In this document: piece by piece, positions 1 through 64,000 of the stretch
How the letters are laid out: every line of letters begins with the position of its first letter
Numbering within the stretch: position 1 is the stretch's first letter
Assembly (NCBI GenBank): GCA_964597545.1
Contig: CAZQXN010000005.1
Location: 12,647 to 76,646, forward strand
DNA length: 64,000 bases
Direction of reading: 5' to 3'
Source: an uncultured Planctomycetia bacterium
Lineage (GTDB): Bacteria; Omnitrophota; Gorgyraeia; 1-14-0-20-64-10
Translations under genes and position numbers: made by a program
Notes under the pieces: generated by a model
The model's input: the letters and a program-made list of their open reading frames with translations, nothing else
Told to the model about the DNA's origin: nothing
The model's database searches: none

Positions 1-426
1 CTGAGAGCTTAAGCACACCTGGGGATAAAGCTCAAATTGCTCCAGCATCCAACCCAAGAGGCGGCTGTTTAAATCCGCCAACCGGGTTCCTGCCCTGAAA
101 AGGATCTCTCGAAAAGAGTCCATGGCAGTCTGAAAGCCCGGGGCCTTGCCATAAGCCTGCTCAAGCGTCTTACACATGCGCCTTGTCCACTCTGGAGTTG
201 ACTCCCGGGCGATGAGCACCTCGTTGATACGGGTCTCAAGTCCTGTGTGCTGAACTGGGACCGTGATCCAGGTTTCGCCGGTTTTAAGGCGCACGCGATT
301 CCTATTCTGAAAGTAATTCTTCCTGAACTGCACGTCATCTAAGAGGATGAGCTTATCGGCTATGCCCACCTTGTGGAAGAAGCCAAGCCACGGCGCAAAC
401 TCCGGTTGATGGATGGTGACACGCAT
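1..426 (-). CDS. WbqC-like family protein, N-terminal part (gene runs off the window start)
   Basis: Manual minus-strand translation from ATG at 426: MRVTIHQPEFAPWLGFFHKVGIADKLILLDDVQFRKNYFQNRNRVRLKTGETWITVPVQH... is open to position 1. It matches the WbqC family N-terminal signature (M-x-V-x-I-x-QP-x-F/Y-x-PW-x-GYF ... NRNRI-T). The track ORF 69..338 is a different frame. Confidence 0.7.
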   Translation of the reverse strand, partial: MRVTIHQPEFAPWLGFFHKVGIADKLILLDDVQFRKNYFQNRNRVRLKTGETWITVPVQHTGLETRINEVLIARESTPEWTRRMCKTLEQAYGKAPGFQTAMDSFREILFRAGTRLADLNSRLLGWMLEQFELYPQVCLSSQ

Positions 427-1092
427 CTATCTTTGCTCCCTCATAAGCATAAAGGCCTCTGCCGCGGCATGACCGCACTGCGCCCCACGCACCCTGGCCA
501 GCGCCTCCAACATCTCGGGACTTCTGGGATGCGGAAAGGGCCGGCTCTCCCGCTCATAAGCTTTCATGGCTGCGCACTTGGTCTTAAGCTCCTTGTCAAT
601 CTTCACGAAAAAATTGGGGGTAAAGGGTACTGCAGTACCCGGGAAAACCTGATGCGTTGCTGATGGGATTTCGTAAGCCAGAATGCGGCGCACAAAGGGA
701 ACCGCAGCTGGGCGCAGGGCGATGTTGGCGGCATGGGCAGTGATCCGGTGATCTTGATGCAGATCCCCTGCGTGCGGAATCAAGATCGATTCCGGCTGGA
801 TTTGGGCTGCCAACTTCTCAAGCAGATCCAAAAGCTCGGTAAAGCGCTCACCTAAGCGTTCATCCGGCAGGTCAAAGAAATGCAGCTGTTGGTACCCCAA
901 GCACTTCTGTGCGGCCCGGGCGCTTGCCTTTTCTGCCTCAATGGCGGCCGGGTCATAGGTGCGCTGATAGGCGCGATTGCACAGGACGGCGACGTGCACC
1001 TCCTCCCCCGCTGCCACATGCCGGGCAATGGCACCCCCGCAGCCCAATACCTCGTCATCCATGTGGGGCGCAACGACAAGAAGCTTAGCCAC
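427..1092 (-). CDS. LmbE/PIG-L family N-acetylglucosaminyl deacetylase
   Basis: 221 aa. HMDDEVLGCGG motif near the N-terminus and an HxxH block are typical of PIG-L/LmbE. GTG start at 1092. The stop overlaps the downstream WbqC-like start (ATGA-type). Confidence 0.8.
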   Translation of the reverse strand: MAKLLVVAPHMDDEVLGCGGAIARHVAAGEEVHVAVLCNRAYQRTYDPAAIEAEKASARAAQKCLGYQQLHFFDLPDERLGERFTELLDLLEKLAAQIQPESILIPHAGDLHQDHRITAHAANIALRPAAVPFVRRILAYEIPSATHQVFPGTAVPFTPNFFVKIDKELKTKCAAMKAYERESRPFPHPRSPEMLEALARVRGAQCGHAAAEAFMLMREQR

Positions 1093-1765
1093 TCAACTGC
1101 CCTCCTGAAGGTTGTAATGTGCGAAGTGTTCGGAATTCCTCCGGCGTGGCACTCAAGGCATGGTCCCGTATGACTTGCGACTCCTTGTTCAGGGTGAAAT
1201 GCTTCTCGATGTAACTTGCCCCGCGCGAGAGCGCGCAGAAACAAGCAGCCAGATCCCGGCAATGATCACTGTAGCCAAAAAAGCCAGACCGATCAAAGCG
1301 GTCCGGAAAATCAACAAGGTCGTAAGCTTCAGTGGGATATTTGGAGCGGCAGTAGATGTAGTACAGCTGCCCCTGAGGCGGGCCAAAGGGCCAGCCTGGT
1401 TTGTCCCACATGCCAAGGGAGACATAAGTTTCCTTCCCCTCAGCCAAGATGCGCTCACACAAGTCCGGCCGATCCACCACGGTGCGGGAAGCGATCTTGT
1501 ATCGGGATAGCTTCACCGCATGCGCCCAGGTGAGGGCCTCGTCACTGAAGATCGAAGCGAACAGCTCAATGCCGGCCTGGTCGCACCAGCGCTTAAGTGT
1601 CAGCACGCGCTCCTCATCCATGGCATTGATCTCACTTGGGCCCGAGCGCCAACCGAACTGAAACTTGGCCAGGTCAGCCCCGGCCTGCTTGGCCTGTTGG
1701 ATGAGCCGGCGGGCCAGCTCCCAATCTCCGTCGTGGTTTAAACCGATCTCAGCGACAAGCAGCAT
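1085..1765 (-). CDS. NeuB-family (N-acetylneuraminate synthase-like) TIM-barrel domain protein lacking the C-terminal SAF domain
   Basis: 226 aa. VAEIGLNHDGDWELARRLIQQAKQAGADLAKFQ, SDH and EKHFTL motifs of the NeuB/PseI/SpsE family are present. The ORF ends right after the barrel with no SAF/antifreeze-like domain. Confidence 0.65.
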   Translation of the reverse strand: MLLVAEIGLNHDGDWELARRLIQQAKQAGADLAKFQFGWRSGPSEINAMDEERVLTLKRWCDQAGIELFASIFSDEALTWAHAVKLSRYKIASRTVVDRPDLCERILAEGKETYVSLGMWDKPGWPFGPPQGQLYYIYCRSKYPTEAYDLVDFPDRFDRSGFFGYSDHCRDLAACFCALSRGASYIEKHFTLNKESQVIRDHALSATPEEFRTLRTLQPSGGQLSG

Positions 1766-2690
1766 CCAGGGGCTCCAGGCATTCTTTAAAGGACAACGTC
1801 ATCTCCACCATGCCGCGCCGCAGATGAAAATCCCCTGTGCTCTGCGTATTGAGGCCCGGAACGGCCGTCACCGCATGGCGGAATCCTGCGGATTTAAGCA
1901 GCTCAATGGTTTCATCGTCAAAATGGCGCGTTTCCCCCTCTGGGTAGGCAAACAACTCCACGGAAGTCCCAAGCTTTGACTCTAGGGCTGCCTTGGAGGC
2001 GCCAATCTGCCGCTCTTTTTCCCTGCGGGGCAGATGCGACAAGACCGGGTGATCCACGGTGTGTGCGCCGAATTGACAGAGGCCCGTTTCGCGCATCTGA
2101 TGGATCTGATTCCAGGTTAAGGTTTGATAATCCTCATAATCGTAGCGAGGCGAGACCTCGCAGCTGAGCTCCATCTCCTTGATGACGGATTCCGTCAGCC
2201 CTGGGGTGGTCTTCAAGAGCAGCTTGATGGTTTTTAAGGCCGCCTCTTTTTCCTCCAGACTGCGCAGAGAGAAAGTTCGATCCAGCGAAGGAAGGATCGC
2301 CTCCGGCAATTCGGTTTCGTTGATCAGGTACTCCAACTTGTCCACCCAAAAGATCCTGGGGGTGTCCACAAATCCGGAAGTCAGAAAGAATGTGGCTGGA
2401 ATTTTGTGCTCCACCAAAATGGGAAGGGCCACGGTGCAGTTGTTGGCAAAGCCGTCATCAAAGGTCACCGCGACCGCTCGAGGCGGAAGCACCCCGTTGG
2501 TTCGCACCTTGAGCAGCTCTGAGAGCCCCATTACGGTATATTCCTTTTCGAGCTGGGCCATTTGGCGCGCAAACACCTCTGCCGTCAAGTGCTTACGCGA
2601 GCAGTTGGCAATGCCGTGCTGCATGGGCTCACGCGTCACGCCATGATAGAGAAGAATGACAAAGGGGTTTTCAGTTGAGTGTTGCGACAT
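1749..2690 (-). CDS. polysaccharide deacetylase (NodB homology domain)
   Basis: 313 aa. TFDDGF...N and HTVDHP blocks characteristic of carbohydrate esterase family 4 / NodB. Confidence 0.75.
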   Translation of the reverse strand: MSQHSTENPFVILLYHGVTREPMQHGIANCSRKHLTAEVFARQMAQLEKEYTVMGLSELLKVRTNGVLPPRAVAVTFDDGFANNCTVALPILVEHKIPATFFLTSGFVDTPRIFWVDKLEYLINETELPEAILPSLDRTFSLRSLEEKEAALKTIKLLLKTTPGLTESVIKEMELSCEVSPRYDYEDYQTLTWNQIHQMRETGLCQFGAHTVDHPVLSHLPRREKERQIGASKAALESKLGTSVELFAYPEGETRHFDDETIELLKSAGFRHAVTAVPGLNTQSTGDFHLRRGMVEMTLSFKECLEPLDAACR

Positions 2691-3381
2691 GGTCTTGAAG
2701 CCTTTGATCGGCCAACGTGAGTTTGTCCTTTGGAATCATCGAATAGTACTGAGAGCGAGAAAGGTCCTGGGGCACTCCTGTCGACAGATGCCCCGTTTTA
2801 AGCTCCTCCAGCACCTCTTCCGCAAGTTCGGCCGCCAAGACCGTTGTATGAAAACGGATGTGGTGCGCGCGCATGTCGCGCGTAAGCCTCAATTTCTTCT
2901 GACGCAGGATCGGTCCGGTATCCAGACGTTGCGCCAGCCTGTGTAGGGTGGTGCCGATCTTCTCAAAATCACCCAGATAAAAAGCCCAGAGATTGGAATC
3001 CAGCCCCCTGTAGTTCGGAAGAATGCCGCGGTGAACGTTCATGCTTAAGCGGGGCAGCGAAAAGAGTTCCTCTGCCACTTTGCCGGTGCCAAAGGTCACT
3101 AAGAAATCCGGATTGAATGTCCGGATTTGCTTGAAGCAGCCCGCATCATTGACGCTGCGGACTTTGAACAGGTTGCTCTGCCCCGAAAAGTCTTTCGGCA
3201 GCGCCTCAAAAAAACGATCCTCATAACGATCGCGGAGTCGTTCGAAAGCCTCATCCTCCGCCTGGTGTGGGGGGTTCGGCGGATCCTGCTCCAAGACGAC
3301 CACCGTTGACGATCCTTGCGCCAGGCGGTTGGCGAAGTAGCGGTGATGCTTGGTGTCGGTGGTCAAGATCACTCCCTTCAT
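2671..3381 (-). CDS. formyltransferase-domain protein (Fmt/PurN-like), putative sugar N-formyltransferase
   Basis: 236 aa. NVHRGILPNYRGLDSNLWAF resembles the N(I/V)HPSLLPxYRG catalytic loop of the formyl_trans_N family. Confidence 0.55.
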   Translation of the reverse strand: MKGVILTTDTKHHRYFANRLAQGSSTVVVLEQDPPNPPHQAEDEAFERLRDRYEDRFFEALPKDFSGQSNLFKVRSVNDAGCFKQIRTFNPDFLVTFGTGKVAEELFSLPRLSMNVHRGILPNYRGLDSNLWAFYLGDFEKIGTTLHRLAQRLDTGPILRQKKLRLTRDMRAHHIRFHTTVLAAELAEEVLEELKTGHLSTGVPQDLSRSQYYSMIPKDKLTLADQRLQDHVATLN

Positions 3382-4790
3382 GGCGAACCCAATGGGGTTT
3401 TTACAGCAGGCAAGCGCTTAAGAAGGGCTTCTTCGGTTGGCTGCAAGTCCCCATGGCCTTTGATTCGCAAGCTTTCCTCCAGGGACATGACGATGTGGCC
3501 GGTCTTTTGGGTGGAGGCCATTTTTTGATCTTGAAGGACATCCCGCCAAAATACCTTGATGGCGCCGTTGTCTACATACAGCGCCTCACGCTCTAAGCGG
3601 ATCTTCTGGTGCATCCCGGGGTTTAAGGGCTCCAGTCCATGTGCGCGGTGGGCAAAATGGAGATCGTAATCTTCATAGACACTTAAAACTGTGTCTGCGT
3701 TGTAGAGCAGCAGGGTGTCCACGGCCTTTTGAATGTGTTCTGCCCGGCGCAGGGGGGTGTGGAGATTAAGTAAAATCAAGATGTCCGGGAAAAACTGATG
3801 CCCCTTTTCCAGAACCTCCACCGCGTGATGCAGGACTTGGGGGTACCATACCTGCGGGCCGGAAAGGTCCGCGGGGCGCAGCTCAGTTATGACCCCTTCC
3901 CTGCCTTGGCAATGCGCTACCACTTGGGGGTCATCGGCGCTGACCAAGATCTGCTCAAAAAGCTGAGCCTCTCGCGCGGCATCCAGCGTCCAATCGATTA
4001 ACGGTTTTCCGGCAAATTCCCTCAGAACGATGTTGGGCATCTCCGGGTAACTGTTCTTAGCCGGCACAACCGCTGTGATTCTGGGCTTCACCTTGCCCTG
4101 GCTTCGCTTGGCCAACTCTCGCTTGATTTGACTGCGCGCAGAAAGTATTCGGTTTTGATCGCGGGAAATCTCCTGAGAATGCTGCCGATAGTAAAACAGG
4201 GGTGTAGAGACATTGGCCACCGGATATCGGTGCATGACCTTAAGCCACAGCTCGTAACCATCCTGCACCTCTGTTGTTTCGCTGTAGCCGCCGATGCTTT
4301 TTAAGATCCGCCTTCGGACCATGGTGCAGGCGCCGTGGGCCGGCAGGTCCAGGAGCTTCGCCTCTTCCCCAATTCGCTTGCGCTGCTCGACTCCCAAGAC
4401 CTTGCCTGCTTCATCCACATACAGGTAGTTCGGATAAACCAGGGCCGCCTCGGGGTGGCGATCCAGATAGCTTGACAAGACCAGCAGTGCGTTTTCGTCC
4501 AAATAGTCATCGGCATCCAGGCGCATGAAGTATTCCCCCCGCGCCGCCTCCAGGGCGGTGTTGGCGCATGCCTGCAGGCCGCGCGATGCCGGATGCTTAA
4601 GAAGACGGATTTTCTGGGGGTACTTTGCAGCGAAGCGTGCCGCGATTGAAGCGGTCTCATCCTGCGACCCATCGTCCACCACCAGCAGTTCCCAGTCTGA
4701 AGCGGTTTGGGCCACTACGCTTGCAATGGCCTGCTCCAGGAACCTGCCGTACTGTTGGCAGGGGATGTAGATTGTGGCCTTAGGGCGCAT
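3378..4790 (-). CDS. bifunctional family-2 glycosyltransferase / acylneuraminate cytidylyltransferase-like protein
   Basis: N-terminal GT2 signature (ATIYIPCQQYGRFLEQAIASVVAQT...LLVVDDGSQDET...RLDADD). C-terminal CTP_transf_3-like block (ITAVVPAKNSYPEMPNIVLREFAGKPLIDWTLDAA...ILVSADD). Start re-placed at internal M (MRPKATIYIP, 4790), just after the upstream gene stop. Confidence 0.7.
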   Translation of the reverse strand: MRPKATIYIPCQQYGRFLEQAIASVVAQTASDWELLVVDDGSQDETASIAARFAAKYPQKIRLLKHPASRGLQACANTALEAARGEYFMRLDADDYLDENALLVLSSYLDRHPEAALVYPNYLYVDEAGKVLGVEQRKRIGEEAKLLDLPAHGACTMVRRRILKSIGGYSETTEVQDGYELWLKVMHRYPVANVSTPLFYYRQHSQEISRDQNRILSARSQIKRELAKRSQGKVKPRITAVVPAKNSYPEMPNIVLREFAGKPLIDWTLDAAREAQLFEQILVSADDPQVVAHCQGREGVITELRPADLSGPQVWYPQVLHHAVEVLEKGHQFFPDILILLNLHTPLRRAEHIQKAVDTLLLYNADTVLSVYEDYDLHFAHRAHGLEPLNPGMHQKIRLEREALYVDNGAIKVFWRDVLQDQKMASTQKTGHIVMSLEESLRIKGHGDLQPTEEALLKRLPAVKTPLGSP

Positions 4791-6165
4791 GAGATTCTCC
4801 TGGTTCTTGAAGGGCGCTGTAGAGCAGCTCTGCGTACCGCTTATAGCCGAGTTGATTAAAGTGGCCTGCGTCTCCATAGAGCCGCTCCTGACGTGCCAAG
4901 CGGCGCAGGTCCGGTGTCACATCGACATAAGCGAGATTGTGCGCGCGCGCAATCCCGGAAAGAACCTCCGAGAGAATGCGCTGGTGTTCGAAGCTTTCGG
5001 TCCATACTTGAGGATCATCGGTTCCGGTGATGCGCTCTGCCTGGTCTGCGTATACCGTGGCCGCCGAGGGAATGTAACTTAGGCAAACCTGAGCCGAGGT
5101 CTGACTGCGCAGATTCTCCAGAGTCTTCGCCACAATCGTCAGTCCCGCGGAAAGCTCATCGCCCGCCTGATCCTTTGCGAGCAGGTCCGGTGAGCAATGC
5201 TCCAGAGGGATGCGCACTTGGGAGGCGCCGATGGTCAGGTGGGCTTCGGGCATCGCCCCGGCTTGAGCCTGAAGGGTTCCCTGAAACAAAGAGGCAATCG
5301 CAGATCCTCTCACCCATCGATCGCTTCGGCGGTTAGGGCGTCCATAGTACTGCTCTAGGGGAGCTGCCCGATCCATGACGCCCTGCAGGCGCAGGGCATC
5401 GGAGAGGTCGTTGCCCTCATAGAAATTCACAATGACAAGATCCGGCCTCTTTTGGATGCCAAAACGCTCAAAGGCCAACAACCACTGTTGAGGTGCTCCG
5501 CCCAGGTCGCCTAAGCTGTATGCCGTTAAGCCGGCGAGTTTCGAAAAGTGCTCGGCGATCGTCACACGGCTCGTTCCGCGGGTGAAGGAATCCCCGAGAA
5601 AAAGAACATCCAGCGTGTTGTTTTTGCTGTAGAGTCCGGGGCGGTTCCTAAAGCCCGCCTCATCGACTACGACTGGAACCCAGCGATCTCCGGCATCCTC
5701 AGTGCGAAGGAGCCCCGAATGATTTGGGGTCAGCCTACGCAGATAGCCCTCTGTCACGTAGTTTCCGGTCAGCAGATCAAAGGGAAGCGCCGGCTGATTG
5801 GGTTTTCCAGATCGGGCTGCATTCAGCGCTGCAGCGCGGGCAATGATGCGGGGTGGCATCTCCTGAAGAAGCTGCTCAGGCACGAGGAAGGGGTTCTGCC
5901 AGAGTGCAAACTCCGCCAGAGCGATAGAGCCGGCACCCCCGACAAAGAGCGCCAAGGCGCGCTTGCTCCAAAGTTCGGATCGACTGATGAAGAGAAGGCC
6001 CCCCGCAAAAAGCGCCATCCCCGCAAGGAACGCAAAACGGGTTTTGGAATATATCCAGATGGCAGCATCCACGCTGGGTTCCAAGGCGAAGAGGGCGGTT
6101 GCGAGCAGCAGAATGATCCCCAGCCCCCGCGTTACTCCCTGCGCCACAAGGGTTGCTGATAACAT
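4780..6165 (-). CDS. membrane-anchored SGNH hydrolase, AlgX/AlgJ-like (putative glycan O-acyltransferase/esterase)
   Basis: N-terminal hydrophobic helices, then a GDS block (VLFLGDSFTRG), a GND block (NFYEGNDLSD) and a C-terminal DAGHFNQLGY resembling the DGHW(N) signature of AlgX/AlgJ. Start probably at the internal M at 6165. Confidence 0.55.
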   Translation of the reverse strand: MLSATLVAQGVTRGLGIILLLATALFALEPSVDAAIWIYSKTRFAFLAGMALFAGGLLFISRSELWSKRALALFVGGAGSIALAEFALWQNPFLVPEQLLQEMPPRIIARAAALNAARSGKPNQPALPFDLLTGNYVTEGYLRRLTPNHSGLLRTEDAGDRWVPVVVDEAGFRNRPGLYSKNNTLDVLFLGDSFTRGTSRVTIAEHFSKLAGLTAYSLGDLGGAPQQWLLAFERFGIQKRPDLVIVNFYEGNDLSDALRLQGVMDRAAPLEQYYGRPNRRSDRWVRGSAIASLFQGTLQAQAGAMPEAHLTIGASQVRIPLEHCSPDLLAKDQAGDELSAGLTIVAKTLENLRSQTSAQVCLSYIPSAATVYADQAERITGTDDPQVWTESFEHQRILSEVLSGIARAHNLAYVDVTPDLRRLARQERLYGDAGHFNQLGYKRYAELLYSALQEPGESHAP

Positions 6166-7937
6166 CAGGCCCACCGCCTCCAGTCTAATTCCACGCAAAC
6201 CTCTGCTGGGACAGAGCGCTGCATGATGTGCGCATTCTTTTGAAGGAGCTCCTCATGGTTTTGGAAGAAGCTCACCAGATCATCCATCCGATAGGTCAAC
6301 CCCTTGCCCTGCTTCTTCATGTCCACCAAAAAGGATCGGATCACTCCGTAGTCTTCCCGAGTATCCATGGTCAAGCGCCAGGAGCGGGCGTGACCGGGGT
6401 CGATCAGGGGGATGTGGCTGGAGCGAAATTGCTCCAGGTGAGCCGTAAGATAGCTTGTCAGGTATTCGCTTACTGAGAGGTCGCGCGCTGCTGCGTGGAT
6501 GTACCGCAGCAACCGGACGTCCAGCACTTCAAAATCCGCTCCCTTGGGCACTGCCTTTAAATCCGAATACTCGGCGCCGCTGGTCAGATGATGTTTGACG
6601 GCGTGATCCACGTACTCCGGATCAATCAGAATGTCGTCTCCTGTGATCCTCAAAATCGCATCTACAGGTTCCCGGCCCAGAGCACCGATCATCCGGCCCA
6701 AGACATCCTGGGTCGGGCCGCGATAACAGCGCACCCCAACTGCCTTCGCCGTTTGTGCCAACACAGCATCTTCGGCAGCCTCAGTTGTGCAGAGCACAAT
6801 CCGGTCTAGGCCTTTGGCCCGCTGAAGGCGCCGCAGCAGGTGCTCGATGGCCGGCATCCCGGCCACATCCAGCATGGCCTTGCCGGGCAGCCTCTCGGAA
6901 GCCATGCGAGCTGCGACCAGCGCCCAAACGGTCTCCTCAAGATCCAGGCGATTGACCGGATGCTCTTCGGGGATATCCCGCTTAAGCTTTTTACCCGCAA
7001 GGAGATTCAGCTCGAGAGGCTCGGCCGAGACGGCCTCTACACGCTTCATCACCAGATCTTCTGGGGTGAGGTTTTCTCCTGCCTGCATGGATCGGTTGGT
7101 CACCCAATGTTTTTTGACTGCCTTGCGGTAATTCTTCTCAGCCCCACTGAACGTTACAGGAGAAACGCCTATGGCCTGCTCAATGGAGCGAACCTGCCCG
7201 ACCCAGTGAGCAAACTCATCGGGATTAAGGGATGAGTAGTAGTCGATGCCCTTCTGGGAGCGGTTCAGTGTAATGTGTTTCTCGAGCACCGTTGCCCCCA
7301 TCCCGACGGCTGCCAGCGGAACGGAAAGCGCCAAGGGGTTTTCGGCATCCACATGGTCCTCACAGCCGATTTCACACCGATCCCCAAAAAGCTCAGCCAG
7401 ATAGCGGATGCGGTCAAGATTACAGTCCTCAACAGCTGTGGGATAACCCTGAAAACCGTGCAGCAGCACCGGGCGGTGTTTGCTCTGCGAACCGGTTAAT
7501 CGTTGAACCGCTTCGGCGATCTCGGGCAAGGTGCATCCGCCAAGCCCCAAGAAGATCTTCTGGGGAGTCTTTGCCAGAGTGTCCAAGAGATGGACATTTC
7601 CCAAATCAGAAGCATGCGCCTTTACCCCGTGCACAGAAAGCTCCTGTGCAAGGGTTTGGGACTGGAGGCCGAAAACGTCGCAATAGACCCTGCCGCGGCC
7701 GCCACGGATCAGCCGAGTCAAAAGCTCCCGCCACACCTCCTGAGTAAAGGCGCGCTGCTTGAAGTGTTCAAAGCGGGAGTGCGCTCGAACCAACATCTCC
7801 TCGGGCTGGTAGACCTGGAACTTCACGGCATCTGCGCCGGCCTCAAAGGCTGCATGTGCCAGTTCAAGCGCGAGGGCGGGATCCCCCTGGTGCGCGCCTG
7901 CAATCTCCGCAATGATTTCAACCGGGGGACGGCTCAC
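6165..7937 (-). CDS. fusion of NeuB-family nonulosonic acid synthase (TIM barrel + SAF) with an acylneuraminate cytidylyltransferase-like domain
   Basis: 590 aa. N-terminal IAEIAGAHQGDPALALELAHAAFEAGADAVKFQ and EKHITLN NeuB motifs, followed by a SAF-like segment. C-terminal LDVAGMPAIEHLLRRLQRAKGLDRIVLCTTEAAED...ITGDD resembles CTP_transf_3 / SpsF-like cytidylyltransferases. Confidence 0.75.
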   Translation of the reverse strand: MSRPPVEIIAEIAGAHQGDPALALELAHAAFEAGADAVKFQVYQPEEMLVRAHSRFEHFKQRAFTQEVWRELLTRLIRGGRGRVYCDVFGLQSQTLAQELSVHGVKAHASDLGNVHLLDTLAKTPQKIFLGLGGCTLPEIAEAVQRLTGSQSKHRPVLLHGFQGYPTAVEDCNLDRIRYLAELFGDRCEIGCEDHVDAENPLALSVPLAAVGMGATVLEKHITLNRSQKGIDYYSSLNPDEFAHWVGQVRSIEQAIGVSPVTFSGAEKNYRKAVKKHWVTNRSMQAGENLTPEDLVMKRVEAVSAEPLELNLLAGKKLKRDIPEEHPVNRLDLEETVWALVAARMASERLPGKAMLDVAGMPAIEHLLRRLQRAKGLDRIVLCTTEAAEDAVLAQTAKAVGVRCYRGPTQDVLGRMIGALGREPVDAILRITGDDILIDPEYVDHAVKHHLTSGAEYSDLKAVPKGADFEVLDVRLLRYIHAAARDLSVSEYLTSYLTAHLEQFRSSHIPLIDPGHARSWRLTMDTREDYGVIRSFLVDMKKQGKGLTYRMDDLVSFFQNHEELLQKNAHIMQRSVPAEVCVELDWRRWA

Positions 7938-9142
7938 AACGCTGCCTCTTCATGGGCCAGCAGGGTACGCAGCTTCTGTGCGATCAAGCGGCCTGCCAAG
8001 CGGTGGCCCTGGGCATTCCAGTGTCCCTCGCCCAGCCGCGGACCAAAGCCGTGCAGAAAAACACCTCTGGATTGGGCCTCGCGGTGCAGCAGCGGTGCCA
8101 ACGCCAACAGGGCAATGTCATGCTGATCGGAAAATTCCTGAAGGCGCCGCTCCGGATAAAACAAATCACTTACCCCCATCTGTTCTTGAAATTGACGGCG
8201 AAGGTTGGAATCCGGATGGACCTGAATACCGTTTGATAAGGTGACCAGTAAGAAACGAGCCCCGCGAGCATGGACTTCGTCACGCATTTCAAGCAGTAGG
8301 CGCTCGGTAACGGTCCAGGCTTTTTTCCAGGTCGCATCTGCTGGGGGACGATAGACCAAGCTGTCCAAACCCGGCTCCTCCCCTGCTGTGGGGGGGAGGT
8401 TGGCTTGGGCCAAACCGCCCCGGGCATTCTGGAGCGCGTTCTTTGCGCGGCTGACAAGCTGCAGGCAGCGCACATGCTCCAGGGCTTGGTAATACAGCTG
8501 AAACGGCCGGCTCTGCCGAGTGCGCCAGGCTACATTCTTTCGGAATGAGTCGTCCAGATGCAGGCGATTGCCTTCAAGCACAAAGAAGGGGATCTGCTGG
8601 TTCTCTTCCAATTCGCGCACGTTGTTGCTGATGTCGTTTCCGGTGCAGAAGGCAAGAAGAACCACATCCGGATCATAGGCCCAGACGCGCCGGCGCAGGG
8701 TGATCAGTTCCTGAGCGGTGCCATAGCCGGAAACGCCGAAATTCATGATCTCCACAGGGCGGTCTTGGAAACCAGGGGATGCCGCCAACCCCTCTTTTGC
8801 GACCCACCAAAAGGTGCGCTCCAAGGGCATCTCCAGGGCAGCGGTATAGGAGTCGCCCAAGACGGCAATGCGTAAAGCCGATGGCGCTTTGCTCAAGTTG
8901 TGCTCCTGGTCTCTAAGCCCCTGAGAGTTGATTTGAATGAAGACTGGCTCCTCAATCTGCTCGCCCTTAAGCCACCCTTGAGCGTTGGGCCGATAAGCAT
9001 AACCCCGCTGTTCGTCAAAAACTCGAAAGGTTGGGTATCCAAAGTCAATCCCCGCCAGCCGCAATCCCGCCTCCAGGAGCAGGAACGCTGCAGTCAAGCC
9101 TCCAAACCCTAAGAAAACCCTAAGTACGCCTGAACGCTTCAT
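7934..9142 (-). CDS. SGNH hydrolase, AlgJ/AlgX-like, N-terminal signal anchor
   Basis: 402 aa. IAVLGDSYT (block I), FGVSGYG, TGNDISNN (block III) and C-terminal GEGHWNAQGH (DGHWN-like). Overlaps the upstream gene by 4 nt. Confidence 0.55.
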   Translation of the reverse strand: MKRSGVLRVFLGFGGLTAAFLLLEAGLRLAGIDFGYPTFRVFDEQRGYAYRPNAQGWLKGEQIEEPVFIQINSQGLRDQEHNLSKAPSALRIAVLGDSYTAALEMPLERTFWWVAKEGLAASPGFQDRPVEIMNFGVSGYGTAQELITLRRRVWAYDPDVVLLAFCTGNDISNNVRELEENQQIPFFVLEGNRLHLDDSFRKNVAWRTRQSRPFQLYYQALEHVRCLQLVSRAKNALQNARGGLAQANLPPTAGEEPGLDSLVYRPPADATWKKAWTVTERLLLEMRDEVHARGARFLLVTLSNGIQVHPDSNLRRQFQEQMGVSDLFYPERRLQEFSDQHDIALLALAPLLHREAQSRGVFLHGFGPRLGEGHWNAQGHRLAGRLIAQKLRTLLAHEEAAL

Positions 9143-10218
9143 GAGCGAAACACCCTTTTAAGCCAAACGAAGAACCGGGGTGAGACACGCTTGATCGCAG
9201 CCTTAGCCCCGACCCAGAGAATGCCAAGCGGAGCCCTCCAGCTGAATGCTTCACCCCCGCGGCCGATATGAAAACCGTACCAAAGCTGCCAGCGAAGCGC
9301 CCAAGCCGACTCTCCCCTCCAACGCAGCAGATGCTCCGGCGGAAGGTAGTCGCTGCGGATCAGACTCAAGGCCTTTGACTTTGCCCGGGCAGGTTTTCGG
9401 CACAAAAAGCCTGGGCCAAAGGAATTGGGTGCCCAGCTGCGGTCCAGTGGGGCGATGATCTCAAACCCGCACGCTTCAAGACACTGCTGGAGCAGGCGCG
9501 GGGTAAACATCGAGATGTGCCCAAAACCCATATGGTAGATGTTGAGATCTCGGACATCCGGAACCTCAACGTAGAGATGCCCCCCGGGCTTCAAATGCAG
9601 ATAGAAATCGGTGAGCGCGCGGTAAGGGCGCGGCAGATGCTCCAACGTGTGGTAGGAATAGAGAAAATCAACGCTTTCCGCCTTCAGTGTTGCGCGAGTA
9701 TAAGGTTCCTGGAGCATGGTTAGGCCCAACTGCTCGCGCGCAAAGCGCGCCGGGGCTTGCGCAACCTCTACCCCGGTTGCCTCCCAGCCCAACCCCTGAA
9801 ATACCCGAAGGCTTCCACCGGCTCCAGCGCCCACATCCACCATCTGACGGCCGCGACCGACTTGAATGTCCGGAAGGAGGCGCGCGATGTCGTGAAGCAC
9901 GGATTGGGTCTCTGTCTCCTCTTGGGCCGAATAGCGCTCAAGGGCATCGGCGCTGTGCTCTGCCATGTCGTCAGCATAAGTGGAAAGCCAGATGCTGTAG
10001 TCCAAATCCAGAAAGGTCAGCCCACAGCGCTTGCAGAGGCGGTAGATGACCCAATGTTGAGGCGCGTGCAGCTGCTTTCGGGCGGATAAAAGGACTTGGG
10101 TATAAGCGCTGCCGCAGAGATTGCAGACGGTCTGCTGACCCATGCGTACTGAGGAGGCTTCTGCCTTGCCGGGAAACCCTTGAGCGGTTACTGCCTTCTC
10201 AAGAACAGGTGAACTCAT
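9139..10218 (-). CDS. class I SAM-dependent methyltransferase with N-terminal Cys4 zinc-ribbon
   Basis: 359 aa. CNLCGS...CKRCG ribbon, then the MVDVGAGAGGSL SAM-binding motif. Confidence 0.7.
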   Translation of the reverse strand: MSSPVLEKAVTAQGFPGKAEASSVRMGQQTVCNLCGSAYTQVLLSARKQLHAPQHWVIYRLCKRCGLTFLDLDYSIWLSTYADDMAEHSADALERYSAQEETETQSVLHDIARLLPDIQVGRGRQMVDVGAGAGGSLRVFQGLGWEATGVEVAQAPARFAREQLGLTMLQEPYTRATLKAESVDFLYSYHTLEHLPRPYRALTDFYLHLKPGGHLYVEVPDVRDLNIYHMGFGHISMFTPRLLQQCLEACGFEIIAPLDRSWAPNSFGPGFLCRKPARAKSKALSLIRSDYLPPEHLLRWRGESAWALRWQLWYGFHIGRGGEAFSWRAPLGILWVGAKAAIKRVSPRFFVWLKRVFRS

Positions 10219-12182
10219 ACAGGCACCAAAATGGGATCCTGCCTAAAAGGGCTGGATGGGGCGCAAGGCGCATCCTCACGGGCAGTTCCCTCAACATCGC
10301 GAACCGCCTGCATGATCTCTGCACGCAGGCGCTCGATCGACTTGCCATCAGAAAAGAAGCTAAAATCTTTGGCCAACCGCTCAAGCCCTGCTTTGGGCCA
10401 AGCATTCTTCAGGAGTCTCCCGACTGCCTGCGCGACATCGTCACCGGATTTGAGGACCCAGGCTCGATTGTATTGCCCCAGGAAGCTGTCGGCCGTGCCC
10501 ATGTGGTCAAAGGCAGCGCATGGAATACCGGCAACCGCTGCTTCTAAGAGTCCTGTGGTGTGGCTGCCCCCTATGACCAAGTCGCTGACCGACATCCAGG
10601 CATAGGTGTCCAGCCATTCGGCATCGGAAGTAATGCGGGCATCTTGAGCAAGAATCTCCTCCAGGCCGAAGGCCAACCACTGGCGCTTTAGCGTTTCTGA
10701 GCGAAAGCGGCAAACCACTTGGAAGTTCCCGGTAAGCGTCTTGAGGCGCCTCAGTCCCTCAAGTAGGGCCTGGGCTCTCGAGCGCAGCACAAACCACTCT
10801 TTGAGGTTCGGCAAAAGCAGCAAGATACGGGGGTGCACAGTGCCAAACTGCCTTTGGCAAGCCTTGAGCAATTCCTGCCTCGCCGGCTTCCGCTGTGCGC
10901 GCAAGATCAGATCCGTGCGATAGGCCCCGATGGGCAACTGGCGCATGCCAGCCCAGTGCGGGCCGAAAAGATCCGCAAAGCCCTTCCCCCAAACACAGAG
11001 CCTGTGGATGGTGGTGTAGCGCATGCCCGGAAGGATTTGAGGAGCGATGGGATTTCCATGGTGCATTCCAAGGGTCAGTCGGTTGAGCTGGCGTGCGACG
11101 ATGGAGCGGACGACATGGGCCGGAGAGTAATCCTGGTACTCCAACCACACCTTATAGCTCACTGTGCGGGCAAAGCGCAGCTCCTTAAGATAGGTTCTTA
11201 TCAGTGCAGCCGAGGCAGCAGCAAACCGCGGTTCCTCCACCCAGAAAAGAGGCCGCAGTGCCAGGCTCCAGGAGCGCAGGCACAGCCCCGCCAGCTCAAT
11301 CAACCCTGCGCGGCCTACAGGCAGCTGCTTTGGGTTGACGTATCGAATCCCCTGCTCCTGCATGCGCTGACGCTGAGCCAGAAGCGCTTGGGTGCTGAGG
11401 CGCCAGTCCCCCTGGCAGAAGAGAACACGCTCTGGGGTAAGTTCTCCGCCCAGCAGCAGACCATCGTCATGTCCTGCCCACTGGGGCTCATTCGGATCCC
11501 GAAAACCTGATGTGAGCGGCATGGCCACATCTGTTTTGATGGGAGTTGCAGTCCGACGTACGCCGCCGCAGAGAATGGCCTCAAGCACTGGGTGAATGGA
11601 GAAGGCAAAAAGGTGGAAGACGTTGATTAACCCCAGGGTATGCGCTGTTCTGCGCAGCAGATGCGCAGCCCTCAACCAGAGGCGCACGCCCACTGGGACC
11701 ATTGCCTGCACCAAAGCGTCCTGAGCCAACTTGTGCTCGTCGAAGCGCTCGGGCAAGAGAACAAGCCGGCCCTCCCGCTTGAGGGCAGCCGCCGTTCGAT
11801 AGAAAAGGGTTTGGGATAAGAGCTCGGGCAGGAGCCTGAGCTTGTAGTAACGCTCAAGGCAATCAGTCTCAATTAAAACACTCATGCGCTGAAAGCTTAC
11901 GGATCTTTGCGCCGAATGAAACAGGCGCTCCATGGGCTCGGCAGAGGCCTCGTTGTTTTTGTGCCAGAGGGGCAGGAAGATCTCTTGTGGAACCTCGGAA
12001 AGATCGGCTCCAGGATTCAACCAGCGGATAAGGCGCAGGGTAGCCTGCACAATCCAAGCGGGCGCCCCCCTGCCCCCATACAGATCGTGCGGCGGGAAAA
12101 ATAGGATGCGCTGGGCGCGCACAAGGGTTCCGCAGGCAAGAAGGGTTTTCCAGATGCTGTGGCGCCCAAACAGAACGGTCAT
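10215..12182 (-). CDS. large hypothetical protein with KpsC/KpsS-like (capsule polysaccharide biosynthesis, GT-B-type) C-terminal region; candidate CMP-ulosonic acid transferase
   Basis: 655 aa. C-terminal SDLVIGGSHTTGLLEAAVAGIPCAAFD resembles the conserved donor-binding stretch of the Capsule_synth / KpsC-KpsS family. Paralogous motifs occur in the 34818 and 41226 genes. Assignment is tentative. Confidence 0.4.
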   Translation of the reverse strand: MTVLFGRHSIWKTLLACGTLVRAQRILFFPPHDLYGGRGAPAWIVQATLRLIRWLNPGADLSEVPQEIFLPLWHKNNEASAEPMERLFHSAQRSVSFQRMSVLIETDCLERYYKLRLLPELLSQTLFYRTAAALKREGRLVLLPERFDEHKLAQDALVQAMVPVGVRLWLRAAHLLRRTAHTLGLINVFHLFAFSIHPVLEAILCGGVRRTATPIKTDVAMPLTSGFRDPNEPQWAGHDDGLLLGGELTPERVLFCQGDWRLSTQALLAQRQRMQEQGIRYVNPKQLPVGRAGLIELAGLCLRSWSLALRPLFWVEEPRFAAASAALIRTYLKELRFARTVSYKVWLEYQDYSPAHVVRSIVARQLNRLTLGMHHGNPIAPQILPGMRYTTIHRLCVWGKGFADLFGPHWAGMRQLPIGAYRTDLILRAQRKPARQELLKACQRQFGTVHPRILLLLPNLKEWFVLRSRAQALLEGLRRLKTLTGNFQVVCRFRSETLKRQWLAFGLEEILAQDARITSDAEWLDTYAWMSVSDLVIGGSHTTGLLEAAVAGIPCAAFDHMGTADSFLGQYNRAWVLKSGDDVAQAVGRLLKNAWPKAGLERLAKDFSFFSDGKSIERLRAEIMQAVRDVEGTAREDAPCAPSSPFRQDPILVPV

Positions 12183-14182
12183 GCTCCGGCCTCCAGCGGT
12201 TGAGGTGCTTGAGCCGCCTTCTCAGATTGAAGCTGCCACAGCCGGGCGTAGATTCCTCCGCGGACTAAAAGGGTTTCGTGGCTGCCCTGTTCGACTAAGC
12301 GGCCCCGATCTAAGACCAAGATTTGATCTGCCTGGGCAACGGTTGAAAGACGGTGGGCGATGATCAAGAGGGTTCTACGCCGCCGCTCGGCTTCGAGCGC
12401 CTCCTGGATGAGCCGCTCTGACTCAGAGTCTAGGGCAGAGGTTGCCTCGTCCAAGATCAGCAGCTGGGGTTGGCGCACCAAGGCGCGGGCCAGCGCAATC
12501 CTTTGGCGCTGCCCACCGGAGAGCCGATAGCCCCTGTCTCCGATCACGGTGCTGTAGCCATCGGCCAGCTCCTTGATAAAGCAGTCTGCATGTGCGGCTT
12601 GCGCCGCAGCCAAAATCTCTTCCTCGGTTGCGCCGGGTTTGCCAAAGGCGATGTTGTCCCGAATGCTTGCGTGGAAGAGAAAGGGTTGCTGGCTGACTAC
12701 ACCCAGATGTTGGCGCCATGCATGCGAAGAGAGGGCAGCCAGGGGTTGCCCATCAACAACGATCTGACCCGAGGTGGGTTCGTAGAGCCTTAGCAGCAAA
12801 TCAGCTACAGTTGATTTCCCAGCGCCGGAAGTGCCCACCAGCGCGGTCATGGATCCGCGCGGCATCTCAAAGGTTAGCCCTGACACCGCAGCTGGTTCAT
12901 CTGGATGATAGGTCAGGGTGACGCGATCGAAAGCAACCTTCCCCTTGAGGCCGGAAAAATCCCTTCCGGACTCTGCGGCTCGGGTGTCTTCCGGCTGTTG
13001 CAGAATTTGATTGAGGCGTCCGATGCTGGGCCCAAAGCGTGCCAGGGTAGTGCGAGCGCTGTAAATGGATCTCAGCCGCGGGGCCATCCGATGCAGCGCC
13101 AATAAGAAGGCCAACAACGAAGGCAAGGCGGCCTGGGTTCCGGAGCCTAAAACAAAGAATCCTCCCAGCAGCAGAGCGCCTGCTCCCAGCACGGTCAGGA
13201 TATCGGTCAGGGGCTCTACGGTGCTGCCCCAAATGCTGGCAAGGCAACGGCTGCGCATCCCCTCTTGCGCCAAGCGCCCCACGGTTTGCGTGGAGCGCTC
13301 TTGTGCGGAAAAGGTATGGAGCGACCGAATGGCCGAAAGGAATTCTGTGGCCCGCTCGCTTAGGGTGACAGTTTTCTCAGTGAAGCGGCGCGCATGCTGC
13401 CCTACCCGGGAGATGGCCTTGCGCAGAGCCCAGGTCATGGCCCCGGCCAATACTGCTGCCACTGCGGTCATGGGCCAGGAAATCCAAAGCATGAGGGCCA
13501 CATAGACAGCGACCAGCAGGACGCTTCGCAACAGGACGTTAAGCTCTGAAATGATTTCATGCAAGTAATTCGTGTGGCTAAGGTAGTCGGTCAGATCCCC
13601 AAGCTTGTATCGGCTGGCAGCAGGAAAGCTTAAATGCATGACACGCGAGAAGATGCGCTTATAGGCGTCGGCCTGAACGCGGGTGTGTAGGATGGCGGCT
13701 GAGACCTCACCCAAGAATTGCAGTAGGCTGCGCAGGACCTGAAAACCGACCGCCAGAAGCACAAGGCTTAAGAACAGCGGTGCTCTGCCCAACGCCAAGC
13801 TCTCCAACCACTGTCCGAATGCACCATAAGTTGCTGCCAGCGTTTGCTCGGGCGAAGCACCCAGCACTTGAAGGCCGACAGCCAAAAGCCCAATGCTGCT
13901 GCCTTCAAAGATGGCTGCAACCAGGTTGGCTGTAAAGGCGAGGGCAAGAAAACCCCAGGCAGGACGGATCAGATCCCAGATCAAAACAAAGGGGTTACGG
14001 TTTTTTTGGATAGCGCGCTGCCGCGCCTTCGGGGAGCTAATGTTCATCACATGAACATCCCATATCCTATCTGGCTTGTCAAGGGGTTTTGAGGGGTGAT
14101 GGGCCGGCAGGCAGACACTGTAACACGTTTGAATATAAGGAGTTACAACATCAAGCCCAAGCGAATTTACACTTGAGAACAA
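12179..14182 (-). CDS. ABC exporter, fused permease + ATPase (MsbA/PglK-like type I exporter)
   Basis: 667 aa. Six predicted TM helices, then Walker A (GTSGAGKST), signature LSGGQRQRIALARAL and Walker B ILDEATSALD. Confidence 0.9.
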   Translation of the reverse strand: MFSSVNSLGLDVVTPYIQTCYSVCLPAHHPSKPLDKPDRIWDVHVMNISSPKARQRAIQKNRNPFVLIWDLIRPAWGFLALAFTANLVAAIFEGSSIGLLAVGLQVLGASPEQTLAATYGAFGQWLESLALGRAPLFLSLVLLAVGFQVLRSLLQFLGEVSAAILHTRVQADAYKRIFSRVMHLSFPAASRYKLGDLTDYLSHTNYLHEIISELNVLLRSVLLVAVYVALMLWISWPMTAVAAVLAGAMTWALRKAISRVGQHARRFTEKTVTLSERATEFLSAIRSLHTFSAQERSTQTVGRLAQEGMRSRCLASIWGSTVEPLTDILTVLGAGALLLGGFFVLGSGTQAALPSLLAFLLALHRMAPRLRSIYSARTTLARFGPSIGRLNQILQQPEDTRAAESGRDFSGLKGKVAFDRVTLTYHPDEPAAVSGLTFEMPRGSMTALVGTSGAGKSTVADLLLRLYEPTSGQIVVDGQPLAALSSHAWRQHLGVVSQQPFLFHASIRDNIAFGKPGATEEEILAAAQAAHADCFIKELADGYSTVIGDRGYRLSGGQRQRIALARALVRQPQLLILDEATSALDSESERLIQEALEAERRRRTLLIIAHRLSTVAQADQILVLDRGRLVEQGSHETLLVRGGIYARLWQLQSEKAAQAPQPLEAGA

Positions 14183-16110
14183 GAATGGTTTATATGATAA
14201 ACCGAGCCTGGTTGAGGTTGTTCAAAGTGGGGATTCTCAAACTGCCGCAGCCAGATCTCAAGGGTCACCAGCAACCAGAGGAAGTGGCCTAAATCTTTCT
14301 GCCCGGACAGGTGATCGTTAAGCGCCCAACGTACGCTTGCCAGGTGAAGATACCGGCTCAGCATAGGCTTCGGTCCACCCAGTAGATCGCAAAGGGAATC
14401 TTTCCAGCTTCCACGAAACCAGGCGGCCAGAGGAACGCCAAAGCCCATCTTACCCCTTCCCCGAATAGGCCCAGGGAGCAGCTCGCTTAACGCGCGCCGC
14501 AAAATCCATTTGGTGGTGCCGCGCTTCAACTTCAGGTCATCCGGCAAACCAAAGGCCCATTCGGTCAGGGGCGTATCCAGGAACGGGGAGCGGACCTCAA
14601 GTCCGTGCGCCATGGTGCAGCGGTCCGCTTTGACGTTGAGGTCGTTCGGGAGATACTCCTCAAAATTGAGTCGAAGCAAGGCAGAGAGGGTCTCCTCCCG
14701 AGGAAGACCATTGAGTGCAGCATAGGCTGGGGGCAAAGAAGCCTTTGCGTGAGAGGGTGCAATAAAGAGATCTGATGGATTTTGATGCAACGCTACCCAC
14801 CGCAGATACCGCTCGCCCAGCGGCAAATCGGCGCTCTCTAAAAAGCGCCTCGCTCGCGCCCAAGGGGAGCGCTGGCTTCTTCCCGGGGGGGCTAATCGCA
14901 GCAGAGCCCGTCCTGCCTTGAGCGCGAGCGGAGGAAGTTCCTCGGCCAGCAATGCGGCTCGGAAGCGCTCGTAGCCGGCAAAGAGCTCATCACCTCCATC
15001 GCCGCAGAGGGCAACCGTCACTTGACTGCTGACCAACTCTGAGAGGAGGTAGGTCGGTAAACCAGAAGAATCTCCAAAGGGCTCGTCGTAATGGGCCACC
15101 AGCTTCTCAATTAGGTCGAACGGTGGAGGATGAACCGTAAAGGCGGTGTGATCTGTCTGGAACTGCTTGGCTGCAATTTCGGCAAAATTCGTTTCGTTGA
15201 AACGCCGGTCCCCTTCAAACCCAATGCTGAAAGTCTTGAGGCTCCCCTTGGGCAGCTGCCTGGCCATCAAGCCCACCACAATGGTGGAGTCAATCCCGCC
15301 GCTCAATAAAGCCCCCAGGGGAACATCTGAGACCATGCGCTTGGTGACTGCTTCAGTCAGGAGTTCCTTCGCTTGGGCGGTTGCCTGCCCCAGGGCAATC
15401 GGGTGCTTTTGCATCGGTGGAAGGGTCCAGTACCGACGAGAAGATACCTTGCCCTGCCCCAGATGAAACTGGAGCCAAGTCGCTGGGGGCACTTGACGGA
15501 TCCCTGCGTAACAGCTCTGGCCCGGCGGAGGAAATCCAAAGGTAACGAGTGAACTCAATGCCCCCTCGTGGATCTTCCGGGGCAGGTGCGCGTGAAGCAA
15601 GAGAGCTTTGATCTCTGAGCCAAAAACTACGCAGTTGGAATGGGCCCAATAGAAGAGGGGCTTCTTCCCGGCTCGATCGCGCACCAAGGTGAGGATCCGG
15701 GCGCGAGAGTCCCAAAGGCAAAAGGCAAACATCCCATCGAGGCGCTGGAGAGTTTTCTCAAGCCCCCACCGCTCCACCGCCTGCAGGATGACCTCTGTGT
15801 CGGATTGGCTGCGAAACTGGCACCCCTCGGAGGCCAGCTGCGATCGAAGTTGGCGGAAGTTGTAAATCTCACCGTTGTGGAGAAGCCAGCGGGTGCCGTC
15901 CGAGTTTGACATCGGTTGACGGGCGGCAGCGGTCAGATCGATCACCTTCAGCCGCGCGTGGACCAGTCCCACCCCGGCCTCGGGGGCAGCTACGCACAGC
16001 TCATCCGGACCGCGATGACGCAGAGACCAAGCCATCGCCTCCAATTCCTGCAGAGAGACAGGCTGACCGTCTGTATGAAGAATTCCGCTAAATCCACACA
16101 TGATTGTCAT
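14167..16110 (-). CDS. asparagine synthase (glutamine-hydrolysing)-family amidotransferase (PseA/WbpS-like)
   Basis: 647 aa. N-terminal MCGFSG catalytic Cys, SGGIDS PP-loop. ATG at 16110. Confidence 0.85.
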   Translation of the reverse strand: MTIMCGFSGILHTDGQPVSLQELEAMAWSLRHRGPDELCVAAPEAGVGLVHARLKVIDLTAAARQPMSNSDGTRWLLHNGEIYNFRQLRSQLASEGCQFRSQSDTEVILQAVERWGLEKTLQRLDGMFAFCLWDSRARILTLVRDRAGKKPLFYWAHSNCVVFGSEIKALLLHAHLPRKIHEGALSSLVTFGFPPPGQSCYAGIRQVPPATWLQFHLGQGKVSSRRYWTLPPMQKHPIALGQATAQAKELLTEAVTKRMVSDVPLGALLSGGIDSTIVVGLMARQLPKGSLKTFSIGFEGDRRFNETNFAEIAAKQFQTDHTAFTVHPPPFDLIEKLVAHYDEPFGDSSGLPTYLLSELVSSQVTVALCGDGGDELFAGYERFRAALLAEELPPLALKAGRALLRLAPPGRSQRSPWARARRFLESADLPLGERYLRWVALHQNPSDLFIAPSHAKASLPPAYAALNGLPREETLSALLRLNFEEYLPNDLNVKADRCTMAHGLEVRSPFLDTPLTEWAFGLPDDLKLKRGTTKWILRRALSELLPGPIRGRGKMGFGVPLAAWFRGSWKDSLCDLLGGPKPMLSRYLHLASVRWALNDHLSGQKDLGHFLWLLVTLEIWLRQFENPHFEQPQPGSVYHINHSCSQV

Positions 16111-16888
16111 TCCCGCGGAAGCGGGAATCCCTAATCATTTCGAAACCGCCGCCTGATCCTCGCCCCTCGATCGGCTCCTCGCTTTCGCGAGGATGGGCAA
16201 GCTTCGCGAGGATAACATTCCACACTCGACCCAACTCATGTTTTAAGCGTTTTATAGGCATCTGCTTTTCTGCGCGCAAAGGTTCGGGTATCTCAAATGG
16301 GGTAAGTTGCTGTTTTAAGGGGCCGGTAAGCTCCTCGACACTTAAAAGATTTCCGCCTGCATCCCGTAATCCAACACCCTGCACAGCATCCCAGACAGTC
16401 CACCTGCCGTTTACCCGCACCAATGAGAGGACCCGCTTGCCGACCCCTTCCTCATGTCGAAGCACTTTCCAAAAGGCGGGATGCCCCGCATAGGTCGCCA
16501 GCGTCGAGAAGAGATCGCTGATTTGATCATCCGCACCATAACCACGCTGGATGATGTTCAAGATGTGGTCATCGACCACTGGGCTGCCGGGCGGCACAGG
16601 ACGAACGCAGCTGCGTACCCAGCTCAAGAGGGCCTTCAGGCGCGCCTCATCCTCTGTGAGCCCTCGCGTGATCTGGGCTGCCAGCCCGCGGTATGCCCCA
16701 TCCCGATGCAAGAACTGATAGAGCTTAAGCCCCAACGGAATTCGGTGTGCTGTGACCACATAGTTCAACCCCTGATGGGTTGCAACGGGCAGCGCAAGAA
16801 TCCCGGTCAGGGCAAGCAAGAAGCCCCCTACGAGGAGGGGCCGGAGGGTGCGCGGTCGCTGTCCCGCCAAAGCCATCGCTTTATCCAC
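16088..16888 (-). CDS. hypothetical signal-anchored protein (C-terminal ~50 aa doubtful because it reads through the repeat element)
   Basis: 266 aa ORF with an N-terminal hydrophobic segment (LLVGGFLLALTGILALPV). No confident family. The tail GRGSGGGFEMIRDSRFRGNDNHVWI is low complexity. Confidence 0.35.
   Translation of the reverse strand: MDKAMALAGQRPRTLRPLLVGGFLLALTGILALPVATHQGLNYVVTAHRIPLGLKLYQFLHRDGAYRGLAAQITRGLTEDEARLKALLSWVRSCVRPVPPGSPVVDDHILNIIQRGYGADDQISDLFSTLATYAGHPAFWKVLRHEEGVGKRVLSLVRVNGRWTVWDAVQGVGLRDAGGNLLSVEELTGPLKQQLTPFEIPEPLRAEKQMPIKRLKHELGRVWNVILAKLAHPRESEEPIEGRGSGGGFEMIRDSRFRGNDNHVWI
16105..16215. repeat. structured element: 8-bp perfect hairpin (attcccgc-ggaa-gcgggaat) plus inverted repeat atcctcgc/gcgaggat and an 11-bp direct repeat ttcgcgaggat x2
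   Basis: Read directly from sequence at 16109-16128, 16156-16163, 16184-16194 and 16203-16213. It lies immediately upstream (minus-strand sense) of the AsnB-like start and inside the low-complexity C-terminal tail of the 16088..16888 ORF. Plus-strand translation gives ...IPAEAGI.../MSFPRKRES..., reminiscent of translated small palindromic repeat elements. Confidence 0.4.
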
Positions 16889-17234
16889 CTAACAACCAGG
16901 GCTCTTTCCCAAAAACCCTCCTTCTGGAGAGGGCAAAGCCACAGGGTTGCGCCCAAAAGGAAGAGAAGAAGACGCCCCCACATTCCCCAAAGGAGAATGG
17001 GCTCAGCCCTGCAGAAAAGCAGCAGCGCATTGATCACGCCCGCAATCACCACAACGAATCCTGCTGCTTGGAGCGGCTGAGCCTCAAAGGCCTCTGAGGT
17101 GTGCCGAAACCATTGGCAGCGGTGCAAGGCTTGAGCCATGCTGCGCAGCTTGGCAAGGATACGATCCCACAGCTTGAGGCAACCTGAGGCCAACCGGCTG
17201 GAGATGAGAAAGGTCTTCCAAGGATCAGGGTTCA
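16828..17234 (-). CDS. small hypothetical membrane protein (two predicted TM helices)
   Basis: ATG at 17234 (MNPDPWKTF...) lies 10 nt before the DUF4330 gene stop, suggesting translational coupling. Hydrophobic stretches FVVVIAGVINALLLF and LLLFLLGATLWL. The longer track ORF (to 17328) overlaps the upstream gene and is likely over-extended. Confidence 0.3.
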
Positions 17235-18259
17235 TCAGAACCCCCCACTGGTTCAACAAGGATGGGCCTGGAGAGCACGATAAGCTCAAGGGGTTTACCC
17301 TGCTGCGGCAAGAAAATCCGATTTCCAATAACGATATGTTCTGCCTCTAGGTTGTAGTAGGGTGGACCACCCGGCACAATCTCGATCTGGCCCATCAAAC
17401 GCATTCGAGCAAAAACCAGATGCACAGCCTCCGAAGCGTCCTCATGAAGCGAAACGATGGGCAGTGCGCGGGATGTCAAAACCTCCAGGATCTCAGCGCT
17501 CACTCGGTCGAAACTGTCCTGGTAAATCCAGCCGGTTCGCAGCTGCTCTATTTGGTTGGGGTCAGAAGCGCGGACGACACAGTAAACCTCCAACGGAACT
17601 GCCGGCATCAACGGCTGGTCAATCCGTATGGCATCCGGTACCAGCAGGGAGAGATCGCTTTGCGGATTGTGCAGGGAGACCGAGTAGGATCCCTTCTGGA
17701 GTGATTGAATCCGATAATAGCTGGTGACATGCTGTGAATCTGTATAGGTCTTGTAGAGGGGGGCCAGGTTTCCCAGGCGGATGTCACAGCCCATCTCCAG
17801 ATATTTCCCCTGGACGATCAATGCGCCTGTTCCCTGCGGTGTAACGCGCAAACCCACCTGGTGGAGCTCTGGTCGCCAGAGGACTTTCAGTGGGGTATTT
17901 TTATAGATCATGCGCCCTCGCCCATTCCGAATCGAGATGGACGCATAGCCCGGGTTTATCTCTACGGGCAGAGCGAAGTCAATCTGCGCCTCATTCAAGA
18001 AACGCGGCACCAGCGCATACTCCCCCACCAGTACAGTGGTGTCGCGGTCAAAACCGCTGCCGGTGAGCATAACTCGTGCGTCGGGGCCGGCTTCGGCCAT
18101 GGCAGGCTCAACACATAAGAGCTTAAGCTCTGCGCTCCCCCGGAGGGTTTGATATCCAAAATAGAGCAGCGGCAAAGCAGAGGCGAGCAGGATCCAAACC
18201 AGCAGATCCAGCAGATGCATTCGGCCGAACACGCGTCCCTGAGAATCTATAATTTTCAT
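17225..18259 (-). CDS. DUF4330-family protein (N-terminal membrane anchor, Ig/TIG-like repeats)
   Basis: 344 aa. N-terminus MKIIDSQGRVFGRMHLLDLLVWILL matches the conserved DUF4330 start. Paralog of the 19659 gene. Confidence 0.6.
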   Translation of the reverse strand: MKIIDSQGRVFGRMHLLDLLVWILLASALPLLYFGYQTLRGSAELKLLCVEPAMAEAGPDARVMLTGSGFDRDTTVLVGEYALVPRFLNEAQIDFALPVEINPGYASISIRNGRGRMIYKNTPLKVLWRPELHQVGLRVTPQGTGALIVQGKYLEMGCDIRLGNLAPLYKTYTDSQHVTSYYRIQSLQKGSYSVSLHNPQSDLSLLVPDAIRIDQPLMPAVPLEVYCVVRASDPNQIEQLRTGWIYQDSFDRVSAEILEVLTSRALPIVSLHEDASEAVHLVFARMRLMGQIEIVPGGPPYYNLEAEHIVIGNRIFLPQQGKPLELIVLSRPILVEPVGGSDEP

Positions 18260-19662
18260 GCCGAACCACCCAAGGCATGCTTACCAGACAGCGCTCGAGG
18301 CCCGACTACAAGTCCCCATCCACCCGCTGAAGCCAAGATCAGCAGAAACGGTAGGACCATGTCCCTCATTCTCAAGACGGTTCCGGCGTTGCCGTTGGTC
18401 AGCGCCCCCAGAAGAATCCATGCACCTAAGAAACAGATGAGATACAGAGAGCGCTTGGCATTCCAAAAAAGGGAGAAAAGGAATCCTGCCAGGATCAGCG
18501 GAAGGAGCAGATACCACATCGCCATAATCGGGTACCAGGCGAGCGAAAAGAGAGAATCCATCCGTTTGGGCAGGGGCTCAACCAAGTAATGATAGATGGC
18601 TCGGCCGGCAGCGCGGCCGACAAAGGGGAGTGTGATCTTATCGCGGGAGGGCGTGTAGAAGGAACCGGGGGTATAGTGTTCCTCAGGAAGGTATCGGTAA
18701 GAAATCCCGGGCGTGCTGCAGAAACCCAAGTGGATTTGAAACGCCCTAAGAAAGAAGGGGCGGACATCCGGCCGAAACCCCACAAAGCCTACCAAAAGCC
18801 CCACGACGATCAAGGCTCGCCAGCGGAACCTCCAGGGATAAACCAAGATCCAGCCCACGGCTGTGCCGCCCAACAGGCCTAAGGAGTAGATCCCCGTTCG
18901 AAGCGTGGCATGAGCCATCAGGCAGAGAAGGCACAGGCCTCCCAGGAGGAGCCGCTGTTTCAGGGGACGCGCCTGCACAATCTTAAACGACAGCAGCAGC
19001 ACCAGGGCTGTCAAGAATAACAGGCTGGACTCCTTGAGATTGCTGGCCGACCAAAGCAGCAAGGAGGGCCACAGCGTTACCGCCACAGAAGCCCACCGGG
19101 CTACCGTGCCGTTGAAGCTGGCCTTTGCCAAGAAGAAAACCAAAAGCGCAAGACCCGCGCCCAAGAGACAGTTAATCCATTTAACCGCAATGGGGCTGTA
19201 TCCGAAGAGCGCGTAAAAGGCACCGACCACATAGGCGTAGCCATTCCAACCGTATGTCTGTTGCGCGCGATAGACGACAACCGGCTCTCGGACGCCCCGC
19301 GCAAACTGGACGATGGCATATCCCCGCTGAGAGAGGTAGTCGCTGTCCCCCATCCGCATGTACCAGCGCGTCTTATCCGTTACGCCCAGATCCCATTCCT
19401 GTGCGGGCCCGTACCGATGCGGCCACTCCTTCTCCATGACAGCCGAGATTCCGTCCAAGCCCAGCGAGAGGGCAACCCTCAGTAAAAAGGCAAAAACAAA
19501 TAGCCTCATGACAAAGCGTTTATCCGGTTGCGCTGCCCTTCTGTGCAGGGCCCAGGCGATACCCGCTGCCAAGGCCAAAAGAAACGCTCCGCCGGGTGAG
19601 TGGGTCCATAGTGCGCCCAGAAGGACGCCGAGAATGCCCAGGGAGGGCAAAGCCCGTTTCAT
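18256..19662 (-). CDS. polytopic integral membrane protein (polymerase/ligase- or GT-C-like, family unassigned)
   Basis: More than 10 hydrophobic helices. Start re-placed at the ATG (MKRALPSLGILGVLLG) that overlaps the upstream DUF4330 stop (ATGA). Confidence 0.5.
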   Translation of the reverse strand: MKRALPSLGILGVLLGALWTHSPGGAFLLALAAGIAWALHRRAAQPDKRFVMRLFVFAFLLRVALSLGLDGISAVMEKEWPHRYGPAQEWDLGVTDKTRWYMRMGDSDYLSQRGYAIVQFARGVREPVVVYRAQQTYGWNGYAYVVGAFYALFGYSPIAVKWINCLLGAGLALLVFFLAKASFNGTVARWASVAVTLWPSLLLWSASNLKESSLLFLTALVLLLSFKIVQARPLKQRLLLGGLCLLCLMAHATLRTGIYSLGLLGGTAVGWILVYPWRFRWRALIVVGLLVGFVGFRPDVRPFFLRAFQIHLGFCSTPGISYRYLPEEHYTPGSFYTPSRDKITLPFVGRAAGRAIYHYLVEPLPKRMDSLFSLAWYPIMAMWYLLLPLILAGFLFSLFWNAKRSLYLICFLGAWILLGALTNGNAGTVLRMRDMVLPFLLILASAGGWGLVVGPRALSGKHALGGSA

Positions 19663-20957
19663 TCCTCTTGCCTCACAAGCTGGAGCAACGGAATGGGCCG
19701 AGAAGCCACCTCTCCCATAACGGATGAGCCAGGAATGCGCACATTGATTTGAGCCCCCTCGAATAATTTCTGACCGCGGCACTCAAGGTATTGCTCCTTC
19801 CAGGAGGTCACGATTTCGATGGGGAGCACTACCTTCACCAGCGCGGATCCACCCTCCCTGCCCTTCTCGGCGCTTAAGACCGTGATGGTTTTGGCTGCGT
19901 TTTCGTCGGCAGTCTGAACCTCAGGGTGATCCGGGTAAAGCCGCGCCAGATCCAAATCGCTCAAGCCGGAAAATCGCAGTACCACCACCGCTCTTGTTGA
20001 GATAGAGCTTTTCGGGGGCGCCAAAGCACCCTTTTCAAGCACTGCCTCTGCGCCATCGGGACGGGTTACCTTCAACGGCAGCCAACCTGGGGCTGAAGGT
20101 CGAAACGGGTGCGGCAGAGTGGCTTTGAGCACCGATGGGCTTAACCGCTGCACCTCTTGCAAAGAAACATCGCCCAGGGTAACCTCGCAACCCTTTCGGA
20201 AATCAGATCCCAGGATCAGCAGCTGCCGCACCTGAGCATCAATCCGATTGGGGCGCACCAATCGGACAGAGAGAGCGGTCTCTTTCTCGGTGGCCGCGGA
20301 GCTTAAGGTGTCGGTTCGGCTTTTGGTGGCAATTCCCTGCCAATGTGCGGTTTCTTCATTGGCATTGGTGACGGTTACGTAATACAAGTCCTGCGTAAGC
20401 CTCTCACCCACAATGGCCTCCAGCCGCGTGGTGCTTTGATGAACGAACCCCAGCACGGGAAATGAATCAATCGCTACCCTGCAATCGGGACCGAAATAAT
20501 CTCCCTTGATGACCAGGAGGGTTGTGTCCATTGTGGTGGGCAGCACCTCCACCTGAGAAATGGAAGGTGCCCAAACCACCTCGAAGGCCTCCTCCAAGAG
20601 CACAAAGCGGCCTCGGCCGTTTCGGATGCCGAGCCGGAAGATCCCCTCCGGGAATTCCTTGGGAATCCCGATGTCAATCCAAACCTTGTTGACAAAGGTG
20701 ACGTTCGCAAACGGAAGGTGGCCCAACTGAGCGGCGGTTTGCCGGTCAAAACCGGTTCCAAGGACCGTTAACTTGTCGGTTTCGCCAGTCACGACACGCC
20801 TGGGAGAAACCTTCTGGATGGCCAACTCCCGTTGCCCCTTTAGGCTTTGCAAACCAAAAACAAGCATCGGCCAAAGCAAGGTCAATAAGAGCAGGCCGGC
20901 CAGGTCTAGGACGTGAATCTTTCCCAGCAATCGCCCCTGAGGATCAACGAGCCGCAA
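19659..20957 (-). CDS. DUF4330-family protein, paralog
   Basis: 432 aa. N-terminus MRLVDPQGRLLGKIHVLDLAGLLLLTLLWPMLVF parallels the 17225 gene. Repeated beta-rich segments. Confidence 0.6.
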   Translation of the reverse strand: MRLVDPQGRLLGKIHVLDLAGLLLLTLLWPMLVFGLQSLKGQRELAIQKVSPRRVVTGETDKLTVLGTGFDRQTAAQLGHLPFANVTFVNKVWIDIGIPKEFPEGIFRLGIRNGRGRFVLLEEAFEVVWAPSISQVEVLPTTMDTTLLVIKGDYFGPDCRVAIDSFPVLGFVHQSTTRLEAIVGERLTQDLYYVTVTNANEETAHWQGIATKSRTDTLSSAATEKETALSVRLVRPNRIDAQVRQLLILGSDFRKGCEVTLGDVSLQEVQRLSPSVLKATLPHPFRPSAPGWLPLKVTRPDGAEAVLEKGALAPPKSSISTRAVVVLRFSGLSDLDLARLYPDHPEVQTADENAAKTITVLSAEKGREGGSALVKVVLPIEIVTSWKEQYLECRGQKLFEGAQINVRIPGSSVMGEVASRPIPLLQLVRQEE

Positions 20958-21912
20958 AGCGCCCCCTCTCGGAGTCTGCGCACCCCCTGTTCAGCCCAGC
21001 GAAGAAGTTCACGACGTTCTGGGCACAGCGCAGCTCCATGGCTGCCCGGGAAGCCTGAGTCAATGAGGAGATGTGGGGCGTGAGGATGGCCTGAGGCATC
21101 TGGGCGAGTGGACCTTGGTACGGTTCGACCTGAAAGACATCCAGAGCCGCCCCTGAGAGGTGGCCTGATTGAAGGGCTTCAGTCAGGGCGACCTCATTCA
21201 CAAGATGCCCCCGGGCGGTATTGACCAAGCGGGCCCCAGGTTTCATGAGGGCAATTTCTGCTTTGTCCAGCAGGGGTCCTGCGTCCGGTTTGCGAGCAGC
21301 ATGCAGAGACACCACATCTGAGCGGCGAAGCAGCTCTTCGAGGGGAACCATGGCGACTCCGCTCGGCACCCCCTGCGCATTGACCTGGGGGTCGGTGGCG
21401 AGGAGGGTGGGTCCGAACGGCCGCAGCAGCGCCGCCGTAGCTCGGCCAATCCGCCCCAGACCTACCAAGCCGATTGTCCACTCCGAAAGGAGGTGGCCTG
21501 TCTCTTTGCGCCAGCGGCCCTGCCGAAAATCATGCAGGTGGCAAGAGAGGTTCCGGGCCAAAGACAAAATCATTGTAACGGCAAGCTGAGCAACCGCTGA
21601 AACCACTTCATCCGGAGTGGTTAGAATCTCGATCTTGTGGTGTCGAGCCGCCTCCAAGTCAATGGAATCGGTCCCGGTGCCGCAGCGGCTGATGCAGCGC
21701 AGTTCCGGAAGGGCCTGAAGTATCTCTGAATCGTAAGGCTCCACTCCAGCCAAAACCGCTTGGGCACCCCGCAGCTCCCTGGCCACCTCCTCCCGGCGCA
21801 ATCGATGACCCAGGGTGTTGCGCCGGAGGCTCAACCCTGCGGTATTGAGGAGCTCAAGGGGACGGTTGTCAGTTTCGCAAAACTGTTGGAGTGCAATATA
21901 AACTGATGGCAC
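20944..21912 (-). CDS. D-isomer-specific 2-hydroxyacid dehydrogenase (PGDH/LDH-D family)
   Basis: Catalytic/NAD domain GLVGLGRIGRATA and RGHLVNEVALTEAL...LDVFQVEP. Start re-placed at the in-frame GTG at 21912 (MPSVYIALQQF...), 5 nt after the upstream gene stop, giving a ~322 aa protein. The 492 aa track ORF N-terminus is a low-complexity over-extension overlapping the 21921 gene. Confidence 0.75.
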   Translation of the reverse strand: MPSVYIALQQFCETDNRPLELLNTAGLSLRRNTLGHRLRREEVARELRGAQAVLAGVEPYDSEILQALPELRCISRCGTGTDSIDLEAARHHKIEILTTPDEVVSAVAQLAVTMILSLARNLSCHLHDFRQGRWRKETGHLLSEWTIGLVGLGRIGRATAALLRPFGPTLLATDPQVNAQGVPSGVAMVPLEELLRRSDVVSLHAARKPDAGPLLDKAEIALMKPGARLVNTARGHLVNEVALTEALQSGHLSGAALDVFQVEPYQGPLAQMPQAILTPHISSLTQASRAAMELRCAQNVVNFFAGLNRGCADSERGRFAAR

Positions 21913-21920
21913 CTGCGGCC

Positions 21921-23069
21921 TCAGGAAGGGTGTGTGGTTTGAACAGCGGCGCCGGGAGTCATGGGAAGCGTTTTTCCGGTGGCGGTACGCTCGCCGATGT
22001 ATTCGAAATAGGGATTGTTGGCAATCTTTTCCGTGAAGAACAGGGCCTTGCGGTGATACAGGTAGGGATTCGAGAAGATGGGGCAGACGCCAAAATGGAG
22101 GCGCCGTCGATCTTCCGCGCAAATGGGATAGTCCGCTATGGTCAGGTCGGTTTTGTAGGTCGGCCACGATTGAATCCGGTTGACCAGGAAAAGGATGCGG
22201 GCGTTCTGCACGGGGGCGGATTGCATGTAAAAATTGAACCAGTCCCGCGTCATCTCGCCAAATGAGGCGCAGTTGAATACCAGGTCCGCGGCATCCGGCT
22301 CCAGCATGCTGAATTTTGGGCAGGGCAGCAGCACAAAGTCGTACTGGCTCAGCCACTTGCGGTTTAGGGTGGTTTCCTGAAGCACTTCTCGGATTCCGGC
22401 AATGCGGGCCTTCGGCATCCACATCTTGAGGAAGTAGCGGGCCAGGAGGAGCTGTTCTGAAAAATCAGCCAGGATATGGTGCGTCCCTGGCCACTCCTGG
22501 CTGACGAGACCCGAGAAGATGCCGTAGCTTGAACCGATATCCAAAACAAGGTCCCCCGCTTTAAGCCCATCGCCGAGCGTATCCCGAAGAACGCTTTGGC
22601 ACCAAATGTGCTTGAGCCACCGGTAGGTCACCGCATGGCCCATGCGCCGGTAGACGAACGGCTGGCCCACCGGCGTGCAGGGATACTTTCGAAGGAGTGC
22701 TTCAGCGGTGGGGCTCGTCCGGATGACTTCCAGGCATTCGTCCAGCGTATGCCGAATTCCACGGCGCCCTCCCCCGATGAGGTTCCGGGGATCAAGTCGG
22801 TTGATGTAGAAGGTGGGGGCATCCGGGATGAAGATCCGAAGCCGGCGAAACTGCCGGAAAGCCTGCGGGTCAATGGAGCCGTCTTGACGAAAGAGACGGC
22901 CGGGCTCCTTGGAAACCAAGGCGCGCCACTTCGGGGGAAGCTTCTGCCTGGGCAGCCCCAGCAAACCTGCCTCTCGGGCCGCCTGGGCATCTGCCTGGAT
23001 CTCGGCCAACACTTCCTGTTCAATCCGGAGGGTGGAATCAGTCATTTTTGACACAGAGAAACCCAACAA
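21921..23069 (-). CDS. methyltransferase-fold protein downstream of CmoA; weak CmoB-like (carboxymethyltransferase) resemblance
   Basis: 382 aa. Rossmann-type stretch DLVLDIGSSYGIFSGLV...HILADFSEQLLLARYF loosely aligns with E. coli CmoB (RTILDVGCGSGYHMW...AVGIDPTQLFLCQFEA). Overlaps the CmoA-like gene by 32 nt. Family assignment uncertain. Confidence 0.45.
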   Translation of the reverse strand: MLGFSVSKMTDSTLRIEQEVLAEIQADAQAAREAGLLGLPRQKLPPKWRALVSKEPGRLFRQDGSIDPQAFRQFRRLRIFIPDAPTFYINRLDPRNLIGGGRRGIRHTLDECLEVIRTSPTAEALLRKYPCTPVGQPFVYRRMGHAVTYRWLKHIWCQSVLRDTLGDGLKAGDLVLDIGSSYGIFSGLVSQEWPGTHHILADFSEQLLLARYFLKMWMPKARIAGIREVLQETTLNRKWLSQYDFVLLPCPKFSMLEPDAADLVFNCASFGEMTRDWFNFYMQSAPVQNARILFLVNRIQSWPTYKTDLTIADYPICAEDRRRLHFGVCPIFSNPYLYHRKALFFTEKIANNPYFEYIGERTATGKTLPMTPGAAVQTTHPS

Positions 23070-23781
23070 AGTTGTACCACTGGAAAAAAGTCTCGGCGAT
23101 CTGGAAACCGGATCGCCTGAAAAGCTCTAGATCTTCATCGATTTGAAACGGTATCAAAACGTTTTCCAAGGCTTCACGCTTTCGCACGATCTCCTCGTTG
23201 CTGTAGCCGTTTCTCTTCTTGAAGGCGTAATAATTCTCGATGAACAGCCGGTTCATCTCGCCGCTGCGGGTCAGCACCTTCTCTGTCACAATGAATGCTC
23301 CGCCGCTGACCATCGATTGGTAGATGTGGCGGATGAGGCGGTCCCTGTACAGGGGGCGAACAAACTGAAGGGTCCAGCAGAGGGTAACAACGCTGGCATT
23401 TTCGAGGGAGAGATCGGGGTCGCTGATGTCCCGGCAGTGGATCTCGATCTGCTGTTCCAACTTCCTCTCTCTAACATGGGTCTTGGCCTGCTGAACCATC
23501 GGCTCCGAGCTGTCGTAACCCACCAACCGGGCCGATGGATCCTGAAGTATCTGGGCAGCGTTGATGAGCGTTGTTCCGGTGGAGCAACCCAGGTCGTAGG
23601 CCCGGGTGCCGGGGAGATAAAACTGCTTGGCCAACTCCTGAATCAGCATCTGCTGCTCCCGGTAAAAAGGGACGCTTCGGACCAACATGTCATCGAAGAC
23701 AGCGGCCACCTCACTGTTGAATTCGAAGTCGCTCCCTCGAGAAGCGGTACCCTGAAACACCTGATCTTTGCTCTTTTGCAT
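23038..23781 (-). CDS. cmoA: carboxy-S-adenosyl-L-methionine synthase homolog (CmoA family)
   Basis: Colinear similarity to E. coli CmoA over the full length: FNSEVAAVFDDMLVRSVPFY / PGTRAYDLGCSTG / ENASVVTLCWTLQF / SGGAFIVTEK / FKKRNGYSNEEIVRKREALENVL / FQWYNFVGF. ATG at 23781 is preceded by a GGAAAGGGG SD-like sequence. Confidence 0.8.
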   Translation of the reverse strand: MQKSKDQVFQGTASRGSDFEFNSEVAAVFDDMLVRSVPFYREQQMLIQELAKQFYLPGTRAYDLGCSTGTTLINAAQILQDPSARLVGYDSSEPMVQQAKTHVRERKLEQQIEIHCRDISDPDLSLENASVVTLCWTLQFVRPLYRDRLIRHIYQSMVSGGAFIVTEKVLTRSGEMNRLFIENYYAFKKRNGYSNEEIVRKREALENVLIPFQIDEDLELFRRSGFQIAETFFQWYNFVGFLCVKND

Positions 23782-23904
23782 GATTGCCTTGCCCCTTTCC
23801 TGCTGCCTCACTGAAAAGAAATCAAACTGCATTCCCTCAACTTCACCGCCGTTTTGAGAACCTTCTCAAAGGGCTCCTCGTTGGCTTGAGTGACATCATA
23901 GAGT

Positions 23905-24813
23905 TCATCTGGTTTTCCTTGCGGAGGGATTCGCAGGTTGTTTCAGAAGGGAGCCTTCTATTACCGACTCAGTATAAGCTCCGGGGTTTCCCTTGTCTAG
24001 GTCTTTAAAAACAGCCTGCTGCAGGGGATCCGCCTCCAAGCAGCGACGCACTTCCGGGATCTCGCGCTGCTCATTGATGCCGCTGTAGCCTCTGGTGAAC
24101 GAAACGCTCATGAGTAGCACTTCATGTTCTACAATTCGGTTCTGATCGATGGATTCGGCTCGTTCCAGGGGGGTACGTGCAAGAGCGCTGTAGCGCCCCA
24201 GGAAATCTTTCCGATAAGCCAAAATCCCAAGAATTCGTCGCAGGGGTCCCGACGCTTCTCCCGCAGGCAGCGGCAAATGAGAGAAGTCGCGCGCGCACAC
24301 CAAAATGCGGCCCGACACTGAAAGGGCGCATTTCACGATCGATCGGTCCGCAAGCTCCTCACCCCTCTCAATCCTGGCCACCGCATTCCACGCAGGGATC
24401 TCCGGCCGCTCCTGGATCGCCTGAACCAGGCGCTCCAAATCGGAGGGAAGCACCAGGATCTCATCTCCTTGAACATTGACGACATGGGTGCAGTCCAAAG
24501 CTTGGGCCGCCTCCGCAACTCGGTCTGTGGCAGCGGGATGCTTGGGCGAGGTCATGAGCACCTGGCCTCCATTTTTCTCAACGACAGCTGCGATTTGGCG
24601 ATCACAGGTGGCGACCACGACGGTAGAAAATCCGCGGCACATCAGGGTACGCCTCCGAACATGCTCAATCATCGGAAGCCCCAAAATCTCCAGGAGGGGT
24701 TTCCCGGGCAGCCGCGAAGAGCCCATTCGAGCAGGGATAACAGCTGCAATTCGAATCATTGAACGCATCATCACACCTACTGGGGTAACGTCCCGCAATC
24801 TATATTGAGGCAC
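23905..24813 (-). CDS. KdsB-like cytidylyltransferase (CMP-ulosonic acid synthetase family)
   Basis: IAAVIPARMGSSRLPGKPLLEILGLPMIEHV matches the KdsB/CMP-Kdo synthetase N-terminal motif. Real start probably an internal M (MIRIAAVIPAR). Confidence 0.75.
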   Translation of the reverse strand: MPQYRLRDVTPVGVMMRSMIRIAAVIPARMGSSRLPGKPLLEILGLPMIEHVRRRTLMCRGFSTVVVATCDRQIAAVVEKNGGQVLMTSPKHPAATDRVAEAAQALDCTHVVNVQGDEILVLPSDLERLVQAIQERPEIPAWNAVARIERGEELADRSIVKCALSVSGRILVCARDFSHLPLPAGEASGPLRRILGILAYRKDFLGRYSALARTPLERAESIDQNRIVEHEVLLMSVSFTRGYSGINEQREIPEVRRCLEADPLQQAVFKDLDKGNPGAYTESVIEGSLLKQPANPSARKTR

Positions 24814-25541
24814 TGGCCGGTGATGGCCGATGCACCCTGAGAAACCAAGAAGTAAACAACCTCAGCGACCTCCTCGACCTTGGGCAATCGGCCCAGAGCA
24901 GTCTGGGTGGAGGCAAAGTTGGACAGATACGCCTCAACGGTTTCGCCCGCCGCAGGAGAAACCGGCTCCCGGAGGGCGGCATGGATCTGCTCGGTTTCCA
25001 CGTAGACCGGACAGACGGCGTTGACACGAATTCCCTTGGGCCCAAGCTCCTTGGCCAGCGACTGGGTGATGCCGTTGACCGCAAACTTGGCGGCGCAGTA
25101 AGCGCTGTTGTTGGTTGAGCCGCGCTTGCCCGCCAGAGAGGAAACGTTGACAATGACTCCTCCTGTGGGCATCCCCTCGGCTGCAGCTGCGCACCCCCAC
25201 AGGGTACCCAAGAGAGAAGTCTCAATCACCTTCTGGACGAAGAGCTCATCAATGTCATGCAGCGATTTCCAACGAGACACCCCCGCGCAGTTGATGAAGA
25301 CGTCCAAAGAACCGAAACGCTCCCTGGCGGCGCGAACAAAGCGGTGCATCCCATCCCGCTGCCGGACATCGACCCGCTCATGAAAAATCCCCTTAGGCAG
25401 CGGGGGTTGCGGGGTTGCGCGCGAGCAAACCGCCACTTGATCGCCCCGGTTGCAGAAAAGTTCCGCAATCGCCCGGCCGATCCCCCGGCTGCCGCCGGTG
25501 ATCACCACACCCCTGCTCTTTTGAGCTTGGTTCTCCTCCAT
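24777..25541 (-). CDS. SDR-family oxidoreductase
   Basis: TGGSRGIGRA cofactor motif and YCAAK catalytic motif. Confidence 0.8.
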   Translation of the reverse strand: MEENQAQKSRGVVITGGSRGIGRAIAELFCNRGDQVAVCSRATPQPPLPKGIFHERVDVRQRDGMHRFVRAARERFGSLDVFINCAGVSRWKSLHDIDELFVQKVIETSLLGTLWGCAAAAEGMPTGGVIVNVSSLAGKRGSTNNSAYCAAKFAVNGITQSLAKELGPKGIRVNAVCPVYVETEQIHAALREPVSPAAGETVEAYLSNFASTQTALGRLPKVEEVAEVVYFLVSQGASAITGQCLNIDCGTLPQ

Positions 25542-25549
25542 TGTGTCCC

Positions 25550-26308
25550 CTAGATTGTCATGGCGGTAAACCCGCCATCCACTGTAACCACCGAACCCGT
25601 TACGAAGCTGGAAGAATCTGAGGCCAACCAGACAACAGCCCCCACCAACTCGCTGGGTTTGGCAAACCGGTTCATTGGGGTGTGCCCCAAAATCTTCTCT
25701 TTTCGTTCCGCATCAATGAAATGCTTCATGCTCCACTCGGTCGGAAGAAAACCGGGCTTGAGTGCGTTGACGCGAACGTTAAAGGGGGCCCATTCCCGCG
25801 CCAGATTCTGCGTCAGGTTCAACACCCCTGCCTTGGCAGCCGAATAGACGAATGCCCTGGACAAGGGAGGGTCGGCAGAGACCGACGTGAAGTTGATGAT
25901 GGAACCAGACTTCTGCTTGATCATGGTCTCTCCGAATACCTGACAGGCATAGAGCGTACCGCCCAGATTCACGCCGAGAATCCAGTCGATCTCCTCTTGA
26001 GTAATCTCGAAGAACGGCGTCGGCGCATTGGCTCCAGCGCCGTTGAGGAGCAGATCCACCCGTCCATGCTTGGCGAGGATCTCTTCTCGACAGCGGATGA
26101 GTCCCTCTTTTGAAGTCACATCGCACGACAGGACATCAACGGATGCGGGCACGCCGGCTTTGCGCGCCTGCTCCTCGGGCGCCGCATCCAAAACCGTCAC
26201 GGCCACCCCGGCTTCATCCAACGCTTTGGCCAGGGTGGAGCAGATGTATCCGGCGCCCCCCACGACAACGGCGCGCTTTCCCTTTAGATTGAACCGATCA
26301 TTTGACAT
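25550..26308 (-). CDS. SDR-family oxidoreductase
   Basis: VVGGAGYICS Gly-rich motif and YSAAK catalytic motif. Confidence 0.8.
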   Translation of the reverse strand: MSNDRFNLKGKRAVVVGGAGYICSTLAKALDEAGVAVTVLDAAPEEQARKAGVPASVDVLSCDVTSKEGLIRCREEILAKHGRVDLLLNGAGANAPTPFFEITQEEIDWILGVNLGGTLYACQVFGETMIKQKSGSIINFTSVSADPPLSRAFVYSAAKAGVLNLTQNLAREWAPFNVRVNALKPGFLPTEWSMKHFIDAERKEKILGHTPMNRFAKPSELVGAVVWLASDSSSFVTGSVVTVDGGFTAMTI

Positions 26309-26933
26309 GGGCTTGTACCAGTTCTTTAAAATGAGTTACGTCCTTTCCGACAGCACCAAAATGGACCCCTGCGGCTTGAGCTGCCCGGGAATCCTCTTGA
26401 GTGTCCCCAAAGAAAACGATTTCTTCCGGCCGCCAGTTTTTACTCTTCTGTAGCTCTTTTAACCACAAGGACTTCTCAACCGGAGCCCCCCGAATCTGAC
26501 GGAAGTATTCCATCCAACCCCTCTGCTTCAAAATCTCCAGGAGCACCTGGTGCGGCGTACTTGAGAGCAGCCCTGTCCAATGGGTTTCCTGCACGTGACG
26601 CAAAAAATCCAAAGCCCCCGGAATCTCGCGAGCCCGAATGATTTGGCCGGTCGTCTCAGCCTCAAAACAGCGGTGAAGCTTGGCGTCCACTTCGGGGGTA
26701 TAGGGCAGTTTCAGAATTGTCTCGTAGACCGTGCGAAACTTAACATCCCTGGGTGTATGGTGATGGTTGTTGCAGTAAGCCAGGATCTCCTCCTGTCTCT
26801 GCGGAAAATCATCAAATACCCGCTCAAACGCCCGTGCCTTGATGGGATTGGAATCGACCAGGGTGCCGTCGAAATCAAAAACCAATCCCCGCGCGCGGGC
26901 AAACCGGCACTGAACCTCCGAAGCCCCTGACAT
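26298..26933 (-). CDS. HAD-superfamily phosphatase (subfamily IA)
   Basis: Motif I LVFDFDGTLVDS and C-terminal FFGDTQED. Confidence 0.7.
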   Translation of the reverse strand: MSGASEVQCRFARARGLVFDFDGTLVDSNPIKARAFERVFDDFPQRQEEILAYCNNHHHTPRDVKFRTVYETILKLPYTPEVDAKLHRCFEAETTGQIIRAREIPGALDFLRHVQETHWTGLLSSTPHQVLLEILKQRGWMEYFRQIRGAPVEKSLWLKELQKSKNWRPEEIVFFGDTQEDSRAAQAAGVHFGAVGKDVTHFKELVQAHVK

Positions 26934-26936
26934 GAT

Positions 26937-27737
26937 TTAAACCTTTTCCTCCTGACGAACCCCTTGGATCAAACTGCGCATCCGCTCCCCCCACTTCCAA
27001 AGCAGGAACACATCTGAGGCCAAAACCACAAAGGTGTACCCGCCCTCAAGGGCGGCTTGAACATTTTGGGCATTGGGATCAACGATCTGTGTCCCGCAGG
27101 CCTTACCTGCCCTGCGGCAGGCCTGAGCAACTTGCGCACAAGCCTGGGTCACCTTGGGATGATTCAGCTGACCCGGCACCCCCACCGAGCCGGAGATGTC
27201 ATAGGGTCCCGCCATCAGACCGTCGACCTCCGGAAGATCCAACAGGGATTCCGCAGCCTCAACTCCGGCCAGGGATTCAATCTGCAAGATCAGGACTGAG
27301 CGCTCGTTCCAACGCTCTACATAGGCATCAAAATCAAAACCATAGGTATGCGCTCGAGCCACCCCGAAGGAGCGCTTCCCTGCAGGCGGATATTTGCACC
27401 AATCGATGAGCTGCTTGGCTTCGCTGACCGTGGAGACATTGGGGGCAATGATCCCGTCGGCCCCGCTGTCGAGTAGACGCCTGACCATCTCTCCATTGTG
27501 GGAGGCAATGCGGGGAAGACACGGCAAACCACCCGCCTGGGAGGCAGAGATGATGGCCTGTGCCTGCTCCATGGAGATGGTGCTGTGCTCCAAATCGATG
27601 CCGATCCAGTCGACCCCGGAGCGGACAAATGCCTCCGTAATGGATGCGTGCCCCAGGGAAGTCCAACCGCCAAAAAGGGGTTCACGGCTTCTGAACCGCT
27701 TGCCGATGCCTTGATCCTGCTCTATGCCGCTCTTCAT
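26937..27737 (-). CDS. HpcH/HpaI-family class II (2-keto-acid/pyruvate) aldolase
   Basis: 266 aa. GGW..LGHASITEAFVRSGVDWIGIDLEH.. pattern typical of the HpcH/HpaI/GarL/YfaU fold. Confidence 0.75.
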   Translation of the reverse strand: MKSGIEQDQGIGKRFRSREPLFGGWTSLGHASITEAFVRSGVDWIGIDLEHSTISMEQAQAIISASQAGGLPCLPRIASHNGEMVRRLLDSGADGIIAPNVSTVSEAKQLIDWCKYPPAGKRSFGVARAHTYGFDFDAYVERWNERSVLILQIESLAGVEAAESLLDLPEVDGLMAGPYDISGSVGVPGQLNHPKVTQACAQVAQACRRAGKACGTQIVDPNAQNVQAALEGGYTFVVLASDVFLLWKWGERMRSLIQGVRQEEKV

Positions 27738-28897
27738 CTTGCACCCTCCTCACGTAGAAATTGAAGGAGCTCTCCCGCAGACCGCTCCATGCTAAAACGG
27801 TGTGCGGCTTTGGGTCCGTTGGTCCGGAGGCGTTCGCGCAAACCAACATCCTCCACCATCCGCACAATCTGGCGGTGCAGAGAATCGGCGCAGCCGGGCT
27901 CGGCCAACAGGCAGTTCTCTCCGTCTGCCGCATATTCCTTCACCCCCTCTACAGCCGTCGTCACCAGTGCCGCACCCGATGCCATGGCCTGTAGAGGCGG
28001 AGCCGGGAATCCATCGTACCGGCTGGGATAAACAAAGATATCGCTCTCCCGAAGCGCATCGGCATACGCGGCGCCATGCAGGTAGCCAAGGTTTTGATCG
28101 AACACCTTGGCCTGCTCCGGGGTGACCCTTCCAACGGAGCGGAGGGTCAGCTGATCACGCACCTGCTTCAAACGACGAAGCGCCTCCACTCCGATCTCCC
28201 TGCCCTTTTGAACGTTGGGATCGCAGTAAAGGGTCACAACCAAGGTCAGGCGATCTGCCTGGTGGGTCGGCGGCCGAAAAAGTGCTAGGTCGACCCCTCC
28301 GGGAATCATCCTGCGAATTGGAATTCCCAGGCGCTCACAGGCCTCCTGCGCCTCAGCGCTTGTGGTAAGCCGAGGGGCGGTAAAGGTGCGCTCCATCTCA
28401 ACCCAATGCTCGAACCAAGCCGCCGCCGCGGGATTGGGGGAGCGCATGGCGCGCTCGAGGTTGACGTGAATCACTGAAACCATCTTGCGCGGGGAGTCGC
28501 CCATCGACTTGAGAAGATGCGGCATCAGGTAAGGAGGATGAACCACAGTAACGCTGTTCTCCTTCCAGCGCTTCGCAGAAGGGACCAGCCCATAACAGCG
28601 GGCTTTCACCCGAGCATCAACCGCATGGTACCGCAATCCGCTCCAGCGCCTCCGAAAGAGCATCTCAAATGGCAGCGCCAACACCAGCTTTGCCCCCCAG
28701 AACCATTTGCGCCATCCCCTGCGTTGGCTTAAAACAAAACGCTTAAAATCCCACCAGTCCACCGCCGGAAAAAGAACAGTCGTGGGCACCCCTTGTCGAA
28801 CAAAAATGTTGGCGGTGTCCGCAGCAATCCGGGTGACAGAGCCGCGGCGATTATGCGAGAGGAGCATCTGCACCGAGAACTGACCGTTTCCCTTCAC
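27734..28897 (-). CDS. GT4-family (GT-B) glycosyltransferase
   Basis: C-terminal DIFVYPSRYDGFPAPPLQAMASGAALVTT with the E-x7-E-like motif. Confidence 0.8.
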   Translation of the reverse strand: MKGNGQFSVQMLLSHNRRGSVTRIAADTANIFVRQGVPTTVLFPAVDWWDFKRFVLSQRRGWRKWFWGAKLVLALPFEMLFRRRWSGLRYHAVDARVKARCYGLVPSAKRWKENSVTVVHPPYLMPHLLKSMGDSPRKMVSVIHVNLERAMRSPNPAAAAWFEHWVEMERTFTAPRLTTSAEAQEACERLGIPIRRMIPGGVDLALFRPPTHQADRLTLVVTLYCDPNVQKGREIGVEALRRLKQVRDQLTLRSVGRVTPEQAKVFDQNLGYLHGAAYADALRESDIFVYPSRYDGFPAPPLQAMASGAALVTTAVEGVKEYAADGENCLLAEPGCADSLHRQIVRMVEDVGLRERLRTNGPKAAHRFSMERSAGELLQFLREEGAR

Positions 28898-28899
28898 CC

Positions 28900-29769
28900 C
28901 TACACCTTCCCCCTGAGGCGCCGCACAACGTTTGCAAGCCCTCCTCGCCAGCGAGAGGAAAAGACCATATCCCGCCGGTCTTCGATCCGAACCGAACCGG
29001 GCTGCTTCCCCCGCAGGGAGACTCCAACGGCAGTTTCAGCCGTTCCGGTTTCCGGAAGGTAACATTCCCGCGGCAGATAGCGATTTTCTCGGCCGCCCAA
29101 CACCATGTGGTTCCGGTAGATCTGGATCTGGGCCTTGGGCCGTTGGCCTCGAATGCGCTCAATCAACTCCTCAAGATTCAGCACAAGATACGGCATCCAA
29201 CCATCGTAGTGATACTGGCAGGAACGCTCTGGGTCCAGCTCTGTTTTTCCGCTGTCCCGAGTTCGCGTCCTTAGGATCAGGGTTTCCTCGGCCGAGCGCA
29301 GCAGCCCAACCAAGAAACCCCATGGGTCTACTTGATGATGCATGACATCCTTCGAATAGACGATTTTCCAACCCAGCCCCTTTCCCCACGCAGTGAGATT
29401 CTCCTGCAGGGTCTTGGCCGGGTCCCCCAGGCAAAACTGGGCCTGGGGATATTTGCTCCTTGCCCGATCCAAAGCAACCGGGGAGATGTCCACTCCAGCG
29501 TAGGTGAGGCTGGGGTAGCGGTACTTGAGGTAACGGTAAAACTCTCCCGTAGCACACCCCATCTCCAGGAGCTTACCCTCTGTGCCGCTGGGATACCACT
29601 CCCGAAGTAGGCTGACATCGTTGAATGACTCGTAATTTTTCAGCAGGTCCGAGACGCCCAAGGAGGAGCGGCGATCAAAGCTGCGAGCATGCTTCTGATG
29701 GCTCCAGTCGGAGAACCACTTGGAAGGAGCACCTGCCGCATGCGCTTGTGTTTCGACCTCACCGCTCAT
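28900..29769 (-). CDS. class I SAM-dependent methyltransferase
   Basis: LLEMGCATGEFYRYL SAM-binding motif I. Confidence 0.7.
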   Translation of the reverse strand: MSGEVETQAHAAGAPSKWFSDWSHQKHARSFDRRSSLGVSDLLKNYESFNDVSLLREWYPSGTEGKLLEMGCATGEFYRYLKYRYPSLTYAGVDISPVALDRARSKYPQAQFCLGDPAKTLQENLTAWGKGLGWKIVYSKDVMHHQVDPWGFLVGLLRSAEETLILRTRTRDSGKTELDPERSCQYHYDGWMPYLVLNLEELIERIRGQRPKAQIQIYRNHMVLGGRENRYLPRECYLPETGTAETAVGVSLRGKQPGSVRIEDRRDMVFSSRWRGGLANVVRRLRGKV

Positions 29770-30503
29770 CTGGATTCAAGGTTCGCAGGTTGCGTTCTCC
29801 GGTTCGAGGCGGTCAGCTTCTCGGCATCCCTGAGAAACATCCCAACGGTCTCTTTGCTGTAAGGATGAACCAACATCCCCTCCAAGAGTTTTGGAACCGC
29901 TGTCACGATGTCTGCCCCTGCCTCAAACCACTGGATGATGTTCAGCACCTCGCGGGTAGACCCCACGATGATTTTGGCGGAAGAACCAAATGCGTCCAGA
30001 AGCCCGCGCAGGCGGCGGATCTCAGCCGCGGAATCGTATCCCATGTTGTTCACCCGTCCCCCGAAGATCGAGACATAGGTCGCCCCCGCCATGGCCGCAA
30101 GCAGGCACTGCTGTGCCGACATCATGGCTGTGACATTGACTCGAATGTCCTCTTCGGCTTCAAGGCGGTGAACCAGCTCCAGATTTTCCGTTCCTCCCTC
30201 TGGGCCGTGGATCGGGATCTTGACGTTGATGTTCTTTGCCCACCCTGAAAAGGTCCGGGCCTCATTGAGCATCTGGTCCGATTCGTTGGTGGTCACCTCA
30301 ACGGAAACCGGCATAGGATCGATTCGGCGGGCAATCTCTCTGATGTGCCGCTCAATCCCTTCCCAACCCCCCTGCACACCATCCTTGACGAGGATCGTGG
30401 GGTTGGTGGTGACTCCGCGGATGATCCCGAGGTGATGGTACCTGTCGATTTCATCCAGCTTGCCTGTATCCAAAAAAATCCCAGTTAAATGTATGCCATT
30501 CAT
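29766..30503 (-). CDS. transaldolase-family protein (fructose-6-phosphate aldolase/TalC-like, short form)
   Basis: 245 aa. GVTTNPTIL motif and overall FSA-like length. Confidence 0.75.
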   Translation of the reverse strand: MNGIHLTGIFLDTGKLDEIDRYHHLGIIRGVTTNPTILVKDGVQGGWEGIERHIREIARRIDPMPVSVEVTTNESDQMLNEARTFSGWAKNINVKIPIHGPEGGTENLELVHRLEAEEDIRVNVTAMMSAQQCLLAAMAGATYVSIFGGRVNNMGYDSAAEIRRLRGLLDAFGSSAKIIVGSTREVLNIIQWFEAGADIVTAVPKLLEGMLVHPYSKETVGMFLRDAEKLTASNRRTQPANLESR

Positions 30504-31126
30504 TCTTTTTGAGCTCCTTCAAAGACTGCGGTCGATTCCCACTTGTTCCCCTGAACCATCAGCCGCGGATCACACACCAAACCATGCCAGACCACAGCCT
30601 GAAAGGCCTCTGTGTGCGGCGTTGTGTTGTTGGGGTTGACGGTAGGAACCACCAAGACATGGGTTCCCTCATGTTTGGCAGCGCCCCCATCCCTGCCGAC
30701 AATTCCCAGAATGTCCATCTCCCGGGTGCGTGCCTCGTCGATGGCAGCGACAAGATTGGTGCTGATGTTGCGTTGGCGAGAGCCCCCTCCAACCGAAAGG
30801 ACAAAAAGGGCATCCCGGCTGCCTGCGCGGCTGGTCTTGAGCCACTCGGAAAAGACCGTTTCCCACCCCTCATCGTTGGTTCGGGCAGTCAGCTCTGCCA
30901 CGTTGTCGGCCGGGGTATAGGCTTCAATTCCGGCGAGCTTGCGAAAATCGCAGACTGCATGAGAACAGTTCCCTGCCGAACCCCCAACACCAACCAGAAA
31001 GAGCCGCCCCCCTTCCTGGCGAAGGCGAACGAGCCGTTCTACGATGCGGTCGGCGGCCTCACGATCCAACTGCTGCGCCACCTGACCGACCTCTTCAAAA
31101 TATTGATCTAAGAATGCCTTGCTCAT
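30500..31126 (-). CDS. SIS-domain sugar-phosphate isomerase, GmhA-like (sedoheptulose-7-phosphate isomerase family)
   Basis: 208 aa. GRLFLVGVGGSAGNCSHAVCDF and LSVGGGSRQ...ILGIVGRDGG colinear with GmhA. Confidence 0.75.
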   Translation of the reverse strand: MSKAFLDQYFEEVGQVAQQLDREAADRIVERLVRLRQEGGRLFLVGVGGSAGNCSHAVCDFRKLAGIEAYTPADNVAELTARTNDEGWETVFSEWLKTSRAGSRDALFVLSVGGGSRQRNISTNLVAAIDEARTREMDILGIVGRDGGAAKHEGTHVLVVPTVNPNNTTPHTEAFQAVVWHGLVCDPRLMVQGNKWESTAVFEGAQKE

Positions 31127-31145
31127 CTTCTTTTATCTTTACCTC

Positions 31146-32840
31146 CTAACCTGATGGAACTTCATCCATAGACACGAGGGACCTCTGACGCTGCAAATCG
31201 TTGTCCACCCGTCTGGCATCTTCCAAGGAGTGAATCTCAGACCAACCCTGCCCAATCTCCATCCCCGCCACCGGGAAGCCGTCCTCCAGCAGATACTGAA
31301 GAAGATCGGTCAAGTCGGCCTGGACAACAGACTCGGCCTCATAGAAGGGTTTCCCGGCAAAGTCATGCTGGACGCGGTCCCAAGCCGCCACCAGCGCCCG
31401 AGTCCCCCCTGAGCGCAAAAAGGCCAAACCGATGAACTCATGTGAAGCCCGGCTGGAATCGATCTTCTGACCGATAGCGGAAATCGGTCTAAAGGGATTC
31501 CAGCGGAGATTGCGCGAAGGGGCGGTAAGCTGCGGCTGAGCCACCACCAAATCCAACGCCTTGGCTCGAGGGGGCAAGTCGCCGAAGGCTCGATCTATCA
31601 CCAAGGTAATGGGGTGCGGGCTCGCTAAGAGCTGCTCTAAGATCTTCTGATCAAAGAGGATGTCGGAGTAGGCGATCAACGCTTCACCCTTGAGGTTATC
31701 TCGAGCCACCAGGATCGATTGGGCGCATCGCCCCGCAGGATAGTCAGGGTTGTGCAAGAGCTGGCAACCGGGCGCCTTGATCTTATCGTGCTGGTATCCA
31801 CCCACCACCGCTATCCGCTCCACACCGCAGGAACGAATGAGATCGGTCTGGCGCTCCAAAACGGTTTTACCTCCCAGCTCCAACATGCAGAGGGGCTTAT
31901 CCTGGAGCAGTTCCTTTAAATCCGATTGAAAACGATGGTCGCGGGCAGCAGGAATCACCGCCTGGATCTTCCTGTGTTTCGAGAATCGTTTCTCCTCCTC
32001 TTTGAGGGCGGGCAACCCTTGAATCTCAAAAACCTCCCGGAGGGTGGAGATCTGATCCTCGATCACAGCGGTAGAGCCGGTCTGGTCGATGCGCTGCAAA
32101 ACTTCCTCCATGGCGCGGATCGAAGCCCTCAGGCCATGGTTGGCATAGATCACCATCCGGAAGCCGTGATCCGCCAGCTCCTGTGCGGTCACCCCGCCAT
32201 AGGTGGTCGGAATGGCCACCAACGGCACCTTCCCCTTGAATGCCCGCGCAAAGGAAAAGATTTCATCCGCAGTGGGAGCTTTTGAATGGATGACGATGCC
32301 GTCTGCCCCGGCCGCCTCGTAGGCGTGGGCGCGTCGAAGCGCCTCAGCCATCCCCTGCCCCGCAATGAGCGCCTCCACCCGGGCAAAAACCATGAAGCCA
32401 GGATCACTCTGGGCGTTCTTTGCCGCCTCGATCTTACCGGCAAACTCCTCAACGGGGGAGAGCTCCTGTCGGGCAGCAATCAGGGAATTTGTTTTAGGAA
32501 AACGCTTATCCTCAATCACCACTGCAGCCAGCCCCGCTGCCTCGAAGCGCTTGACCATGTGCATGACCTGGGTGGCATTCCCGTAGCCGGTGTCGCAATC
32601 GCAGACAACCGGCAGGCAGGAGGCCTCATTGATGTTTCTGGCCGCCTCCAAGTTCTCGGTCATGGTGAGAATATTGGCGTCCGGCAGGGCATGCGCCGTT
32701 GAAATCTCAAGACCGCTTGCCCAGATTCCATCAAAGGAGTGACGCCCAATGAGCTTCGCCCCTAAGCCGTTGTGGGCTCCCACAATTCTTAAGATCTGTT
32801 TCTCTTCAAAGAGGGCCCTCAAGTGCGCTGCTTTGCTCAT
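31146..32840 (-). CDS. bifunctional phosphoenolpyruvate phosphomutase / nucleotidyltransferase (LicC/PntC-like cytidylyltransferase) fusion
   Basis: N-terminal PEP mutase/isocitrate lyase fold with the PepM-diagnostic EDKRFPKTNS (EDKX5NS) and CDCDTGYG. C-terminal AVIPAARDHRF...KPLCMLELGGKTVLERQ NTP_transferase domain. Confidence 0.8.
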   Translation of the reverse strand: MSKAAHLRALFEEKQILRIVGAHNGLGAKLIGRHSFDGIWASGLEISTAHALPDANILTMTENLEAARNINEASCLPVVCDCDTGYGNATQVMHMVKRFEAAGLAAVVIEDKRFPKTNSLIAARQELSPVEEFAGKIEAAKNAQSDPGFMVFARVEALIAGQGMAEALRRAHAYEAAGADGIVIHSKAPTADEIFSFARAFKGKVPLVAIPTTYGGVTAQELADHGFRMVIYANHGLRASIRAMEEVLQRIDQTGSTAVIEDQISTLREVFEIQGLPALKEEEKRFSKHRKIQAVIPAARDHRFQSDLKELLQDKPLCMLELGGKTVLERQTDLIRSCGVERIAVVGGYQHDKIKAPGCQLLHNPDYPAGRCAQSILVARDNLKGEALIAYSDILFDQKILEQLLASPHPITLVIDRAFGDLPPRAKALDLVVAQPQLTAPSRNLRWNPFRPISAIGQKIDSSRASHEFIGLAFLRSGGTRALVAAWDRVQHDFAGKPFYEAESVVQADLTDLLQYLLEDGFPVAGMEIGQGWSEIHSLEDARRVDNDLQRQRSLVSMDEVPSG

Positions 32841-33802
32841 GGGATTTTCCTCGCGACGAATCGTGCAAACGAGCTTAACCCCCGCCTTTGAAGGAACCCT
32901 TGGAACTCCTGGCGCGTGGCATCATCGGCTTCAATCAACTGCCGGTCAAAACCGGACAGCGCCAGGGCAGGATCCTGCAAGCGGTGGGCACGGACGATCT
33001 CCAAATCCAATACCCCGGGAGTGGAAACCTCCAGTAGGTCAAACCCGGCCCCTTCCAATAAAACCTCCAATCCCTTACGGGTAAAGCAGTTGGTTCGATC
33101 TGGGGGACAGAGATAAAGGTTCTTTGCCCCCAACACCGCCATGTCATACCCGGAAAAAACCAAGGCCGTTACAAAGAGCAATCCCTTCTCGCTTAAATGC
33201 GAGCGAACCCTGCTCAGCAGAGAGGTCGGATCATCAACGCGGTCGAGAGATTCCGGCAGAATTGCCGCTTCAAAAGATCCTGCTTCGGGGCCCCACCCAT
33301 GGGCCAAGGCCATCTCGTCGGCCAAAGAAACAGCGCTCAAGGATGAACTGGCCTGAAGCAAGGTGTTCAGCTCGCTGGGTGGACTGTTGACCTCCAGAAG
33401 GCGCGCACTTAAGGTCCCCTGCAGACGAAGCGCCTCCTCGATCCATTCAAGCTTCGGGTGGTGAACATGGTCAACTCTGGAATCGGCCAGCGCCTGATGA
33501 AAACCGTCGGGCGAATGACGCAAACGGCTCGCCTCAGCCAGCACCCCTGCCCAAACTTTCGGCTCGGGGATTTCCACGAGAAAGACCGAACCGCTCATGG
33601 GACAGCGAGCATAATCCAAGCCGCCAATACGGCCATAGGGCAAGAGCCGCTCGCCGGATACCGGAGAGACTTGGCGTCGGCGGGCGCCGGAACGCAGAGC
33701 CTGTCCGGCAATCTCCAGGCAGCGTTGCCGGTACTGCTGCAGTCGCTCCAAGGGTTTGACCGCACCCAGAGGGAACCGGACCTCGGTCTGGATCGTTCTC
33801 AC
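32837..33802 (-). CDS. hypothetical protein, probable class I methyltransferase fold
   Basis: 321 aa. Weak MT-like C-terminal half (LLFVTALVFSGYDMAVLG). No confident motif. Confidence 0.35.
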   Translation of the reverse strand: MRTIQTEVRFPLGAVKPLERLQQYRQRCLEIAGQALRSGARRRQVSPVSGERLLPYGRIGGLDYARCPMSGSVFLVEIPEPKVWAGVLAEASRLRHSPDGFHQALADSRVDHVHHPKLEWIEEALRLQGTLSARLLEVNSPPSELNTLLQASSSLSAVSLADEMALAHGWGPEAGSFEAAILPESLDRVDDPTSLLSRVRSHLSEKGLLFVTALVFSGYDMAVLGAKNLYLCPPDRTNCFTRKGLEVLLEGAGFDLLEVSTPGVLDLEIVRAHRLQDPALALSGFDRQLIEADDATRQEFQGFLQRRGLSSFARFVARKIP

Positions 33803-34821
33803 CTCGCCCCTCCTTTCAGGGAAGGCTCCCGAGAAAAACTGTAGGCGTCCCGGATGATCTCCATAACTGCCAGCGCCTCTTCAAGCGTTCCATGGGTCGC
33901 CGCACGGTTCTCCTGTGCTGCAGCAATGAACTCATCCACCTCTGCCTTCCAGGAATCATCCCGGTCAAAGGTGATCAACTCCTCTCGGGGATTTCCCAAT
34001 GCCATGGCTTCATCCTCGAACTGACGGCGGCCAATGACCAACTGCTCCCTACCGTAACTCCCAGATTTTGAGAGCAGCCCCTGGGCTACCAGATAACCAT
34101 TCTGGCACCCCATCTGAAGTTCAAAGGTGTGCTTCCAGAGTGTTGCCGAAGAGTGCAAAAAGGCGGGGATACCACCTGCAGAGCGCATCAGCACAAAGGC
34201 ATTGTCCTCCACCCCGCACTTCCAGAAAGAGTCGTTCAAAACCGCCTCTACCACCTTGAGCGGCCCCAGAAAGAGCTGGAAAAGATCCAGCATGTGGATC
34301 CCCTGATCCAGCAAAATCCCCCCTCCAGAAACCACAGCTCTGTTTCGCCAACTCTGCCGGTACTCAACTCCGCCCGACTTGCCGTAACTGCCCTTGACGT
34401 AAAGGATCTCACCCAAACCCCCTTCCCCGACCAGCGCCTGGGCAGCCTGGATAGAGGGGTGCAAGCGGTGGTTGAAGCCAAAGACAAGGGTGCACCGGGA
34501 AACCGAAGATGCAGCCTCTTGGATCTTCTGGAGGTCCTCCCAGTTCCTTCCGGGTGGTTTCTCGCAGAAAACACGGCCGCACCGCCTAAGGGCTTGAGCC
34601 GTCAATTCGGCTGTAACGTCGTTGGGGGTGCATACAAAGACGGCGTCGACCGACTCCCAGGGAATCGGTTCCCCCTGGGCAATGAGCGCACCGGCCAACC
34701 CCGCTTCCGCCGGATCCACCCCAGGATCCACCACCCAGATTCGATCCACCTCGGGATGCGCCTTGAGGATCCGGTAGCGGATCTGGCCCATGTAACCAAA
34801 ACCAAAGATCAAGCAATTCAT
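33799..34821 (-). CDS. Gfo/Idh/MocA-family NAD(P)-dependent oxidoreductase
   Basis: N-terminal Rossmann LIFGFGYMGQ and CEKP motif. Confidence 0.8.
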   Translation of the reverse strand: MNCLIFGFGYMGQIRYRILKAHPEVDRIWVVDPGVDPAEAGLAGALIAQGEPIPWESVDAVFVCTPNDVTAELTAQALRRCGRVFCEKPPGRNWEDLQKIQEAASSVSRCTLVFGFNHRLHPSIQAAQALVGEGGLGEILYVKGSYGKSGGVEYRQSWRNRAVVSGGGILLDQGIHMLDLFQLFLGPLKVVEAVLNDSFWKCGVEDNAFVLMRSAGGIPAFLHSSATLWKHTFELQMGCQNGYLVAQGLLSKSGSYGREQLVIGRRQFEDEAMALGNPREELITFDRDDSWKAEVDEFIAAAQENRAATHGTLEEALAVMEIIRDAYSFSREPSLKGGAR

Positions 34822-36422
34822 CCTACGGCGCCTAAGAATTGTCGCATCGAGTGTTCATTCACTGGAATGGCGTATCTCTCCACATACCCTTTAGCCGCGT
34901 TCCATTCCTGCGCAGCTTCCGAAGTGTTTGCCTTGGCATATTGCCTTAAAAGCGTCTGCAGCGTCCCTACAGATTCGGCCCGTTCCCGCCAACCCTCCAG
35001 TTCAAAGAGGGGGTCTACCTCATCCCAACCCTCCGGCTGAAAGTAGATCACCTTAAGCCCGTTGAGGAGGGCAAACAGGACCGAAGAGGTGCCTCGGTAC
35101 AGGACGACTGAGGCGCGTGAGAAATCCTCCTCGATACTTCTGCTGTCGGAAAGTTCCGCGTTAGGTGCCAGCTCCGCTCCTACCTGAAGCAGGGGACGCA
35201 CCCGGTCAAAGGGAAGGACCGGATGAGACCGAAGGATGAAATGGTGGTCTGTGAGCACTTGAGCCGCCCCCAAGGCAGCGTCAAAGAGAAGCTGCGTCTC
35301 ATCCAGATGCCCCTCCGGAAGAACCAGAACAGTTTTTCTCCGGGAAACCGGTGGGCATGCGGCTGCAGGACAACCGGGTAATTTCCGGAATGTGCCAAAT
35401 GGGAGCCGTGCCGAATGCGGGTGGCTGGCGGCCAGCATCTCGCAAGTTCGGTGACCCACGCACAACACCACCTCCGGCCTCCTGCTGGGCGCGTCCATTA
35501 TTTCGGGGGCGAGCAGAGACCTCTGGTGCGGCAGCAGAATGGTGTGTTGATAACCCACCCTGCGGCATCCCGGATGGACCAATTGAATCCCCCTAAAGAG
35601 GAACCCCTCCCATGCATGACCTTCATAGAGACTTGCAAAGAAGCGGGGGTGCCAAATCCGGGCCGCCTCCCGGCCGATCTCCTCAAACAACGCTACAGGG
35701 ACACTCTGGGGCAAGAGGCAATCTTGGGCGGCCCGGAGGAGTATCTCGCGGCTCAACCTATCTTTTTCACGTTCCCCCCGGCGGCGCAAGCGGCGTGAGG
35801 TCTTCAGTGCCCCCCAGGCAAAGCGGATCGGAGCTCCCAGGGGAATGAGGCACAACTCCGGAAGCTCCGGGGTTGGGGCCTTGGCGCGAACCGCTGGACC
35901 CTGCCAGCTCTTCCCGCTGGGATTCCCAAATAGGAACAGAACCCTTGACCCCTGTTCGCCTAAGCGCTCGCCGAAATCCCCAAAATAGAAATCCCTCGTG
36001 CTTGCGGTGCGATCAGGGTGAAAGCGCCACGATTTGACAATTCCGTCAAAGGGCTGGGCAATCAGCCGGTTGAGCACACGCCGGAAACGGAGCCTCATCT
36101 GCACAAGCCGCAGGGTGAAATATCCCGCATAGAGGAGGCTCAGCAGAGCCCGAAGGAGCCAAGAGAAGTTGCCTCCACCCTTGCGCTCCCAGCCAGATGC
36201 ATCCTGGAGAAGCGCTTTCTGGACCGGATGAATCGGGTGTTTGAGATGCATCCAAGGGATGGCCTCAAGCGCCGGATCCGGCACCTGCCTGCGGAGGCGC
36301 TCCATGGCTTCGTGAAGGCATAGGAACTTCACCGGTGCCGGTTTGCAAGCCGAATCCCGCCGCAGGTTATCCGAGACGTCGACGGGTTTCGGTCCCGAAC
36401 GAACCGGTTCAAGCGTTTTCAT
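34818..36422 (-). CDS. hypothetical protein with KpsC/KpsS-like GT-B C-terminal motif (paralog group with the 10215 and 41226 genes)
   Basis: 534 aa. C-terminal VVLYRGTSSVLFALLNGLKVIYF resembles the donor-binding stretch seen in the other two large proteins. Confidence 0.35.
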   Translation of the reverse strand: MKTLEPVRSGPKPVDVSDNLRRDSACKPAPVKFLCLHEAMERLRRQVPDPALEAIPWMHLKHPIHPVQKALLQDASGWERKGGGNFSWLLRALLSLLYAGYFTLRLVQMRLRFRRVLNRLIAQPFDGIVKSWRFHPDRTASTRDFYFGDFGERLGEQGSRVLFLFGNPSGKSWQGPAVRAKAPTPELPELCLIPLGAPIRFAWGALKTSRRLRRRGEREKDRLSREILLRAAQDCLLPQSVPVALFEEIGREAARIWHPRFFASLYEGHAWEGFLFRGIQLVHPGCRRVGYQHTILLPHQRSLLAPEIMDAPSRRPEVVLCVGHRTCEMLAASHPHSARLPFGTFRKLPGCPAAACPPVSRRKTVLVLPEGHLDETQLLFDAALGAAQVLTDHHFILRSHPVLPFDRVRPLLQVGAELAPNAELSDSRSIEEDFSRASVVLYRGTSSVLFALLNGLKVIYFQPEGWDEVDPLFELEGWRERAESVGTLQTLLRQYAKANTSEAAQEWNAAKGYVERYAIPVNEHSMRQFLGAVG

Positions 36423-37359
36423 ACCGAACCCCCATCCGTTTGTCCCTCAGATGCGCCTGCCACGACTTTGGCAACAGGTCCCGCGCCAAGGAACCCGCTT
36501 GATCCCGAAACCAGGCTTGAGGGGAAAGGGCCAAAGCATGCTTCCAATCCCTCCAGGCCTCCGTCTTTCGCCCTGCCCGTCGCAAACAGCGCGCCCGGAA
36601 GAGATGATAATAGGAGAGGCTTCTGCGTAAAACAGCTGCCTCTGGAGCTGGAAAGTTGTCTTCGGCAAGGGCCGACTCAAAGACCTCAATGTACTCTTCG
36701 ACAGCCCTCAGGGAAAAGGAGTCCTGCGCCTCATGCCGGCGCAGCCCCACCAGGGGTTTCTGGAGATTCATCGCCCGAGTGCGCCGTAGCAGCTTCAAGA
36801 AGAGGGCCCGGTCCGAGGCAAAACGGTACGATTCGTTGTACCCACCGACACCTAGAACTGTCTCTCGATGGACCAAGATGCTCCCATGAATGATGCCGGA
36901 ACCCAACAGCTCCGCCCGCCAAATCGCCTCGTGCACTTGGGGCCGAAGGATGACCGACTCCTGGCGCGCGGGATCATCACGAAATTCCCAAATACCCGTA
37001 CCCACGCACCGCAAATCGGAATTTTCATCAACGGCACGCATCTGCTCTTCCAGACGTGTGGGCGCCGAGTAATCGTCGGCATCCATCCGGGCAATCCATG
37101 GAGTCACCGCATGGCGGAACCCCACGTTGAGCGCTGCCGTTTGACCGATGTTGCGCTCCAGGGGGAGAAGCTCCACCCGGGGATCGTTGATGCCGGCAAT
37201 GATGTCACGGGTGGAGTCGGTGGAGGCGTCATCTACAATCAAGAAACAGAAATCCCGATAGCTTTGATTCAAGATGCTCTCCATGGCGACCCTCAAAAAG
37301 GGGGCTCCATTGCGAACCGCCATCAACACCGTGAGCCCATCTCCGCTGGCCAAGCTCAT
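36409..37359 (-). CDS. GT2-family glycosyltransferase
   Basis: LTVLMAVRNGAPFLRVAMESILNQSY...LIVDDASTD...RMDADD. Confidence 0.8.
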   Translation of the reverse strand: MSLASGDGLTVLMAVRNGAPFLRVAMESILNQSYRDFCFLIVDDASTDSTRDIIAGINDPRVELLPLERNIGQTAALNVGFRHAVTPWIARMDADDYSAPTRLEEQMRAVDENSDLRCVGTGIWEFRDDPARQESVILRPQVHEAIWRAELLGSGIIHGSILVHRETVLGVGGYNESYRFASDRALFLKLLRRTRAMNLQKPLVGLRRHEAQDSFSLRAVEEYIEVFESALAEDNFPAPEAAVLRRSLSYYHLFRARCLRRAGRKTEAWRDWKHALALSPQAWFRDQAGSLARDLLPKSWQAHLRDKRMGVRYENA

Positions 37360-38327
37360 CCGCTCACCCCCATCGGCTGCGCGCAGCGTTCCTGAAGCGT
37401 CCGGGACCGGTCCCCCAGAAAACGTTTCAGCCCTAAATGCAAAGAGGGAATCTTATATCCGACGGCTTGCTCGAATCGGCTGGAATCCATGGAAAGCTCT
37501 TTGGCCCGCGGCGCCGGGTGCCCTCCCTCTTCCAATCTGCTGCGTTTGGCATGCGCCATGGAGAAACCAGCCAGTTTCGCCAGCTGGACACCGAAATCAT
37601 ACTTAGAGAGCAGATCCTTGCCTCCCAGATGGAACAGCCCCTGATGGTGTCCGTCCACGAGCCTCTGCACCCCCTCCACCAGATTCATCACGTAGATCGG
37701 CGCAAAGAACACATCCGCATACAACCGGATGGGCAGACCTTGCTCCAGAGAGCGATACAGCCACTCGGCAAAGGTCTTCTTTCTGCCGGAAGACCAACCA
37801 TAAAAGTTGCTTCGCACAATCAGATGGTTTTTGACGCACTGCTCCACCGCCTGCTCCCCTTTGCGCTTGGAGAGACCATACACGGTACGGGGCACCGGAA
37901 TAGATTCCTCGGTCGCCCAAGGCGTGTCACCGTGCAGCACCGCATCGGTTGAGATGTAGACAAACCGGGCATGGGGATTCAGTCGCTTGGCCAAAGTTTC
38001 CGTGGCATCGGCATTGACCGCATAGGCCATGCGATCGTTCTTTTCGCAGGCATCCACATCGGTTATGGCTGCACAGTGAATGAGGAGCTCCGGCGCAAAA
38101 TCACCCATCACGCGATCCAAGAATTTGGAGTCTGTGAGATCTCCGCAACTGCTTCGAATCGGCAGCTTGCCCCAGGAGGGGTTGCGATCTATCCCCATCA
38201 CTTCATGCGTGTTGCCAAAGGCCGATGCCAGGTGAGCACCCAGCAGACCACCAACCCCAGTGATTAAAACGCGCATCGGATCACCATGTTGGGTACAGAT
38301 CCCGGGGAGGCTGTTTCCTTCCCCCAC
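37356..38327 (-). CDS. NAD-dependent epimerase/reductase, RmlD-like (dTDP-4-dehydrorhamnose reductase family)
   Basis: MRVLITGVGGLLGAHL Rossmann motif and RmlD substrate-binding-like body. Confidence 0.7.
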   Translation of the reverse strand: MGEGNSLPGICTQHGDPMRVLITGVGGLLGAHLASAFGNTHEVMGIDRNPSWGKLPIRSSCGDLTDSKFLDRVMGDFAPELLIHCAAITDVDACEKNDRMAYAVNADATETLAKRLNPHARFVYISTDAVLHGDTPWATEESIPVPRTVYGLSKRKGEQAVEQCVKNHLIVRSNFYGWSSGRKKTFAEWLYRSLEQGLPIRLYADVFFAPIYVMNLVEGVQRLVDGHHQGLFHLGGKDLLSKYDFGVQLAKLAGFSMAHAKRSRLEEGGHPAPRAKELSMDSSRFEQAVGYKIPSLHLGLKRFLGDRSRTLQERCAQPMGVSG

Positions 38328-38405
38328 CAGACCCCCTCCGGCCTCGACGCCTCAACAACAACAGCGGCGAGGAGAGGATCTTCAAGCACCAGTAAAAGAA
38401 ACGCA

Positions 38406-39443
38406 TCAGAGCGAAAACTCCTTTCGAATCAGCTCAGCCGCCAAGGCAAATCCCGCGTCGGTCAGGTGGATGCGGTCAACAAACAACCACTGGGGCTGTT
38501 TGAAGGGATCCGAACCGTTCAAATCCAGGAAAGGAACCTCAAATTGATCGCAGAGCCGCTTTGCATCCGCCTGGAATTGATCTTTCCTTTGAGCCAAAAA
38601 AGAGAACAGTGTTTTGTTATACTCTGTACCGATCTGATTGAGGCAGCCAAACAGCTCCTCCTCCTCGGGCACCAACGCCTTGTTGAGCCAAGGGATGGCC
38701 GGCTGCAGAACAAAATAAAGTTTAAACCCAAGACTCTTCTGCAGCAGTGCCCATATGCGCAGGTCCCGCTCCATGCAAGCAAGCCCATCATCATAACGTT
38801 CCTCTGAGCTTCGGCTGGGGGAATCCGACTTACCGGGGACGAACTTCTGCGCGACCTCCTGGGCAAACTGCTGAAACGATCCTCGAACCCCTGTCATCTT
38901 GCCGCGCTTCAAACCCTGCTCAAAGATGGACTGGTAGTAGAAGGCGTTATAGACGGGCGAGGCACTCCCAGCCAGATGGGAGAGGACCAGGTGGTTGATG
39001 CCGGTAAACAACACCACCTGCGCCACATCCTTTGGCAAGTGAAGCAGAAAGATAATGACTTCCTGAGTCGAATTGAACGCTCGCCCTGAAAAATTAAACC
39101 ATGCCGTTGAACCTTTACGGTTCAACTGGCTCGCCAGGGTTGCTCCATCCGAGGAGGCCCCTATGCCAAAAGCAGAACTTGAACCCACCAGGGCTCCCCG
39201 CGGATGATCTCCTTCGTTATATGTCTTCAGGGTAAGGGGCTGGTCCTGCCAAAGGGTGCCGCGGAACCCGTGCTCATCTGTGGTGAATGAAGGGGTCTTC
39301 TGGTTCGGCTGGTGGAAGAACATGACATAGGGCAGCCACCGCTTCTCATCGAGTGCATCGTAATCTCGCATCTGAGGGACCAGGGCATAGCGACGTCCCC
39401 TTGGGGTCGCAAGAGAGGCTTCTGTCCCCATCGCAAGGCTCAT
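38406..39443 (-). CDS. SGNH/GDSL-like hydrolase (putative glycan O-acyl esterase/transferase)
   Basis: 345 aa. GSSSAFGIG (block I-like) and C-terminal DRIHLTDAG (block V DxxH). Confidence 0.45.
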   Translation of the reverse strand: MSLAMGTEASLATPRGRRYALVPQMRDYDALDEKRWLPYVMFFHQPNQKTPSFTTDEHGFRGTLWQDQPLTLKTYNEGDHPRGALVGSSSAFGIGASSDGATLASQLNRKGSTAWFNFSGRAFNSTQEVIIFLLHLPKDVAQVVLFTGINHLVLSHLAGSASPVYNAFYYQSIFEQGLKRGKMTGVRGSFQQFAQEVAQKFVPGKSDSPSRSSEERYDDGLACMERDLRIWALLQKSLGFKLYFVLQPAIPWLNKALVPEEEELFGCLNQIGTEYNKTLFSFLAQRKDQFQADAKRLCDQFEVPFLDLNGSDPFKQPQWLFVDRIHLTDAGFALAAELIRKEFSL

Positions 39444-41233
39444 CCTACCCTCCCCTGTCCCGCTGCGGCCAGCTGCGCGTAACGCCCCTGGCGCTCCATG
39501 AGGTCTGCGTGGGAACCGGCTTCTACAATCCGTCCTTGATCCAGAACCAATATCAGGTCCGCGCGCTGGACCGTAGAGAGCCGGTGGGCAATGATCAAAA
39601 CGGTTCTTTCGCGAGAAAGCCGCTCAATGGCATCCTGAATCAACCGTTCAGACTCAGAGTCCAAGGAACTCGTCGCCTCGTCAAAGATTAGAATCTCCGG
39701 CTCTTCGAGGATTGCCCGGGCAATGGCGATCCGCTGCTGCTGCCCCCCTGAAAGCTTCATCCCCCGCTCCCCCACCACCGTCTCATACCCTTTCGGGAGC
39801 TGCCGGATGAAGGGATCGGCGTTGGCGGTCACGGCAGCCTTGCGGATTTGCTCCGAGCTAATCCCTCCGCGCCCAAACCGTATGTTCTCAGCCACCGTCT
39901 CATGAAAAACAAACCCATCCTGACTGACAAAGCCGATGCGCCTCCTCCAGCTTGCCAGATCCAATTGTGTCAACGCTACACCATCCACCAGAATGCGTCC
40001 GGCACTGGGCTGCAGCAGTCCCAGCACCAAGTGGGCCAGCGTGCTTTTGCCGCTTCCGGAAGGCCCCACCACGGCGGTCACCCTGCCCTGCGCAAGACCA
40101 AAGGAAAGCTCATGAAATAGCTGCGGGCGGCCCGAATAGCCAAAGCTCATTTTGTCGAAAAGAATCTCTCCTCGAAGAGATTTTGCCGGTTGGTCCCCTC
40201 CCTTTGCAGCCAAGTCCGGTTGCGCCAGAGCCTGCTCCACCAGCTGCGCATCCCCCAGCAGCCCCACCACCTCCATTCGCAGCTGTCCCATCAGCGTGAG
40301 AGAAGGCAGCAATTTCAACAACCCCAGCGTCAACATTCCCACCAGCGGTAGGGACTCCACCAAAAGCTCTGGTTGGAGAAACCGAAAGAGCAGCAGGAAC
40401 CCGAACACGAAAAAGACCACTGAAAACTCCAGGAGAACCTTCGGAACGGAGAGCCAGAAGGCATCCTTGGTGTATAAGTTGCGGAAAATCCGGCTCTGCT
40501 CAACGAAGCGCTTGAGCCACAGCGACTGTGTCCCGAAAGCCAGAATCTGTCGAATGCCGCTGAAAAACTCGCTGGCGACAGAGGTTTGGGCGGCGCCGGC
40601 TGCCACCCGCCCCTTTCCCGTGTGATAAGAGATTCTCTGGGAGAGTAGGTGGGTCAAACCGTGATACCCCCAGGTGACAACACCCAAGCCCACCGTGACC
40701 CAGGGCATGGTAAGAAACAACAAGCCCACAATAGCGGTAACCTTTAGCCCCTCCGCGACCAACTGCGCAATCTTCTGCGCCAAAACACCGGCCCGGTTGG
40801 CAGCATTGGAAACGCTGTAGATGAGCTCCCCCTGCTTCTTCTCCAGGAAGAAGAGAAATGACGAGGCGGCGTATGAGCGCATGAGGCGTGTTTTAAGATC
40901 ATGCTGCACCGTGCCGCTGGCATACCCCACCAACGCATCTCGACTCAGCATAGCCAGACACTTGAGGAAGGTGACCGACAAGAGCAGGGCAATGGCGGCA
41001 ACGATCGGATCTGCCAACGGGATCATCTTGACCAAACGAGTCAACAGTGCCAGGAACCCCTGCTGGGTAGCGCTCCCACCGCCCTGATCGAGCAGCGCCT
41101 GAAACACCGGAAAGAAAACAGCGATGCCAAAGCTCTCCAGGACCGAAGCGACCAGGGCCACCCCCAGGATGGCTAAGAGAAGCTTGCGATAGGGACCAAA
41201 AAGTACCCGGAATAACTTAAAAAATTTAAACAT
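39440..41233 (-). CDS. ABC exporter, fused permease + ATPase (MsbA/PglK-like), second copy
   Basis: Walker A GPSGSGKST, signature LSGGQQQRIAIARAIL, Walker B LIFDEATSSLD. Start re-placed at internal ATG (MFKFFKLF, 41233) a few nt after the upstream gene stop. Confidence 0.85.
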   Translation of the reverse strand: MFKFFKLFRVLFGPYRKLLLAILGVALVASVLESFGIAVFFPVFQALLDQGGGSATQQGFLALLTRLVKMIPLADPIVAAIALLLSVTFLKCLAMLSRDALVGYASGTVQHDLKTRLMRSYAASSFLFFLEKKQGELIYSVSNAANRAGVLAQKIAQLVAEGLKVTAIVGLLFLTMPWVTVGLGVVTWGYHGLTHLLSQRISYHTGKGRVAAGAAQTSVASEFFSGIRQILAFGTQSLWLKRFVEQSRIFRNLYTKDAFWLSVPKVLLEFSVVFFVFGFLLLFRFLQPELLVESLPLVGMLTLGLLKLLPSLTLMGQLRMEVVGLLGDAQLVEQALAQPDLAAKGGDQPAKSLRGEILFDKMSFGYSGRPQLFHELSFGLAQGRVTAVVGPSGSGKSTLAHLVLGLLQPSAGRILVDGVALTQLDLASWRRRIGFVSQDGFVFHETVAENIRFGRGGISSEQIRKAAVTANADPFIRQLPKGYETVVGERGMKLSGGQQQRIAIARAILEEPEILIFDEATSSLDSESERLIQDAIERLSRERTVLIIAHRLSTVQRADLILVLDQGRIVEAGSHADLMERQGRYAQLAAAGQGRVG

Positions 41234-43349
41234 GGATGGTATCCTTCTCCAGCACCTCAGCAGAGTGGGCTGGCTCGGAAGGGATATTTGCGAATTCACC
41301 ATCCGGCGACACCGGTAAAATGCCATCGACCGCGGCAATCTGTTCGGTTCCCCATTTCTGGGTGTACCGACGAGCAGCCTCCCGCAGAGCCTCTTCCCGG
41401 CTCTGCCCGCCAACCAAGGCATCACGAAGCCATGTGAGATAACGCTGAATGCGCTCGGAGGTCCCACCATCGCGCAAAACCACCAAATCATTCAGGATCG
41501 CTTCCCACCTGCCTATCCGGTTCGCGTCTTGCGGGTGGGTTCTGCAGCGCTCAACGGCCTGCCAGAGGCTTTCCCAATCATCGAAGAGAACCTCTCCTTT
41601 CGGCAAGCGGTTGAGGAGCTCCACGGAAAAACCCTGCGTTAGCAAGAGTGTCGGTTTCCCTACCAGGCTGCTTTCCAACGCAGCGGTTCCTCCGATCATC
41701 AGCCCCACGGTGAGATCCGCCGCAGCAGATGCAACCATGGGCAGAGGACGAGTATCTCGGGAATCACTTCCAAGCAAAATACATCGGCCGCTGTCCATCC
41801 ATTGTTTTAAATCGTTCCACACCGGGCCAAGCCGCCCAGGCAGTGTGTTCGGAAACTGCGGCTTCAAAAGCAATCCCAGCTTCGGATCGTCCCGAAGGCG
41901 CTCGCACAAAAATTGGTAATCGGCCCGCAGCTGACGACGACCTCCGAGGGTCTTGAGGTTAACACCGAAAGCTTCGTCCAGAAAACAGACCCAGAAACTC
42001 GCCCGGGGAAGGCAGAGCTTTCGCCGCAGGCGCAGCCCGGTTCGGCGAGCTGCCTTAAGCGCATCATCCATCAGATAACCGGCCGTTACAAACTGAGGGA
42101 TCCGGGAACCGGAAGCCCGCTCTGACTCTGCCCGGTTGGGGGCAAAGGCGAAGTGCACGTCTACGGCGGTTCTACGTAGTATTCTCGGCTCGCATTCAAT
42201 AGAGCGCTGAATGCTGACCGAAATCCCTCCCACCGCCTCCTGGGCGCAGTGGAGCGCTTCGCTTTCTGGAAAATGGTCTGCGGTAGAAACGTGCATTCGA
42301 ACTCCGGTCGCCTCAAAGAAGCGGCGCCACCGGTCGAAGTGCCGGTAGAAATCATAGGATGCCCCTTCCAGATAACGTTCAACAGCCGCTTGATGCCTTG
42401 CGTGGCCGAACAAACCAGCCCACAGGCCCTTGAAGGAAGGTTCAAAGAATCCGCCTGAATACATCAGATGTCTCAGTTCGCTCTTTCCGACAACCTCAAT
42501 CCCTGCTGCCGCTAATTGGCGCCGCCGGTCTGAATCTGGTTGGTCTTGGGGGTGCATACAATAAGCCATTACGGTGCCCTCAGGCCAAACCGAACGCCGG
42601 TACCAGAAAAAGTCTGTGCTGAAACGCTTCTTTCTTGATGTCCCGCGCAGGTACACCTCAACGGCCACTCGAACCGCATGCGGACGCTGAGAAAAACGCC
42701 GAAGGAGCCTCTTGGCGCGAAAAACTGACCAGAACCGATACCCGAAAATGACCAAGGCCTGGAACGCTTTTTTCCAGAAGCGGTTTTTTGCTGGAATCGG
42801 TTCCAGGTGTATGCCCCATCGCTGCGCATACCGAGACTGCAGCTCAAAGAGATCATCCTGAGGGACAACCAGAGTGCCCTGTCCGGTCTCGCTGGGATTT
42901 CTCTGGAGAGCCCAGGCAACAACCAAAATCGATCGGAGGCGCTCGGTCAGCTCCAGGTAAGCCTGCTTTGAGGCAAAGGCGTGCAGATAAAACAGGTGCG
43001 AACGGCTCCGCACCAAACGGGCCAACGCCTTCCAGTAGCGAGGATCCGACTCCCAGTATCGGAGTTGAGGCTCCGGACCACCTACGTAGAACTCTTCCAG
43101 CGATGAGGTGACGCCTGGCAGGCGGACATCATCGAAGAAATCGTACTCCAGCTCACGGATGGTTCCCCTCCAGCCCAGAGGGCGCAGGCATTTCACCAAG
43201 AAGCGGGCTGTGGGGCTTACTTCGTAGATCACCCACAACAGCTGGGTGTGCCCCAGGGGGGCGCGGCGCAAAATCCTGCACAGCACCCAACGCAGGAACA
43301 GAGCGCCTCCCAAGCGCTCCACAAAGACAAACGCTGCTGTCCCGCTCAC
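41226..43349 (-). CDS. large hypothetical protein with KpsC/KpsS-like GT-B C-terminal motif (paralog group)
   Basis: 707 aa. ADLTVGLMIGGTAALESSLVGKPTLLL parallels the motif in the 10215 gene. No other recognised domain. Confidence 0.35.
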   Translation of the reverse strand: MSGTAAFVFVERLGGALFLRWVLCRILRRAPLGHTQLLWVIYEVSPTARFLVKCLRPLGWRGTIRELEYDFFDDVRLPGVTSSLEEFYVGGPEPQLRYWESDPRYWKALARLVRSRSHLFYLHAFASKQAYLELTERLRSILVVAWALQRNPSETGQGTLVVPQDDLFELQSRYAQRWGIHLEPIPAKNRFWKKAFQALVIFGYRFWSVFRAKRLLRRFSQRPHAVRVAVEVYLRGTSRKKRFSTDFFWYRRSVWPEGTVMAYCMHPQDQPDSDRRRQLAAAGIEVVGKSELRHLMYSGGFFEPSFKGLWAGLFGHARHQAAVERYLEGASYDFYRHFDRWRRFFEATGVRMHVSTADHFPESEALHCAQEAVGGISVSIQRSIECEPRILRRTAVDVHFAFAPNRAESERASGSRIPQFVTAGYLMDDALKAARRTGLRLRRKLCLPRASFWVCFLDEAFGVNLKTLGGRRQLRADYQFLCERLRDDPKLGLLLKPQFPNTLPGRLGPVWNDLKQWMDSGRCILLGSDSRDTRPLPMVASAAADLTVGLMIGGTAALESSLVGKPTLLLTQGFSVELLNRLPKGEVLFDDWESLWQAVERCRTHPQDANRIGRWEAILNDLVVLRDGGTSERIQRYLTWLRDALVGGQSREEALREAARRYTQKWGTEQIAAVDGILPVSPDGEFANIPSEPAHSAEVLEKDTIHV

Positions 43350-43438
43350 CCGTTGACCTCCTGCCTGATCACTCTAAGTTCTTCCGGGTGAAATAAGCGG
43401 GGGCATCATCTCCGACCCAACGGGATCCAACCTGAAAC

Positions 43439-44560
43439 TTAGACATGAGTACTCACAACCCTTTCATAGCCGTCCAAAAGGCGCTTGAAGTTCTTGCTGA
43501 AATTGGCGCGCTCGCTCACCAACCTTCGATTCGCCTGCCCCATCTGATGACAGCGCTCCGGCTCATCCAATGCCTCAAGGAGGACAGCGGATAGCTCCTC
43601 AACATCCCCTGAGGGATAGCGCCATCCGTTAACACCCGGCTCAACCCATTCCTGATTTCCGTATGCATCCGGTACAGCGACGGCCAAACCGCTCGCCATC
43701 GCCTCCAAGAGGCTGACGGAGGTCCCGTCGCATCGAGTGGTGCTGACGTAGAGATCCGATCCCTGAAAATAAACCGGAACCTCCCTCTCGGGAACCCTGC
43801 CCGGCAAATGGACCCACTCTGAGATGGCCTGCTTTTGAATGAACGCTTCGATCTGGCCGCGGAGAGAGCCGTCTCCGAGCATCAGAAAGCGAACATCCTT
43901 CCTTGTTTCTAGAACGCGCCGCGCCGCCTCCAGGAAGAGCTCGGTGCCGCGGCCAGGCTCCATAGAACGGGCGCTGACAACAATCCTGCAACCGCTCCAG
44001 AAAGGTTTCTTGGGGTTTCTTGTCTCCGGAAAACGATCCAGCTCCACGCCAAAGGGAAGCAGGATAATCTGCTCCGAGCGGACCGCAGTCAAGGAAAGGA
44101 TCCGCTTGCGTACTGTTTCGCAATCTGCGACGACCCGCTGGGCCCTGGAAAGGGTCCACGAGACGATCCAGCGAATCCAGCGAGCCCGTTCCGCAACCAA
44201 CAGCACATCCGAACCCCAAGACATCAGGACCAGCGGTCGAGCCCCCGCCAGAGCGGCATAGAATCCTCCCGTCTGGATGGGGCCGGCATGGACAATGTCC
44301 GGCCGAAGCTTCCGAAGGTACCGGCGCAGGCGAAGAACGGCCACAGCGGCGCTTAAAACGGTCGTCCGGCCCGGCCGGCGCTTGAGCGGCGGCAGTCGCT
44401 TCACCCCTTCCGGTAGGGAGCGGCTCTCCAGTGGATGCGGGTCCCAAGCGCAGGAAAGAAACCAAACCTCGTAAGAGGCCCTGCTCAATCGATCCAGAAA
44501 CCGCCTGTCGTGCGTGCTGTACCCTTGAGAAATGTAAAGAATCCGCCTCTTGGTGCGCAT
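43439..44560 (-). CDS. GT4-family glycosyltransferase
   Basis: DLYVSTTRCDGTSVSLLEAMASGLAVAV...GVNGW. Confidence 0.8.
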   Translation of the reverse strand: MRTKRRILYISQGYSTHDRRFLDRLSRASYEVWFLSCAWDPHPLESRSLPEGVKRLPPLKRRPGRTTVLSAAVAVLRLRRYLRKLRPDIVHAGPIQTGGFYAALAGARPLVLMSWGSDVLLVAERARWIRWIVSWTLSRAQRVVADCETVRKRILSLTAVRSEQIILLPFGVELDRFPETRNPKKPFWSGCRIVVSARSMEPGRGTELFLEAARRVLETRKDVRFLMLGDGSLRGQIEAFIQKQAISEWVHLPGRVPEREVPVYFQGSDLYVSTTRCDGTSVSLLEAMASGLAVAVPDAYGNQEWVEPGVNGWRYPSGDVEELSAVLLEALDEPERCHQMGQANRRLVSERANFSKNFKRLLDGYERVVSTHV

Positions 44561-46080
44561 CAGAAACCCACCCTCTTGCCGCTACGAAAACCGTTTGGAT
44601 AGACGGCCTCGTAATCCAGAAGAAAGGTTCCCCGGCGAGGGACAACCTGCTCTTCCAATCGATACGTATCGGGGTTGTAGACTTGAAAAACCCACGCGGC
44701 GCCCCGCCGAGTAATGGGAGAACGAACCACATGCGTCGGCCTCTTCTCCCCTGCAACCAGATGGACCAAATAGGGAAAACCTCGGCCCAGAAGAGCTTCC
44801 ACGCCCCAATAGGTGTCCAGTTGATCGTTGGAGTTTTGAACCCAAGTGTATGGAATCTGTCTGGAGAAACTCGCCTGATCGATCAACACCCGTTCAGAAC
44901 GAAGGAGTGCCTCTTTGGATGCGGTGAGGGTATCGCAAATGGCCCGATTGATCCGGCAAGCCACCACTTGGTTCCAGGCCGTTCCCTGAGAGACCACAAG
45001 CCCCAGGAATAACGCAGCACTCACAGCAAGCACGCGAAATCTCCCAAGCAGAGGAATCGCTGCAGCAATCAAGAGGACAAAACCAATGGATGACATCCCG
45101 GTATGCCGCCCTAGAATGCCCCATGTCAGAAAGACCGGAGCAACCAAAAGGATGAAGATGGCGGCAGCCAGCCCAAGGGTTGGGGCTGGAACCTTTGGGA
45201 AAGAGGTTCGCTTCAACCAGCGCCAGAGGCCCGCGGCAAAGAGAGCGTTGGCTGCCACCAGCAAGAAGATCCACGGCGCCTCGATGGTTGGAAAGCGGTA
45301 CAGCCCATAGAGAATCCACTTGGCCATCTGCCGGCCGAGGTAAAGCTGGGGAAGCATACTAAAAATGTTGGGTAGAACTCTCACCAGTTGGACATCGGGG
45401 GCTTTTGAATCTGACGCAACCCACCCAAAAACATCAAACCGAAGCAGGAGGTAAGCGGCAACAGGTATGAGAAAAAGAAGGCACGCCTTGGCGCTGCGGC
45501 GCTCTTTCAACCAGGCATAGAGGAGCAAAACCAGCGGCAGGAAGAACCCAAGCTCATACATGAAAAGGGCTGTTGTATAGCAGAGAAATGAGCCAGCCAG
45601 ATGGCCCCACCGTTTCCTCTGAGTGTAGAGAATAAAGAGGATAAGACTTGCCACATAAAGGGTAAAGACCACATTCAGGTAGGTATAGGTGAGGGTATGG
45701 TAGAGTGCCAGTTTATTGGGCAAAAGAAGATAAAACAGTGCGCACAAAAAGGCCCACCCCCGCCGTTCCAGCAGGAGATTCAGCAACAGATAAACCGCCC
45801 AGAGCAACGCTGTGCTGGAGAGAAAGACCAGGCTGACCGCAAACAACGGCTTCTCGGCTGCGAGAACATCCAGGGCATAATGAAAGATCAGGAGGGGGCG
45901 GTCAGGGGTGGACAAAATCTCCTGCCACAAGAAGAGCATGGTGTTCTCTTGGTTGAGGATGGCGAGCCATCGAGCCACATCATCCAAAGAGAGAAAGACC
46001 CGTTCAAATGGAATAAAATGAGCCAATCCATTGACCGCCAGAAGAACCATCAGGGGGAGCAGGTGTCGCTTCATGCTCAT
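44560..46080 (-). CDS. polytopic integral membrane protein (candidate glycan polymerase / GT-C-type transferase)
   Basis: 506 aa with roughly 12 hydrophobic helices. No soluble domain. Confidence 0.5.
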   Translation of the reverse strand: MSMKRHLLPLMVLLAVNGLAHFIPFERVFLSLDDVARWLAILNQENTMLFLWQEILSTPDRPLLIFHYALDVLAAEKPLFAVSLVFLSSTALLWAVYLLLNLLLERRGWAFLCALFYLLLPNKLALYHTLTYTYLNVVFTLYVASLILFILYTQRKRWGHLAGSFLCYTTALFMYELGFFLPLVLLLYAWLKERRSAKACLLFLIPVAAYLLLRFDVFGWVASDSKAPDVQLVRVLPNIFSMLPQLYLGRQMAKWILYGLYRFPTIEAPWIFLLVAANALFAAGLWRWLKRTSFPKVPAPTLGLAAAIFILLVAPVFLTWGILGRHTGMSSIGFVLLIAAAIPLLGRFRVLAVSAALFLGLVVSQGTAWNQVVACRINRAICDTLTASKEALLRSERVLIDQASFSRQIPYTWVQNSNDQLDTYWGVEALLGRGFPYLVHLVAGEKRPTHVVRSPITRRGAAWVFQVYNPDTYRLEEQVVPRRGTFLLDYEAVYPNGFRSGKRVGF

Positions 46081-48122
46081 GCCGTCCTAAAGACAGGTTG
46101 CACCGGCTGGCCTTTCAACCGGCTGGAAACCTCTTGTTTTTCATGCGCCTGGGCAACAATCCGCATGACCGTAGCGTAGACCCTGAGCAGCTCGTCCGCC
46201 TCGGCATCTCCATGGGCAGCGCTGGTCAGATGATACCCGGAAAAGAGGACACCCCGCTTTGCGCACTCCTGCTGAAAAAGACTCTTTAGCGCCAGGGATT
46301 CAGCCTCATCCCGGCCGTGAAACTGAACCACCGTTCGGGGAGCAAATCCCGCGCATTGGGTCAGTTCCCCCAAGCCGCATTCGCGCGCCAGAACGTTGTA
46401 GCCGGCCTGAATTCGTTTCCCCGCGGCCCAAAGTTGCGGCACGACATTGCAGCGAACCATTTTTTCCAAGGTCGCCTTGGCCGCCGCTAAAGAAAGGGTC
46501 TCTCCGCCGAAGGTAAAGGAGAAGAAAACCTCTTCAAAGTGCCGCATCAACGCTCTGCGCCCTACCAGGGCCGAAAGGGGCAAGCCGTTGGCCATCGCCT
46601 TGCCGAAACAAGCCAGATCTGGGATGACGCCGAAATGTTTCTGGGCACCGCCTAAGTCAAACCGAAAACCGGTCAACACCTCATCAAAGATGAGCAGGGC
46701 CCCTTCCCTCTGGGTCAAGGCGCGAACGGCCTCGAGGAACCGGCCCTCGGGAGGCTCCACCCCCACAGGTTCCAGGATGACGGCGGCAACCGCTCCGGGA
46801 TGCTCCGCAAAGATCCGTTTGAGGGAATCCAGCTGGTTGTATTCAAACGGAAAGGTCAGCTTCCTAACCGCCTCGGGAACTCCTCGCCTGCGGGTCGTGG
46901 TGCCAATGGTCCAATCCTGCCACCCGTGATAGCCTGAAGTCGCGATCAACGCCCGCCCGGTCACCGCGCGGGCCAGCCGGACCGCCCCGGTGGTCACATC
47001 GGAGCCATTCTTGCCGAAGCGCACCATCTCGGCGCAGGGAATGAGCGCCGTGAGCATTTCGGAAAGTTCCACCTCCAGAGGATGGGGAAGCGAGAAGACG
47101 GCTCCGGCTTTGAGCTGCTCACAAACAGCGGCGTTGACATCCCGATCGTTGTACCCCAAGATCATCGGGCCCAACGCCATCGCAACATCAAGATACCGGT
47201 TGCCATCGACATCCCAAACCCGAGCCCCTTCCCCTCGCACCAGAAAGCTGGGGGCCACTCCCGGGACAAACTGCGTGGGCCCCTTGCTGAAGGTCTGGGA
47301 GCTGCCCGGCACCACCCGGGCCGCCCGCGCAGCCCACGCTGAAGAGGCAGCCAGCTTGCGCGGAATCTCGGGGAGGGGATCATCCTTCAAGAAAGATTTG
47401 TAATAACCCTCCTCTGAAATCGAGGTTGGGTTGATGGCGGTCAGCTCCGGTGTGGTTCGGACCAATTGCAGAACATCCTCCAGGCAAAAAAGTTGATCGG
47501 CCCCTTTCAGTTTCCGGTAAACCGCCCGGACAAATTCGAGATCCGCCGGGTGATCCACCGACCACTTCAGTCCCGAAAGATCTTCCGGGGCCTCCACGGT
47601 AGCAATCTTAAATTTTCCGAAGTGCTTCATGTAGGGGGTCACATGCTCACGCTCAGAGGCGCCCCGGGCCTGGCGGTGTGCGCGCTCCAACGCTTCAAAA
47701 GAAAAAACCTCTACATCCATACCGTCCGGAAAGCGCTTGCCCATGTTGTTGCTGGCATAATCAAAATCCCCGGAACGAAACCGTTCCACAACCTGGTCCA
47801 GCAGCTTGGGGTCCATCAAGGGGCAGTCCGGGGTGACCCGAACAATGGTGGTCACTCCAAAAGCAACTGCGGCTTGATAGAACCGCTCCAGCACATCAGC
47901 CTCAGAACCGCGGCTTATCTTCAACCCCCGTTCCTCGGCAAACTGCACGAATACATCATCCTGTTTCTGGTCGGTGGTGGCGATGACCACCTCCTCAACG
48001 TAGCGGCTGGCGCGTACACGCTCAATCAACCACTCCAGCATCGGTTTTCCTGCTACCTCGGCCAAAGCCTTGCCGGGAAGCCGGGAAGAGCCCATTCGGG
48101 TCTGGATGATGGCTGCCAGCAT
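46077..48122 (-). CDS. fusion of acylneuraminate cytidylyltransferase-like (SpsF/NeuA-like) domain with class III (GSA-aminomutase-like) PLP aminotransferase
   Basis: N-terminal AAIIQTRMGSSRLPGKALAEVAGKPMLEWLIERV...CPLMD. C-terminal VWDVDGNRYLDV...GKNGSDVTTGAVRLAR...LLIFDEVLTGFRF...FGKAMANGLP (class III aminotransferase). Confidence 0.75.
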   Translation of the reverse strand: MLAAIIQTRMGSSRLPGKALAEVAGKPMLEWLIERVRASRYVEEVVIATTDQKQDDVFVQFAEERGLKISRGSEADVLERFYQAAVAFGVTTIVRVTPDCPLMDPKLLDQVVERFRSGDFDYASNNMGKRFPDGMDVEVFSFEALERAHRQARGASEREHVTPYMKHFGKFKIATVEAPEDLSGLKWSVDHPADLEFVRAVYRKLKGADQLFCLEDVLQLVRTTPELTAINPTSISEEGYYKSFLKDDPLPEIPRKLAASSAWAARAARVVPGSSQTFSKGPTQFVPGVAPSFLVRGEGARVWDVDGNRYLDVAMALGPMILGYNDRDVNAAVCEQLKAGAVFSLPHPLEVELSEMLTALIPCAEMVRFGKNGSDVTTGAVRLARAVTGRALIATSGYHGWQDWTIGTTTRRRGVPEAVRKLTFPFEYNQLDSLKRIFAEHPGAVAAVILEPVGVEPPEGRFLEAVRALTQREGALLIFDEVLTGFRFDLGGAQKHFGVIPDLACFGKAMANGLPLSALVGRRALMRHFEEVFFSFTFGGETLSLAAAKATLEKMVRCNVVPQLWAAGKRIQAGYNVLARECGLGELTQCAGFAPRTVVQFHGRDEAESLALKSLFQQECAKRGVLFSGYHLTSAAHGDAEADELLRVYATVMRIVAQAHEKQEVSSRLKGQPVQPVFRTA

Positions 48123-49135
48123 CAGGCGCCTCCCAAGGAAACAACCGATCCGGTCCGGATGGAGTGATCAATTCCCTCTGCGACCCGAAGCACCTCGACC
48201 CCGTGGGCAACATCCACTTGAGGGGGCCATCCGTTACGCGCCGAATCCAGGAATGACTTGAGCTCCTCAAGATAGGTGTCCAGAGGCTCTCCCGTGACCT
48301 CCACCGGAAGATAGCGATCCTTCCCCTTCTCGCACACCGTCAAAGCCCCCAGACTGTCATCGACTCGACCTTGGGAGCAATCCCATCGCAGTGCGGCATC
48401 CTCCCCCATCAGCCAAAACCCGCGCCGGTAAGTCGGCTGCAGGCAATCCAGGCTTAAGGTTGCAATCCCTTGGGCGCATGTGTGCAGCAAAACCTTGATG
48501 GTGTCGAACCCGGAAATCTCAAGCGCACTGAGTTTCCCTCCCATGGCCATGACCCGCTCTATCGGACCCATGAAGAAAAGAGCCAAATCAATCTCATGTG
48601 AGCCGTCAAAGATAAGCCCTCCGCCAGCACCCGCCGAAGCCATGTAGCTTTGGCGGTAACTCTTCTGCTTCCACCACTTCGCCAGGTACAGACCGAATTC
48701 AAAGTGAGCCGTCAAGATCTTCCCGAGGACACCGGATTGCACCATCGTTTTCGCGGTTCTGACCGCGGGATGAAAACGAAGATTGTATCCCACCTGAACC
48801 AGTCGCCCGTCGGCCTGTGCGCGCCGAAGAAGCGTTTCGGTCCCATCCACTCCTACCGAGAGGGGCTTTTCCACAAACACATGAGCGCCCGCCTCCAGCG
48901 CCTTCTGGGCCATCTCCACATGTGTCGCCGCGGGGGTGCAGACCAAGACCACATCCGGTCGGCGACCCAGCGCCTCCTCGGGGTTGGGGCAGACCGCAAT
49001 TCCGCAGGCTGCTTGGGTTTTCTCCCGAGCAGAGGGATCGGGATCAACCGCTTCAATGCCCGTGATACCCAGGCGGCGCAGATGATCAATGTGCCTGAGC
49101 CCAATGGAACCGCATCCCAATACCAGCGCCTTCAC
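48122..49135 (-). CDS. Gfo/Idh/MocA-family oxidoreductase
   Basis: MKALVLGCGSIGLRH Rossmann and VEKP motif. Confidence 0.8.
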   Translation of the reverse strand: MKALVLGCGSIGLRHIDHLRRLGITGIEAVDPDPSAREKTQAACGIAVCPNPEEALGRRPDVVLVCTPAATHVEMAQKALEAGAHVFVEKPLSVGVDGTETLLRRAQADGRLVQVGYNLRFHPAVRTAKTMVQSGVLGKILTAHFEFGLYLAKWWKQKSYRQSYMASAGAGGGLIFDGSHEIDLALFFMGPIERVMAMGGKLSALEISGFDTIKVLLHTCAQGIATLSLDCLQPTYRRGFWLMGEDAALRWDCSQGRVDDSLGALTVCEKGKDRYLPVEVTGEPLDTYLEELKSFLDSARNGWPPQVDVAHGVEVLRVAEGIDHSIRTGSVVSLGGA

Positions 49136-49147
49136 GCTCCTTGCCTC

Positions 49148-50218
49148 CTACACATTGACCTGGGTCGCCGTGCGAAGAGCCGGCTGCTTACTTAACAAAA
49201 GGAGTTCCCGCGCCACCCGCAAAGCCCCTTGTCCATCGACCAGGCAAGGACCCGCCTCGGACATGGCAAGCCGAACTTGCCTGTCCAAAAGGATCGGCAA
49301 AAAGGCCTTCCGAAGCTCTGGCAGTGCGTCCGGTTGACGCACGCCGCCGGCTCTCCGGACCGATCCGGCCTGAACCAGATGCTCCAGCTGCCCCTGTTGG
49401 TTGAAAGCGATCTCAAACGCCACGGCGGGACATCCCACGCGAGCCAACTCGTAAAGGGTCTGGCCCGCTCCTGTGACGGCAAGATCCGCCTCCAGAAAAA
49501 GATCCCGGACTTGGTCAGGTGCCTCGATGCAGCGAACCTTGCGGGTCAGCGCGGCTGCGGTGCGGCGAACCTCCTCTGGGTTCCGGAAAAAGGGACCCAA
49601 GACAGCACTCACGCTGAACTGACCCGGTACGCTCTCGAGTAGCCTTAACACCTTTGGCGTCAAGCAGTAAGGATCGGCGCCTCCGAAGATGACGAGCACG
49701 TTTTGGACCTCCGGCCGCACCGGATGGGCAGGAACCTCCCAAAATTCAGAGCGGAGAATAGCGTATTCGGGCCCCTGCAGGAAACGGGTTCCGGGCAAGG
49801 GAGAGCGATACTCCAGCGTGCGCGCATGCGCATCCCCATTGACCACCAGATGGCACGGAAACGGGTGGGGATTGATGTCTTCAATGGCGCAAACCGCAAA
49901 ACCTGCCAGCGTTAGGAATGAAAGGTACTGATCCCCTTCCTCGTCGGAATCAACGATGATCACCCGGCAGTTCCGCTCCTTGGCCATGGCACAGGTTTGT
50001 CTTTGGTCCGCCGGACTCCAGGAGGATGGCGCTCCCAGGGGAAAACCGTCAAACCCAAAGTCCCGCACACGCTTGAGCGCTTCCGGCGCCCCGGAAACCA
50101 GGAAGAAGCTCTTCACTGAAAAGCGCTTGAGTGCTTGCGCCAGAGAGAGACACCGCTGAAGATGTCCCAGGCCCACCCGGTGATCGGCATCTACTCGAAA
50201 GAGGACGTCCATGGTCAT
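49148..50218 (-). CDS. pseG: PseG-like UDP-sugar hydrolase (pseudaminic acid pathway; SpsG/MurG-like fold)
   Basis: VLFRVDADHRVGLGHLQRCLSLAQAL aligns with the Campylobacter PseG N-terminus [26 protein letters not shown]. Confidence 0.65.
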   Translation of the reverse strand: MTMDVLFRVDADHRVGLGHLQRCLSLAQALKRFSVKSFFLVSGAPEALKRVRDFGFDGFPLGAPSSWSPADQRQTCAMAKERNCRVIIVDSDEEGDQYLSFLTLAGFAVCAIEDINPHPFPCHLVVNGDAHARTLEYRSPLPGTRFLQGPEYAILRSEFWEVPAHPVRPEVQNVLVIFGGADPYCLTPKVLRLLESVPGQFSVSAVLGPFFRNPEEVRRTAAALTRKVRCIEAPDQVRDLFLEADLAVTGAGQTLYELARVGCPAVAFEIAFNQQGQLEHLVQAGSVRRAGGVRQPDALPELRKAFLPILLDRQVRLAMSEAGPCLVDGQGALRVARELLLLSKQPALRTATQVNV

Positions 50219-50775
50219 CCCTCGAGCTTTCCGATCGCCTTGAGGAGTGCTGTGGCATACAGGGGATAGAGGGTGTTGTAAACTTCACCAACAGACCGCT
50301 CCCCTGAGAGGGGAATAAACTCCTCCGCCAGGACTTCGCCCTCATCGACCCGCTCTATCATCCGGTGAACGCCGACGCTGGCGCGGGGGCTGCCGTCTCT
50401 CAACATGCGCTCGATCGGCCCGGCTCCTTTGTACTTCCACAGGCAGGGATGCGCGTTAATGCCACCCAGCCGGCAGAGGCGAAGCAGGCGCTCTGGCACA
50501 ATTTCTCGTCCGTGTACAGAGACCACCAGGTCTGCTTCCCGGAAACAGGATTCCGCCCCATCTTGACGGATGGAAGAAAGAATTGGCAGCTTCAGCTCCT
50601 GCGCCAGGCGCTTGAGCGAATCGTCATAGGCCACCACGCCGATGACCCTCAAACCTACGCCCAAGACGGTCAGCAGGCCCATACAGCCTGCCTGCCTGCT
50701 GCCCAGAAAGAGAACCCGAAGGGGAGGATTCACCCTGTGAGACCTCCCCGCTCGAGAAAAGTACGCCTCGCCCAA
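50215..50775 (-). CDS. formyltransferase-domain protein (Fmt N-terminal-like), short
   Basis: INAHPCLWKYKGAGPIERML and GVHRMIERVDEGEVL resemble the catalytic loops of formyl transferases. Confidence 0.5.
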   Translation of the reverse strand: MGEAYFSRAGRSHRVNPPLRVLFLGSRQAGCMGLLTVLGVGLRVIGVVAYDDSLKRLAQELKLPILSSIRQDGAESCFREADLVVSVHGREIVPERLLRLCRLGGINAHPCLWKYKGAGPIERMLRDGSPRASVGVHRMIERVDEGEVLAEEFIPLSGERSVGEVYNTLYPLYATALLKAIGKLEG

Positions 50776-50788
50776 GGTCTAACGGGAC

Positions 50789-51838
50789 TCATCTCAGATC
50801 CCCCAAGCTGACAGACTCCTTGGGGCGTAGATCCCGCAGCGCCTTTTTTCCGATCATCGACGGCAGAGCGCCGGGTGGCGCTCCAGGCAGATGTTTTCCG
50901 TTGCGAAGAACAATCAGGTGGCTTGCCTGCAAGACCTCTCCGGCCCGGACAGCCTGGGAGGTAAAGACCGAGCGGCGCCCAAAATCATGGAGCTCCTTCT
51001 CTGCCGGATGCATCTGTTTGGCCCCGCTTCCCAGCGCCGTCTCGGCGAGATGAACCAACCGAACCATCTCCCGCAACTCATCCGGCTCGACGGCGAAACG
51101 GTGATCTGGTCCAGGCAGCGCATTGCTGAAGGTGAAATGTTTTTCAATCAGGTCTGCTCCCAAGGCTGCCGCGGTCACCGGAGCCAACCACGGGTGGCGG
51201 GAATGGTCTGAAAGGCCGGCGGGAACCTGGAAGGTTGAGCGGAGTGTCTCAAGAGCGCGGATGTTCAACGTCTCCAGAGGAGCCGGGTAAGCGGCGGTGC
51301 ATTGCATCAAGAGGAGTTGTGGGTTGCCGGTCTTCCGGAAGATCTCTACCAGCTCTGAGACCTCATCAAGCTGCGCCGTACCGGTTGAGATGATGACCGG
51401 TTTGCCCTTTCCTGCCACATGTTGGACCAGGGGGAAATGGGTCATTTCATAAGAGGCAATCTTATGCGCGGAAACATACGGATCGCACCGGTCTGCCGAT
51501 TCTTCGTCAAAAACAGAGACCAGGAAAAGGATCTCCAATTCCTTGCACCGGTCCGACAACCGAGGCAACCATTCGTACGGCATTTCCATCTGGCGAATGA
51601 TGTCGTAAATGGATCGGGAATCCTTGAGATAGTCGCTCTTCCCCGCGGATTTCGGATACAGCTTCTCGGCCCGAAACAGCTGGAACTTGACGGCATCCGC
51701 GCCAGCCTGGGAAGCCAACTCCACCAGGCGGAGGGCCTGCTCCAAGCTCCCGTTGTGGTTGGAACCGGCTTCGGCAATGACAAAACAAGCCGCACCCATT
51801 CCAACCTGCCGCTTCCCAATCTGAATCGTCTGCATCAT
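50789..51838 (-). CDS. NeuB-family nonulosonic acid synthase (PseI/LegI/NeuB-type), full length with SAF domain
   Basis: FVIAEAGSNHNGSLEQALRLVELASQAGADAVKFQ, LSDHS, EKHFT, C-terminal SAF-like region. Confidence 0.85.
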   Translation of the reverse strand: MMQTIQIGKRQVGMGAACFVIAEAGSNHNGSLEQALRLVELASQAGADAVKFQLFRAEKLYPKSAGKSDYLKDSRSIYDIIRQMEMPYEWLPRLSDRCKELEILFLVSVFDEESADRCDPYVSAHKIASYEMTHFPLVQHVAGKGKPVIISTGTAQLDEVSELVEIFRKTGNPQLLLMQCTAAYPAPLETLNIRALETLRSTFQVPAGLSDHSRHPWLAPVTAAALGADLIEKHFTFSNALPGPDHRFAVEPDELREMVRLVHLAETALGSGAKQMHPAEKELHDFGRRSVFTSQAVRAGEVLQASHLIVLRNGKHLPGAPPGALPSMIGKKALRDLRPKESVSLGDLR

Positions 51839-51859
51839 CGCCGTCGCTCCGCTCCCTGC

Positions 51860-53575
51860 TTAAAGATCCGCATGCGTGGCACCCTGAACAGCCGGCGCGC
51901 TCATCGGCTGCGCCTCACCGGTATGTGGGTGGCGAACCGTATTCTGGGCGCCCAGTGTCTGAATGGCTCGCCAAGAAAGCTCAATCACCTGTTCATCCGG
52001 CATATCGCTGAAATTGGTTCGAACCTCTTCCCCCTGCTCACCCAGGCGGAGGAGATACTGCTCGATGAGTGTTTCATCGGCCGGCCCGGGGCGGCCGGTC
52101 ACCGCCTTGGCGATCAGCCCGCGCTCAAGCGCCAGGTCCCAAAATGCCGTAGCCGGATAGGCGGTCGTGAAAAAGAAAACCTCAGGGGCCAACCCCACCC
52201 GCTTGCAGAAGTCGACCGTCTCCTGGACCGTCCGGGGGGACTCGCTCGGAGAACCGACCATGAACGAGCAGTCGGCATAACCCATGACGCGTTGGGTTTC
52301 CCGGATCGCCAGCTCCATCTTTTCCAGGGTCTGACCTGACTTATCGATCGCCTTGAGCACCGCGGGGCTGGCCGATTCGACGCCGTAACCGGCCTGGCGC
52401 ATGCCCACCTCATGGGCCTGCTCCAGCATGTGCGCACGTCCCTCTTTCTTCGCCCGAGTGACATCATCAGCGATGATATTGGTTCGGCAGGTTCCGCCCC
52501 AGAGCACCTCAAACCCGGATTCCTTCTTGCGCCGACGCAGTTCCTCGCAGAACTTCAGCGCCCAGCGGTAGTCGGTCATCATCAGATCATCCAGGAAATG
52601 AATGTAGGTCAAACCGTAACGCGCCTTGAGAAACACCATCTCATCGACCACATCGCCAGGCGAGCGCAACCGGTACTGCTTGCCCAGGTAGGCCGCATAA
52701 CAGTAGTCGCAGGCCGTAACCGCGTAGGGGCATCCTCGGGAGGCGATCATCGACGCCGAAGCAGCATCCTCTTGGATCGGTGTGCCTCTGACCCATTTGG
52801 TTGCCCAATTCAGGTGTCCAACGGGATTGCGCTTATACACCTCATCCAGGGGCCAGAGAGAGCGCAGCGGCCAAGGCAGCGCATCCAAACCCGCCACATT
52901 GCTCTTGACGGAAGGGCGCAAGCCATTGTCGATGTATTCCCATTCCCCTGAACTGTTCTTGCGCCGGAACACCACGCCCCGGATCCCATCGTAGGAAACG
53001 CCGGTTTCTATCCGGTGCAGCAACTCCGAGAAGGTCACCTCCCCTTCCTCCTGGATGACGGCGTCAACCCCCATCCGCTTGAGCATGAAGAGCGGCATGG
53101 AAGAGGCGATCCCGCCTCCCAAGACAACGGGAATCTCCGGATGGATCTTCTTGCACAGTCGGGCAATCTGGCGAATCCGGCCGTATTGGGTCACGATGCC
53201 GCCCAAACCAATGAGGTCCGGCGTCTGACGCATCAGGGCCGCGACCACTCGCTCTTCAGTCCAGGCCGACAACGCCTCGCCGGAGAGCTCCATCGGCCCT
53301 TTTCGAGCGGCGTTGAGATCCAGGACGTTCACCCGATGGCCGTCCATCCTGGCGACCGAAGCGATGTAGCCGTGGCCAATCGGCATGATGTTGGGATAGG
53401 ACCATTCCCGGATCGGAGCATTGATGAGCAGGATGTCTAATCCGTTTGCGCGGAGCGGAAATTGTTTGAGGGATTTCTCGTCTGTCAACCGCGGCCAGTC
53501 AGGTCGCAGCACTTCTCCATCTCGGAATCGCTGGTAGAAACGCTCTGGAACTGCCTGGGCAGAGTATCCGGCCAT
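51860..53575 (-). CDS. cobalamin-binding-domain radical SAM enzyme (class B-like) with non-canonical Cys spacing
   Basis: N-terminal B12-binding-like domain (DILLINAP...HRVNVLDLN). Cluster motif read as C-PYAVTA-C-DY-C (CX6CX2C) rather than CX3CX2C. Confidence 0.65.
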   Translation of the reverse strand: MAGYSAQAVPERFYQRFRDGEVLRPDWPRLTDEKSLKQFPLRANGLDILLINAPIREWSYPNIMPIGHGYIASVARMDGHRVNVLDLNAARKGPMELSGEALSAWTEERVVAALMRQTPDLIGLGGIVTQYGRIRQIARLCKKIHPEIPVVLGGGIASSMPLFMLKRMGVDAVIQEEGEVTFSELLHRIETGVSYDGIRGVVFRRKNSSGEWEYIDNGLRPSVKSNVAGLDALPWPLRSLWPLDEVYKRNPVGHLNWATKWVRGTPIQEDAASASMIASRGCPYAVTACDYCYAAYLGKQYRLRSPGDVVDEMVFLKARYGLTYIHFLDDLMMTDYRWALKFCEELRRRKKESGFEVLWGGTCRTNIIADDVTRAKKEGRAHMLEQAHEVGMRQAGYGVESASPAVLKAIDKSGQTLEKMELAIRETQRVMGYADCSFMVGSPSESPRTVQETVDFCKRVGLAPEVFFFTTAYPATAFWDLALERGLIAKAVTGRPGPADETLIEQYLLRLGEQGEEVRTNFSDMPDEQVIELSWRAIQTLGAQNTVRHPHTGEAQPMSAPAVQGATHADL

Positions 53576-53577
53576 CT

Positions 53578-54786
53578 TTACGCCTCCCTCCCGGAGCGAG
53601 ATGGAACATCAGAGGGCAGAACAGCGGGAGGCGGCCGGTGAAACCGCTCCAGCGCCGACCGAACCGAATGGATCACAAAGTCAACCTCGGCATCGGTCAT
53701 CTTCGGGAAAAGCGGCAGGGTAACAGCCCGGTCAAAATAACGCTCTGAGATAGGGTGGTCGCCCCGCGCGCAACCAAAACGCTGCTGGTAGAAGGGCTGC
53801 AGATGAACCGGCCGGTAATGGACATTCACCCCCACTCCCCTGGCCTGAAGCTCAGAAAAAATTTCCTTTCGGGAGGCCCGCAGCTGCTCCAGCGGCAGCC
53901 TGACAGCATAGAGATGCCAGGCATGCCGGCCGTTTCCGGCGGCCTGCAGCTCAAGCCCCAACCCTTGGAAGGCTTGCGTGTAGGCGGCAGCGATCTGGGC
54001 CCGGCGGTCGAGGAAGCGGTCCAGCTTCCCCATCTGCGCCAGCCCCAGCGCGCACTGAAAATCGGTGATGCGGTAGTTGTACCCCAGCCGTTGCATCTGG
54101 GCACCCCCCGGTTCTGGCGGGTTGAGCTTTACCAACCCATGGTGCCGGAAGCTGCGCAAATGCTCCACGAACTCCGGCCGATTGGTCAGCACCATCCCCC
54201 CTTCTCCGGTGGTAATGTGCTTGACCGGATGAAAGCTGAAGACCGTCATCTCCGAATGCGAGCAGCTGCCGACCCGCTCACGCCGGCCTTCACGAGTCAC
54301 CCATTCCGCGCCCAAGGCATGACAGGCATCCTCAACAACCCTCAGTCCCTTCCGGCGCGCGATGTCCCCAATGGCCTCCATGTCGCAGGGCAGTCCCGCA
54401 AAGTGCACCGGCAAAAGAAGGCGAGTCCGGGAAGTAATCCGTTGGGGCAGCCGCTTGGGGTCTAGGTTCAGGGTCTCGGGGTCCACATCGGAAAAAACCG
54501 GTTTGCCGCCAAGGTACACGACAACGTTGGCGGTCGCCACAAAGGTGAGCGGCGTCGTGACCGCCTCTTCCTGCGGCCCAAGACCCGCCACAAAACAGGC
54601 AGCATGAAGGGCAGCGGTCCCGCTGGAAAAAGCGACCCCGAAGCGGGCGCCGCAGCGCTCGGCCACGGCCCGCTCCAGCGCTTCGATGCGGGGCCCTTGC
54701 GTAATCCACTCTGAACGCAGCGCCTCAATCACTGCGTCAAGGTCTTCCTCGTCGAGCCAGTGGCGGCCGTAGGGGATCGGTTTCAC
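53578..54786 (-). CDS. DegT/DnrJ/EryC1/StrS-family PLP sugar aminotransferase (PseC/LegC-like)
   Basis: Family-typical body. Start re-placed at GTG 54786 (VKPIPYGRHWLDEED...), which overlaps the PseB-like stop (GTGA). Confidence 0.85.
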   Translation of the reverse strand: MKPIPYGRHWLDEEDLDAVIEALRSEWITQGPRIEALERAVAERCGARFGVAFSSGTAALHAACFVAGLGPQEEAVTTPLTFVATANVVVYLGGKPVFSDVDPETLNLDPKRLPQRITSRTRLLLPVHFAGLPCDMEAIGDIARRKGLRVVEDACHALGAEWVTREGRRERVGSCSHSEMTVFSFHPVKHITTGEGGMVLTNRPEFVEHLRSFRHHGLVKLNPPEPGGAQMQRLGYNYRITDFQCALGLAQMGKLDRFLDRRAQIAAAYTQAFQGLGLELQAAGNGRHAWHLYAVRLPLEQLRASRKEIFSELQARGVGVNVHYRPVHLQPFYQQRFGCARGDHPISERYFDRAVTLPLFPKMTDAEVDFVIHSVRSALERFHRPPPAVLPSDVPSRSGREA

Positions 54787-55808
54787 CAGCCCTCCCGGTT
54801 GTCCACCAGGGCCAGGTCCACCCCTTGGATCAGCTGTTGAATCTCGTCCTTGGAAAGCCACTGCGTGTTGGCGTTGCTGGCATAGGTGAAATCCGGCGGT
54901 GTCGGTTTTCCCTCAATCCAGTTAATTTCCCGCTGGTGGGGACCAAAATCCGGCAGGATGACGTAAAAATCATCCAGCTCGATGGTTCGGCGCGCATCAT
55001 CAGAAGAAACCAGTACCTCATGCAGTTTTTCTCCCGGGCGAATGCCGACGATTTGGTGGCGGCAGTCAGGCGCAAGCGCCTCTGCCAAATCCACAATGTT
55101 CATGCTGGGGACCTTCGGCACAAAAATCTCGCCGCCGTGCATGCGCTCCAACGCGCTGAGCACCAAATCGACCGACTGATCCAGCGTGATCCAAAAACGG
55201 GTCATTCTCTGATCGGTAATCGGAATGGAGCCAGTCTTGCGCAGCTTGAGAAACAGCGGAATCACGGAACCGCGGGAACCGACCACATTGCCGTATCGAA
55301 CCACGCTGAACTTGGTTTTGTGGGGCCCGGAGTAGACATTGCCGGCAATGAACAGCTTGTCGGAGCAGAGTTTGCTCGCACCGTAGAGATTGATCGGGTT
55401 GGCAGCCTTATCGGTGGAAAGGGCCACCACGTTCTTTACCCCCTGGTCGATGGCGGCATCGATCACGTTGGCCGCCCCTAAGACATTGGTCTTGATCACT
55501 TCCAAGGGGTTGTACTCGGCCGTGGGAATCTGCTTAAGGGCAGCCGCATGCACCACCACGTCCACTCCATTAAAAGCGCGTTGCAGCCTGTCCTTATCCC
55601 GAACATCGCCGATGAAAAAACGCAGTCTCGGGTCGCAGAACTGCCTGGCCATCTCAGACTGTTTCCACTCGTCCCGGCTGAAAATGATCAGCTTCTTGGG
55701 CTGATGATCACGCAAAAGAACTTGAGCAAATTTTTTTCCAAAGGAACCGGTCCCGCCGGTCACCAAAACCACTTTGTCGTTAAATATCATTTCGACTCCT
55801 GTCTTCAT
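54783..55808 (-). CDS. pseB: UDP-N-acetylglucosamine 4,6-dehydratase (inverting), PseB/FlaA1-like
   Basis: MIFNDKVVLVTGGTGSFGKKFAQVLL...LIIFSRDEWKQSEMARQF...RFFIGDVRDKDRL is colinear with Campylobacter/Helicobacter PseB. Start placed at the M whose ATG overlaps the upstream stop. Confidence 0.85.
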   Translation of the reverse strand: MKTGVEMIFNDKVVLVTGGTGSFGKKFAQVLLRDHQPKKLIIFSRDEWKQSEMARQFCDPRLRFFIGDVRDKDRLQRAFNGVDVVVHAAALKQIPTAEYNPLEVIKTNVLGAANVIDAAIDQGVKNVVALSTDKAANPINLYGASKLCSDKLFIAGNVYSGPHKTKFSVVRYGNVVGSRGSVIPLFLKLRKTGSIPITDQRMTRFWITLDQSVDLVLSALERMHGGEIFVPKVPSMNIVDLAEALAPDCRHQIVGIRPGEKLHEVLVSSDDARRTIELDDFYVILPDFGPHQREINWIEGKPTPPDFTYASNANTQWLSKDEIQQLIQGVDLALVDNREGW

Positions 55809-58156
55809 ATTGAATGGGGAAGCCTTCGCTCCCACGCGCATTGCACATTCCGGCCCGAAACAAGCCGTACCAAGAACCGCCCAAACCCATAGTCATCCTT
55901 GCGCCACGGGATGGGATCTTCAAAATAAGCTGGATTGCGCAGTCGACTGAGATGCTTGCCTATCCCGTCAAGGGATGCCAGCTGGGGTATGCGATCAAGT
56001 TGGCGGATAATCATCTCCGGATCAGACTCCAGGAAGCGAATCTGTGAGAGCCAGATGCGACCCATCTGGGCGTTTCCCCGCCGGTGCTCAAGATACGAAA
56101 GGGCAAAGAGACAGGCGATCGTCTCCCAAATCTCCTGCTCCATAACCTGTTGGATGCGCTTCTGCTTGTGCGTGGCGCGCCCACCCCAGCGCACATACCG
56201 ATCACCCATCTGGCGCACCCAAGGACGCAACGGCTGGCCCCCGGTCACCCAACGCAGGTCTGAAAGTGGCAGCGAAGGCAGCAGGTGCCTCAGCAGGAAG
56301 GGTCGGGTTTGAAGGGCCTGCAGCAGGAGGCGCTGCGCTTCTTCGCCCTTGTTCTGCTCTAAGCGTTTCAGACCCAGCATCAACCTCGTCCCAAAGGGAT
56401 CTACCCACCTCCCCCGCTCATCAAAAACCAAATGGCCCTGTATGCGGTAGCCAACTTCGGCCGATTGAAAGGCTGCGAGATTGACCTGAACACCCTCCAG
56501 TGAGGTTTCTCTCAGGGCAGCGGCCAGGAGGTTCCGGAAGTTCTGGCGCTTACGTGAATCCGCGTGGGAATGTCCCGGCGCCAGCTGTTGATGCGGCATG
56601 GCCACCACCCCCTGAATCGCTATCTCCCGGGGTTCAAGGGCATCCAGACGGTCAGAGGCTGAGACATCCCTGCGAATCAGGTCTGCCGTGCGCAAATCAT
56701 CGTAAAGCAGGTAGGTGTTGACAAGACGACCTCGAAAGAGCTCTGCCCGGACCGCAAGCAGGTTGGGAACCGCCAGAAGAACAAAGAGAGCGACAACAAA
56801 AGCGTGACGCGTTGTCTCTGCCCAGCCCAGGCGCCTGGAGATTCCGCCCAACAAAGCGGCAAGACCTAACGACAAGAGAACAGCGAGGATAGGTGTCACA
56901 TAGATCATGTAGCGCGACGGCACAGCCGGAGGGAAGCTCACATAGTGATTGAGCAGGTGCACGAGGACAACGCCATACCAAACCCCCCAAACCACCAGCG
57001 CACCCCTTTTCTTGATGGTCTCTCTGAAGAAGTTCCAGATCAGCAGCACAGTGAGTCCGCCTGCCCAAAGGCTCATTTGAGCCGGAATATAGTGCTGGGC
57101 CTGACTCGAGTCCATGAGCCGCGCTGTCTGCAGCGGATTCAAGAATGTCGCCAAGCTTGTGACCAGAGGCGAAAGGGCGTTGTACGGCAGCAGAAGCTGC
57201 CGCGTATCCCTAAGCGCAAGCCATCCCCATACCAACCCCAGTGAGATCGCAAGCACAATCCACCCCAAGCGCGAATGACGCAAGAAACCAGCTCCGCCCT
57301 TGAGCAGCAGGCGAAAGGCGCCGAGTGCTACGCCTCCCAGCGCCAAGAGCACTCCCCATTTGACACCCGCAGGGATAGCCCACTGTACGATGGCATCATT
57401 GATGATGACATCCCCGGCAAAGGCCAATGCGAAGGTAGGATAAACCAGTGCCGCGACAAAAAGGGGCAACCACCGATTGAAACGGTTGAGGCGCTCCTTG
57501 GGATCACGTGAAACAACCAAAAGGTGCGCCGCAATCAGCAAGGGAGCAATCACAGCGGAGCGCTGCAGAGAAGCCACCACAACCCACGCCAAGGTCCACC
57601 CGTAAAGCCATCGTGCGCCGCTCAGGCTCGATGTCGGGCGAGCTTCAATCTGGAGATAACCAGACAAAACAACCAGGATGGTAAAACAGGCGAAGAGGTG
57701 CTGGAAGGCTGCCGGCCAGAGTACCGCATAGAAATGGGAAAAGGCCGTAAGGAACACAACGGCTGCCCCGAAGGCCACCTCACGAGTCAACTCCATCAGC
57801 CGGCAGACCCGATACAGCAGCGCCGCGGTTGCAGCGTAAACGACGACAGAGACCCCCATCAGGGACTGGATTGGATTGTTTGCGAAAACCGTCACGAGAA
57901 AGAGGTAGCTCTTTAAGACCGGCTGACCAAACTCAATCGGCCAGGGGCCCAGCAGAAAGCGTGCGAGCTCAAGAAAGGATTTGCCCTCCGTCTGTTGGGC
58001 AAGGGTGGGAAGCATCCACCACAGATCATTTTCCGGCAAGGCCATAACCCAGGGCTGGCGGATTATCGCCAGAAAGGCAGCCGCCAGCGCTACGAAACAA
58101 CCGCCGTAAAACCATCTTCCCCCGACCCCTTTCTCGCCAGGAAGCTGCTTTCCCAT
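55805..58156 (-). CDS. large polytopic membrane protein with C-terminal helical-repeat (TPR-like) domain; candidate GT-C-type transferase
   Basis: 783 aa. More than 10 N-terminal TM helices. The C-terminal third is soluble with repeat-like helices. Confidence 0.45.
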   Translation of the reverse strand: MGKQLPGEKGVGGRWFYGGCFVALAAAFLAIIRQPWVMALPENDLWWMLPTLAQQTEGKSFLELARFLLGPWPIEFGQPVLKSYLFLVTVFANNPIQSLMGVSVVVYAATAALLYRVCRLMELTREVAFGAAVVFLTAFSHFYAVLWPAAFQHLFACFTILVVLSGYLQIEARPTSSLSGARWLYGWTLAWVVVASLQRSAVIAPLLIAAHLLVVSRDPKERLNRFNRWLPLFVAALVYPTFALAFAGDVIINDAIVQWAIPAGVKWGVLLALGGVALGAFRLLLKGGAGFLRHSRLGWIVLAISLGLVWGWLALRDTRQLLLPYNALSPLVTSLATFLNPLQTARLMDSSQAQHYIPAQMSLWAGGLTVLLIWNFFRETIKKRGALVVWGVWYGVVLVHLLNHYVSFPPAVPSRYMIYVTPILAVLLSLGLAALLGGISRRLGWAETTRHAFVVALFVLLAVPNLLAVRAELFRGRLVNTYLLYDDLRTADLIRRDVSASDRLDALEPREIAIQGVVAMPHQQLAPGHSHADSRKRQNFRNLLAAALRETSLEGVQVNLAAFQSAEVGYRIQGHLVFDERGRWVDPFGTRLMLGLKRLEQNKGEEAQRLLLQALQTRPFLLRHLLPSLPLSDLRWVTGGQPLRPWVRQMGDRYVRWGGRATHKQKRIQQVMEQEIWETIACLFALSYLEHRRGNAQMGRIWLSQIRFLESDPEMIIRQLDRIPQLASLDGIGKHLSRLRNPAYFEDPIPWRKDDYGFGRFLVRLVSGRNVQCAWERRLPHSI

Positions 58157-58160
58157 GGGC

Positions 58161-59777
58161 TTAAGCCATCACTTTCTTCTGGGAGGCCAGCGACCACCCT
58201 GACGGAATGTAGAGGCTGCGCTGCTTGACCGGGACCCTGCGCTGCAGGTGGGGATTGAGCCGGTTGACAAACCACTCCAAAGGAAAAAGGGGCAAGAGCG
58301 AGATAACCAAGTTGGTCGCGAGGGCAAAGGAGAGCCGAAACAGGTGGAGCCACTCGCCGAGGAACAGATACCAATGGGAACGCAGTTTAAACCACCCCGG
58401 CCCATGCTTTCGGGTGATGACCCCCCAGAGGACCCGGGGCCTAAAGTTGGAAAGGAGATTGTATCGGATAACATCCCGCGTCAATTCCCACTCCGAGGTC
58501 GTCTCCGGAACATAGGGCAGCGGCCTGCGCCGGGACAACGGCAGCGCCATTTCAGAAAGAGAGGAGGTGAAATTTTCCCAATGGCCCTGCTTGCACATTC
58601 TCCGGGAACCTTGGACATCACGGTAGAAGGGGGTACCCGGATAAGGGATTAGGTTGTTGTACTTGATGAAGGTGGGCGAGAGGGAATTCGCAAAGCGGAC
58701 AGTCTCAACCCGATCGGCATGCGTCTCGGTCGGAAAACCAAAGATCATAAAGATGGCCACATCCATCCCATGCTTGCGCGCCACCGCCACCGCATCGCGG
58801 TGCTGCTGGAGCGTCTCCCCCTTATGAACGATGTTGGCCAGGCGCTCCACACCCGTCTCCACACCAAAACCAACCGAATCAAAACCGGCCTCCTTGAGCA
58901 GCGGAACCATCTCCGGGTAGAAATTATCCGCCCGGGTCTGCAGGGAAAAAGAACACTTTTCTTTAAGCCCAGAGGCCTTGAGCGCTGCGCAAATCTCATG
59001 AACGCGAGACTTCTTAAAGCATAGGTTGTCGTCCAAAAAGAAGAGGGACTTGACGCCGAAGCGATTGACCAGGGTGTCCAGCTCACTCATGATGGTTTGG
59101 ATCGACTTGTAGCGGTAGGTAGAGCCGGTCATCATCCGCTGGCTGCAGTAGCTGCACTTGTAGGGACAGCCGCGGGAGGTGACGATAAAGCCCCAGTCAT
59201 AGGTGGTGCGGTGCTTGGCCTTCTCGAGCATATTGACAAACATGTCATAGGGAAAGGGGGGCAAACTGTCTAAGTCTTTGATGAGCGGCTCTTCTGGGGT
59301 ATGAACGATTCTGTCTTCATGTCGGAAGGAAAGCCCTCGGATCGAAGAAAAATCGGTTTCCCCTTGCCGAATGGCGTCGTAAAGCCTCAAGAGAGACCGC
59401 TCCCCTTCCCCGCGCACCACAAAATCGATTGTCGGAAAGGAAAGCATCTCATCCGGCAAAGCGGTGGCGTGGAATCCGCCGACGATCACAGTGGAGTCAG
59501 GGTATTTGGCCTTCAAGAGTGCGGCCAGCTCAAAGGTCCGGGCGGCCTGCGCAGTCAAAACCGTGATGCCAAACACATAGGGCTTAGGCAAACCCTCAAG
59601 CGCATCATCAAGGTTTTGCCAATTGAGCTTGACCACTTCCTCATCGATGATGCGCACCGCATGGCCATGGGCTTTGAGTTGTGCGGCAAGGCAGCCGATC
59701 GACATTGGCAGCGATAACGGCGCAAAACGGCTGATGGAACCACCATAGCCGGCATTGCAGGGATTAATGATGAGCAT
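58161..59777 (-). CDS. cobalamin-dependent (class B) radical SAM enzyme, probable methyltransferase
   Basis: N-terminal B12-binding domain. Canonical SRGCPYKCSYC (CX3CX2C). Confidence 0.8.
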   Translation of the reverse strand: MLIINPCNAGYGGSISRFAPLSLPMSIGCLAAQLKAHGHAVRIIDEEVVKLNWQNLDDALEGLPKPYVFGITVLTAQAARTFELAALLKAKYPDSTVIVGGFHATALPDEMLSFPTIDFVVRGEGERSLLRLYDAIRQGETDFSSIRGLSFRHEDRIVHTPEEPLIKDLDSLPPFPYDMFVNMLEKAKHRTTYDWGFIVTSRGCPYKCSYCSQRMMTGSTYRYKSIQTIMSELDTLVNRFGVKSLFFLDDNLCFKKSRVHEICAALKASGLKEKCSFSLQTRADNFYPEMVPLLKEAGFDSVGFGVETGVERLANIVHKGETLQQHRDAVAVARKHGMDVAIFMIFGFPTETHADRVETVRFANSLSPTFIKYNNLIPYPGTPFYRDVQGSRRMCKQGHWENFTSSLSEMALPLSRRRPLPYVPETTSEWELTRDVIRYNLLSNFRPRVLWGVITRKHGPGWFKLRSHWYLFLGEWLHLFRLSFALATNLVISLLPLFPLEWFVNRLNPHLQRRVPVKQRSLYIPSGWSLASQKKVMA

Positions 59778-59786
59778 GAAATGATC

Positions 59787-60599
59787 TCACTTTCGGGGGG
59801 CACCCCGACGCAGAAACACTTCCCGCAGCAGCTGCAGCAGGTATACTGCGCCCCACTGAAAGATCTTGAGCTTCCTATCCCCGCCGATGCGGGCCGGTTC
59901 ATCCGCTGGAATCTCTCCCCAACGAACACCCCACTTAAGGGATCGAAAGGACATCAAGGGAATCCAATCCACCCGCGTCCGAAAGAGCCTCTCTAGACCC
60001 TCAAACTCCTCGGGTCTGTCCAAGCCCAGCTGCATCGGCAGCTCCTTTCGGTGAGCGCGAAGCATGACCATCGGATCGGTCATGCGGGCAGAACCCCTGG
60101 GGCGTAAAAACCAATTGCTTAAGGTGCGATACATCCAGTTGCCAAAGCGGGTCAGGCTGTCGTCATCATCTGAGATGGCATCCCCCAAATAGCGGGAGGC
60201 AATCACCAGTTCCAGATTCTCCCCCTCTATCTTGTCGAGAAGCTGAGGGATCACCTCGGGGATGGAGTTGCCGTCCGGGGTGAAATAGACCACAACCTCA
60301 CCGCGGATCAACGGCCAAACCTCCTGATAGGCCGACCGGAACCCCGCCCGCTTCTGAACATACACCTGGTATCCCTGCTCACGAGCCCACTCCACGGTGC
60401 CGTCGGTTGAGCCGCCATCAACCACCAAGATTTGGTCCACCCAGCTGCGGCTGACTCTCGGCATGATGTGTCGCATCCCATCAATCTCGTTGAGGGTCAT
60501 GACCACCAGTGTCGCCCTCAGGGTTCTCTGCTTGGGCTTGCCTTGAGCGGCAGCGACAGCTTGGGGTTGCTTTGGCGCAGCGAGGGTTTCTTTGCTCAT
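59787..60599 (-). CDS. GT2-family glycosyltransferase (polyprenyl-phosphate sugar synthase / DPM1-like)
   Basis: VVMTLNEIDGMRHIMPRV...ILVVDGGSTDGT. Confidence 0.75.
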   Translation of the reverse strand: MSKETLAAPKQPQAVAAAQGKPKQRTLRATLVVMTLNEIDGMRHIMPRVSRSWVDQILVVDGGSTDGTVEWAREQGYQVYVQKRAGFRSAYQEVWPLIRGEVVVYFTPDGNSIPEVIPQLLDKIEGENLELVIASRYLGDAISDDDDSLTRFGNWMYRTLSNWFLRPRGSARMTDPMVMLRAHRKELPMQLGLDRPEEFEGLERLFRTRVDWIPLMSFRSLKWGVRWGEIPADEPARIGGDRKLKIFQWGAVYLLQLLREVFLRRGAPRK

Positions 60600-61651
60600 G
60601 GGGTCGCAGTGCTGGTTGAAAAGACGCGTTCAGCCTCAGCCACAGAAAGAGGCGTGGGGGGCTGGGTTTCGGCGTCAAAGAAGATGATGCGTGAACCTGA
60701 GCTTTCAAACTCAAGGGGCACGTGCAACAAGTTCCCTAAGGCTGCGCGAACTGCGGGTTTGTTTTCAGGGCGAACAAAGAGCAGCAGGAATCCCCCGCCA
60801 CCGGCGCCCAAGAGCTTGCCTCCCAAGGCCCCCGCAACACAGGCGCGCTCATAAATCTGGTCGATCATGGCATTGGAGATGCGCGAGGTAATGCTGCGCT
60901 TGAGTTTCCAGCCCTCATCCAGCAGGCGGCCGAAGTCATCCAGGGATCCTTCCCCCTGAAGGATTCTGATCGCCTCACCCACCATCTGGTGCAGCGATCG
61001 GAGGGTCTCGGCTTTACTGTGGGTGGCCTGAATCTGCTCGGCTGCAATCTCAGAGGCAGTGCGAGACAGCCCCGTATAGATAAGCATCAGGTGATCCTGG
61101 AGCGCGGCCAGGCGCTCCCGGCCCAAAAGAATGGGCGAAACCTGAATGGCCCCATCCTTTGAAAAATCGACCCGGTTAAATCCGCCAAAAGCCGCCATCA
61201 CCTGGTCCTGAGAACCAACGCTTTCCTTGAGCCGTTCCTGTTCAACATGGATGGCCTCGGTGGCCAGCTTCATCTTGCTGGGCATCACCCCCTGAAGCCC
61301 GTAAAGGGCATGGAGCAAACCTACAGTGAAGGAGGAGCTGGAGCCCAAACCGGTTCTCGCCGGCAAGTCTCCATCGTGGTGAAGTTCAATCCCGGAGGGG
61401 ACATTCAGGTGGCGCAGCACCTCGCGAACCGAAGGGTGCTTAATCTCCTCGATCTTGCGTACCAGCTCAATCTGGGACCAAACAATCCGGTAGGCATGGT
61501 TAAAGAAGGGCGGCAGCCATCGGCAGGTGATATAGCAGTAGCGCCGGATGGTGGTTGCCAGGGTTGAGCCCCCATGTTCACGAAACCAAGTTGGATAATC
61601 GGTTCCTCCGCCAAAAAAGGAGATTCGAAAGGGCGTTCGGGAGATGATCAT
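60596..61651 (-). CDS. GHMP-family sugar kinase (HddA-like heptose-7-phosphate kinase type)
   Basis: MIISRTPFRISFFGGGTD N-terminus and PARTGLGSSSSF ATP-binding motif. Confidence 0.8.
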   Translation of the reverse strand: MIISRTPFRISFFGGGTDYPTWFREHGGSTLATTIRRYCYITCRWLPPFFNHAYRIVWSQIELVRKIEEIKHPSVREVLRHLNVPSGIELHHDGDLPARTGLGSSSSFTVGLLHALYGLQGVMPSKMKLATEAIHVEQERLKESVGSQDQVMAAFGGFNRVDFSKDGAIQVSPILLGRERLAALQDHLMLIYTGLSRTASEIAAEQIQATHSKAETLRSLHQMVGEAIRILQGEGSLDDFGRLLDEGWKLKRSITSRISNAMIDQIYERACVAGALGGKLLGAGGGGFLLLFVRPENKPAVRAALGNLLHVPLEFESSGSRIIFFDAETQPPTPLSVAEAERVFSTSTATP

Positions 61652-63237
61652 GGGGTCTGACCCCTGCTGTTGAGGGGTCTGACCCCTACTTCGACTCCGG
61701 TGTGTTCACCGATTTTTTCCTTTAGGATTTCTCGTTTTAAGCGATGAGCCGCCATCTGGCGAATGTGCGCCACAGTCTCAGCTCCAAAGGTCTGGCGCAC
61801 CCGCTCCAAATATCGCGGGGAGTTGTAGTATGCCTGAAAAGCTCGATCCCGGAATTCCAGGACTTCGGCTGCGGTCAGATGCTTGGTGGGCAAAGGCAAA
61901 CAATCGGCCGAATGCTGTGAATAGCCGCTCCACTTCTCGGGCAACACCCAGCCCTCTTGCACCGCGGTTTGGTAGAGGTCAGACCCCGGATAGGCCATCG
62001 CAGAATAAAAGTTGGCAAATTCGCAGTTGAGATCCAATGCAAGGTCCAGGGTCTCCTGCATGGTCCTCAGATCATCCTCAGGCAGGCCAAAGATGTAGTT
62101 GCCGATCACATGAATTCCGGCTGCCCAGGTTTTCCCTAAGGTCTCTTTGATGTCTCCCTGATCAAATCCCTTTTGAACATCGTCGCGAACCTCGGTGTTG
62201 GCCGCTTCGATTCCATAGGCCAACCAATTGATCCCTGCGGCCTTGAGCTTAGGGAACATGTCATCTCGAACGGTATCCACGCGCGCATAGGCCCAGATGT
62301 TCAGGTCCAAACCTCGTTCAATGATTCCGTCGCAAATCTCGGATACATGCTTCGGGTTGAGCACAAAGAGCTCATCGGCAAATTTGACGTTCCGCACCCC
62401 GTATTGACTAACCAGGGTATCCAGCTCAGCCAGAACCGCCTGAGGGCTCCACAATCGGTAGGTGTTCACCCCCGCCTTGAAACCGGCGGCCTTCTCCCCT
62501 TCCTTGAAGGGAGCTTGAATGCAGCAAAAGCTGCAGCGAAAAGGGCAGCCCAGGGTGGTATAGATCGCCGCATACGGTTGACGCTCAAGTCCATCCAGGC
62601 AGTGCCAGTTGTGGGCCCTATAGCGTTCCATCGGCAGCAAATCCCAGGCAACGCCGGGCATCTCCCGATCCAAATCCATGACCAATGGGGCCGGGGGATT
62701 TGTCCGGATCACGCCCCTCTGCCAAAAGAGCAAACCGGCAACATCGGTTAAACCCGAGCGACTGCCGGTCCGAAGCGCCTCAACCAGCTGCGCCAGGGTG
62801 ATGGGTCCTTCTCCGCTGCAAACAAAATCGGCAGCCTCTTCCCGAAGGGTTTGCTCAGGCAAAGCGGCAACATGGCCCCCCACCAAGATCACCCTTTGCT
62901 CAGGTGAGGTTTGCTTGACGGCGCGGCAAACCGCCCCGGCAGCAGGCATGTTCTGCGTAGAGGCAGAGGGCTGATGCCCGTAGACCGCAACCGCAACCAG
63001 GAGGGGATTGAGTGCTCGAAGGCGTTCGGCGGCTTGATCGGCCGTCAACCCCTCCGCTGCAGCATCCAGAACCGCCACCCGGAACCCCTTAAGCCTCAAG
63101 TACGTTGCCATCAGTCCCGCCCAAACCGGCGGCTCAATGGCTGAAAGCTTGGATCCCAAAGCCTGGTAGGCCTGGGCCTGGTTGGCCGGATTGACCAGCA
63201 CCACGTCAATGGGCTTAGGCAAAGTTGGCATAGGCAT
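61648..63237 (-). CDS. cobalamin-dependent (class B) radical SAM enzyme
   Basis: B12-binding domain (VVLVNPANQ...FRVAVLDAAAEG), then canonical LGCPFRCSFC. Confidence 0.8.
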   Translation of the reverse strand: MPMPTLPKPIDVVLVNPANQAQAYQALGSKLSAIEPPVWAGLMATYLRLKGFRVAVLDAAAEGLTADQAAERLRALNPLLVAVAVYGHQPSASTQNMPAAGAVCRAVKQTSPEQRVILVGGHVAALPEQTLREEAADFVCSGEGPITLAQLVEALRTGSRSGLTDVAGLLFWQRGVIRTNPPAPLVMDLDREMPGVAWDLLPMERYRAHNWHCLDGLERQPYAAIYTTLGCPFRCSFCCIQAPFKEGEKAAGFKAGVNTYRLWSPQAVLAELDTLVSQYGVRNVKFADELFVLNPKHVSEICDGIIERGLDLNIWAYARVDTVRDDMFPKLKAAGINWLAYGIEAANTEVRDDVQKGFDQGDIKETLGKTWAAGIHVIGNYIFGLPEDDLRTMQETLDLALDLNCEFANFYSAMAYPGSDLYQTAVQEGWVLPEKWSGYSQHSADCLPLPTKHLTAAEVLEFRDRAFQAYYNSPRYLERVRQTFGAETVAHIRQMAAHRLKREILKEKIGEHTGVEVGVRPLNSRGQTP

Positions 63238-64000
63238 CCCTTCGAATGACGTGGTAACCCTTAATCAACTCCGTAATGCCTGCGCGCAAGCTCACCTGCG
63301 GTTTAAATCCTGTTTTTTCAACCCGTTCGTTGCTGACAATGTAATCCCGCTGATCCGGATCAGCCCCCACCTCAGCCTCGGTAAAGTAAAAATCAGGCAG
63401 CTGCTCTCGAATCACCTCGCACAGCTCTCGCTTGGAGAGGTTGGCATCGGATAATCCTACGTTGTAGGGCTGGCCCTTCATGCTGTCAAAGCGATCGATG
63501 GCATGCACGAAAACGCGGGCCACATCCCGAACGTGAATGTAATTTCTCTTGAAGTGACTCTGAAAAAGAACGATGAAGCGGTCGGTGGCCGCCCGATAAA
63601 CAAAGTCATTGACCAACAGATCCAGCCGCATCCTGGGAGATATTCCAAAGGCGGTTGCCAGCCGAAAGGTCACGCTGTTGCCGGCATCGAGAATCACCTT
63701 TTCGGCCTCGACCTTGAGCCGGCCGTAGGTCGAAATGGGTCGCAGCGGCGTCTCCTCCGTGCAATGGGTTCCCTTCTCCCCGACTCCATAACCGCTGTTG
63801 GTGGTCGGAAAGAGGATCCGATGCCCAGGGGAACGCAGGCGAACAAGGCTCTTGATCGCGTCGAGGTTGACCGCTTTCGCCTCCATGGGATCCCGCTCGC
63901 AGATCGGCGCTCCAGTGAGACAGGCCAACGGGATGATCACATCGACCTGCTTGAGCGCTTCCGAAACCAAGCGTTCATCCCGGACGTCCCCCCGCCATAC
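63215..64000 (-). CDS. NAD-dependent epimerase/dehydratase (SDR-extended), C-terminal part; gene continues beyond the window end
   Basis: In-frame upstream translation to the window edge reads YGGGDVRDER-L-VSEALKQVDVIIPLA (the GDVRD...D-V-I-HLAA region of extended SDRs). The Rossmann N-terminus is therefore outside the window. Confidence 0.7.
   Translation of the reverse strand, partial: VWRGDVRDERLVSEALKQVDVIIPLACLTGAPICERDPMEAKAVNLDAIKSLVRLRSPGHRILFPTTNSGYGVGEKGTHCTEETPLRPISTYGRLKVEAEKVILDAGNSVTFRLATAFGISPRMRLDLLVNDFVYRAATDRFIVLFQSHFKRNYIHVRDVARVFVHAIDRFDSMKGQPYNVGLSDANLSKRELCEVIREQLPDFYFTEAEVGADPDQRDYIVSNERVEKTGFKPQVSLRAGITELIKGYHVIRRDAYANFA

Follow-up and report, generated by a model that had tools for sequence, protein, structure and literature searches.

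The equilibrium of the PEP mutase (PepM) reaction lies more than 500-fold on the side of PEP and, for this reason, each phosphonate pathway needs a sink coupled to the mutase. To our knowledge, only four such sinks are established or accepted, namely phosphonopyruvate decarboxylase (Ppd), the FrbC-type synthase, the PalB-type transaminase and the VlpB-type reductase. Fom1, in which a PEP mutase is fused to a cytidylyltransferase activating a later phosphonate intermediate (HEP), works together with the decarboxylase Fom2. At the gene level, ppd adjoins ppm in about 83% of neighbourhoods (Li and Horsman 2022), and about 33% of all mutases with the EDKX5NS motif carry a PF12804 domain (Rice 2019, PMC6697681). 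The gene described here (31146..32840, minus strand; 564 aa), identified by Pfam, NCBIfam and PDB matches as a fusion of a PEP mutase with a nucleotidyltransferase-fold domain (PepM-NT), is embedded in a large single-strand surface-glycan locus. It lies within a 64-kb stretch of a MAG contig which was analysed as a whole, also for partner genes, and is referred to as the window. Like the Ppm-PF12804 fusions, it combines an N-terminal EDKX5NS mutase and a C-terminal PF12804 domain in one polypeptide, and it shares their family-wide variant motif AAxD...P[LFM]xML; family members 55-72% identical to it are abundant. The architecture itself is thus already known, and a sequence-only reading of this DNA which had considered the fusion notable overrated a feature common to a third of these mutases. 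The analogy to Fom1 drawn in that reading is poor as well. Although Fom1 likewise joins a PEP mutase to a cytidylyltransferase, its transferase domain belongs to another family (PF01467) and is N-terminal, while that of the window protein is PF12804-like and C-terminal; furthermore, the Fom2 partner is absent from the 64-kb window.

Among solved structures, the mutase domain (aa 4-294; 31959..32831, minus strand) is best aligned to PEP mutase 5UNC with 334 bits, compared to 256 bits for phosphonopyruvate hydrolase. Pfam assigns PEP_mutase to aa 7-251 (194 bits) and NTP_transf_3 to aa 314-407 (42.5 bits, cut-off 27). The PepM-diagnostic EDKX5NS motif is present as EDKRFPKTNS (aa 110-119; 32484..32513, minus strand), at which position phosphonopyruvate hydrolase shows EDKTFPKDTS in the alignment. 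The sequence-only reading had named a loss of catalytic residues as an observation that would speak against a genuine mutase. Alignment to Mytilus PepM, however, reveals identity at all 14 active-site residues considered (W44, S46, G47, L48, D58, D85, D87, E114, K120, N122, S123, L124, R159 and H190). Judged by motif, best structural match and active site, this domain is, as had been proposed, a genuine and catalytically intact PepM predicted to convert PEP to phosphonopyruvate. Its score against the NCBIfam PEP_mutase equivalog TIGR02320 amounts to 314.0 bits and is marginally below the cut-off of 319.55; still, this is the top NCBIfam family for the domain, Pphn_pyruv_hyd reaching 279 bits versus its own cut-off of 374. 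The start codon of the fusion gene overlaps with the stop codon of an upstream Methyltransf_23 gene (32837..33802, minus strand) in an ATGA sequence, which indicates that PepM-NT is translationally coupled into an operon. We regard this upstream gene, which is also present in PepM-free cassettes, as context only.

The C-terminal domain (aa ~289-557; 31170..31976, minus strand) is confidently predicted to adopt the PntC/LicC fold. Its closest solved folds are those of Tde1415 PntC-AEPT (6PD1/6PD2) and of S. pneumoniae LicC (1JYK). A profile search against the PDB yields E values of 2.5e-13 for LicC and 8e-7 for PntC, and Foldseek, run with an AF2 model of the domain (pLDDT 90.5), ranks PntC-AEPT 6PD2 first (E 1.2e-14, TM 0.71) and LicC 1JYK fifth, the latter with a target-normalised TM of 0.82. 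In Tde1415, however, PntC is fused to AEPT instead of a mutase, and identity to PntC/LicC amounts to about 17%. In the profile alignment, the signature GXG(T/S)RX4-8PK is replaced by the variant N-terminal sequence AARDHRFQSDLKELLQDKPLCML (31881..31949, minus strand), with Asp in place of the essential R15 and Leu in place of the essential K25 of PntC; the Pfam match to the domain starts only at profile position 15. Similarly, the acidic residue which binds the amine of the ligand (Glu104 in PntC, Asp105 in LicC) is exchanged for an invariant tyrosine, Tyr391, within the segment YSDILFD (31650..31670, minus strand). As signature and amine-binding acid are both missing, a cytidylyltransferase activity of this domain on AEP is not established. 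Hence, of the earlier proposal that the LicC/PntC-like C-terminus produces a CMP-phosphonate, the fold is retained while a CMP-AEP-type activity is not substantiated by the residues aligned. Of the 120 closest homologue clusters, 43 show Arg instead of the first Gly of the signature, and the window protein belongs to them. Since the variant signature also occurs in Ppd-linked relatives from bacteria and archaea, it does not represent an adaptation to a missing Ppd. An assignment as heptose or sugar-1-phosphate nucleotidyltransferase, an idea arising from the nearby SIS, TAL, GHMP and HAD genes, was rejected, as PntC/LicC are the nearest matches of both fold and profile and as PepM and this domain are inherited together in all contexts. 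In the literature searched, we found no paper characterising a Ppm-fused PF12804 or PntC domain, nor anything relevant on the direct cytidylylation of phosphonopyruvate or on phosphonates of Omnitrophota.

The sequence-only reading had seen no phosphonopyruvate decarboxylase in the 64 kb, and this observation is borne out. A Pfam scan of about 50 ORFs of the window detects no TPP_enzyme domain, and when all six frames were searched by tblastn for homologues of two Ppd proteins and one AEPT protein, the best E value was 0.27. Neither Ppd, AEPT nor Fe-ADH is encoded within 31 kb on either side of the fusion gene, and the adjacency of ppd and ppm that characterises canonical AEP/HEP clusters is accordingly lacking in the window. 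An MpnS-like gene and a separate canonical nucleotidyltransferase are absent from it, too. Among the same ORFs, Pfam reports no FrbC-type HMGL-like (PF00682) and no PalB-type Aminotran_1_2 (PF00155) domain, a sub-threshold PF00155 match being located under a DegT gene; vlpCDE-like genes and PGK- or GAPDH-like partners are likewise not found in the window. A scan with Rfam returns no RNA family at or above the gathering score. The two aminotransferase genes of the window, one DegT/PseC-like and the other a fusion of CTP_transf_3 with a GSA-aminomutase-like domain, belong to a pseudaminic-acid-like block which is separated from the PepM gene by more than 13 kb. Neither is of the PalB type, and the suggestion of an aminotransferase sink leading to phosphonoalanine is weakened.

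In a neighbour-joining (NJ) tree, the window protein groups with eight others in a Ppd-less clade (197 of 200 bootstraps) whose branch emerges from within a grade of relatives with linked Ppd. Its members, for the most part recovered from MAGs that carry the label Omnitrophota or Planctomycetia (among them the source MAG, JAHFFE01, JAHFFF01, CAYJUA01 and CAYJTM01), stem from at least nine independent contigs and have diverged to about 55-60% identity. While the closest relatives beyond the clade have ppd as the gene following PepM-NT downstream, an arrangement found in L005-L007, L013, L014, L017, L019, L021, L101, L102 and L103, tblastn detects no Ppd in the loci of the nine clade members (within 10 kb, or 31 kb for the window). 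Within 10 kb of these, AEPT is absent throughout and Fe-ADH is retained in two loci, L009 and L010. The topology indicates that the clade originated inside the Ppm-PF12804 family with linked Ppd when the neighbouring ppd was lost. Its ancestral context appears to be a HEP/methylphosphonate-type module composed of HTH-NT, an MpnS/HEPD-like protein, PepM-NT, Ppd and Fe-ADH, which is found in L101 and L102 and partly in L013. All genes of this module except that of Ppd are kept in L009 and L010, the Fe-ADH being 50-53% and the MpnS/HEPD-like protein 71-74% identical to their counterparts in Ppd-containing modules. In the other seven clade members Fe-ADH and the MpnS-like gene are both gone, and PepM-NT is all that is left of the module in the window. 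Taken jointly, a real PepM, phosphonylation of the glycan and a clade-level loss of the linked ppd are probable.

These observations also bear on the reading that no phosphonate is made at all and that the gene survives as a stranded relic of a HEP-type cluster or fulfils a non-mutase or regulatory function. The known partner enzymes are indeed all missing from the 64 kb, the equivalog score falls just short of its cut-off and the nucleotidyltransferase signature is degenerate. Yet, next to the complete active site of the window protein, the eight clade mates preserve theirs in spite of their divergence, the sole deviation being that Leu and Phe alternate at L124, as they do in Ppd-linked relatives. 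Together with the intact, translationally coupled reading frame, the number of independent contigs and the share of homologue clusters carrying the Arg motif, this points to long-term purifying selection. We therefore consider this reading very improbable.

The reading we favour, with a probability of roughly one in three, is that the sink acts in trans. PepM-NT would still feed phosphonate decoration of the surface glycan, and the unfavourable mutase equilibrium would be pulled by a decarboxylase encoded beyond the window, be it Ppd from an unlinked gene or a different ThDP enzyme. The product would be a non-amine phosphonate derived from phosphonoacetaldehyde, such as HEP, and the fused domain would activate this HEP-like phosphonate with a nucleotide for transfer. 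As homologues of the Fe-ADH and of the MpnS/HEPD-like protein act downstream of Ppd, their retention in L009 and L010 implies that phosphonoacetaldehyde is presumably still made there. Moreover, a substrate devoid of an amine, HEP for instance, would be in keeping with the invariant tyrosine found where PntC and LicC carry the amine-binding acid. Against a sink in trans speaks that no Ppd is found within 10 kb in the clade and that the window lacks Ppd, AEPT and Fe-ADH over 31 kb. In addition, among the Ppd relatives whose contigs measure 10 kb or more, all that could be checked, including two sampled because they were unmatched by any PepM-NT contig, are located beside PepM-NT or on the same contig, so that no orphan ppd was encountered among them. 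That seven of nine members have lost Fe-ADH and the MpnS-like gene gives less the picture of a split pathway than that of a system reduced to one self-sufficient gene, and nucleotide activation by a domain lacking the catalytic signature of proven cytidylyltransferases is a further difficulty. Should the genome contain ppd at some other site, this would be an ordinary phosphonoglycan locus whose pathway is split.

Compared to this sink in trans, we judge it only slightly less likely that phosphonopyruvate is reduced in cis to phosphonolactate, as proposed for VlpB of valinophos. The candidate reductase, suggested as a sink by the sequence-only reading, is a D-2-hydroxyacid dehydrogenase (20944..21912, minus strand; 322 aa, GTG start); in L009 and L010, the Fe-ADH adjoining PepM-NT could take over this role. 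The fused domain would then activate phosphonolactate, resulting in a carboxy-phosphonate decoration of the glycan. The dehydrogenase belongs to PF02826, the Pfam family by which VlpB-like branch points are called, it scores best against phosphoglycerate dehydrogenase models, and the literature accepts 2-hydroxyacid dehydrogenases as phosphonopyruvate sinks. Like VlpB, it is encoded in the locus of a Ppd-less PepM. Seven of the nine clade members (the window, L004, L010, L016, L100 and the contigs of L001 and L009) have an orthologue, either no more than 10 kb away or at least on the same contig; the Ppd-linked relatives examined have none. A stepwise loss of Ppd and then of Fe-ADH and the MpnS-like gene is also in accordance with a rewired pathway. 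Unlike in the VlpB system, however, the dehydrogenase gene of the window is nine genes away from PepM-NT, vlpCDE-like partners are lacking, and the enzyme is not co-inherited with PepM as a dedicated reductase. No orthologue is found within 10 kb of L008 and L012. The KdsB-like sugar-acid cassette to which the dehydrogenase belongs also exists with no PepM within 10 kb; it is intact in L098 and L099, and a part of it is seen in L097. In these loci, the dehydrogenase gene is translationally coupled to its direct upstream neighbour, which is KdsB-like in L097 and L099 and encodes a methyltransferase in the case of L098. In the dehydrogenase tree, PepM-containing and PepM-free contexts interleave. 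A metagenome scan with the dehydrogenase gave relatives of at most 40% identity, apart from one short, partial match on a 1.3-kb contig, which covers 82 residues at 68% identity. The rest of the sugar-acid cassette around PepM-NT (23905..31126, minus strand) comprises SIS_2, TAL_FSA, methyltransferase, GT4, HpcH aldolase, HAD, two SDRs and a KdsB-like cytidylyltransferase, and is taken as context or a possible acceptor pathway only. Since the cassette occurs without PepM, neither the dehydrogenase nor the HpcH aldolase, which had been put forward as well, is a dedicated sink, while opportunistic use of either is possible. As sinks, the aldolase and the two aminotransferases have no specific support, being part of PepM-independent sugar pathways.

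A third way to pull the mutase, which we rate as quite unlikely, would be that the fused domain itself traps phosphonopyruvate, e.g. by nucleotidylylation driven by pyrophosphate hydrolysis, so that one gene would supply an activated carboxy-phosphonate donor. It accords with this that in L008 and L012 glycosyltransferases are accompanied by PepM-NT as the sole small-molecule enzyme, that the position of PepM-NT varies between loci with no neighbour conserved clade-wide, and that a second, unrelated Ppd-less group from Scalindua (L023, L025 and L027) is solitary in glycan loci as well. Likewise, the fused domain is strongly conserved (38 invariant columns) despite its non-canonical signature and missing amine-binding acid, and G300R and C372 set apart the relatives with the Arg motif. 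Such a reaction is, however, without biochemical precedent, the variant signature is shared with Ppd-linked relatives, and the missing R15 and K25 equivalents could mean that there is no transferase activity whatever. The Arg substitution is found in the Ppd-bearing locus L101, too. We had also considered it as a marker of Ppd loss, for which a contig-length proxy gave 0/23 versus 27/38. In L101, however, Ppd directly follows a PepM-NT that has the Arg motif, which shows that the proxy misses cases, i.e. yields false negatives, and the marker was rejected. More broadly, the Ppd-less PepM-NT might be a single-gene phosphonate-entry module which traps phosphonopyruvate undecarboxylated, either through the fused domain or as phosphonolactate via a borrowed 2-oxoacid reductase, and gives rise to an undescribed carboxy-phosphonate decoration on Omnitrophota-like surface glycans; to this we attach a rather low probability.

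New compared to the known fusion architecture are the nine-member Ppd-less clade, the non-dedicated status of dehydrogenase and HpcH aldolase, and a fused domain devoid of signature and amine-binding acid. A well-supported clade, widespread in environmental samples, whose mutase is conserved and to which no known dedicated sink is linked, is a place to seek a fifth solution to the equilibrium problem, and it offers a route to the function of the PF12804 domain fused to so many PEP mutases. We would finally mention that a protein identical to that of the window (P0001) is present in an NCBI-derived collection, where it is encoded on an 85,349-bp contig.

The open reading frame at 31146..32840 (minus strand) encodes a fusion protein of 564 amino acids, whose type we designate PepM-NT in any locus. 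Its N-terminal part is recognised by Pfam as a PEP_mutase domain (residues 7-251, 194 bits) and harbours an EDKRFPKTNS motif of the EDKX5NS type (residues 110-119; 32484..32513, minus strand). The top solved relative is the PEP mutase 5UNC (334 bits), after which rank phosphonopyruvate hydrolase (256 bits), presenting EDKTFPKDTS at the motif position, and Mytilus PEP mutase (PepM, 228 bits). Alignment reveals that all of the 14 active-site residues of the Mytilus enzyme are identical in the window protein; the loss of catalytic residues, which the sequence-only reading had named as refuting its assignment, is thus not observed. With 314.0 bits the protein falls slightly short of the cut-off of the NCBIfam PEP_mutase equivalog (319.55 bits). 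The motif, the best structural relative and the retained active site bear out the prediction that the N-terminal domain is a genuine PEP mutase.

Residues 314-407 match the Pfam domain NTP_transf_3 (42.5 bits, cut-off 27). Since about 33% of EDKX5NS mutases carry PF12804 and 59.5% are fused to some other domain (Rice et al. 2019, PMC6697681), the fusion is not new; a Ppm-PntC fusion (Ppm being PEP mutase) is "often observed" (Li and Horsman 2022). In architecture the protein is a typical representative of a very widespread fusion family; more than 120 clusters with this architecture are 55-72% identical to it, and the nearest named genomes are MAGs that bear the label Candidatus Omnitrophota or uncultured Planctomycetia. 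The LicC/PntC-like fold proposed from the sequence proved right: a profile of 22 family members matches LicC (1JYK, E 2.5e-13) and PntC (6PD1, E 8e-7), and the AlphaFold model of the C-terminal domain (pLDDT 90.5) finds PntC-AEPT 6PD2 as top PDB match in Foldseek (E 1.2e-14, TM 0.71), with LicC reaching a target-normalised TM of 0.82. The proposed CMP-phosphonate activation fared less well. The signature GXG(T/S)RX4-8PK, whose Arg15 and Lys25 are required for the activity of PntC, FrbH and YgbP, is not retained; AARDHRFQSDLKELLQDKPLCML stands in its place, and in the profile alignment R15 of PntC faces Asp while K25 faces Leu. Furthermore, the amine-binding acid (Glu104 in PntC, Asp105 in LicC) is replaced by an invariant Tyr. 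AEP or another amine looks an unlikely substrate. The variant signature is common to every sampled Ppm-fused PF12804 domain at least 42% identical, from bacteria and archaea and with or without the phosphonopyruvate decarboxylase Ppd; the sampled relatives at greater distance, from actinomycetes and acidobacteria, lack it. Hence it is a trait of the branch, not a peculiarity of this gene. Strong conservation (38 invariant columns) indicates that the fused domain is probably functional, and our literature search found no published characterisation of a Ppm-fused PF12804 domain.

As claimed before, a phosphonopyruvate decarboxylase is absent from the 64 kb: Pfam or NCBIfam scans of about 50 ORFs spanning the window revealed no ThDP (TPP_enzyme), HMGL-like or PalB-type Aminotran_1_2 domain, and tblastn of two Ppd proteins and one AEP transaminase from related loci against all six frames gave a best E of 0.27, the search covering 64 kb of an 85,349-bp contig whose other 21 kb could still hold ppd. 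Among relatives, with gene contexts extending 10 kb to each side and mostly taken from MAG contigs of uncertain taxonomic label, ppd is the next gene downstream of PepM-NT in loci L005-L007, L013, L014, L017, L019, L021 and L101-L103, while it was not detected within 10 kb in the window, L001, L004, L008, L009, L010, L012, L016 and L100. In neighbour-joining trees built from tblastn-derived sequences the nine proteins without linked Ppd group as a single clade (197 of 200 bootstraps), nested within a grade of Ppd-linked relatives, for which a single loss of linked ppd would be the simplest reading. Across the clade the PepM active-site residues are kept, except for a Leu/Phe alternation at L124 that is common to Ppd-linked relatives. 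An Arg replacing the first Gly of the fused domain's transferase signature was considered as a marker of Ppd loss (contig-length proxy for Ppd on the same contig, 0/23 versus 27/38) and rejected; since L101 combines this Arg with Ppd, the proxy, which yields false negatives, was not relied on.

The ancestral context is presumably preserved in L101 and L102, where a module is made up of HTH-NT, whose signature is canonical, a protein of 241 aa, PepM-NT, Ppd and Fe-ADH, and in L013, which begins at a contig start and lacks HTH-NT only. Methylphosphonate synthase, HEPD and HppE are homologues of the 241-aa protein, which has half their size (6B9S, E 3e-40); the module is hence a HEP-type pathway. 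Within the Ppd-less clade, L009 (8102-12831) and L010 (8096-14437) retain HTH-NT, the MpnS-like gene (71-74% identical) and Fe-ADH (50-53% identical), the latter directly following PepM-NT; either Ppd acts in trans here or the module enzymes work on a non-decarboxylated phosphonate. Of the module, the window and the remaining six members retain PepM-NT alone. The protein belongs to a distinct, well-supported sublineage whose mutase stayed intact when the decarboxylase, and in most members the rest of the pathway as well, was shed. The genes retained in L009 and L010, whose homologues act after Ppd, favour an unlinked decarboxylase encoded elsewhere as the force pulling the mutase, and we give this reading a probability of roughly one third. 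Against it, seven of the nine members have lost every other gene of the pathway, and all checkable Ppd relatives on contigs of 10 kb or more adjoin or share a contig with PepM-NT, even the two picked for the lack of a PepM-NT contig matching them.

As local candidates for the sink, which might also lie outside the window, the sequence-only reading had named a 2-hydroxyacid dehydrogenase, an HpcH aldolase and an aminotransferase. The first is a D-2-hydroxyacid dehydrogenase of 322 aa (20944..21912, minus strand) identical to database protein P0121; it starts at a GTG at 21912, the mechanical ORF 20944-22422 (492 aa) overshooting it by about 170 codons. Dehydrogenase and aldolase belong to a minus-strand cassette (20944-34821) encoding GFO/IDH/MocA, Methyltransf_23, SIS_2, TAL_FSA, a methyltransferase, GT4, the HpcH aldolase, HAD, two SDRs, a KdsB-like cytidylyltransferase (200 bits versus the 193-bit cut-off of one KdsB subfamily model, NF003952), a further methyltransferase and the dehydrogenase. 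This cassette recurs in L001 and L010 and, without PepM within 10 kb, in L098, L099 and partly L097; in L098 and L099 Methyltransf_23 is directly followed by SIS_2, the slot filled by PepM-NT in the window and L001. Since, in addition, dehydrogenases from loci with and without PepM are intermixed in a neighbour-joining tree of their own, the cassette looks like an independent pathway to a CMP-ulosonic-acid-type sugar into which PepM-NT was inserted as an accessory, possibly an undescribed one in which a pyruvate (HpcH-type) aldolase replaces KdsA or NeuB. Dehydrogenase and aldolase are accordingly not dedicated phosphonopyruvate sinks. Nevertheless, seven of nine Ppd-less members have a dehydrogenase orthologue within 10 kb or elsewhere on their contig, and the Ppd-linked relatives examined have none; hence the acceptor is the sugar of the cassette, or else the cassette lends its reductase. 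This co-occurrence, and the acceptance of 2-hydroxyacid dehydrogenases as sinks in published work, favour reduction of phosphonopyruvate to phosphonolactate, by this enzyme or by Fe-ADH in L009 and L010, as an option only slightly less probable than the unlinked decarboxylase; against it speak the evident independence of the dehydrogenase from PepM and its absence near L008 and L012. The aminotransferases, DegT/PseC-like at 53578 and GSA-aminomutase-like at 46077, have no link to PepM; they are part of a pseudaminic-acid-like block (46077-54861) comprising PseG (159.8 bits, cut-off 153.55), a NeuB/PseI-like synthase, a formyltransferase, a GFO oxidoreductase and, as the 46077 gene, a 681-aa fusion of CTP_transf_3 with a glutamate-1-semialdehyde-aminomutase-like domain.

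In L008 and L012 PepM-NT is solitary amid glycosyltransferases, as it is in an unrelated Ppd-less group (L023, L025 and L027; Candidatus Scalindua and one Planctomycetota MAG) whose proteins are 46-47% identical to the window protein. Both would suit capture of phosphonopyruvate by the fused domain itself, which we consider unlikely: it has no precedent, and Ppd-linked relatives share the variant signature. That no phosphonate is made at this locus appears more improbable still, and the remaining probability falls to something unforeseen.

Essentially all of the about 50 credible genes of the window lie on the minus strand. In bins of 2 kb, GC skew stays negative from about 24 kb up to the window end, save for the bin at 44-46 kb, where it is near zero. 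ORF-poor stretches occur at 19782-20944, 39443-41226 and 54861-55805; no Rfam family reaches the gathering score across the whole window. Further genes encode a NeuB-SAF-CTP_transf_3 triple fusion of 590 aa (6165-7937) and a short NeuB-family ORF of 226 aa with only part of the domain (1085-1765). The block at 10215-19782 comprises a 655-aa unknown protein, an ABC exporter, asparagine synthase, a transglutaminase-like protein, DUF4330/TIG and a PMT_2-like membrane protein of 508 aa; parts of it are kept beside PepM-NT in L004, L016 and L100, and its PMT_2-like and DUF4330/TIG genes are also found in the PepM-free L097. Three B12-binding radical SAM genes (51860-53575, 58161-59777 and 61648-63237) lie in the glycan locus, accompanied by an HddA-like heptose kinase (60596-61651). 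Genes of this kind stand directly after PepM-NT in L023 and L025, both Scalindua loci, and are present in L009, L038 and L099.

What the first reader, a model, noticed from the sequence alone, without database searches (positions are those of the whole stretch)
46077..55808. Pseudaminic-acid-like core with substitutions: formyltransferase in place of PseH, CyTase-aminotransferase fusion beside a Gfo/Idh/MocA oxidoreductase
PseB-like (54783), PseC-like (53578), NeuB/PseI-like (50789) and PseG-like (49148) are recognisable, but no GNAT/LbH N-acetyltransferase (PseH) is seen. A formyltransferase-fold protein (50215) sits at that position; a second is at 2671. N-formylated nonulosonic acids (for example Pse5Ac7Fo) are known. 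The putative CMP-synthetase domain is fused to a class III aminotransferase (46077) and is adjacent to a Gfo/Idh/MocA oxidoreductase (48122). This is the oxidise-then-transaminate logic used to add an amino group (WbpB/WbpE, NtdC/NtdA), possibly on the CMP-activated sugar. Together these predict a multiply aminated/formylated, perhaps C-methylated, nonulosonic acid.
Basis: partly seen in the sequence, partly recalled or inferred. Interest (0 to 1): 0.65.

Follow-up and report, generated by a model that had tools for sequence, protein, structure and literature searches.

The report
Variant pseudaminic-acid sugar gene cluster
This stretch is a real but non-standard version of the bacterial pathway for pseudaminic acid, a nine-carbon surface sugar: a formyl-adding enzyme stands in for the usual acetyl-adding one, and a widespread enzyme trio of unknown function probably adds one more amino group.

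Summary
On the minus strand, in one overlapping operon, lie PseB, PseC, a B12 radical-SAM enzyme, an SpsE-like NeuB-family synthase, a 172-aa formyltransferase, PseG, a Gfo/Idh/MocA oxidoreductase and a 681-aa cytidylyltransferase–class III aminotransferase fusion. No GNAT or LbH acetyltransferase and no canonical PseF exists anywhere in the 64 kb.

Neither oddity is unique. A formyltransferase replacing PseH is a characterised idea (PseJ, for Pse5Ac7Fo). The enzyme here belongs to a different, small, unstudied lineage that sits beside pseG and neuB and is sometimes fused to PseG.

The oxidoreductase + SpsF-like cytidylyltransferase + class III aminotransferase trio occurs in many bacterial phyla and in a haloarchaeon, unfused or fused, including triple fusions. 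It has been noted without an assigned function in Aeromonas flagellin islands and Legionella O-antigen loci.

Comparative evidence favours oxidise-then-transaminate on the sugar: the aminotransferase is swapped for a DegT-type one in some loci, and a second N-acyltransferase co-occurs with the trio (Fisher p = 0.002). The position aminated and the substrate stage are inferred only.

Verdict: a new variant of a known kind, of moderate interest.

The parts
54783..55808 (-). PseB: UDP-GlcNAc 4,6-dehydratase (inverting), first pathway step
   Evidence: TIGR03589 516.9 bits, above the 407.75 cut-off. ATG at 55808 abuts the upstream stop.
53578..54786 (-). PseC: UDP-4-keto-sugar 4-aminotransferase (DegT family)
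   Evidence: TIGR03588 444.5 bits, above the 423.5 cut-off. GTG start at 54786 with GGGAGG upstream; it overlaps the pseB stop.
51860..53575 (-). B12-binding radical SAM enzyme, a candidate C-methyltransferase acting on the sugar
   Evidence: Pfam B12-binding + Radical_SAM. No equivalog match. Orthologues at 67-73% identity occupy the same position in L107, L086 and L011; same-position B12-rSAM genes also in L168 and L169.
50789..51838 (-). NeuB-family nonulosonic acid synthase (SpsE-like), condenses the hexose with PEP
   Evidence: Pfam NeuB + SAF. Below both the NeuB and PseI cut-offs. PDB: SpsE 1VLI 268 bits, PseI 8H2C 203 bits, NeuB 152 bits.
50215..50733 (-). Short single-domain N-formyltransferase (172 aa), predicted functional replacement of PseH
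   Evidence: Formyl_trans_N. N93/H95/D130 are invariant in 24 relatives. AF2 pLDDT 96 with TM about 0.9 to the Fmt and ArnA catalytic domains. Its stop overlaps the pseG start. The family lies next to pseG and neuB in the related loci.
49148..50218 (-). PseG: UDP-sugar hydrolase
   Evidence: TIGR03590 159.8 bits, above the 153.55 cut-off. No GNAT domain is fused to it.
48122..49135 (-). Gfo/Idh/MocA NAD(P) oxidoreductase, partner of the fusion enzyme
   Evidence: Pfam. It shares one base with the start of the fusion gene. An orthologous position is held by Gfo or by an aldo/keto reductase in all related loci. Gfo is fused to the cytidylyltransferase-aminotransferase in P0065 and P0077.
46077..48122 (-). 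Fusion of an SpsF-like cytidylyltransferase (residues 1-~240) and a PRK06209-type class III PLP aminotransferase (residues ~255-681)
   Evidence: Pfam and NCBIfam. PDB 6OEW 132 bits for the cytidylyltransferase half; GSAM-like hits for the aminotransferase half. The CTP-binding motif and PLP lysine K508 are invariant in 16 relatives (sequence). More than 7,800 homologues.

Best explanation
This is a variant pseudaminic-acid-type nonulosonic acid (NulO) pathway, transcribed as one translationally coupled operon in the order pseB, pseC, rSAM, neuB, FT, pseG, gfo, CT-AT.

1. PseB and PseC convert UDP-GlcNAc to UDP-4-amino-4,6-dideoxy-L-AltNAc. Both genes are assigned at equivalog level.
2. The 172-aa formyltransferase uses N10-formyl-tetrahydrofolate to formylate that 4-amino group, replacing the missing acetyltransferase PseH. 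This is inferred. It is the role proven for the unrelated short formyltransferase PseJ, and it would give a 7-N-formyl sugar.
3. PseG removes UDP, and the SpsE-like synthase condenses the hexose with PEP.
4. The SpsF-like cytidylyltransferase domain makes the CMP-sugar. This is inferred from its being the sole cytidylyltransferase in simpler sister clusters and from B. subtilis spsF genetics.
5. The Gfo oxidoreductase oxidises a free hydroxyl of the nine-carbon acid and the fused class III aminotransferase converts the ketone to an amine. The likeliest site is the C8 hydroxyl next to the C9 methyl, at the free or CMP-bound stage. The result would be a tri-amino NulO whose new amine is left free or is formylated. 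This step is inferred.
6. The B12 radical SAM enzyme may add a C-methyl group. This is speculative.
For: Core assignment: PseB, PseC and PseG each score above the curated equivalog cut-offs.

Formyltransferase:
- The catalytic N-H-D triad is invariant.
- The model is confident and matches the Fmt, ArnA and WbkC catalytic domains.
- One relative is flanked by SHMT, FolD and 5-formyl-THF cyclo-ligase, a formyl-folate supply.
- The family sits between or beside pseG and neuB in the related loci.
- At least 15 loci with pseB, pseC, pseG or neuB have this formyltransferase and no GNAT.
- A PseG-FT fusion exists, mirroring the known PseG-PseH fusions.
- No GNAT or LbH is present in the 64 kb.
- PseJ is the precedent for Pse5Ac7Fo (Reimer et al. 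2018, cited in PMC11040635; PDB 6CI2).

Cytidylyltransferase domain:
- The CTP motif is invariant.
- Stand-alone SpsF-like cytidylyltransferases at 43-45% identity are the only ones in simple pseB-pseC-CT-pseG-FT-neuB loci.
- B. subtilis spsF is needed for transfer of the sugar but not for its synthesis (PMC7439481).

Oxidoreductase and aminotransferase:
- They are adjacent in every locus examined. The oxidoreductase is either Gfo or an aldo/keto reductase.
- Gfo-CT-AT triple fusions exist.
- The class III aminotransferase is replaced by a DegT-type sugar aminotransferase next to Gfo and the cytidylyltransferase in L081 and L154.
- Among formyltransferase-bearing loci, a second N-acyltransferase (GNAT) occurs in 7 of 8 with the trio against 4 of 20 without it (Fisher p = 0.0019).

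Precedents recalled from my own knowledge, not checked with tools: KdnB/KdnA for Kdo8N, GenQ/GenB1, WbpB/WbpE.
Against: - No enzyme here has been assayed.
- The synthase is not a PseI equivalog, so the stereochemistry of the product is uncertain.
- The formyltransferase family also co-occurs with, and is fused to, PseH-like GNATs. It could therefore formylate a different amine.
- The window has two aminotransferases but only one nearby N-acyltransferase.
- Some trio-bearing loci (L001, L002) have only one acyltransferase.
- The two closest relatives of the fusion (L086, L168) lack pseC and pseG within 10 kb. The class III aminotransferase may therefore play another role there.
- An aldo/keto reductase in place of Gfo is more typical of reduction than of oxidation.
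- Three other cytidylyltransferase-domain proteins lie in the window.
- About 21 kb of the source contig, which may hold pseH or pseF, could not be read.
- The co-occurrence statistic ignores shared ancestry among the loci.
Confidence: 0.45

Rival explanations
1. The formyltransferase does not replace PseH. It formylates the extra amine made by Gfo and the aminotransferase, or an amine exposed by one of the window's deacetylases. An unlinked or unrecognised acetyltransferase acylates the PseC-derived amine.
For: The formyltransferase and a PseH-like GNAT co-occur in 7 of 8 loci that carry the trio. FT-GNAT and GNAT-FT fusion proteins exist. L081, L154, L169 and L170 carry both a GNAT and a formyltransferase with the trio. 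Formyltransferases of several lineages recur beside the trio (L003, L008, L086, L169, L170).
Against: No GNAT or LbH lies in 64 kb of densely packed glycan genes. The formyltransferase stop overlaps the pseG start, and a PseG-FT fusion exists. At least 15 loci without a second aminotransferase have this formyltransferase as their sole N-acyltransferase. From my own knowledge, PseG and the synthase in characterised systems need an N-4-acylated substrate.
Confidence: 0.2
2. The oxidoreductase and class III aminotransferase do not add a third amino group to the final sugar. They could epimerise or deaminate a position through a keto intermediate, or make an N-acyl side-chain precursor. The fusion to the cytidylyltransferase would then reflect only co-expression.
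For: An aldo/keto reductase, usually a reductase, replaces Gfo in many loci (PMC7874193). The aminotransferase is most similar to glutamate-1-semialdehyde aminomutases, which act on small amino-aldehydes. PRK06209-type paralogues occur outside sugar clusters. No tri-amino nonulosonic acid was found in the searchable literature. Some trio-bearing loci have only one N-acyltransferase.
Against: The class III aminotransferase is swapped for a DegT-type sugar aminotransferase with Gfo and the cytidylyltransferase retained. The trio correlates with an extra N-acyltransferase. Covalent Gfo-CT-AT fusions argue for consecutive steps on one substrate. It is not HemL: TIGR00713 245 bits, below the 527 cut-off.
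Confidence: 0.2
3. The class III aminotransferase domain is the pathway's main aminotransferase in this lineage, aminating the PseB product or a derivative. pseC, neuB-FT and pseG in the window would then be a recently inserted, partly redundant second set.
For: The closest relatives L086 (77% identity) and L168 (63%) have pseB-rSAM-gfo-CT-AT-...-neuB plus a single N-acyltransferase, with no pseC or pseG within 9-10 kb. The pseB-pseC-rSAM-...-neuB-FT-pseG unit exists separately in L107. Mosaic identity (58-97%) points to recombination.
Against: Most loci with the trio also carry pseC and pseG. From my own knowledge, a class III aminotransferase acting on an NDP-4-keto sugar has no precedent. 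Gfo would have no role. pseC and pseG may simply lie elsewhere in those genomes.
Confidence: 0.1

Closest known systems
Canonical CMP-pseudaminic acid pathway PseB-PseC-PseH-PseG-PseI-PseF (Campylobacter jejuni, Helicobacter pylori)
   Same: PseB, PseC and PseG match at equivalog level. A NeuB-family synthase and a CTP_transf_3 cytidylyltransferase are present. The genes form one operon.
   Different: There is no PseH; a formyltransferase sits in its place. The synthase is SpsE-like and scores below the PseI cut-off. The cytidylyltransferase is SpsF-like (PseF model 34 bits against a cut-off of 206) and is fused to an aminotransferase. Extra Gfo and B12-rSAM genes are present.
PseJ, the formyltransferase that makes 7-N-formyl-pseudaminic acid (Reimer et al. 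2018, ACS Chem Biol 13:3161; PDB 6CI2, 6CI4)
   Same: A short, single-domain formyltransferase-fold enzyme inside a Pse cluster, predicted to act on the PseC product. Its product class, Pse5Ac7Fo, is known from Pseudomonas aeruginosa glycans.
   Different: It is not an orthologue. The family profile matches PseJ at only 36 bits over about 96 residues, against 70 bits for Fmt. PseJ is absent from the top 50 Foldseek hits. The lineage has its own HPCLYxYKG motif and is untested.
Aeromonas polar-flagellin glycosylation islands, group I (pseB-pseC-aldo/keto reductase-pseF-class III aminotransferase-pseG-(pseH)-pseI; PMC7874193). Also the L. pneumophila Sg6/Sg12 O-antigen cluster (PMC3694923) and the Moritella viscosa SpsF-AKR fusion (PMC7371886).
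   Same: The same three-part set, an oxidoreductase, a cytidylyltransferase and a class III aminotransferase, is embedded between pseC and pseG.
   Different: Here the cytidylyltransferase and aminotransferase form one polypeptide and the oxidoreductase is Gfo/Idh/MocA rather than an aldo/keto reductase. Homology to the Aeromonas proteins was judged from their published annotation only, not from sequence. No function has been assigned in any of these systems.
Oxidise-then-transaminate pairs on sugars: KdnB/KdnA (Kdo to Kdo8N before CMP activation), GenQ/GenB1 after GenK methylation in gentamicin, WbpB/WbpE, NtdC/NtdA
   Same: A dehydrogenase lies next to a PLP aminotransferase. A B12-rSAM methylase lies nearby, as with GenK. 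Class III sugar C-6' aminotransferases appear among the PDB matches.
   Different: None is a close homologue. The best aminotransferase matches are GSA aminomutases. The substrate and the position are unknown here. These precedents are recalled from my own knowledge and were not tested.
B. subtilis sps legionaminic acid pathway (SpsM/C/D/G/E/F; PMC7439481)
   Same: It uses an SpsE-type synthase, an SpsF-type cytidylyltransferase and a PseG-like SpsG hydrolase on UDP-linked intermediates.
   Different: The sps pathway has a GNAT (SpsD), no formyltransferase, no Gfo-aminotransferase pair, and a different dehydratase. Its product was reported as Leg, not Pse.
Ca. Kuenenia stuttgartiensis NulO cluster with a deacetylase and a formyltransferase (SugarBase preprint, 10.64898/2026.04.20.719630)
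   Same: CMP-NulOs carrying one formylated and one free amine were detected, so formylation happens at the nucleotide-sugar or precursor level. The window also carries a deacetylase + formyltransferase set, at 427-3381.
   Different: That cluster is Leg-type and achieves formylation by deacetylate-then-formylate. It has no cytidylyltransferase-aminotransferase fusion. No sequence comparison was made.

Membership tests
CMP-pseudaminic acid pathway | PseB, inverting UDP-GlcNAc 4,6-dehydratase | tested here: met
   TIGR03589 516.9 bits, above the 407.75 cut-off.
CMP-pseudaminic acid pathway | PseC aminotransferase | tested here: met
   TIGR03588 444.5 bits, above the 423.5 cut-off.
CMP-pseudaminic acid pathway | PseH, GNAT N-acetyltransferase | tested here: not met
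   No GNAT or LbH Pfam or NCBIfam hit in any scanned ORF. tblastn with five acyltransferase queries gave a best E of 0.03. The genome outside the window was not searchable.
CMP-pseudaminic acid pathway | PseG, UDP-sugar hydrolase | tested here: met
   TIGR03590 159.8 bits, above the 153.55 cut-off.
CMP-pseudaminic acid pathway | PseI synthase | tested here: inconclusive
   PseI model 278 bits, below the 340 cut-off; NeuB model 315 bits, below 400. Closest solved structure is SpsE, ahead of PseI and NeuB.
CMP-pseudaminic acid pathway | PseF cytidylyltransferase | tested here: not met
   The fusion's cytidylyltransferase domain scores 34.5 bits on TIGR03584 against a cut-off of 205.7. It is SpsF/6OEW-like. 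A functional equivalent is likely but is not a family member.
PseJ-type Pse 7-N-formyltransferase | Formyltransferase catalytic fold with an Asn-His-Asp triad | tested here: met
   N93, H95 and D130 are invariant. AF2 pLDDT 96.3; TM 0.87-0.90 to the Fmt and ArnA catalytic domains.
PseJ-type Pse 7-N-formyltransferase | Orthology to PseJ (PDB 6CI2, 6CI4) | tested here: not met
   The profile matches PseJ at 36.5 bits, E 3.8e-8, ranking about 40th. PseJ is not among the top 50 structural matches.
PseJ-type Pse 7-N-formyltransferase | Formylates UDP-4-amino-4,6-dideoxy-L-AltNAc using N10-formyl-THF | not testable with these tools
   Only context supports this: position beside pseG and neuB, PseG-FT fusions, loci with the formyltransferase as sole acyltransferase, and a folate-enzyme neighbourhood in L083.
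Housekeeping Fmt / PurN | Equivalog-level score, and for Fmt the C-terminal tRNA-binding domain | tested here: not met
   fmt model 52 bits, below 201.5; PurN model 27 bits, below 150. The protein is 172 aa with a single domain. It lies in a glycan operon.
Glutamate-1-semialdehyde 2,1-aminomutase (HemL) | Equivalog-level match to HemL | tested here: not met
   TIGR00713 245 bits, below 527; PRK06209 401 bits, below 486. The PLP lysine is conserved. It is fused to a cytidylyltransferase in a sugar operon.
Oxidoreductase + SpsF-like cytidylyltransferase + class III aminotransferase trio of Pse-type clusters (Aeromonas group I, Legionella Sg6 type) | The three functions lie adjacent between pseC and pseG/neuB | tested here: met
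   Window gene order. The same arrangement occurs in L001-L013, L084, L086, L168-L170 and L172. Literature descriptions.
Oxidoreductase + SpsF-like cytidylyltransferase + class III aminotransferase trio of Pse-type clusters (Aeromonas group I, Legionella Sg6 type) | Sequence homology to the Aeromonas and Legionella proteins themselves | not tested
Homology is inferred from their published annotations.
Sugar oxidise-then-transaminate pair (WbpB/WbpE-like logic) | The dehydrogenase makes a keto-sugar that the aminotransferase aminates | not testable with these tools
   Indirect support only: the DegT swap, triple fusions and the acyltransferase co-occurrence, p = 0.0019.

The most novel reading that the evidence does not exclude
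The operon makes a so far undescribed class of CMP-activated nonulosonic acid: a 5,7,8-triamino (8-amino-8,9-dideoxy) Pse-type acid that is N-formylated and possibly C-methylated by the B12 radical SAM enzyme. The amination would be done at the nine-carbon stage by an enzyme physically fused to the CMP-synthetase. If so, the same widespread trio would imply unrecognised tri-amino sugars on Aeromonas flagella, on Legionella non-Sg1 LPS and in many environmental phyla. It might also relate to the unexplained CMP-ulosonic acids with extended backbones reported in Magnetospirillum; no gene link to those has been shown.
Probability: 0.25. Interest if true: 0.75.

Novelty: new variant of a known kind. 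Interest (0 to 1): 0.45.

Why it matters
Nonulosonic acids decorate flagella, pili, capsules and LPS, and their N-substituents govern recognition by phages, antibodies and immune receptors.

The oxidoreductase/cytidylyltransferase/class III aminotransferase trio has more than 7,800 homologues of the fused form. It occurs in pathogens (Aeromonas, Legionella non-Sg1) and across environmental phyla and haloarchaea, yet no function has been assigned to it.

The comparative patterns found here turn 'unknown tailoring genes' into a concrete hypothesis that can be tested by mass spectrometry: the trio adds an amine that is then N-acylated. Those patterns are the interchange between class III and DegT aminotransferases, the covalent triple fusions, and the co-occurrence with a second N-acyltransferase.

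The short formyltransferase lineage is a second, independent solution to the PseJ reaction. It could be a useful biocatalyst for making N-formyl Pse derivatives, which are currently made by chemical synthesis.

Tried and rejected
1. Naming the source organism and reading the roughly 21 kb of the 85-kb contig outside the window. Exact-protein look-ups for the fusion and for two edge proteins found nothing on record, and the formyltransferase returned only a 4-kb Logan contig. The pseH/pseF-outside-the-window test is therefore still open.

2. The idea that the rhizobial K-antigen Pse cluster contains the class III aminotransferase, which would have argued against a third amine. The 41%-identical homologue on pNGR234b has no pse genes within 9 kb, so it is an unrelated paralogue.

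3. Homology between the 506-aa membrane protein downstream of the fusion and the 502-aa protein downstream of the cytidylyltransferase in L107. None was found. The L107 cytidylyltransferase is also of a different type.

4. Literature searches for tri-amino nonulosonic acids returned nothing. The Reimer 2018 PseJ paper is not held, so it is cited through PMC11040635 and the PDB entry names.

5. A strict rule that the number of aminotransferases equals the number of N-acyltransferases. It holds in most loci but fails in L001, L002, L137 and the window. L006 uses an LbH enzyme and L008 uses another formyltransferase lineage. It is therefore reported only as a statistical association.

6. Housekeeping Fmt or PurN, and true HemL. 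Both were rejected on curated cut-offs.

7. A second structure prediction, of the 681-aa fusion, was considered and not run. Domain packing in a monomer model would not identify the substrate.

Full report
**1. What is in the sequence**

The whole 64-kb window is tiled without gaps by minus-strand genes for glycan synthesis. The finding's region reads as follows in the direction of transcription.

| Gene | Coordinates | Key evidence |
|---|---|---|
| PseB | 54783-55808 | TIGR03589 517 bits, above the 408 cut-off |
| PseC | 53578-54786 | TIGR03588 444 bits, above 423.5 |
| B12-binding radical SAM enzyme | 51860-53575 | Pfam B12-binding + Radical_SAM |
| NeuB-family synthase with SAF domain | 50789-51838 | Pfam NeuB E 9e-79 |
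| Formyltransferase-fold protein | 50215-50733 | Formyl_trans_N E 4e-13 |
| PseG | 49148-50218 | TIGR03590 160 bits, above 153.6 |
| Gfo/Idh/MocA oxidoreductase | 48122-49135 | Pfam |
| CTP_transf_3 + class III aminotransferase fusion, 681 aa | 46077-48122 | Pfam and NCBIfam |

Likely starts are ATG 55808 for pseB, GTG 54786 for pseC and GTG 50733 for the formyltransferase. Each has a Shine-Dalgarno sequence or abuts the preceding stop. An independent gene call also gives 172 aa for the formyltransferase. The formyltransferase stop overlaps the pseG start, and gfo shares a base with the fusion gene. The genes are therefore translationally coupled.

**2. What is missing, and what else is there**

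- No GNAT or LbH acetyltransferase occurs anywhere in the window. This rests on family scans of the tiled ORFs and on tblastn with acyltransferases taken from sister loci.
- No protein reaches the PseF model. The fusion's cytidylyltransferase domain scores 34 bits against a cut-off of 206.
- The synthase reaches neither the PseI nor the NeuB cut-off. It is closest to B. subtilis SpsE (268 bits), ahead of a solved PseI (203 bits) and N. meningitidis NeuB (152 bits).
- The second formyltransferase at 2671-3381 is real. It sits with two deacetylases and another NeuB-family gene.

**3. The formyltransferase**

- The 172-aa protein keeps the Asn-x-His...Asp catalytic triad. N93, H95 and D130 are invariant in 24 relatives.
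- Its AlphaFold model is very confident (pLDDT 96). It superposes on the catalytic domains of Fmt, ArnA and WbkC at TM about 0.9, but it lacks their C-terminal domains.
- It is far below the curated scores for Fmt (52 against 201.5) and PurN (27 against 150).
- An exhaustive profile search finds only about 100 clusters (at 50% identity) at E ≤ 1e-30. This is a small, distinct family of 160-195-aa proteins.
- In related loci the gene lies directly beside neuB and usually beside pseG.
- In at least 15 loci that contain pseB, pseC, pseG or neuB, it is the only recognisable N-acyltransferase.
- One relative is flanked by SHMT, FolD and 5-formyl-THF cyclo-ligase, a dedicated formyl-folate supply.
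- A PseG-formyltransferase fusion exists (P0217; PseG model 242 bits). It parallels the known PseG-PseH fusions.

Together these points support 'formyltransferase doing PseH's job', which would yield a 7-N-formyl acid. That concept is already established. PseJ was characterised as the formyltransferase for Pse5Ac7Fo (Reimer et al. 2018, as cited in PMC11040635), and PDB 6CI2 and 6CI4 are named 'formyltransferase PseJ'. The family here is not PseJ's orthologue: the profile match is 36 bits against 70 bits for Fmt, and PseJ is absent from the top 50 fold matches. It is a second lineage recruited to the same neighbourhood.

One caveat applies. The family also occurs with PseH-like GNATs and is fused to them (P0222, P0271, P0228), so it can act alongside PseH rather than instead of it.

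**4. The cytidylyltransferase-aminotransferase fusion and its oxidoreductase**

The fusion is not rare. More than 7,800 homologues were scored, and the full-length architecture is conserved at 55-77% identity among the named hits in Nitrospiraceae, Deltaproteobacteria, Syntrophales and Desulfobacterales. The CTP-binding motif and the PLP lysine (K508) are invariant.

Loci from public genomes show pseB-pseC-(GNAT)-[aldo/keto reductase or Gfo]-CT-AT-pseG-...-neuB. They come from Verrucomicrobiales, Coriobacteriia, Ca. Sulfotelmatobacter, Endozoicomonas, Janthinobacterium, Undibacterium and Polynucleobacter. A Ca. Rokubacteria locus (L011) keeps the rSAM-gfo-CT-AT part but shows no pseB or pseC within reach. 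An unfused Gfo + cytidylyltransferase + aminotransferase set lies on a haloarchaeal megaplasmid.

An oxidoreductase always precedes the cytidylyltransferase. In P0065 and P0077 Gfo is fused to it, giving a 1,032-aa three-domain enzyme in a pse cluster.

The literature already records the unfused set without assigning a function:
- Aeromonas flagellin islands of group I: pseB-pseC-reductase-pseF-class III aminotransferase-pseG (PMC7874193).
- The L. pneumophila Sg6/Sg12 O-antigen locus (PMC3694923).
- An SpsF-aldo/keto-reductase fusion in Moritella (PMC7371886).

The cytidylyltransferase domain is SpsF-like (PDB 6OEW, 132 bits). Stand-alone versions at 43-45% identity are the only cytidylyltransferase in simple pseB-pseC-CT-pseG-FT-neuB loci. 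B. subtilis spsF mutants still make the sugar but cannot transfer it (PMC7439481). The domain is therefore most likely the CMP-NulO synthetase.

**5. What the oxidoreductase-aminotransferase pair does**

Three comparative facts favour oxidation of a sugar hydroxyl followed by transamination.

- (a) In L081 and L154 the class III aminotransferase is replaced by a DegT-family sugar aminotransferase, while the cytidylyltransferase and Gfo stay.
- (b) The three activities are repeatedly fused.
- (c) Among loci retrieved through the formyltransferase, and so without regard to the trio, a second N-acyltransferase (GNAT) is present in 7 of 8 with the trio and in 4 of 20 without it (Fisher p = 0.0019). 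Loci retrieved through the fusion show the same tendency. L169 has a GNAT plus a formyltransferase. L170 has a sugar formyltransferase between pseG and neuB plus more acyltransferases downstream. L003, L007, L009 and L084 each have two GNATs.

The association is imperfect. L001, L002, L137 and the window have one acyltransferase. The test is also not corrected for shared ancestry.

By chemical reasoning (inference), hexose C3 becomes the ring-forming C6 hydroxyl, and a 4-keto group on a CMP-acid would favour elimination. The 8-hydroxyl next to the 9-methyl is therefore the most plausible target. A methyl ketone also suits class III transaminases. Whether the free acid or the CMP-acid is the substrate cannot be decided here.

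The aminotransferase half is not HemL (245 bits against 527). PRK06209-type paralogues on rhizobial megaplasmids lie outside any pse cluster.

**6. Mosaic origin**

The nearest relative of the fusion is a JGI contig (L086, 77% identity). It shares almost identical upstream genes (GHMP kinase 96.6%, a radical SAM enzyme 93.9%). It has pseB-rSAM-gfo-CT-AT-509 aa-GT4-neuB followed by a 355-aa Fmt-like formyltransferase, with no pseC, pseG or 172-aa formyltransferase within 10 kb. L168 is similar, with a GNAT at that position. Conversely, L107 carries pseB-pseC-rSAM(67%)-CT-x-neuB(61%)-FT(54%)-pseG(45%) without the trio. The window therefore looks like a merger of two recurring units. This also raises the minority possibility that the class III aminotransferase has a more central role in some lineages.

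**7. Comparison with what is known, and novelty**

The region works like a Pse pathway with PseJ-type N-formylation plus an added amination trio. As a family member it passes for PseB, PseC and PseG. It fails for PseH and PseF, which are replaced by non-homologous or distant enzymes. It is inconclusive for PseI.

The combination 'trio + pseG-formyltransferase-neuB' recurs elsewhere (L081, L093, L117, L137, L144, L154, L170), so this is not a one-off. It is best rated a new variant of a known kind. The parts are either characterised in principle (formylation) or recognised but unexplained (the trio).

A recent preprint reports CMP-NulOs with formyl and free amino groups in Ca. Kuenenia, and CMP-ulosonic acids with extended backbones in Magnetospirillum (10.64898/2026.04.20.719630). 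This shows that such products exist and can be detected. No genetic link to this locus has been shown.

**8. Verdict**

Estimated confidence by component:
- About 0.6 that the formyltransferase substitutes for PseH here.
- About 0.75 that the fused cytidylyltransferase domain is the CMP-synthetase.
- About 0.5 that Gfo and the aminotransferase add a third amine.
- About 0.45 for the composite explanation.

Interest is moderate (0.45). The locus is an instance of a common, unsolved tailoring set, and the analysis yields a sharp experimental test. It is not a categorically new system.

Noticed in passing
window 427-3381 (minus strand): A second tailoring set: PIG-L deacetylase (427-1092), a short NeuB-family ORF of 226 aa lacking the N-terminal ~50 residues and the SAF domain (1085-1765), a polysaccharide deacetylase (1749-2690), and a 236-aa formyltransferase with an intact N-x-H...D triad (2671-3381). 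The deacetylate-then-formylate logic resembles the Ca. Kuenenia NulO cluster in the SugarBase preprint.
   Followed up: partly
window 3378-4877 and 6165-7937 (minus strand): Two unusual fusions: GT2 glycosyltransferase + CTP_transf_3 (PseF model 61 bits), and NeuB + SAF + CTP_transf_3 (590 aa). The NeuB-cytidylyltransferase architecture recurs next to pseG-FT-neuB in L082 (5126-6880), and probably in L088 and L093.
   Followed up: partly
window 23905-30503 (minus strand): A KdsB-like cytidylyltransferase (NF003952 200 bits, above the 193 cut-off) lies with two SDRs, a HAD phosphatase, an HpcH/HpaI aldolase and a transaldolase/FSA-type aldolase, interleaved with a GT4 and a methyltransferase; a SIS-domain protein follows at 30500-31126. 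This may be a third route to a keto-acid sugar, unrelated to NeuB.
   Followed up: no
window 31146-32840 (minus strand): PEP mutase fused to an NTP_transf_3 nucleotidyltransferase, which suggests a nucleotide-activated phosphonate decoration in the same glycan locus. Methyltransferase genes and a second Gfo/Idh/MocA gene (33799-34821) lie nearby.
   Followed up: no
window 58161-59777, 61648-63237 and 51860-53575; GHMP kinase 60596-61651: One locus holds three B12-binding radical SAM enzymes plus a GHMP sugar kinase. Only the one at 51860 travels with the pse/trio genes in other genomes (67-73% identity in L107, L086 and L011).
   Followed up: partly
window 43439-61651 against L086 (JGI Ga0118719_1000198): Sharply mosaic identity to the closest relative: GHMP kinase 96.6%, radical SAM 93.9% and GT2 90%, but PseB 78%, Gfo 69%, the fusion 77% and the 506-aa membrane protein 58%. 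pseC, neuB-FT172 and pseG are absent from L086. The sugar-specifying part appears to be a recombination hot spot.
   Followed up: partly
proteins P0217, P0258, P0222, P0271, P0228: The short formyltransferase family occurs fused to PseG, to an SpsF-like cytidylyltransferase, and to PseH-like GNATs in either order. These are natural 'Rosetta stone' links between formylation, acetylation, UDP hydrolysis and CMP activation.
   Followed up: yes
L083 5378-8504: A member of the formyltransferase family lies immediately downstream of SHMT, FolD and 5-formyl-THF cyclo-ligase inside a glycan cluster. This looks like a dedicated one-carbon supply for sugar formylation.
   Followed up: no
window 55805-58156, 41226-43349, 44560-46080, 34818-36422, 10215-12182, 18256-19782: Six large ORFs (506-783 aa) have no Pfam match. 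The 506-aa one directly downstream of the fusion looks hydrophobic by eye, with membrane-like segments, and is conserved (58%) at the same position in L086. It is a candidate transferase or polymerase for the CMP-sugar.
   Followed up: partly
L172 (Halorussus aquaticus plasmid NZ_CP100401.1, 165559-185661): Gfo, an SpsF-like cytidylyltransferase (annotated 'glycosyltransferase family protein') and a class III aminotransferase lie side by side near NeuB-family, DegT-family, SDR and GNAT genes in a haloarchaeon. The trio therefore crosses the bacteria-archaea boundary.
   Followed up: partly

Follow-up and report, generated by a model that had tools for sequence, protein, structure and literature searches.

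Three families of B12-domain radical SAM enzymes and their putative place in two glycan-precursor gene modules

The solved class B radical SAM enzymes TsrM, TokK, CysS, MgmA/QCMT and OxsB have a common layout, in which an N-terminal Rossmann-type B12-binding domain is followed by a radical SAM barrel and a C-terminal domain. In all solved structures of B12 radical SAM enzymes cobalamin is base-off and without a histidine ligand, and methylases and non-methylating members are inseparable by sequence or structure (PMC12931638). AprD4 and ArsL, whose Rossmann-like domains are remote relatives of the B12 fold, bind no cobalamin (PMC12931638). The class B enzymes characterised so far are mostly methylases, with GenK, Fms7 and MoeK5 acting on sugars (PMC9204698).

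In the 64,000-nt stretch of DNA analysed here (the window), three genes, named rSAM-A, rSAM-B and rSAM-C, encode proteins of this type. Whereas the solved enzymes serve antibiotics, peptides and cofactors, the substrates here are presumed to be nucleotide- or lipid-linked sugars of primary surface-glycan pathways. We consider it probable that the three belong to different families that modify sugars within two conserved modules for glycan precursors, unrelated to the PepM gene of the same window; sugar C-methylation is the leading guess for their chemistry.

Three class B-type genes in one operon

In agreement with the initial annotation, Pfam finds in all three ORFs a radical SAM core preceded by a B12-binding domain at the N terminus, which is the class B architecture (Table 1). 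The same architecture is found in Fom3, which works with Fom1 in fosfomycin biosynthesis, and in GenK, Fms7 and MoeK5, set beside the three proteins here by description; the last three enzymes methylate sugar carbons, and rSAM-A, rSAM-B and rSAM-C sit with sugar-pathway genes. Pairwise identity among the three is 23-27%, and none of them reaches the cut-off of a curated NCBIfam model. Judged by these comparisons, they are three separate, individually conserved, so far uncharacterised and unnamed families, on which no literature was found.

Table 1. Features of the window
Feature	Position	Strand	Evidence
PepM-nucleotidyltransferase (NTP_transf_3) fusion	31146-32840		PEP_mutase model 314 bits (cut-off 319.55)
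CMP-type cytidylyltransferase (CTP_transf_3) fused to class III aminotransferase	46077..48122	-	domain matches
GFO/IDH/MocA oxidoreductase	48122..49135	-	domain match
PseG, UDP-sugar hydrolase	49148..50218	-	TIGR03590, 159.8 bits (cut-off 153.55)
Short formyltransferase-like protein	50215..50775	-	PF00551, E 4e-13; weak fmt/ArnA similarity
NeuB-family nonulosonic acid synthase, divergent	50789..51838	-	PF03102, E 9e-79; TIGR03569 (NeuB) 315 (cut-off 400); TIGR03586 (PseI) 278 (cut-off 340)
rSAM-A	51860..53575	-	571 aa; Pfam B12-binding + Radical_SAM
rSAM-A Radical_SAM core	52205-52747		residues 277-457, E 2e-11 (Pfam)
rSAM-A cluster motif CPYAVTACDYC (CX6CX2C)	52700..52732	-	C282, C289, C292
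rSAM-A B12-binding domain	53018-53386		residues 64-186, E 5e-19 (Pfam)
PseC aminotransferase	53578..54861	-	TIGR03588, 444.5 bits (cut-off 423.5)
PseB, UDP-GlcNAc 4,6-dehydratase (inverting)	54783..55841	-	TIGR03589, 517 bits (cut-off 408)
783-aa membrane protein, ~11 predicted helices	55805..58156	-	hydropathy scan
rSAM-B	58161..59777	-	538 aa; Pfam B12-binding (24-129) + Radical_SAM (198-363, E 1e-25)
GT2, polyprenyl-phosphate sugar synthase-like (AglJ / dolichyl-P-hexose transferase-like)	59787..60599	-	scores all below curated cut-offs
GHMP sugar kinase (HddA-like)	60596..61651	-	domain/model matches
rSAM-C	61648..63237	-	529 aa; Pfam B12-binding (27-151) + Radical_SAM (225-400)
NDP-sugar epimerase/dehydratase (SDR)	63215..63970	-	251-aa ORF; C-terminal part only of Pfam Epimerase

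Intergenic gaps of -79 to +21 nt throughout 46077-63970 indicate a single operon over this region. The three-rSAM gene order is repeated in loci L028, L037, L040 and L045, where the 783-aa membrane protein is syntenic as well. In L031 the flanking genes are identical in kind and order, and L005 retains the GT2 and the membrane protein; both lack rSAM-B and rSAM-C, which thus appear to be optional tailoring steps.

A motif check found DxHxxG in none of the three proteins, as in the solved class B enzymes; since the latter all lack the histidine ligand, its presence or absence is uninformative as a test. Identity to these enzymes is only 15-20%, and the three proteins are about equally far from the methylases TsrM, TokK, CysS and MgmA and from the non-methylases AprD4 and OxsB. 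The best structural matches are class B enzymes: the AF2 model of rSAM-A (pLDDT 90.6) has TsrM as its best fold match (TM 0.60, E 5e-24), and rSAM-C matches TsrM and AprD4. The latter, a radical SAM 1,2-diol dehydratase of apramycin biosynthesis (PDB 6FD2), has an amino-sugar substrate and the two-domain layout common to the three, although its model NF033070 scores them at 38-78 bits, with a cut-off of 500. AprD4 itself binds no cobalamin and, as the top profile match of all three families, weighs against the putative cobalamin use of rSAM-A, rSAM-B and rSAM-C.

The CX6CX2C motif of rSAM-A

The motifs of rSAM-B (CPYKCSYC) and rSAM-C (CPFRCSFC) are canonical, unlike the CX6CX2C of rSAM-A, a spacing already pointed out in the initial annotation together with the question of an artefact. 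The spacing is genuine. The motif region is in frame and free of stops, and CPYAxxACDYC is present in 119 of 120 homologs with 66-76% identity over the full length, none of which has CX3CX2C. These homologs come from many phyla; the hosts of rSAM-A relatives include Planctomycetia, Omnitrophota, Terriglobia, Nitrospiria, CPR, Pacearchaeota and a cyanobacterial isolate. An alignment of rSAM-A with its canonical relatives leaves the columns of C282, C289 and C292 invariant, which reduces the difference to a 3-residue insertion. Among the 150 best representatives listed, 130 have CX3CX2C, and these include most of the more remote relatives of ~460 aa; the nearest outgroup, P0362 (53% identity to rSAM-A), has this spacing too. 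On this pattern, CX6CX2C is a trait of the rSAM-A family.

That the motif arose by a sequencing or frame error, or marks a decaying pseudogene, has a single weak point in its favour, the local pLDDT of 72-76 around residues 281-300. Against it stand the intact frame, the independent origin of the homologs from many assemblies and an intein that one of them carries immediately before the third cysteine. The conservation data refute this explanation, whose probability we regard as negligible.

The surroundings of the cluster also differ from those of TsrM. In the phmmer alignment, the residues after the third cysteine are Tyr-Ala in rSAM-A and Val-Glu in TsrM, this Glu being the one that we take to be the iron ligand of TsrM. 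Expanded first spacers of the three-cysteine motif appear among the non-canonical motifs of the RadicalSAM.org survey, where CX6CX2C is given for Megacluster-5-2 and not for the B12-binding Megacluster-2-1 (PMC9477430). The insertion of rSAM-A, in contrast, arose inside the B12 clade; canonical spacing is seen in its 53%-identical sister and in relatives farther away.

A proposed nonulosonic acid module and the PepM gene

The canonical pseudaminic acid pathway comprises PseB, PseC, PseH, PseG, PseI and PseF. In module 1 (46077-55841) the equivalog cut-offs for PseB, PseC and PseG are passed, and the module also has a synthase of the NeuB family and a cytidylyltransferase of the CTP_transf_3 type. 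However, no PseH/GNAT was found in this pathway, the synthase is below both the PseI and the NeuB cut-offs, and there are four additions, namely rSAM-A, the GFO oxidoreductase, the formyltransferase-like protein and the fusion of the cytidylyltransferase to a class III aminotransferase. We read module 1 as a pseudaminic-acid-type nonulosonic acid (NulO) pathway. Given these differences its product is probably a non-canonical NulO, and because PseH/GNAT was not found the formyltransferase-like protein may be the N-acylating enzyme.

As previously described, rSAM-A is wedged between PseC, whose stop codon lies 2 nt from the rSAM-A start, and the NeuB-type synthase (21-nt gap). The linkage of rSAM-A to NeuB and a CMP-type cytidylyltransferase spans Planctomycetia to DPANN archaea. 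All 21 loci that extend at least 5 kb to either side of rSAM-A have NeuB and CTP_transf_3 within 10 kb; of the conserved partners the cytidylyltransferase is the tightest, at less than 3 kb in 18 loci (median 1015 nt). DegT (17/21), PseG (17/21) and PseB (16/21) are frequent, and the GFO oxidoreductase directly adjoins rSAM-A in 11 loci, with a median distance of 20 nt when present. Moreover, P0383, 36% identical to rSAM-A, is an rSAM-NeuB fusion, and other relatives are fused to GT9, GT2, GT1 or Epimerase_2. The earlier suggestion that these enzymes might tailor a hexose or nonulosonic backbone hence fits rSAM-A well. We found no publication that connects radical SAM enzymes with nonulosonic acids.

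Gene adjacency gives conflicting hints about the substrate. The position of PseC directly upstream in many loci suggests the UDP-sugar stage, whereas the universal partners NeuB and cytidylyltransferase suggest that rSAM-A acts late. Since the tightest partner of rSAM-A is a CMP-type cytidylyltransferase, its substrate may be CMP-activated like that of Fom3, but would be a nonulosonic acid and not a phosphonate.

The initial annotation had instead favoured a Fom3-like pairing with the PepM fusion. One of the three enzymes would then methylate a cytidylylated hydroxyethylphosphonate derived from that fusion, giving a 2-hydroxypropylphosphonate decoration. The fusion does lie within the same 64-kb operon, a CMP conjugate is the Fom3 substrate according to reference 39 as cited in PMC9204698, and Fom3 groups in a published sequence similarity network with MoeK5 and HpnJ (PMC9204698), the latter being the best NCBIfam match of rSAM-C. 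Nevertheless, the fusion is 19 kb and ~15 glycan genes away from the nearest rSAM gene, and none of the 51 loci with relatives of rSAM-A, rSAM-B or rSAM-C contains PepM, while the sugar partners are kept. No TPP-dependent phosphonopyruvate decarboxylase (Ppd) was found among the 62 window ORFs scanned. The domain order of the fusion, PepM and then nucleotidyltransferase, also speaks against Fom3-like logic, and the three proteins reach no phosphonate or P-methyltransferase cut-off, the PhpK and Sden_1168 models giving only 62-119 bits against 575-600. We therefore regard this reading as highly improbable.

Radical chemistry and the second module

In the sugar-tailoring scheme that we prefer, the family-specific CX6CX2C loop would hold the [4Fe-4S] cluster of rSAM-A, which would functionalise a C-H bond of the NulO, or of the compound directly before it, by radical chemistry at about the stage of the synthase and of CMP activation, most likely in a cobalamin-mediated C-methylation. 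Module 2 (55805-63970, extending upstream beyond the window) would make a modified NDP-sugar. Here rSAM-C would act on a soluble nucleotide sugar, beside a DegT aminotransferase, SDR enzymes and a TPP-dependent E1/transketolase; the GT2 would then put the sugar on polyprenyl phosphate, rSAM-B would modify the linked sugar at the membrane, and the 783-aa membrane protein would transfer it. While domain architecture, the motif with its conservation, the limits of the families and the gene linkage are shown here, the substrates, step order, cobalamin use and methylation are what we infer for the three enzymes.

The pathway might be as proposed and at least one of the three enzymes still not be a methyltransferase. 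Dehydration or deamination of a 1,2-diol or amino alcohol (AprD4/DesII-like), with the neighbouring GFO reductase or class III aminotransferase acting next, would be an option, as would epimerisation, or ring contraction or carbocycle formation (OxsB/HpnJ-like), possibly without cobalamin. AprD4 is the top PDB profile match of all three families (155, 87 and 75 bits) and gives the highest target-normalised TM-score with the rSAM-C model (0.77). The best NCBIfam matches, all sub-cut-off (HpnJ for rSAM-C, BchE for rSAM-B, ApyD/ladderane/BchE for rSAM-A), are non-methylases or enzymes without known chemistry. AprD4 and AprD3 form a dehydratase-reductase pair, and rSAM-A with the oxidoreductase that adjoins it in 11 of the 21 loci, together with the aminotransferase fused to the cytidylyltransferase, is a similar arrangement. 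However, the AprD4, HpnJ and BchE models score 38-189 bits against cut-offs of 480-580, and the canonical pseudaminic acid core no longer has, to our knowledge, the vicinal diol that a reaction of the AprD4 type would need. The predominance of methylases among characterised class B enzymes, including those acting on sugars, also argues against non-methylating chemistry, which we consider possible but rather unlikely.

The gene content of module 2 is consistent with the sugar-tailoring scheme. rSAM-B is flanked by the polyprenyl-phosphate-type GT2 and the large membrane protein, and its family (at least 47% identity) is mostly found with these two and a GHMP kinase. A simple hydropathy scan predicts a hydrophobic C-terminal helix at residues 477-495, barely passing the threshold, and 93 of 116 rSAM-B homologs have such a segment. 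The 783-aa protein has no Pfam match; its equivalents in L034 and L036 have PMT_2 or faint YfhO matches, and it may be a GT-C-like transferase.

The rSAM-C family is very large and highly conserved (mean column identity 71%). A GHMP kinase occurs in every locus with an rSAM-C relative, and other partners are NDP-sugar enzymes (NDP-heptose-type genes), DegT aminotransferases and TPP-dependent E1/transketolases. Since the SDR ORF covers only the C-terminal part of the Epimerase model, its N-terminal part should lie farther upstream, either at the listed start or past it; the operon of L037, a close relative, goes on upstream with SDR, E1/transketolase, DegT, NTP-transferase and dehydratase genes. 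In one case, P0263, DegT and rSAM-C are fused.

The class B radical SAM genes and their operon

As the initial annotation had proposed, three genes of the window, here named rSAM-A, rSAM-B and rSAM-C, encode radical SAM enzymes with a B12-binding domain, and all three were confirmed with Pfam. The N-terminal Rossmann-type B12-binding domain PF02310 scores 68.7 bits in rSAM-A, 54.4 in rSAM-B and 60.5 in rSAM-C (cut-off 32.1), the radical SAM core PF04055 is matched in each, and their architecture is that of class B. As they share merely 23-27% pairwise identity, they are not recent duplicates. The entire 64-kb window reads as a single minus-strand glycan operon, and the intergenic gaps of -79 to +21 nt over positions 46077-63970 indicate co-transcription. 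No cobalamin riboswitch or other RNA was matched by Rfam across the window, and in phage and plasmid collections relatives of the three enzymes were found only at 28% identity or less.

Elsewhere in the operon, a 508-aa protein with a weak PMT_2 match lies between two proteins with weak, below-cut-off DUF4330 and IPT/TIG matches. These proteins may be what the operon glycosylates, or may take part in assembly. The ORFs listed at the ABC exporter gene overlap by 266 nt, and translation of this gene probably begins at a start codon after the first ATG.

Features of the window, with model scores in bits where available
Feature	Position	Strand	Details
rSAM-A	51860-53575	-	571 aa; Pfam B12-binding and Radical_SAM domains
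rSAM-B	58161-59777	-	538 aa; Pfam B12-binding and Radical_SAM domains
rSAM-C	61648-63237	-	529 aa; Pfam B12-binding and Radical_SAM domains
PseB			5' of rSAM-A; 517 (cut-off 408)
PseC			5' of rSAM-A; 444.5 (cut-off 423.5)
NeuB-family synthase, divergent	50789-51838	-	3' of rSAM-A; free-standing; 315 against 400 (NeuB) and 278 against 340 (PseI), under both cut-offs
Short formyltransferase-like protein			Downstream of rSAM-A
PseG			Downstream of rSAM-A; 159.8 (cut-off 153.55)
GFO/IDH/MocA oxidoreductase and CTP_transf_3 cytidylyltransferase fused to class III aminotransferase	46077-49135	-	Both downstream of rSAM-A; aminotransferase GSA-aminomutase-like
NeuB fused to CTP_transf_3 cytidylyltransferase	6165-7937	-	590 aa
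Partial NeuB domain	1085-1765	-	226 aa
PepM-NTP_transf_3 fusion	31146-32840	-	
PepM neighbours	20944-34821		SIS isomerase, transaldolase/FSA, HpcH/HpaI aldolase, HAD phosphatase, two SDRs, KdsB-like cytidylyltransferase, 2-hydroxyacid dehydrogenase with N-terminal extension of ~200 aa
DUF4330, PMT_2 and IPT/TIG matches	17225-20957	-	
ABC exporter gene, overlapping ORFs	39440-41491 and 41226-43349	-	

rSAM-A, nonulosonic acid genes and the CX6CX2C motif

Sialic, pseudaminic and legionaminic acids belong to the nonulosonic acids, a group of important surface sugars whose recognised diversity lies in stereochemistry and in N- and O-substituents. Around rSAM-A the PseB, PseC and PseG equivalogs of the pseudaminic acid pathway are all present; however, the window's synthase does not reach the PseI equivalog, and no PseH-type, GNAT or hexapeptide acetyltransferase was detected in any window ORF scanned. 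That the operon holds three NeuB-family genes suggests that it makes at least two ulosonic acids.

Among species-representative genomes, 27 loci with rSAM-A were detected, from Planctomycetia, Omnitrophota, Deltaproteobacteria, Nitrospiria, Rokubacteria, Methylomirabilia, Terriglobia, Chloroflexota, Verrucomicrobiota, Chromatiales, Pseudomonadales, CPR bacteria, one Pacearchaeota archaeon and the cyanobacterial isolate Lusitaniella coriacea LEGE 07167; loci from Cytophagales and Betaproteobacteria are additional and came from other searches. The nearest relatives of the window's enzyme belong to Planctomycetia and Omnitrophota MAGs. Linkage was counted within 10 kb of rSAM-A in the 21 loci flanked by 5 kb or more on each side. 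A NeuB homolog (median distance 2283 nt) and a CTP_transf_3 cytidylyltransferase (median 1015 nt, within 3 kb in 18 loci) were present in all 21, DegT aminotransferase and PseG in 17 each, PseB in 16, a class III aminotransferase in 12 and the GFO oxidoreductase in 11, the latter at a median of 20 nt and thus adjacent. Since genomes hold few NeuB genes, the linkage of NeuB to rSAM-A should be far beyond chance. Tailoring of a sugar or nonulosonic acid, which the initial annotation had offered as its second choice, is therefore backed by comparative genomics.

We infer that rSAM-A would act on the nonulosonic acid or its immediate precursor, near the synthase and CMP-activation steps; action at the stage of the UDP-sugar is also conceivable, as PseC is often directly upstream. 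Moreover, a distant relative of rSAM-A (P0383) is a B12-rSAM-NeuB-SAF fusion and others are fused to GT9, GT2, GT1 or Epimerase_2 domains, which makes the wider clade around rSAM-A glycan-associated. The unit of GFO/IDH/MocA oxidoreductase and cytidylyltransferase-aminotransferase fusion recurs directly 3' of rSAM-A in many phyla (L007, L011-L013, L016, L018, L025, L029, L031), which suggests oxidation and transamination of the nonulosonic acid or its CMP-activated form. Other immediate neighbours of rSAM-A are variable: Chromatiales, for example, have HisH/HisF-like genes there, and one CPR genome a gene for an AMP-binding enzyme. In a Terriglobia locus (L021:7954-13513) rSAM-A lies between a fused E1/transketolase and a lipoyl-domain E2 acyltransferase, an arrangement hinting that the N-acyl group of the nonulosonic acid is perhaps unusual and derived from a 2-oxoacid-dehydrogenase-like system.

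The cluster motif of rSAM-A is C282-PYAVTA-C289-DY-C292, or CX6CX2C, and those of rSAM-B and rSAM-C are the canonical CX3CX2C. The unusual spacing, already pointed out from the sequence, is genuine and a family trait: a search of 5.8 billion proteins yielded full-length matches with 66-76% identity, and among the 120 homologs listed CPYAxxACDYC occurs in 119 and CX3CX2C in none. When representatives were clustered at 50% identity, a tight rSAM-A family emerged, after which identity falls off sharply. The nearest outgroup (P0362, 53% identical) has CFYRCDFC, and CX3CX2C is found in 130 of the best 150 representatives listed, including more distant relatives of ~460 aa (about 27-41% identity). 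All three cysteines are invariant columns in a joint alignment with canonical relatives, which together with the canonical outgroup indicates that the rSAM-A family gained a three-residue insertion in the cluster loop, placed at A285-T287 in the window's enzyme. A sequencing or frame artefact, or a pseudogene, is ruled out as the cause of the spacing by its conservation in 119 of 120 homologs, by the intact frame and by an intein located immediately ahead of the third cysteine in the homolog P0361. In the RadicalSAM.org survey CX6CX2C was assigned to another megacluster and not to the B12-binding one (PMC9477430); its occurrence inside the B12 clade is a natural experiment on the spacing tolerance of the SAM-binding cluster.

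Inteins recur in several of these glycan enzymes, as intein-splicing domains are also borne by P0375 and by the rSAM-C homolog P0253, and a LAGLIDADG-type intein is contained in a dehydratase (L037:1209-3101). The closest CX3CX2C sister of rSAM-A, P0362, lies on a 4.2-kb contig (L051) crowded with small ORFs, with an HNH endonuclease and a GNAT acetyltransferase, and of phage-like appearance.

rSAM-B and rSAM-C in a predicted polyprenyl-phosphate sugar route

The rSAM-C family is very large and highly conserved: 7797 of 8000 candidates fall at E <= 1e-10, and the top 120 homologs, leaving aside the query and a single relative at 89%, are 64-72% identical (mean column identity 71%). A GHMP kinase was found in every rSAM-C locus examined, with an NTP-transferase, GDP-mannose-dehydratase-type SDRs, a DegT aminotransferase (fused to rSAM-C in P0263) and a TPP-dependent E1/transketolase pair as other genes; SIS and HAD genes, which recall the GDP-heptose route, are frequent. 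The GHMP kinase also always accompanies rSAM-B relatives of at least 54% identity with enough flank and the Elusimicrobia relative (L036, 47%), usually joined by rSAM-C, the GT2 and a membrane protein of large size; a Nitrospina relative, also 47% identical (L035), lies in a different setting. A C-terminal hydrophobic segment is present in 93 of 116 rSAM-B homologs, as opposed to 4 of 120 for rSAM-C and 8 of 120 for rSAM-A.

The locus L037 is so close to the window (rSAM-B 94%, rSAM-C 87-89% identical) that it shows the genes upstream of the window's end. Its order is dehydratase (with the intein), HTH/NTP-transferase, DegT, E1/transketolase, two SDRs, rSAM-C, GHMP kinase, GT2, rSAM-B, membrane protein, PseB, rSAM-A, GFO and cytidylyltransferase-aminotransferase, and it is repeated in L028, L040 and L045. 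In L031 the SDR, GHMP kinase, GT2 and membrane protein keep their order without rSAM-B or rSAM-C, and L005 retains the GT2 and membrane protein, also without either; thus, rSAM-B and rSAM-C would be optional tailoring steps. By analogy with the ArnC/ArnT and GtrB/GtrC logic, the assembly and modification of an NDP-sugar would include the step of rSAM-C, and GT2 would then move the sugar onto polyprenyl phosphate. There, at the membrane, rSAM-B may modify the polyprenyl-linked sugar, and the 783-aa membrane protein would perform the final sugar transfer.

Identity between L037 and positions 46077-63970 of the window is a mosaic, being high for the GHMP kinase (97%), rSAM-B, GT2 (90%) and rSAM-C and lower for the membrane protein (69%), PseB (78%), rSAM-A (73%) and GFO (69%); in addition, PseC is missing between PseB and rSAM-A in L037. 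A recombination event with its breakpoint close to 58160 may therefore have exchanged the nonulosonic acid module.

Relation to known enzymes and predicted chemistry

The preferred reading of the initial annotation was a Fom3-like logic, in which the PepM fusion would mirror the Fom1/Fom3 pairing. The fusion of PepM to a nucleotidyltransferase was confirmed; however, it lies 19 kb from the nearest radical SAM gene, no phosphonopyruvate decarboxylase (Ppd) or other TPP-dependent decarboxylase was found among the 62 window ORFs scanned, and PepM is present in none of the 51 loci with relatives of the three enzymes. The conserved pairing with PepM, Ppd and an HEP-forming dehydrogenase that characterizes fosfomycin logic is thus not found here. 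Moreover, the P-methyltransferase models PhpK and Sden_1168 (TIGR04479, NF038361) give only 62-119 bits against cut-offs of 575-600. The pairing of PepM with a Fom3-like enzyme is not supported. As for PepM itself, its unfavourable reaction could possibly be pulled forward by reduction to phosphonolactate or by an aldol step.

None of the three enzymes reaches the curated cut-off of an NCBIfam model (about 480-750 bits for the best-scoring ones). The best scores were 102 bits for rSAM-A against ApyD, 188.6 for rSAM-B against BchE (TIGR02026, cut-off 481) and 161.5 for rSAM-C against HpnJ (TIGR03471, cut-off 577.6), and those of rSAM-A, rSAM-B and rSAM-C against the AprD4 family diol dehydratase (NF033070, cut-off 500) were 38, 78 and 71.5 bits. 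PDB searches with single sequences and family profiles retrieved distant class B enzymes only, with AprD4 as the top profile match of all three families. The AF2 model of rSAM-A (pLDDT 90.6) has its best fold match in TsrM (E 5e-24, TM 0.60), followed by OxsB, AprD4, MgmA, CysS and TokK (whole set E 1e-15 to 5e-24); for the model of rSAM-C (pLDDT 80.3) TsrM and AprD4 lead and the same class B folds are matched. Considering the PDB searches and the folds of rSAM-A and rSAM-C, all three lie at roughly the same distance from AprD4 and from the class B enzymes of solved structure. The TsrM model (TIGR04428) gives 32-59 bits, below its cut-off of 500, and in the alignment TsrM has Val-Glu where rSAM-A has Tyr-Ala after the third cysteine. 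This Glu of TsrM, two residues past the third cysteine, is presumably the ligand of the unique iron.

The DxHxxG motif is absent from rSAM-A, rSAM-B and rSAM-C, and solved class B enzymes bind cobalamin without it. According to a 2026 review, all solved B12 radical SAM enzymes hold cobalamin base-off without a protein histidine ligand (PMC12931638), so that this absence says nothing on B12 binding. In the same review, non-methylating members lack features of sequence or structure setting them apart from alkylating ones, and AprD4 and ArsL bind no cobalamin though their domain is related (PMC12931638); thus, the sequence and fold comparisons favour neither methylase nor non-methylase, and cobalamin is a putative cofactor of the three. 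For each enzyme the chances of methylation and of other radical chemistry appear roughly balanced. As HpnJ is its best model match and a published network grouped Fom3 with MoeK5 and HpnJ (PMC9204698), rSAM-C may sit in this sequence region, which is home to methylases and non-methylases.

Our literature search found nothing relevant that links radical SAM/B12 enzymes to nonulosonic or pseudaminic acid, heptose or glycan C-methylation, and the pathway context of these enzymes has not been previously described. The conserved position of rSAM-A beside the synthase and cytidylyltransferase predicts a modification at the carbon level, outside the scope of current nonulosonic acid surveys. The complete proposal, that rSAM-A represents a widespread, unrecognised CX6CX2C family that modifies a carbon of a nonulosonic acid by radical chemistry, after CMP activation or immediately before it, and that rSAM-B is the first radical SAM enzyme on a polyprenyl-phosphate-linked sugar, is tentative and on balance rather unlikely to hold in full. 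If true, C-methylation by rSAM-A could yield a branched or ten-carbon sialic-acid-like sugar, and Planctomycetia, Omnitrophota, Acidobacteriota, CPR bacteria, DPANN archaea and some cyanobacteria would carry a new class of nonulosonic acids at their surfaces; the rSAM-A family is 63-76% identical over bacterial phyla and DPANN archaea. The rSAM-B and rSAM-C families, large and unnamed, point to a conserved module for NDP-sugars and polyprenyl-phosphate sugars that includes TPP-dependent as well as radical steps. Since L. coriacea LEGE 07167 is a cultured host of the rSAM-A family and records named as cyanobacteria carry the rSAM-C family, these predictions are directly testable.
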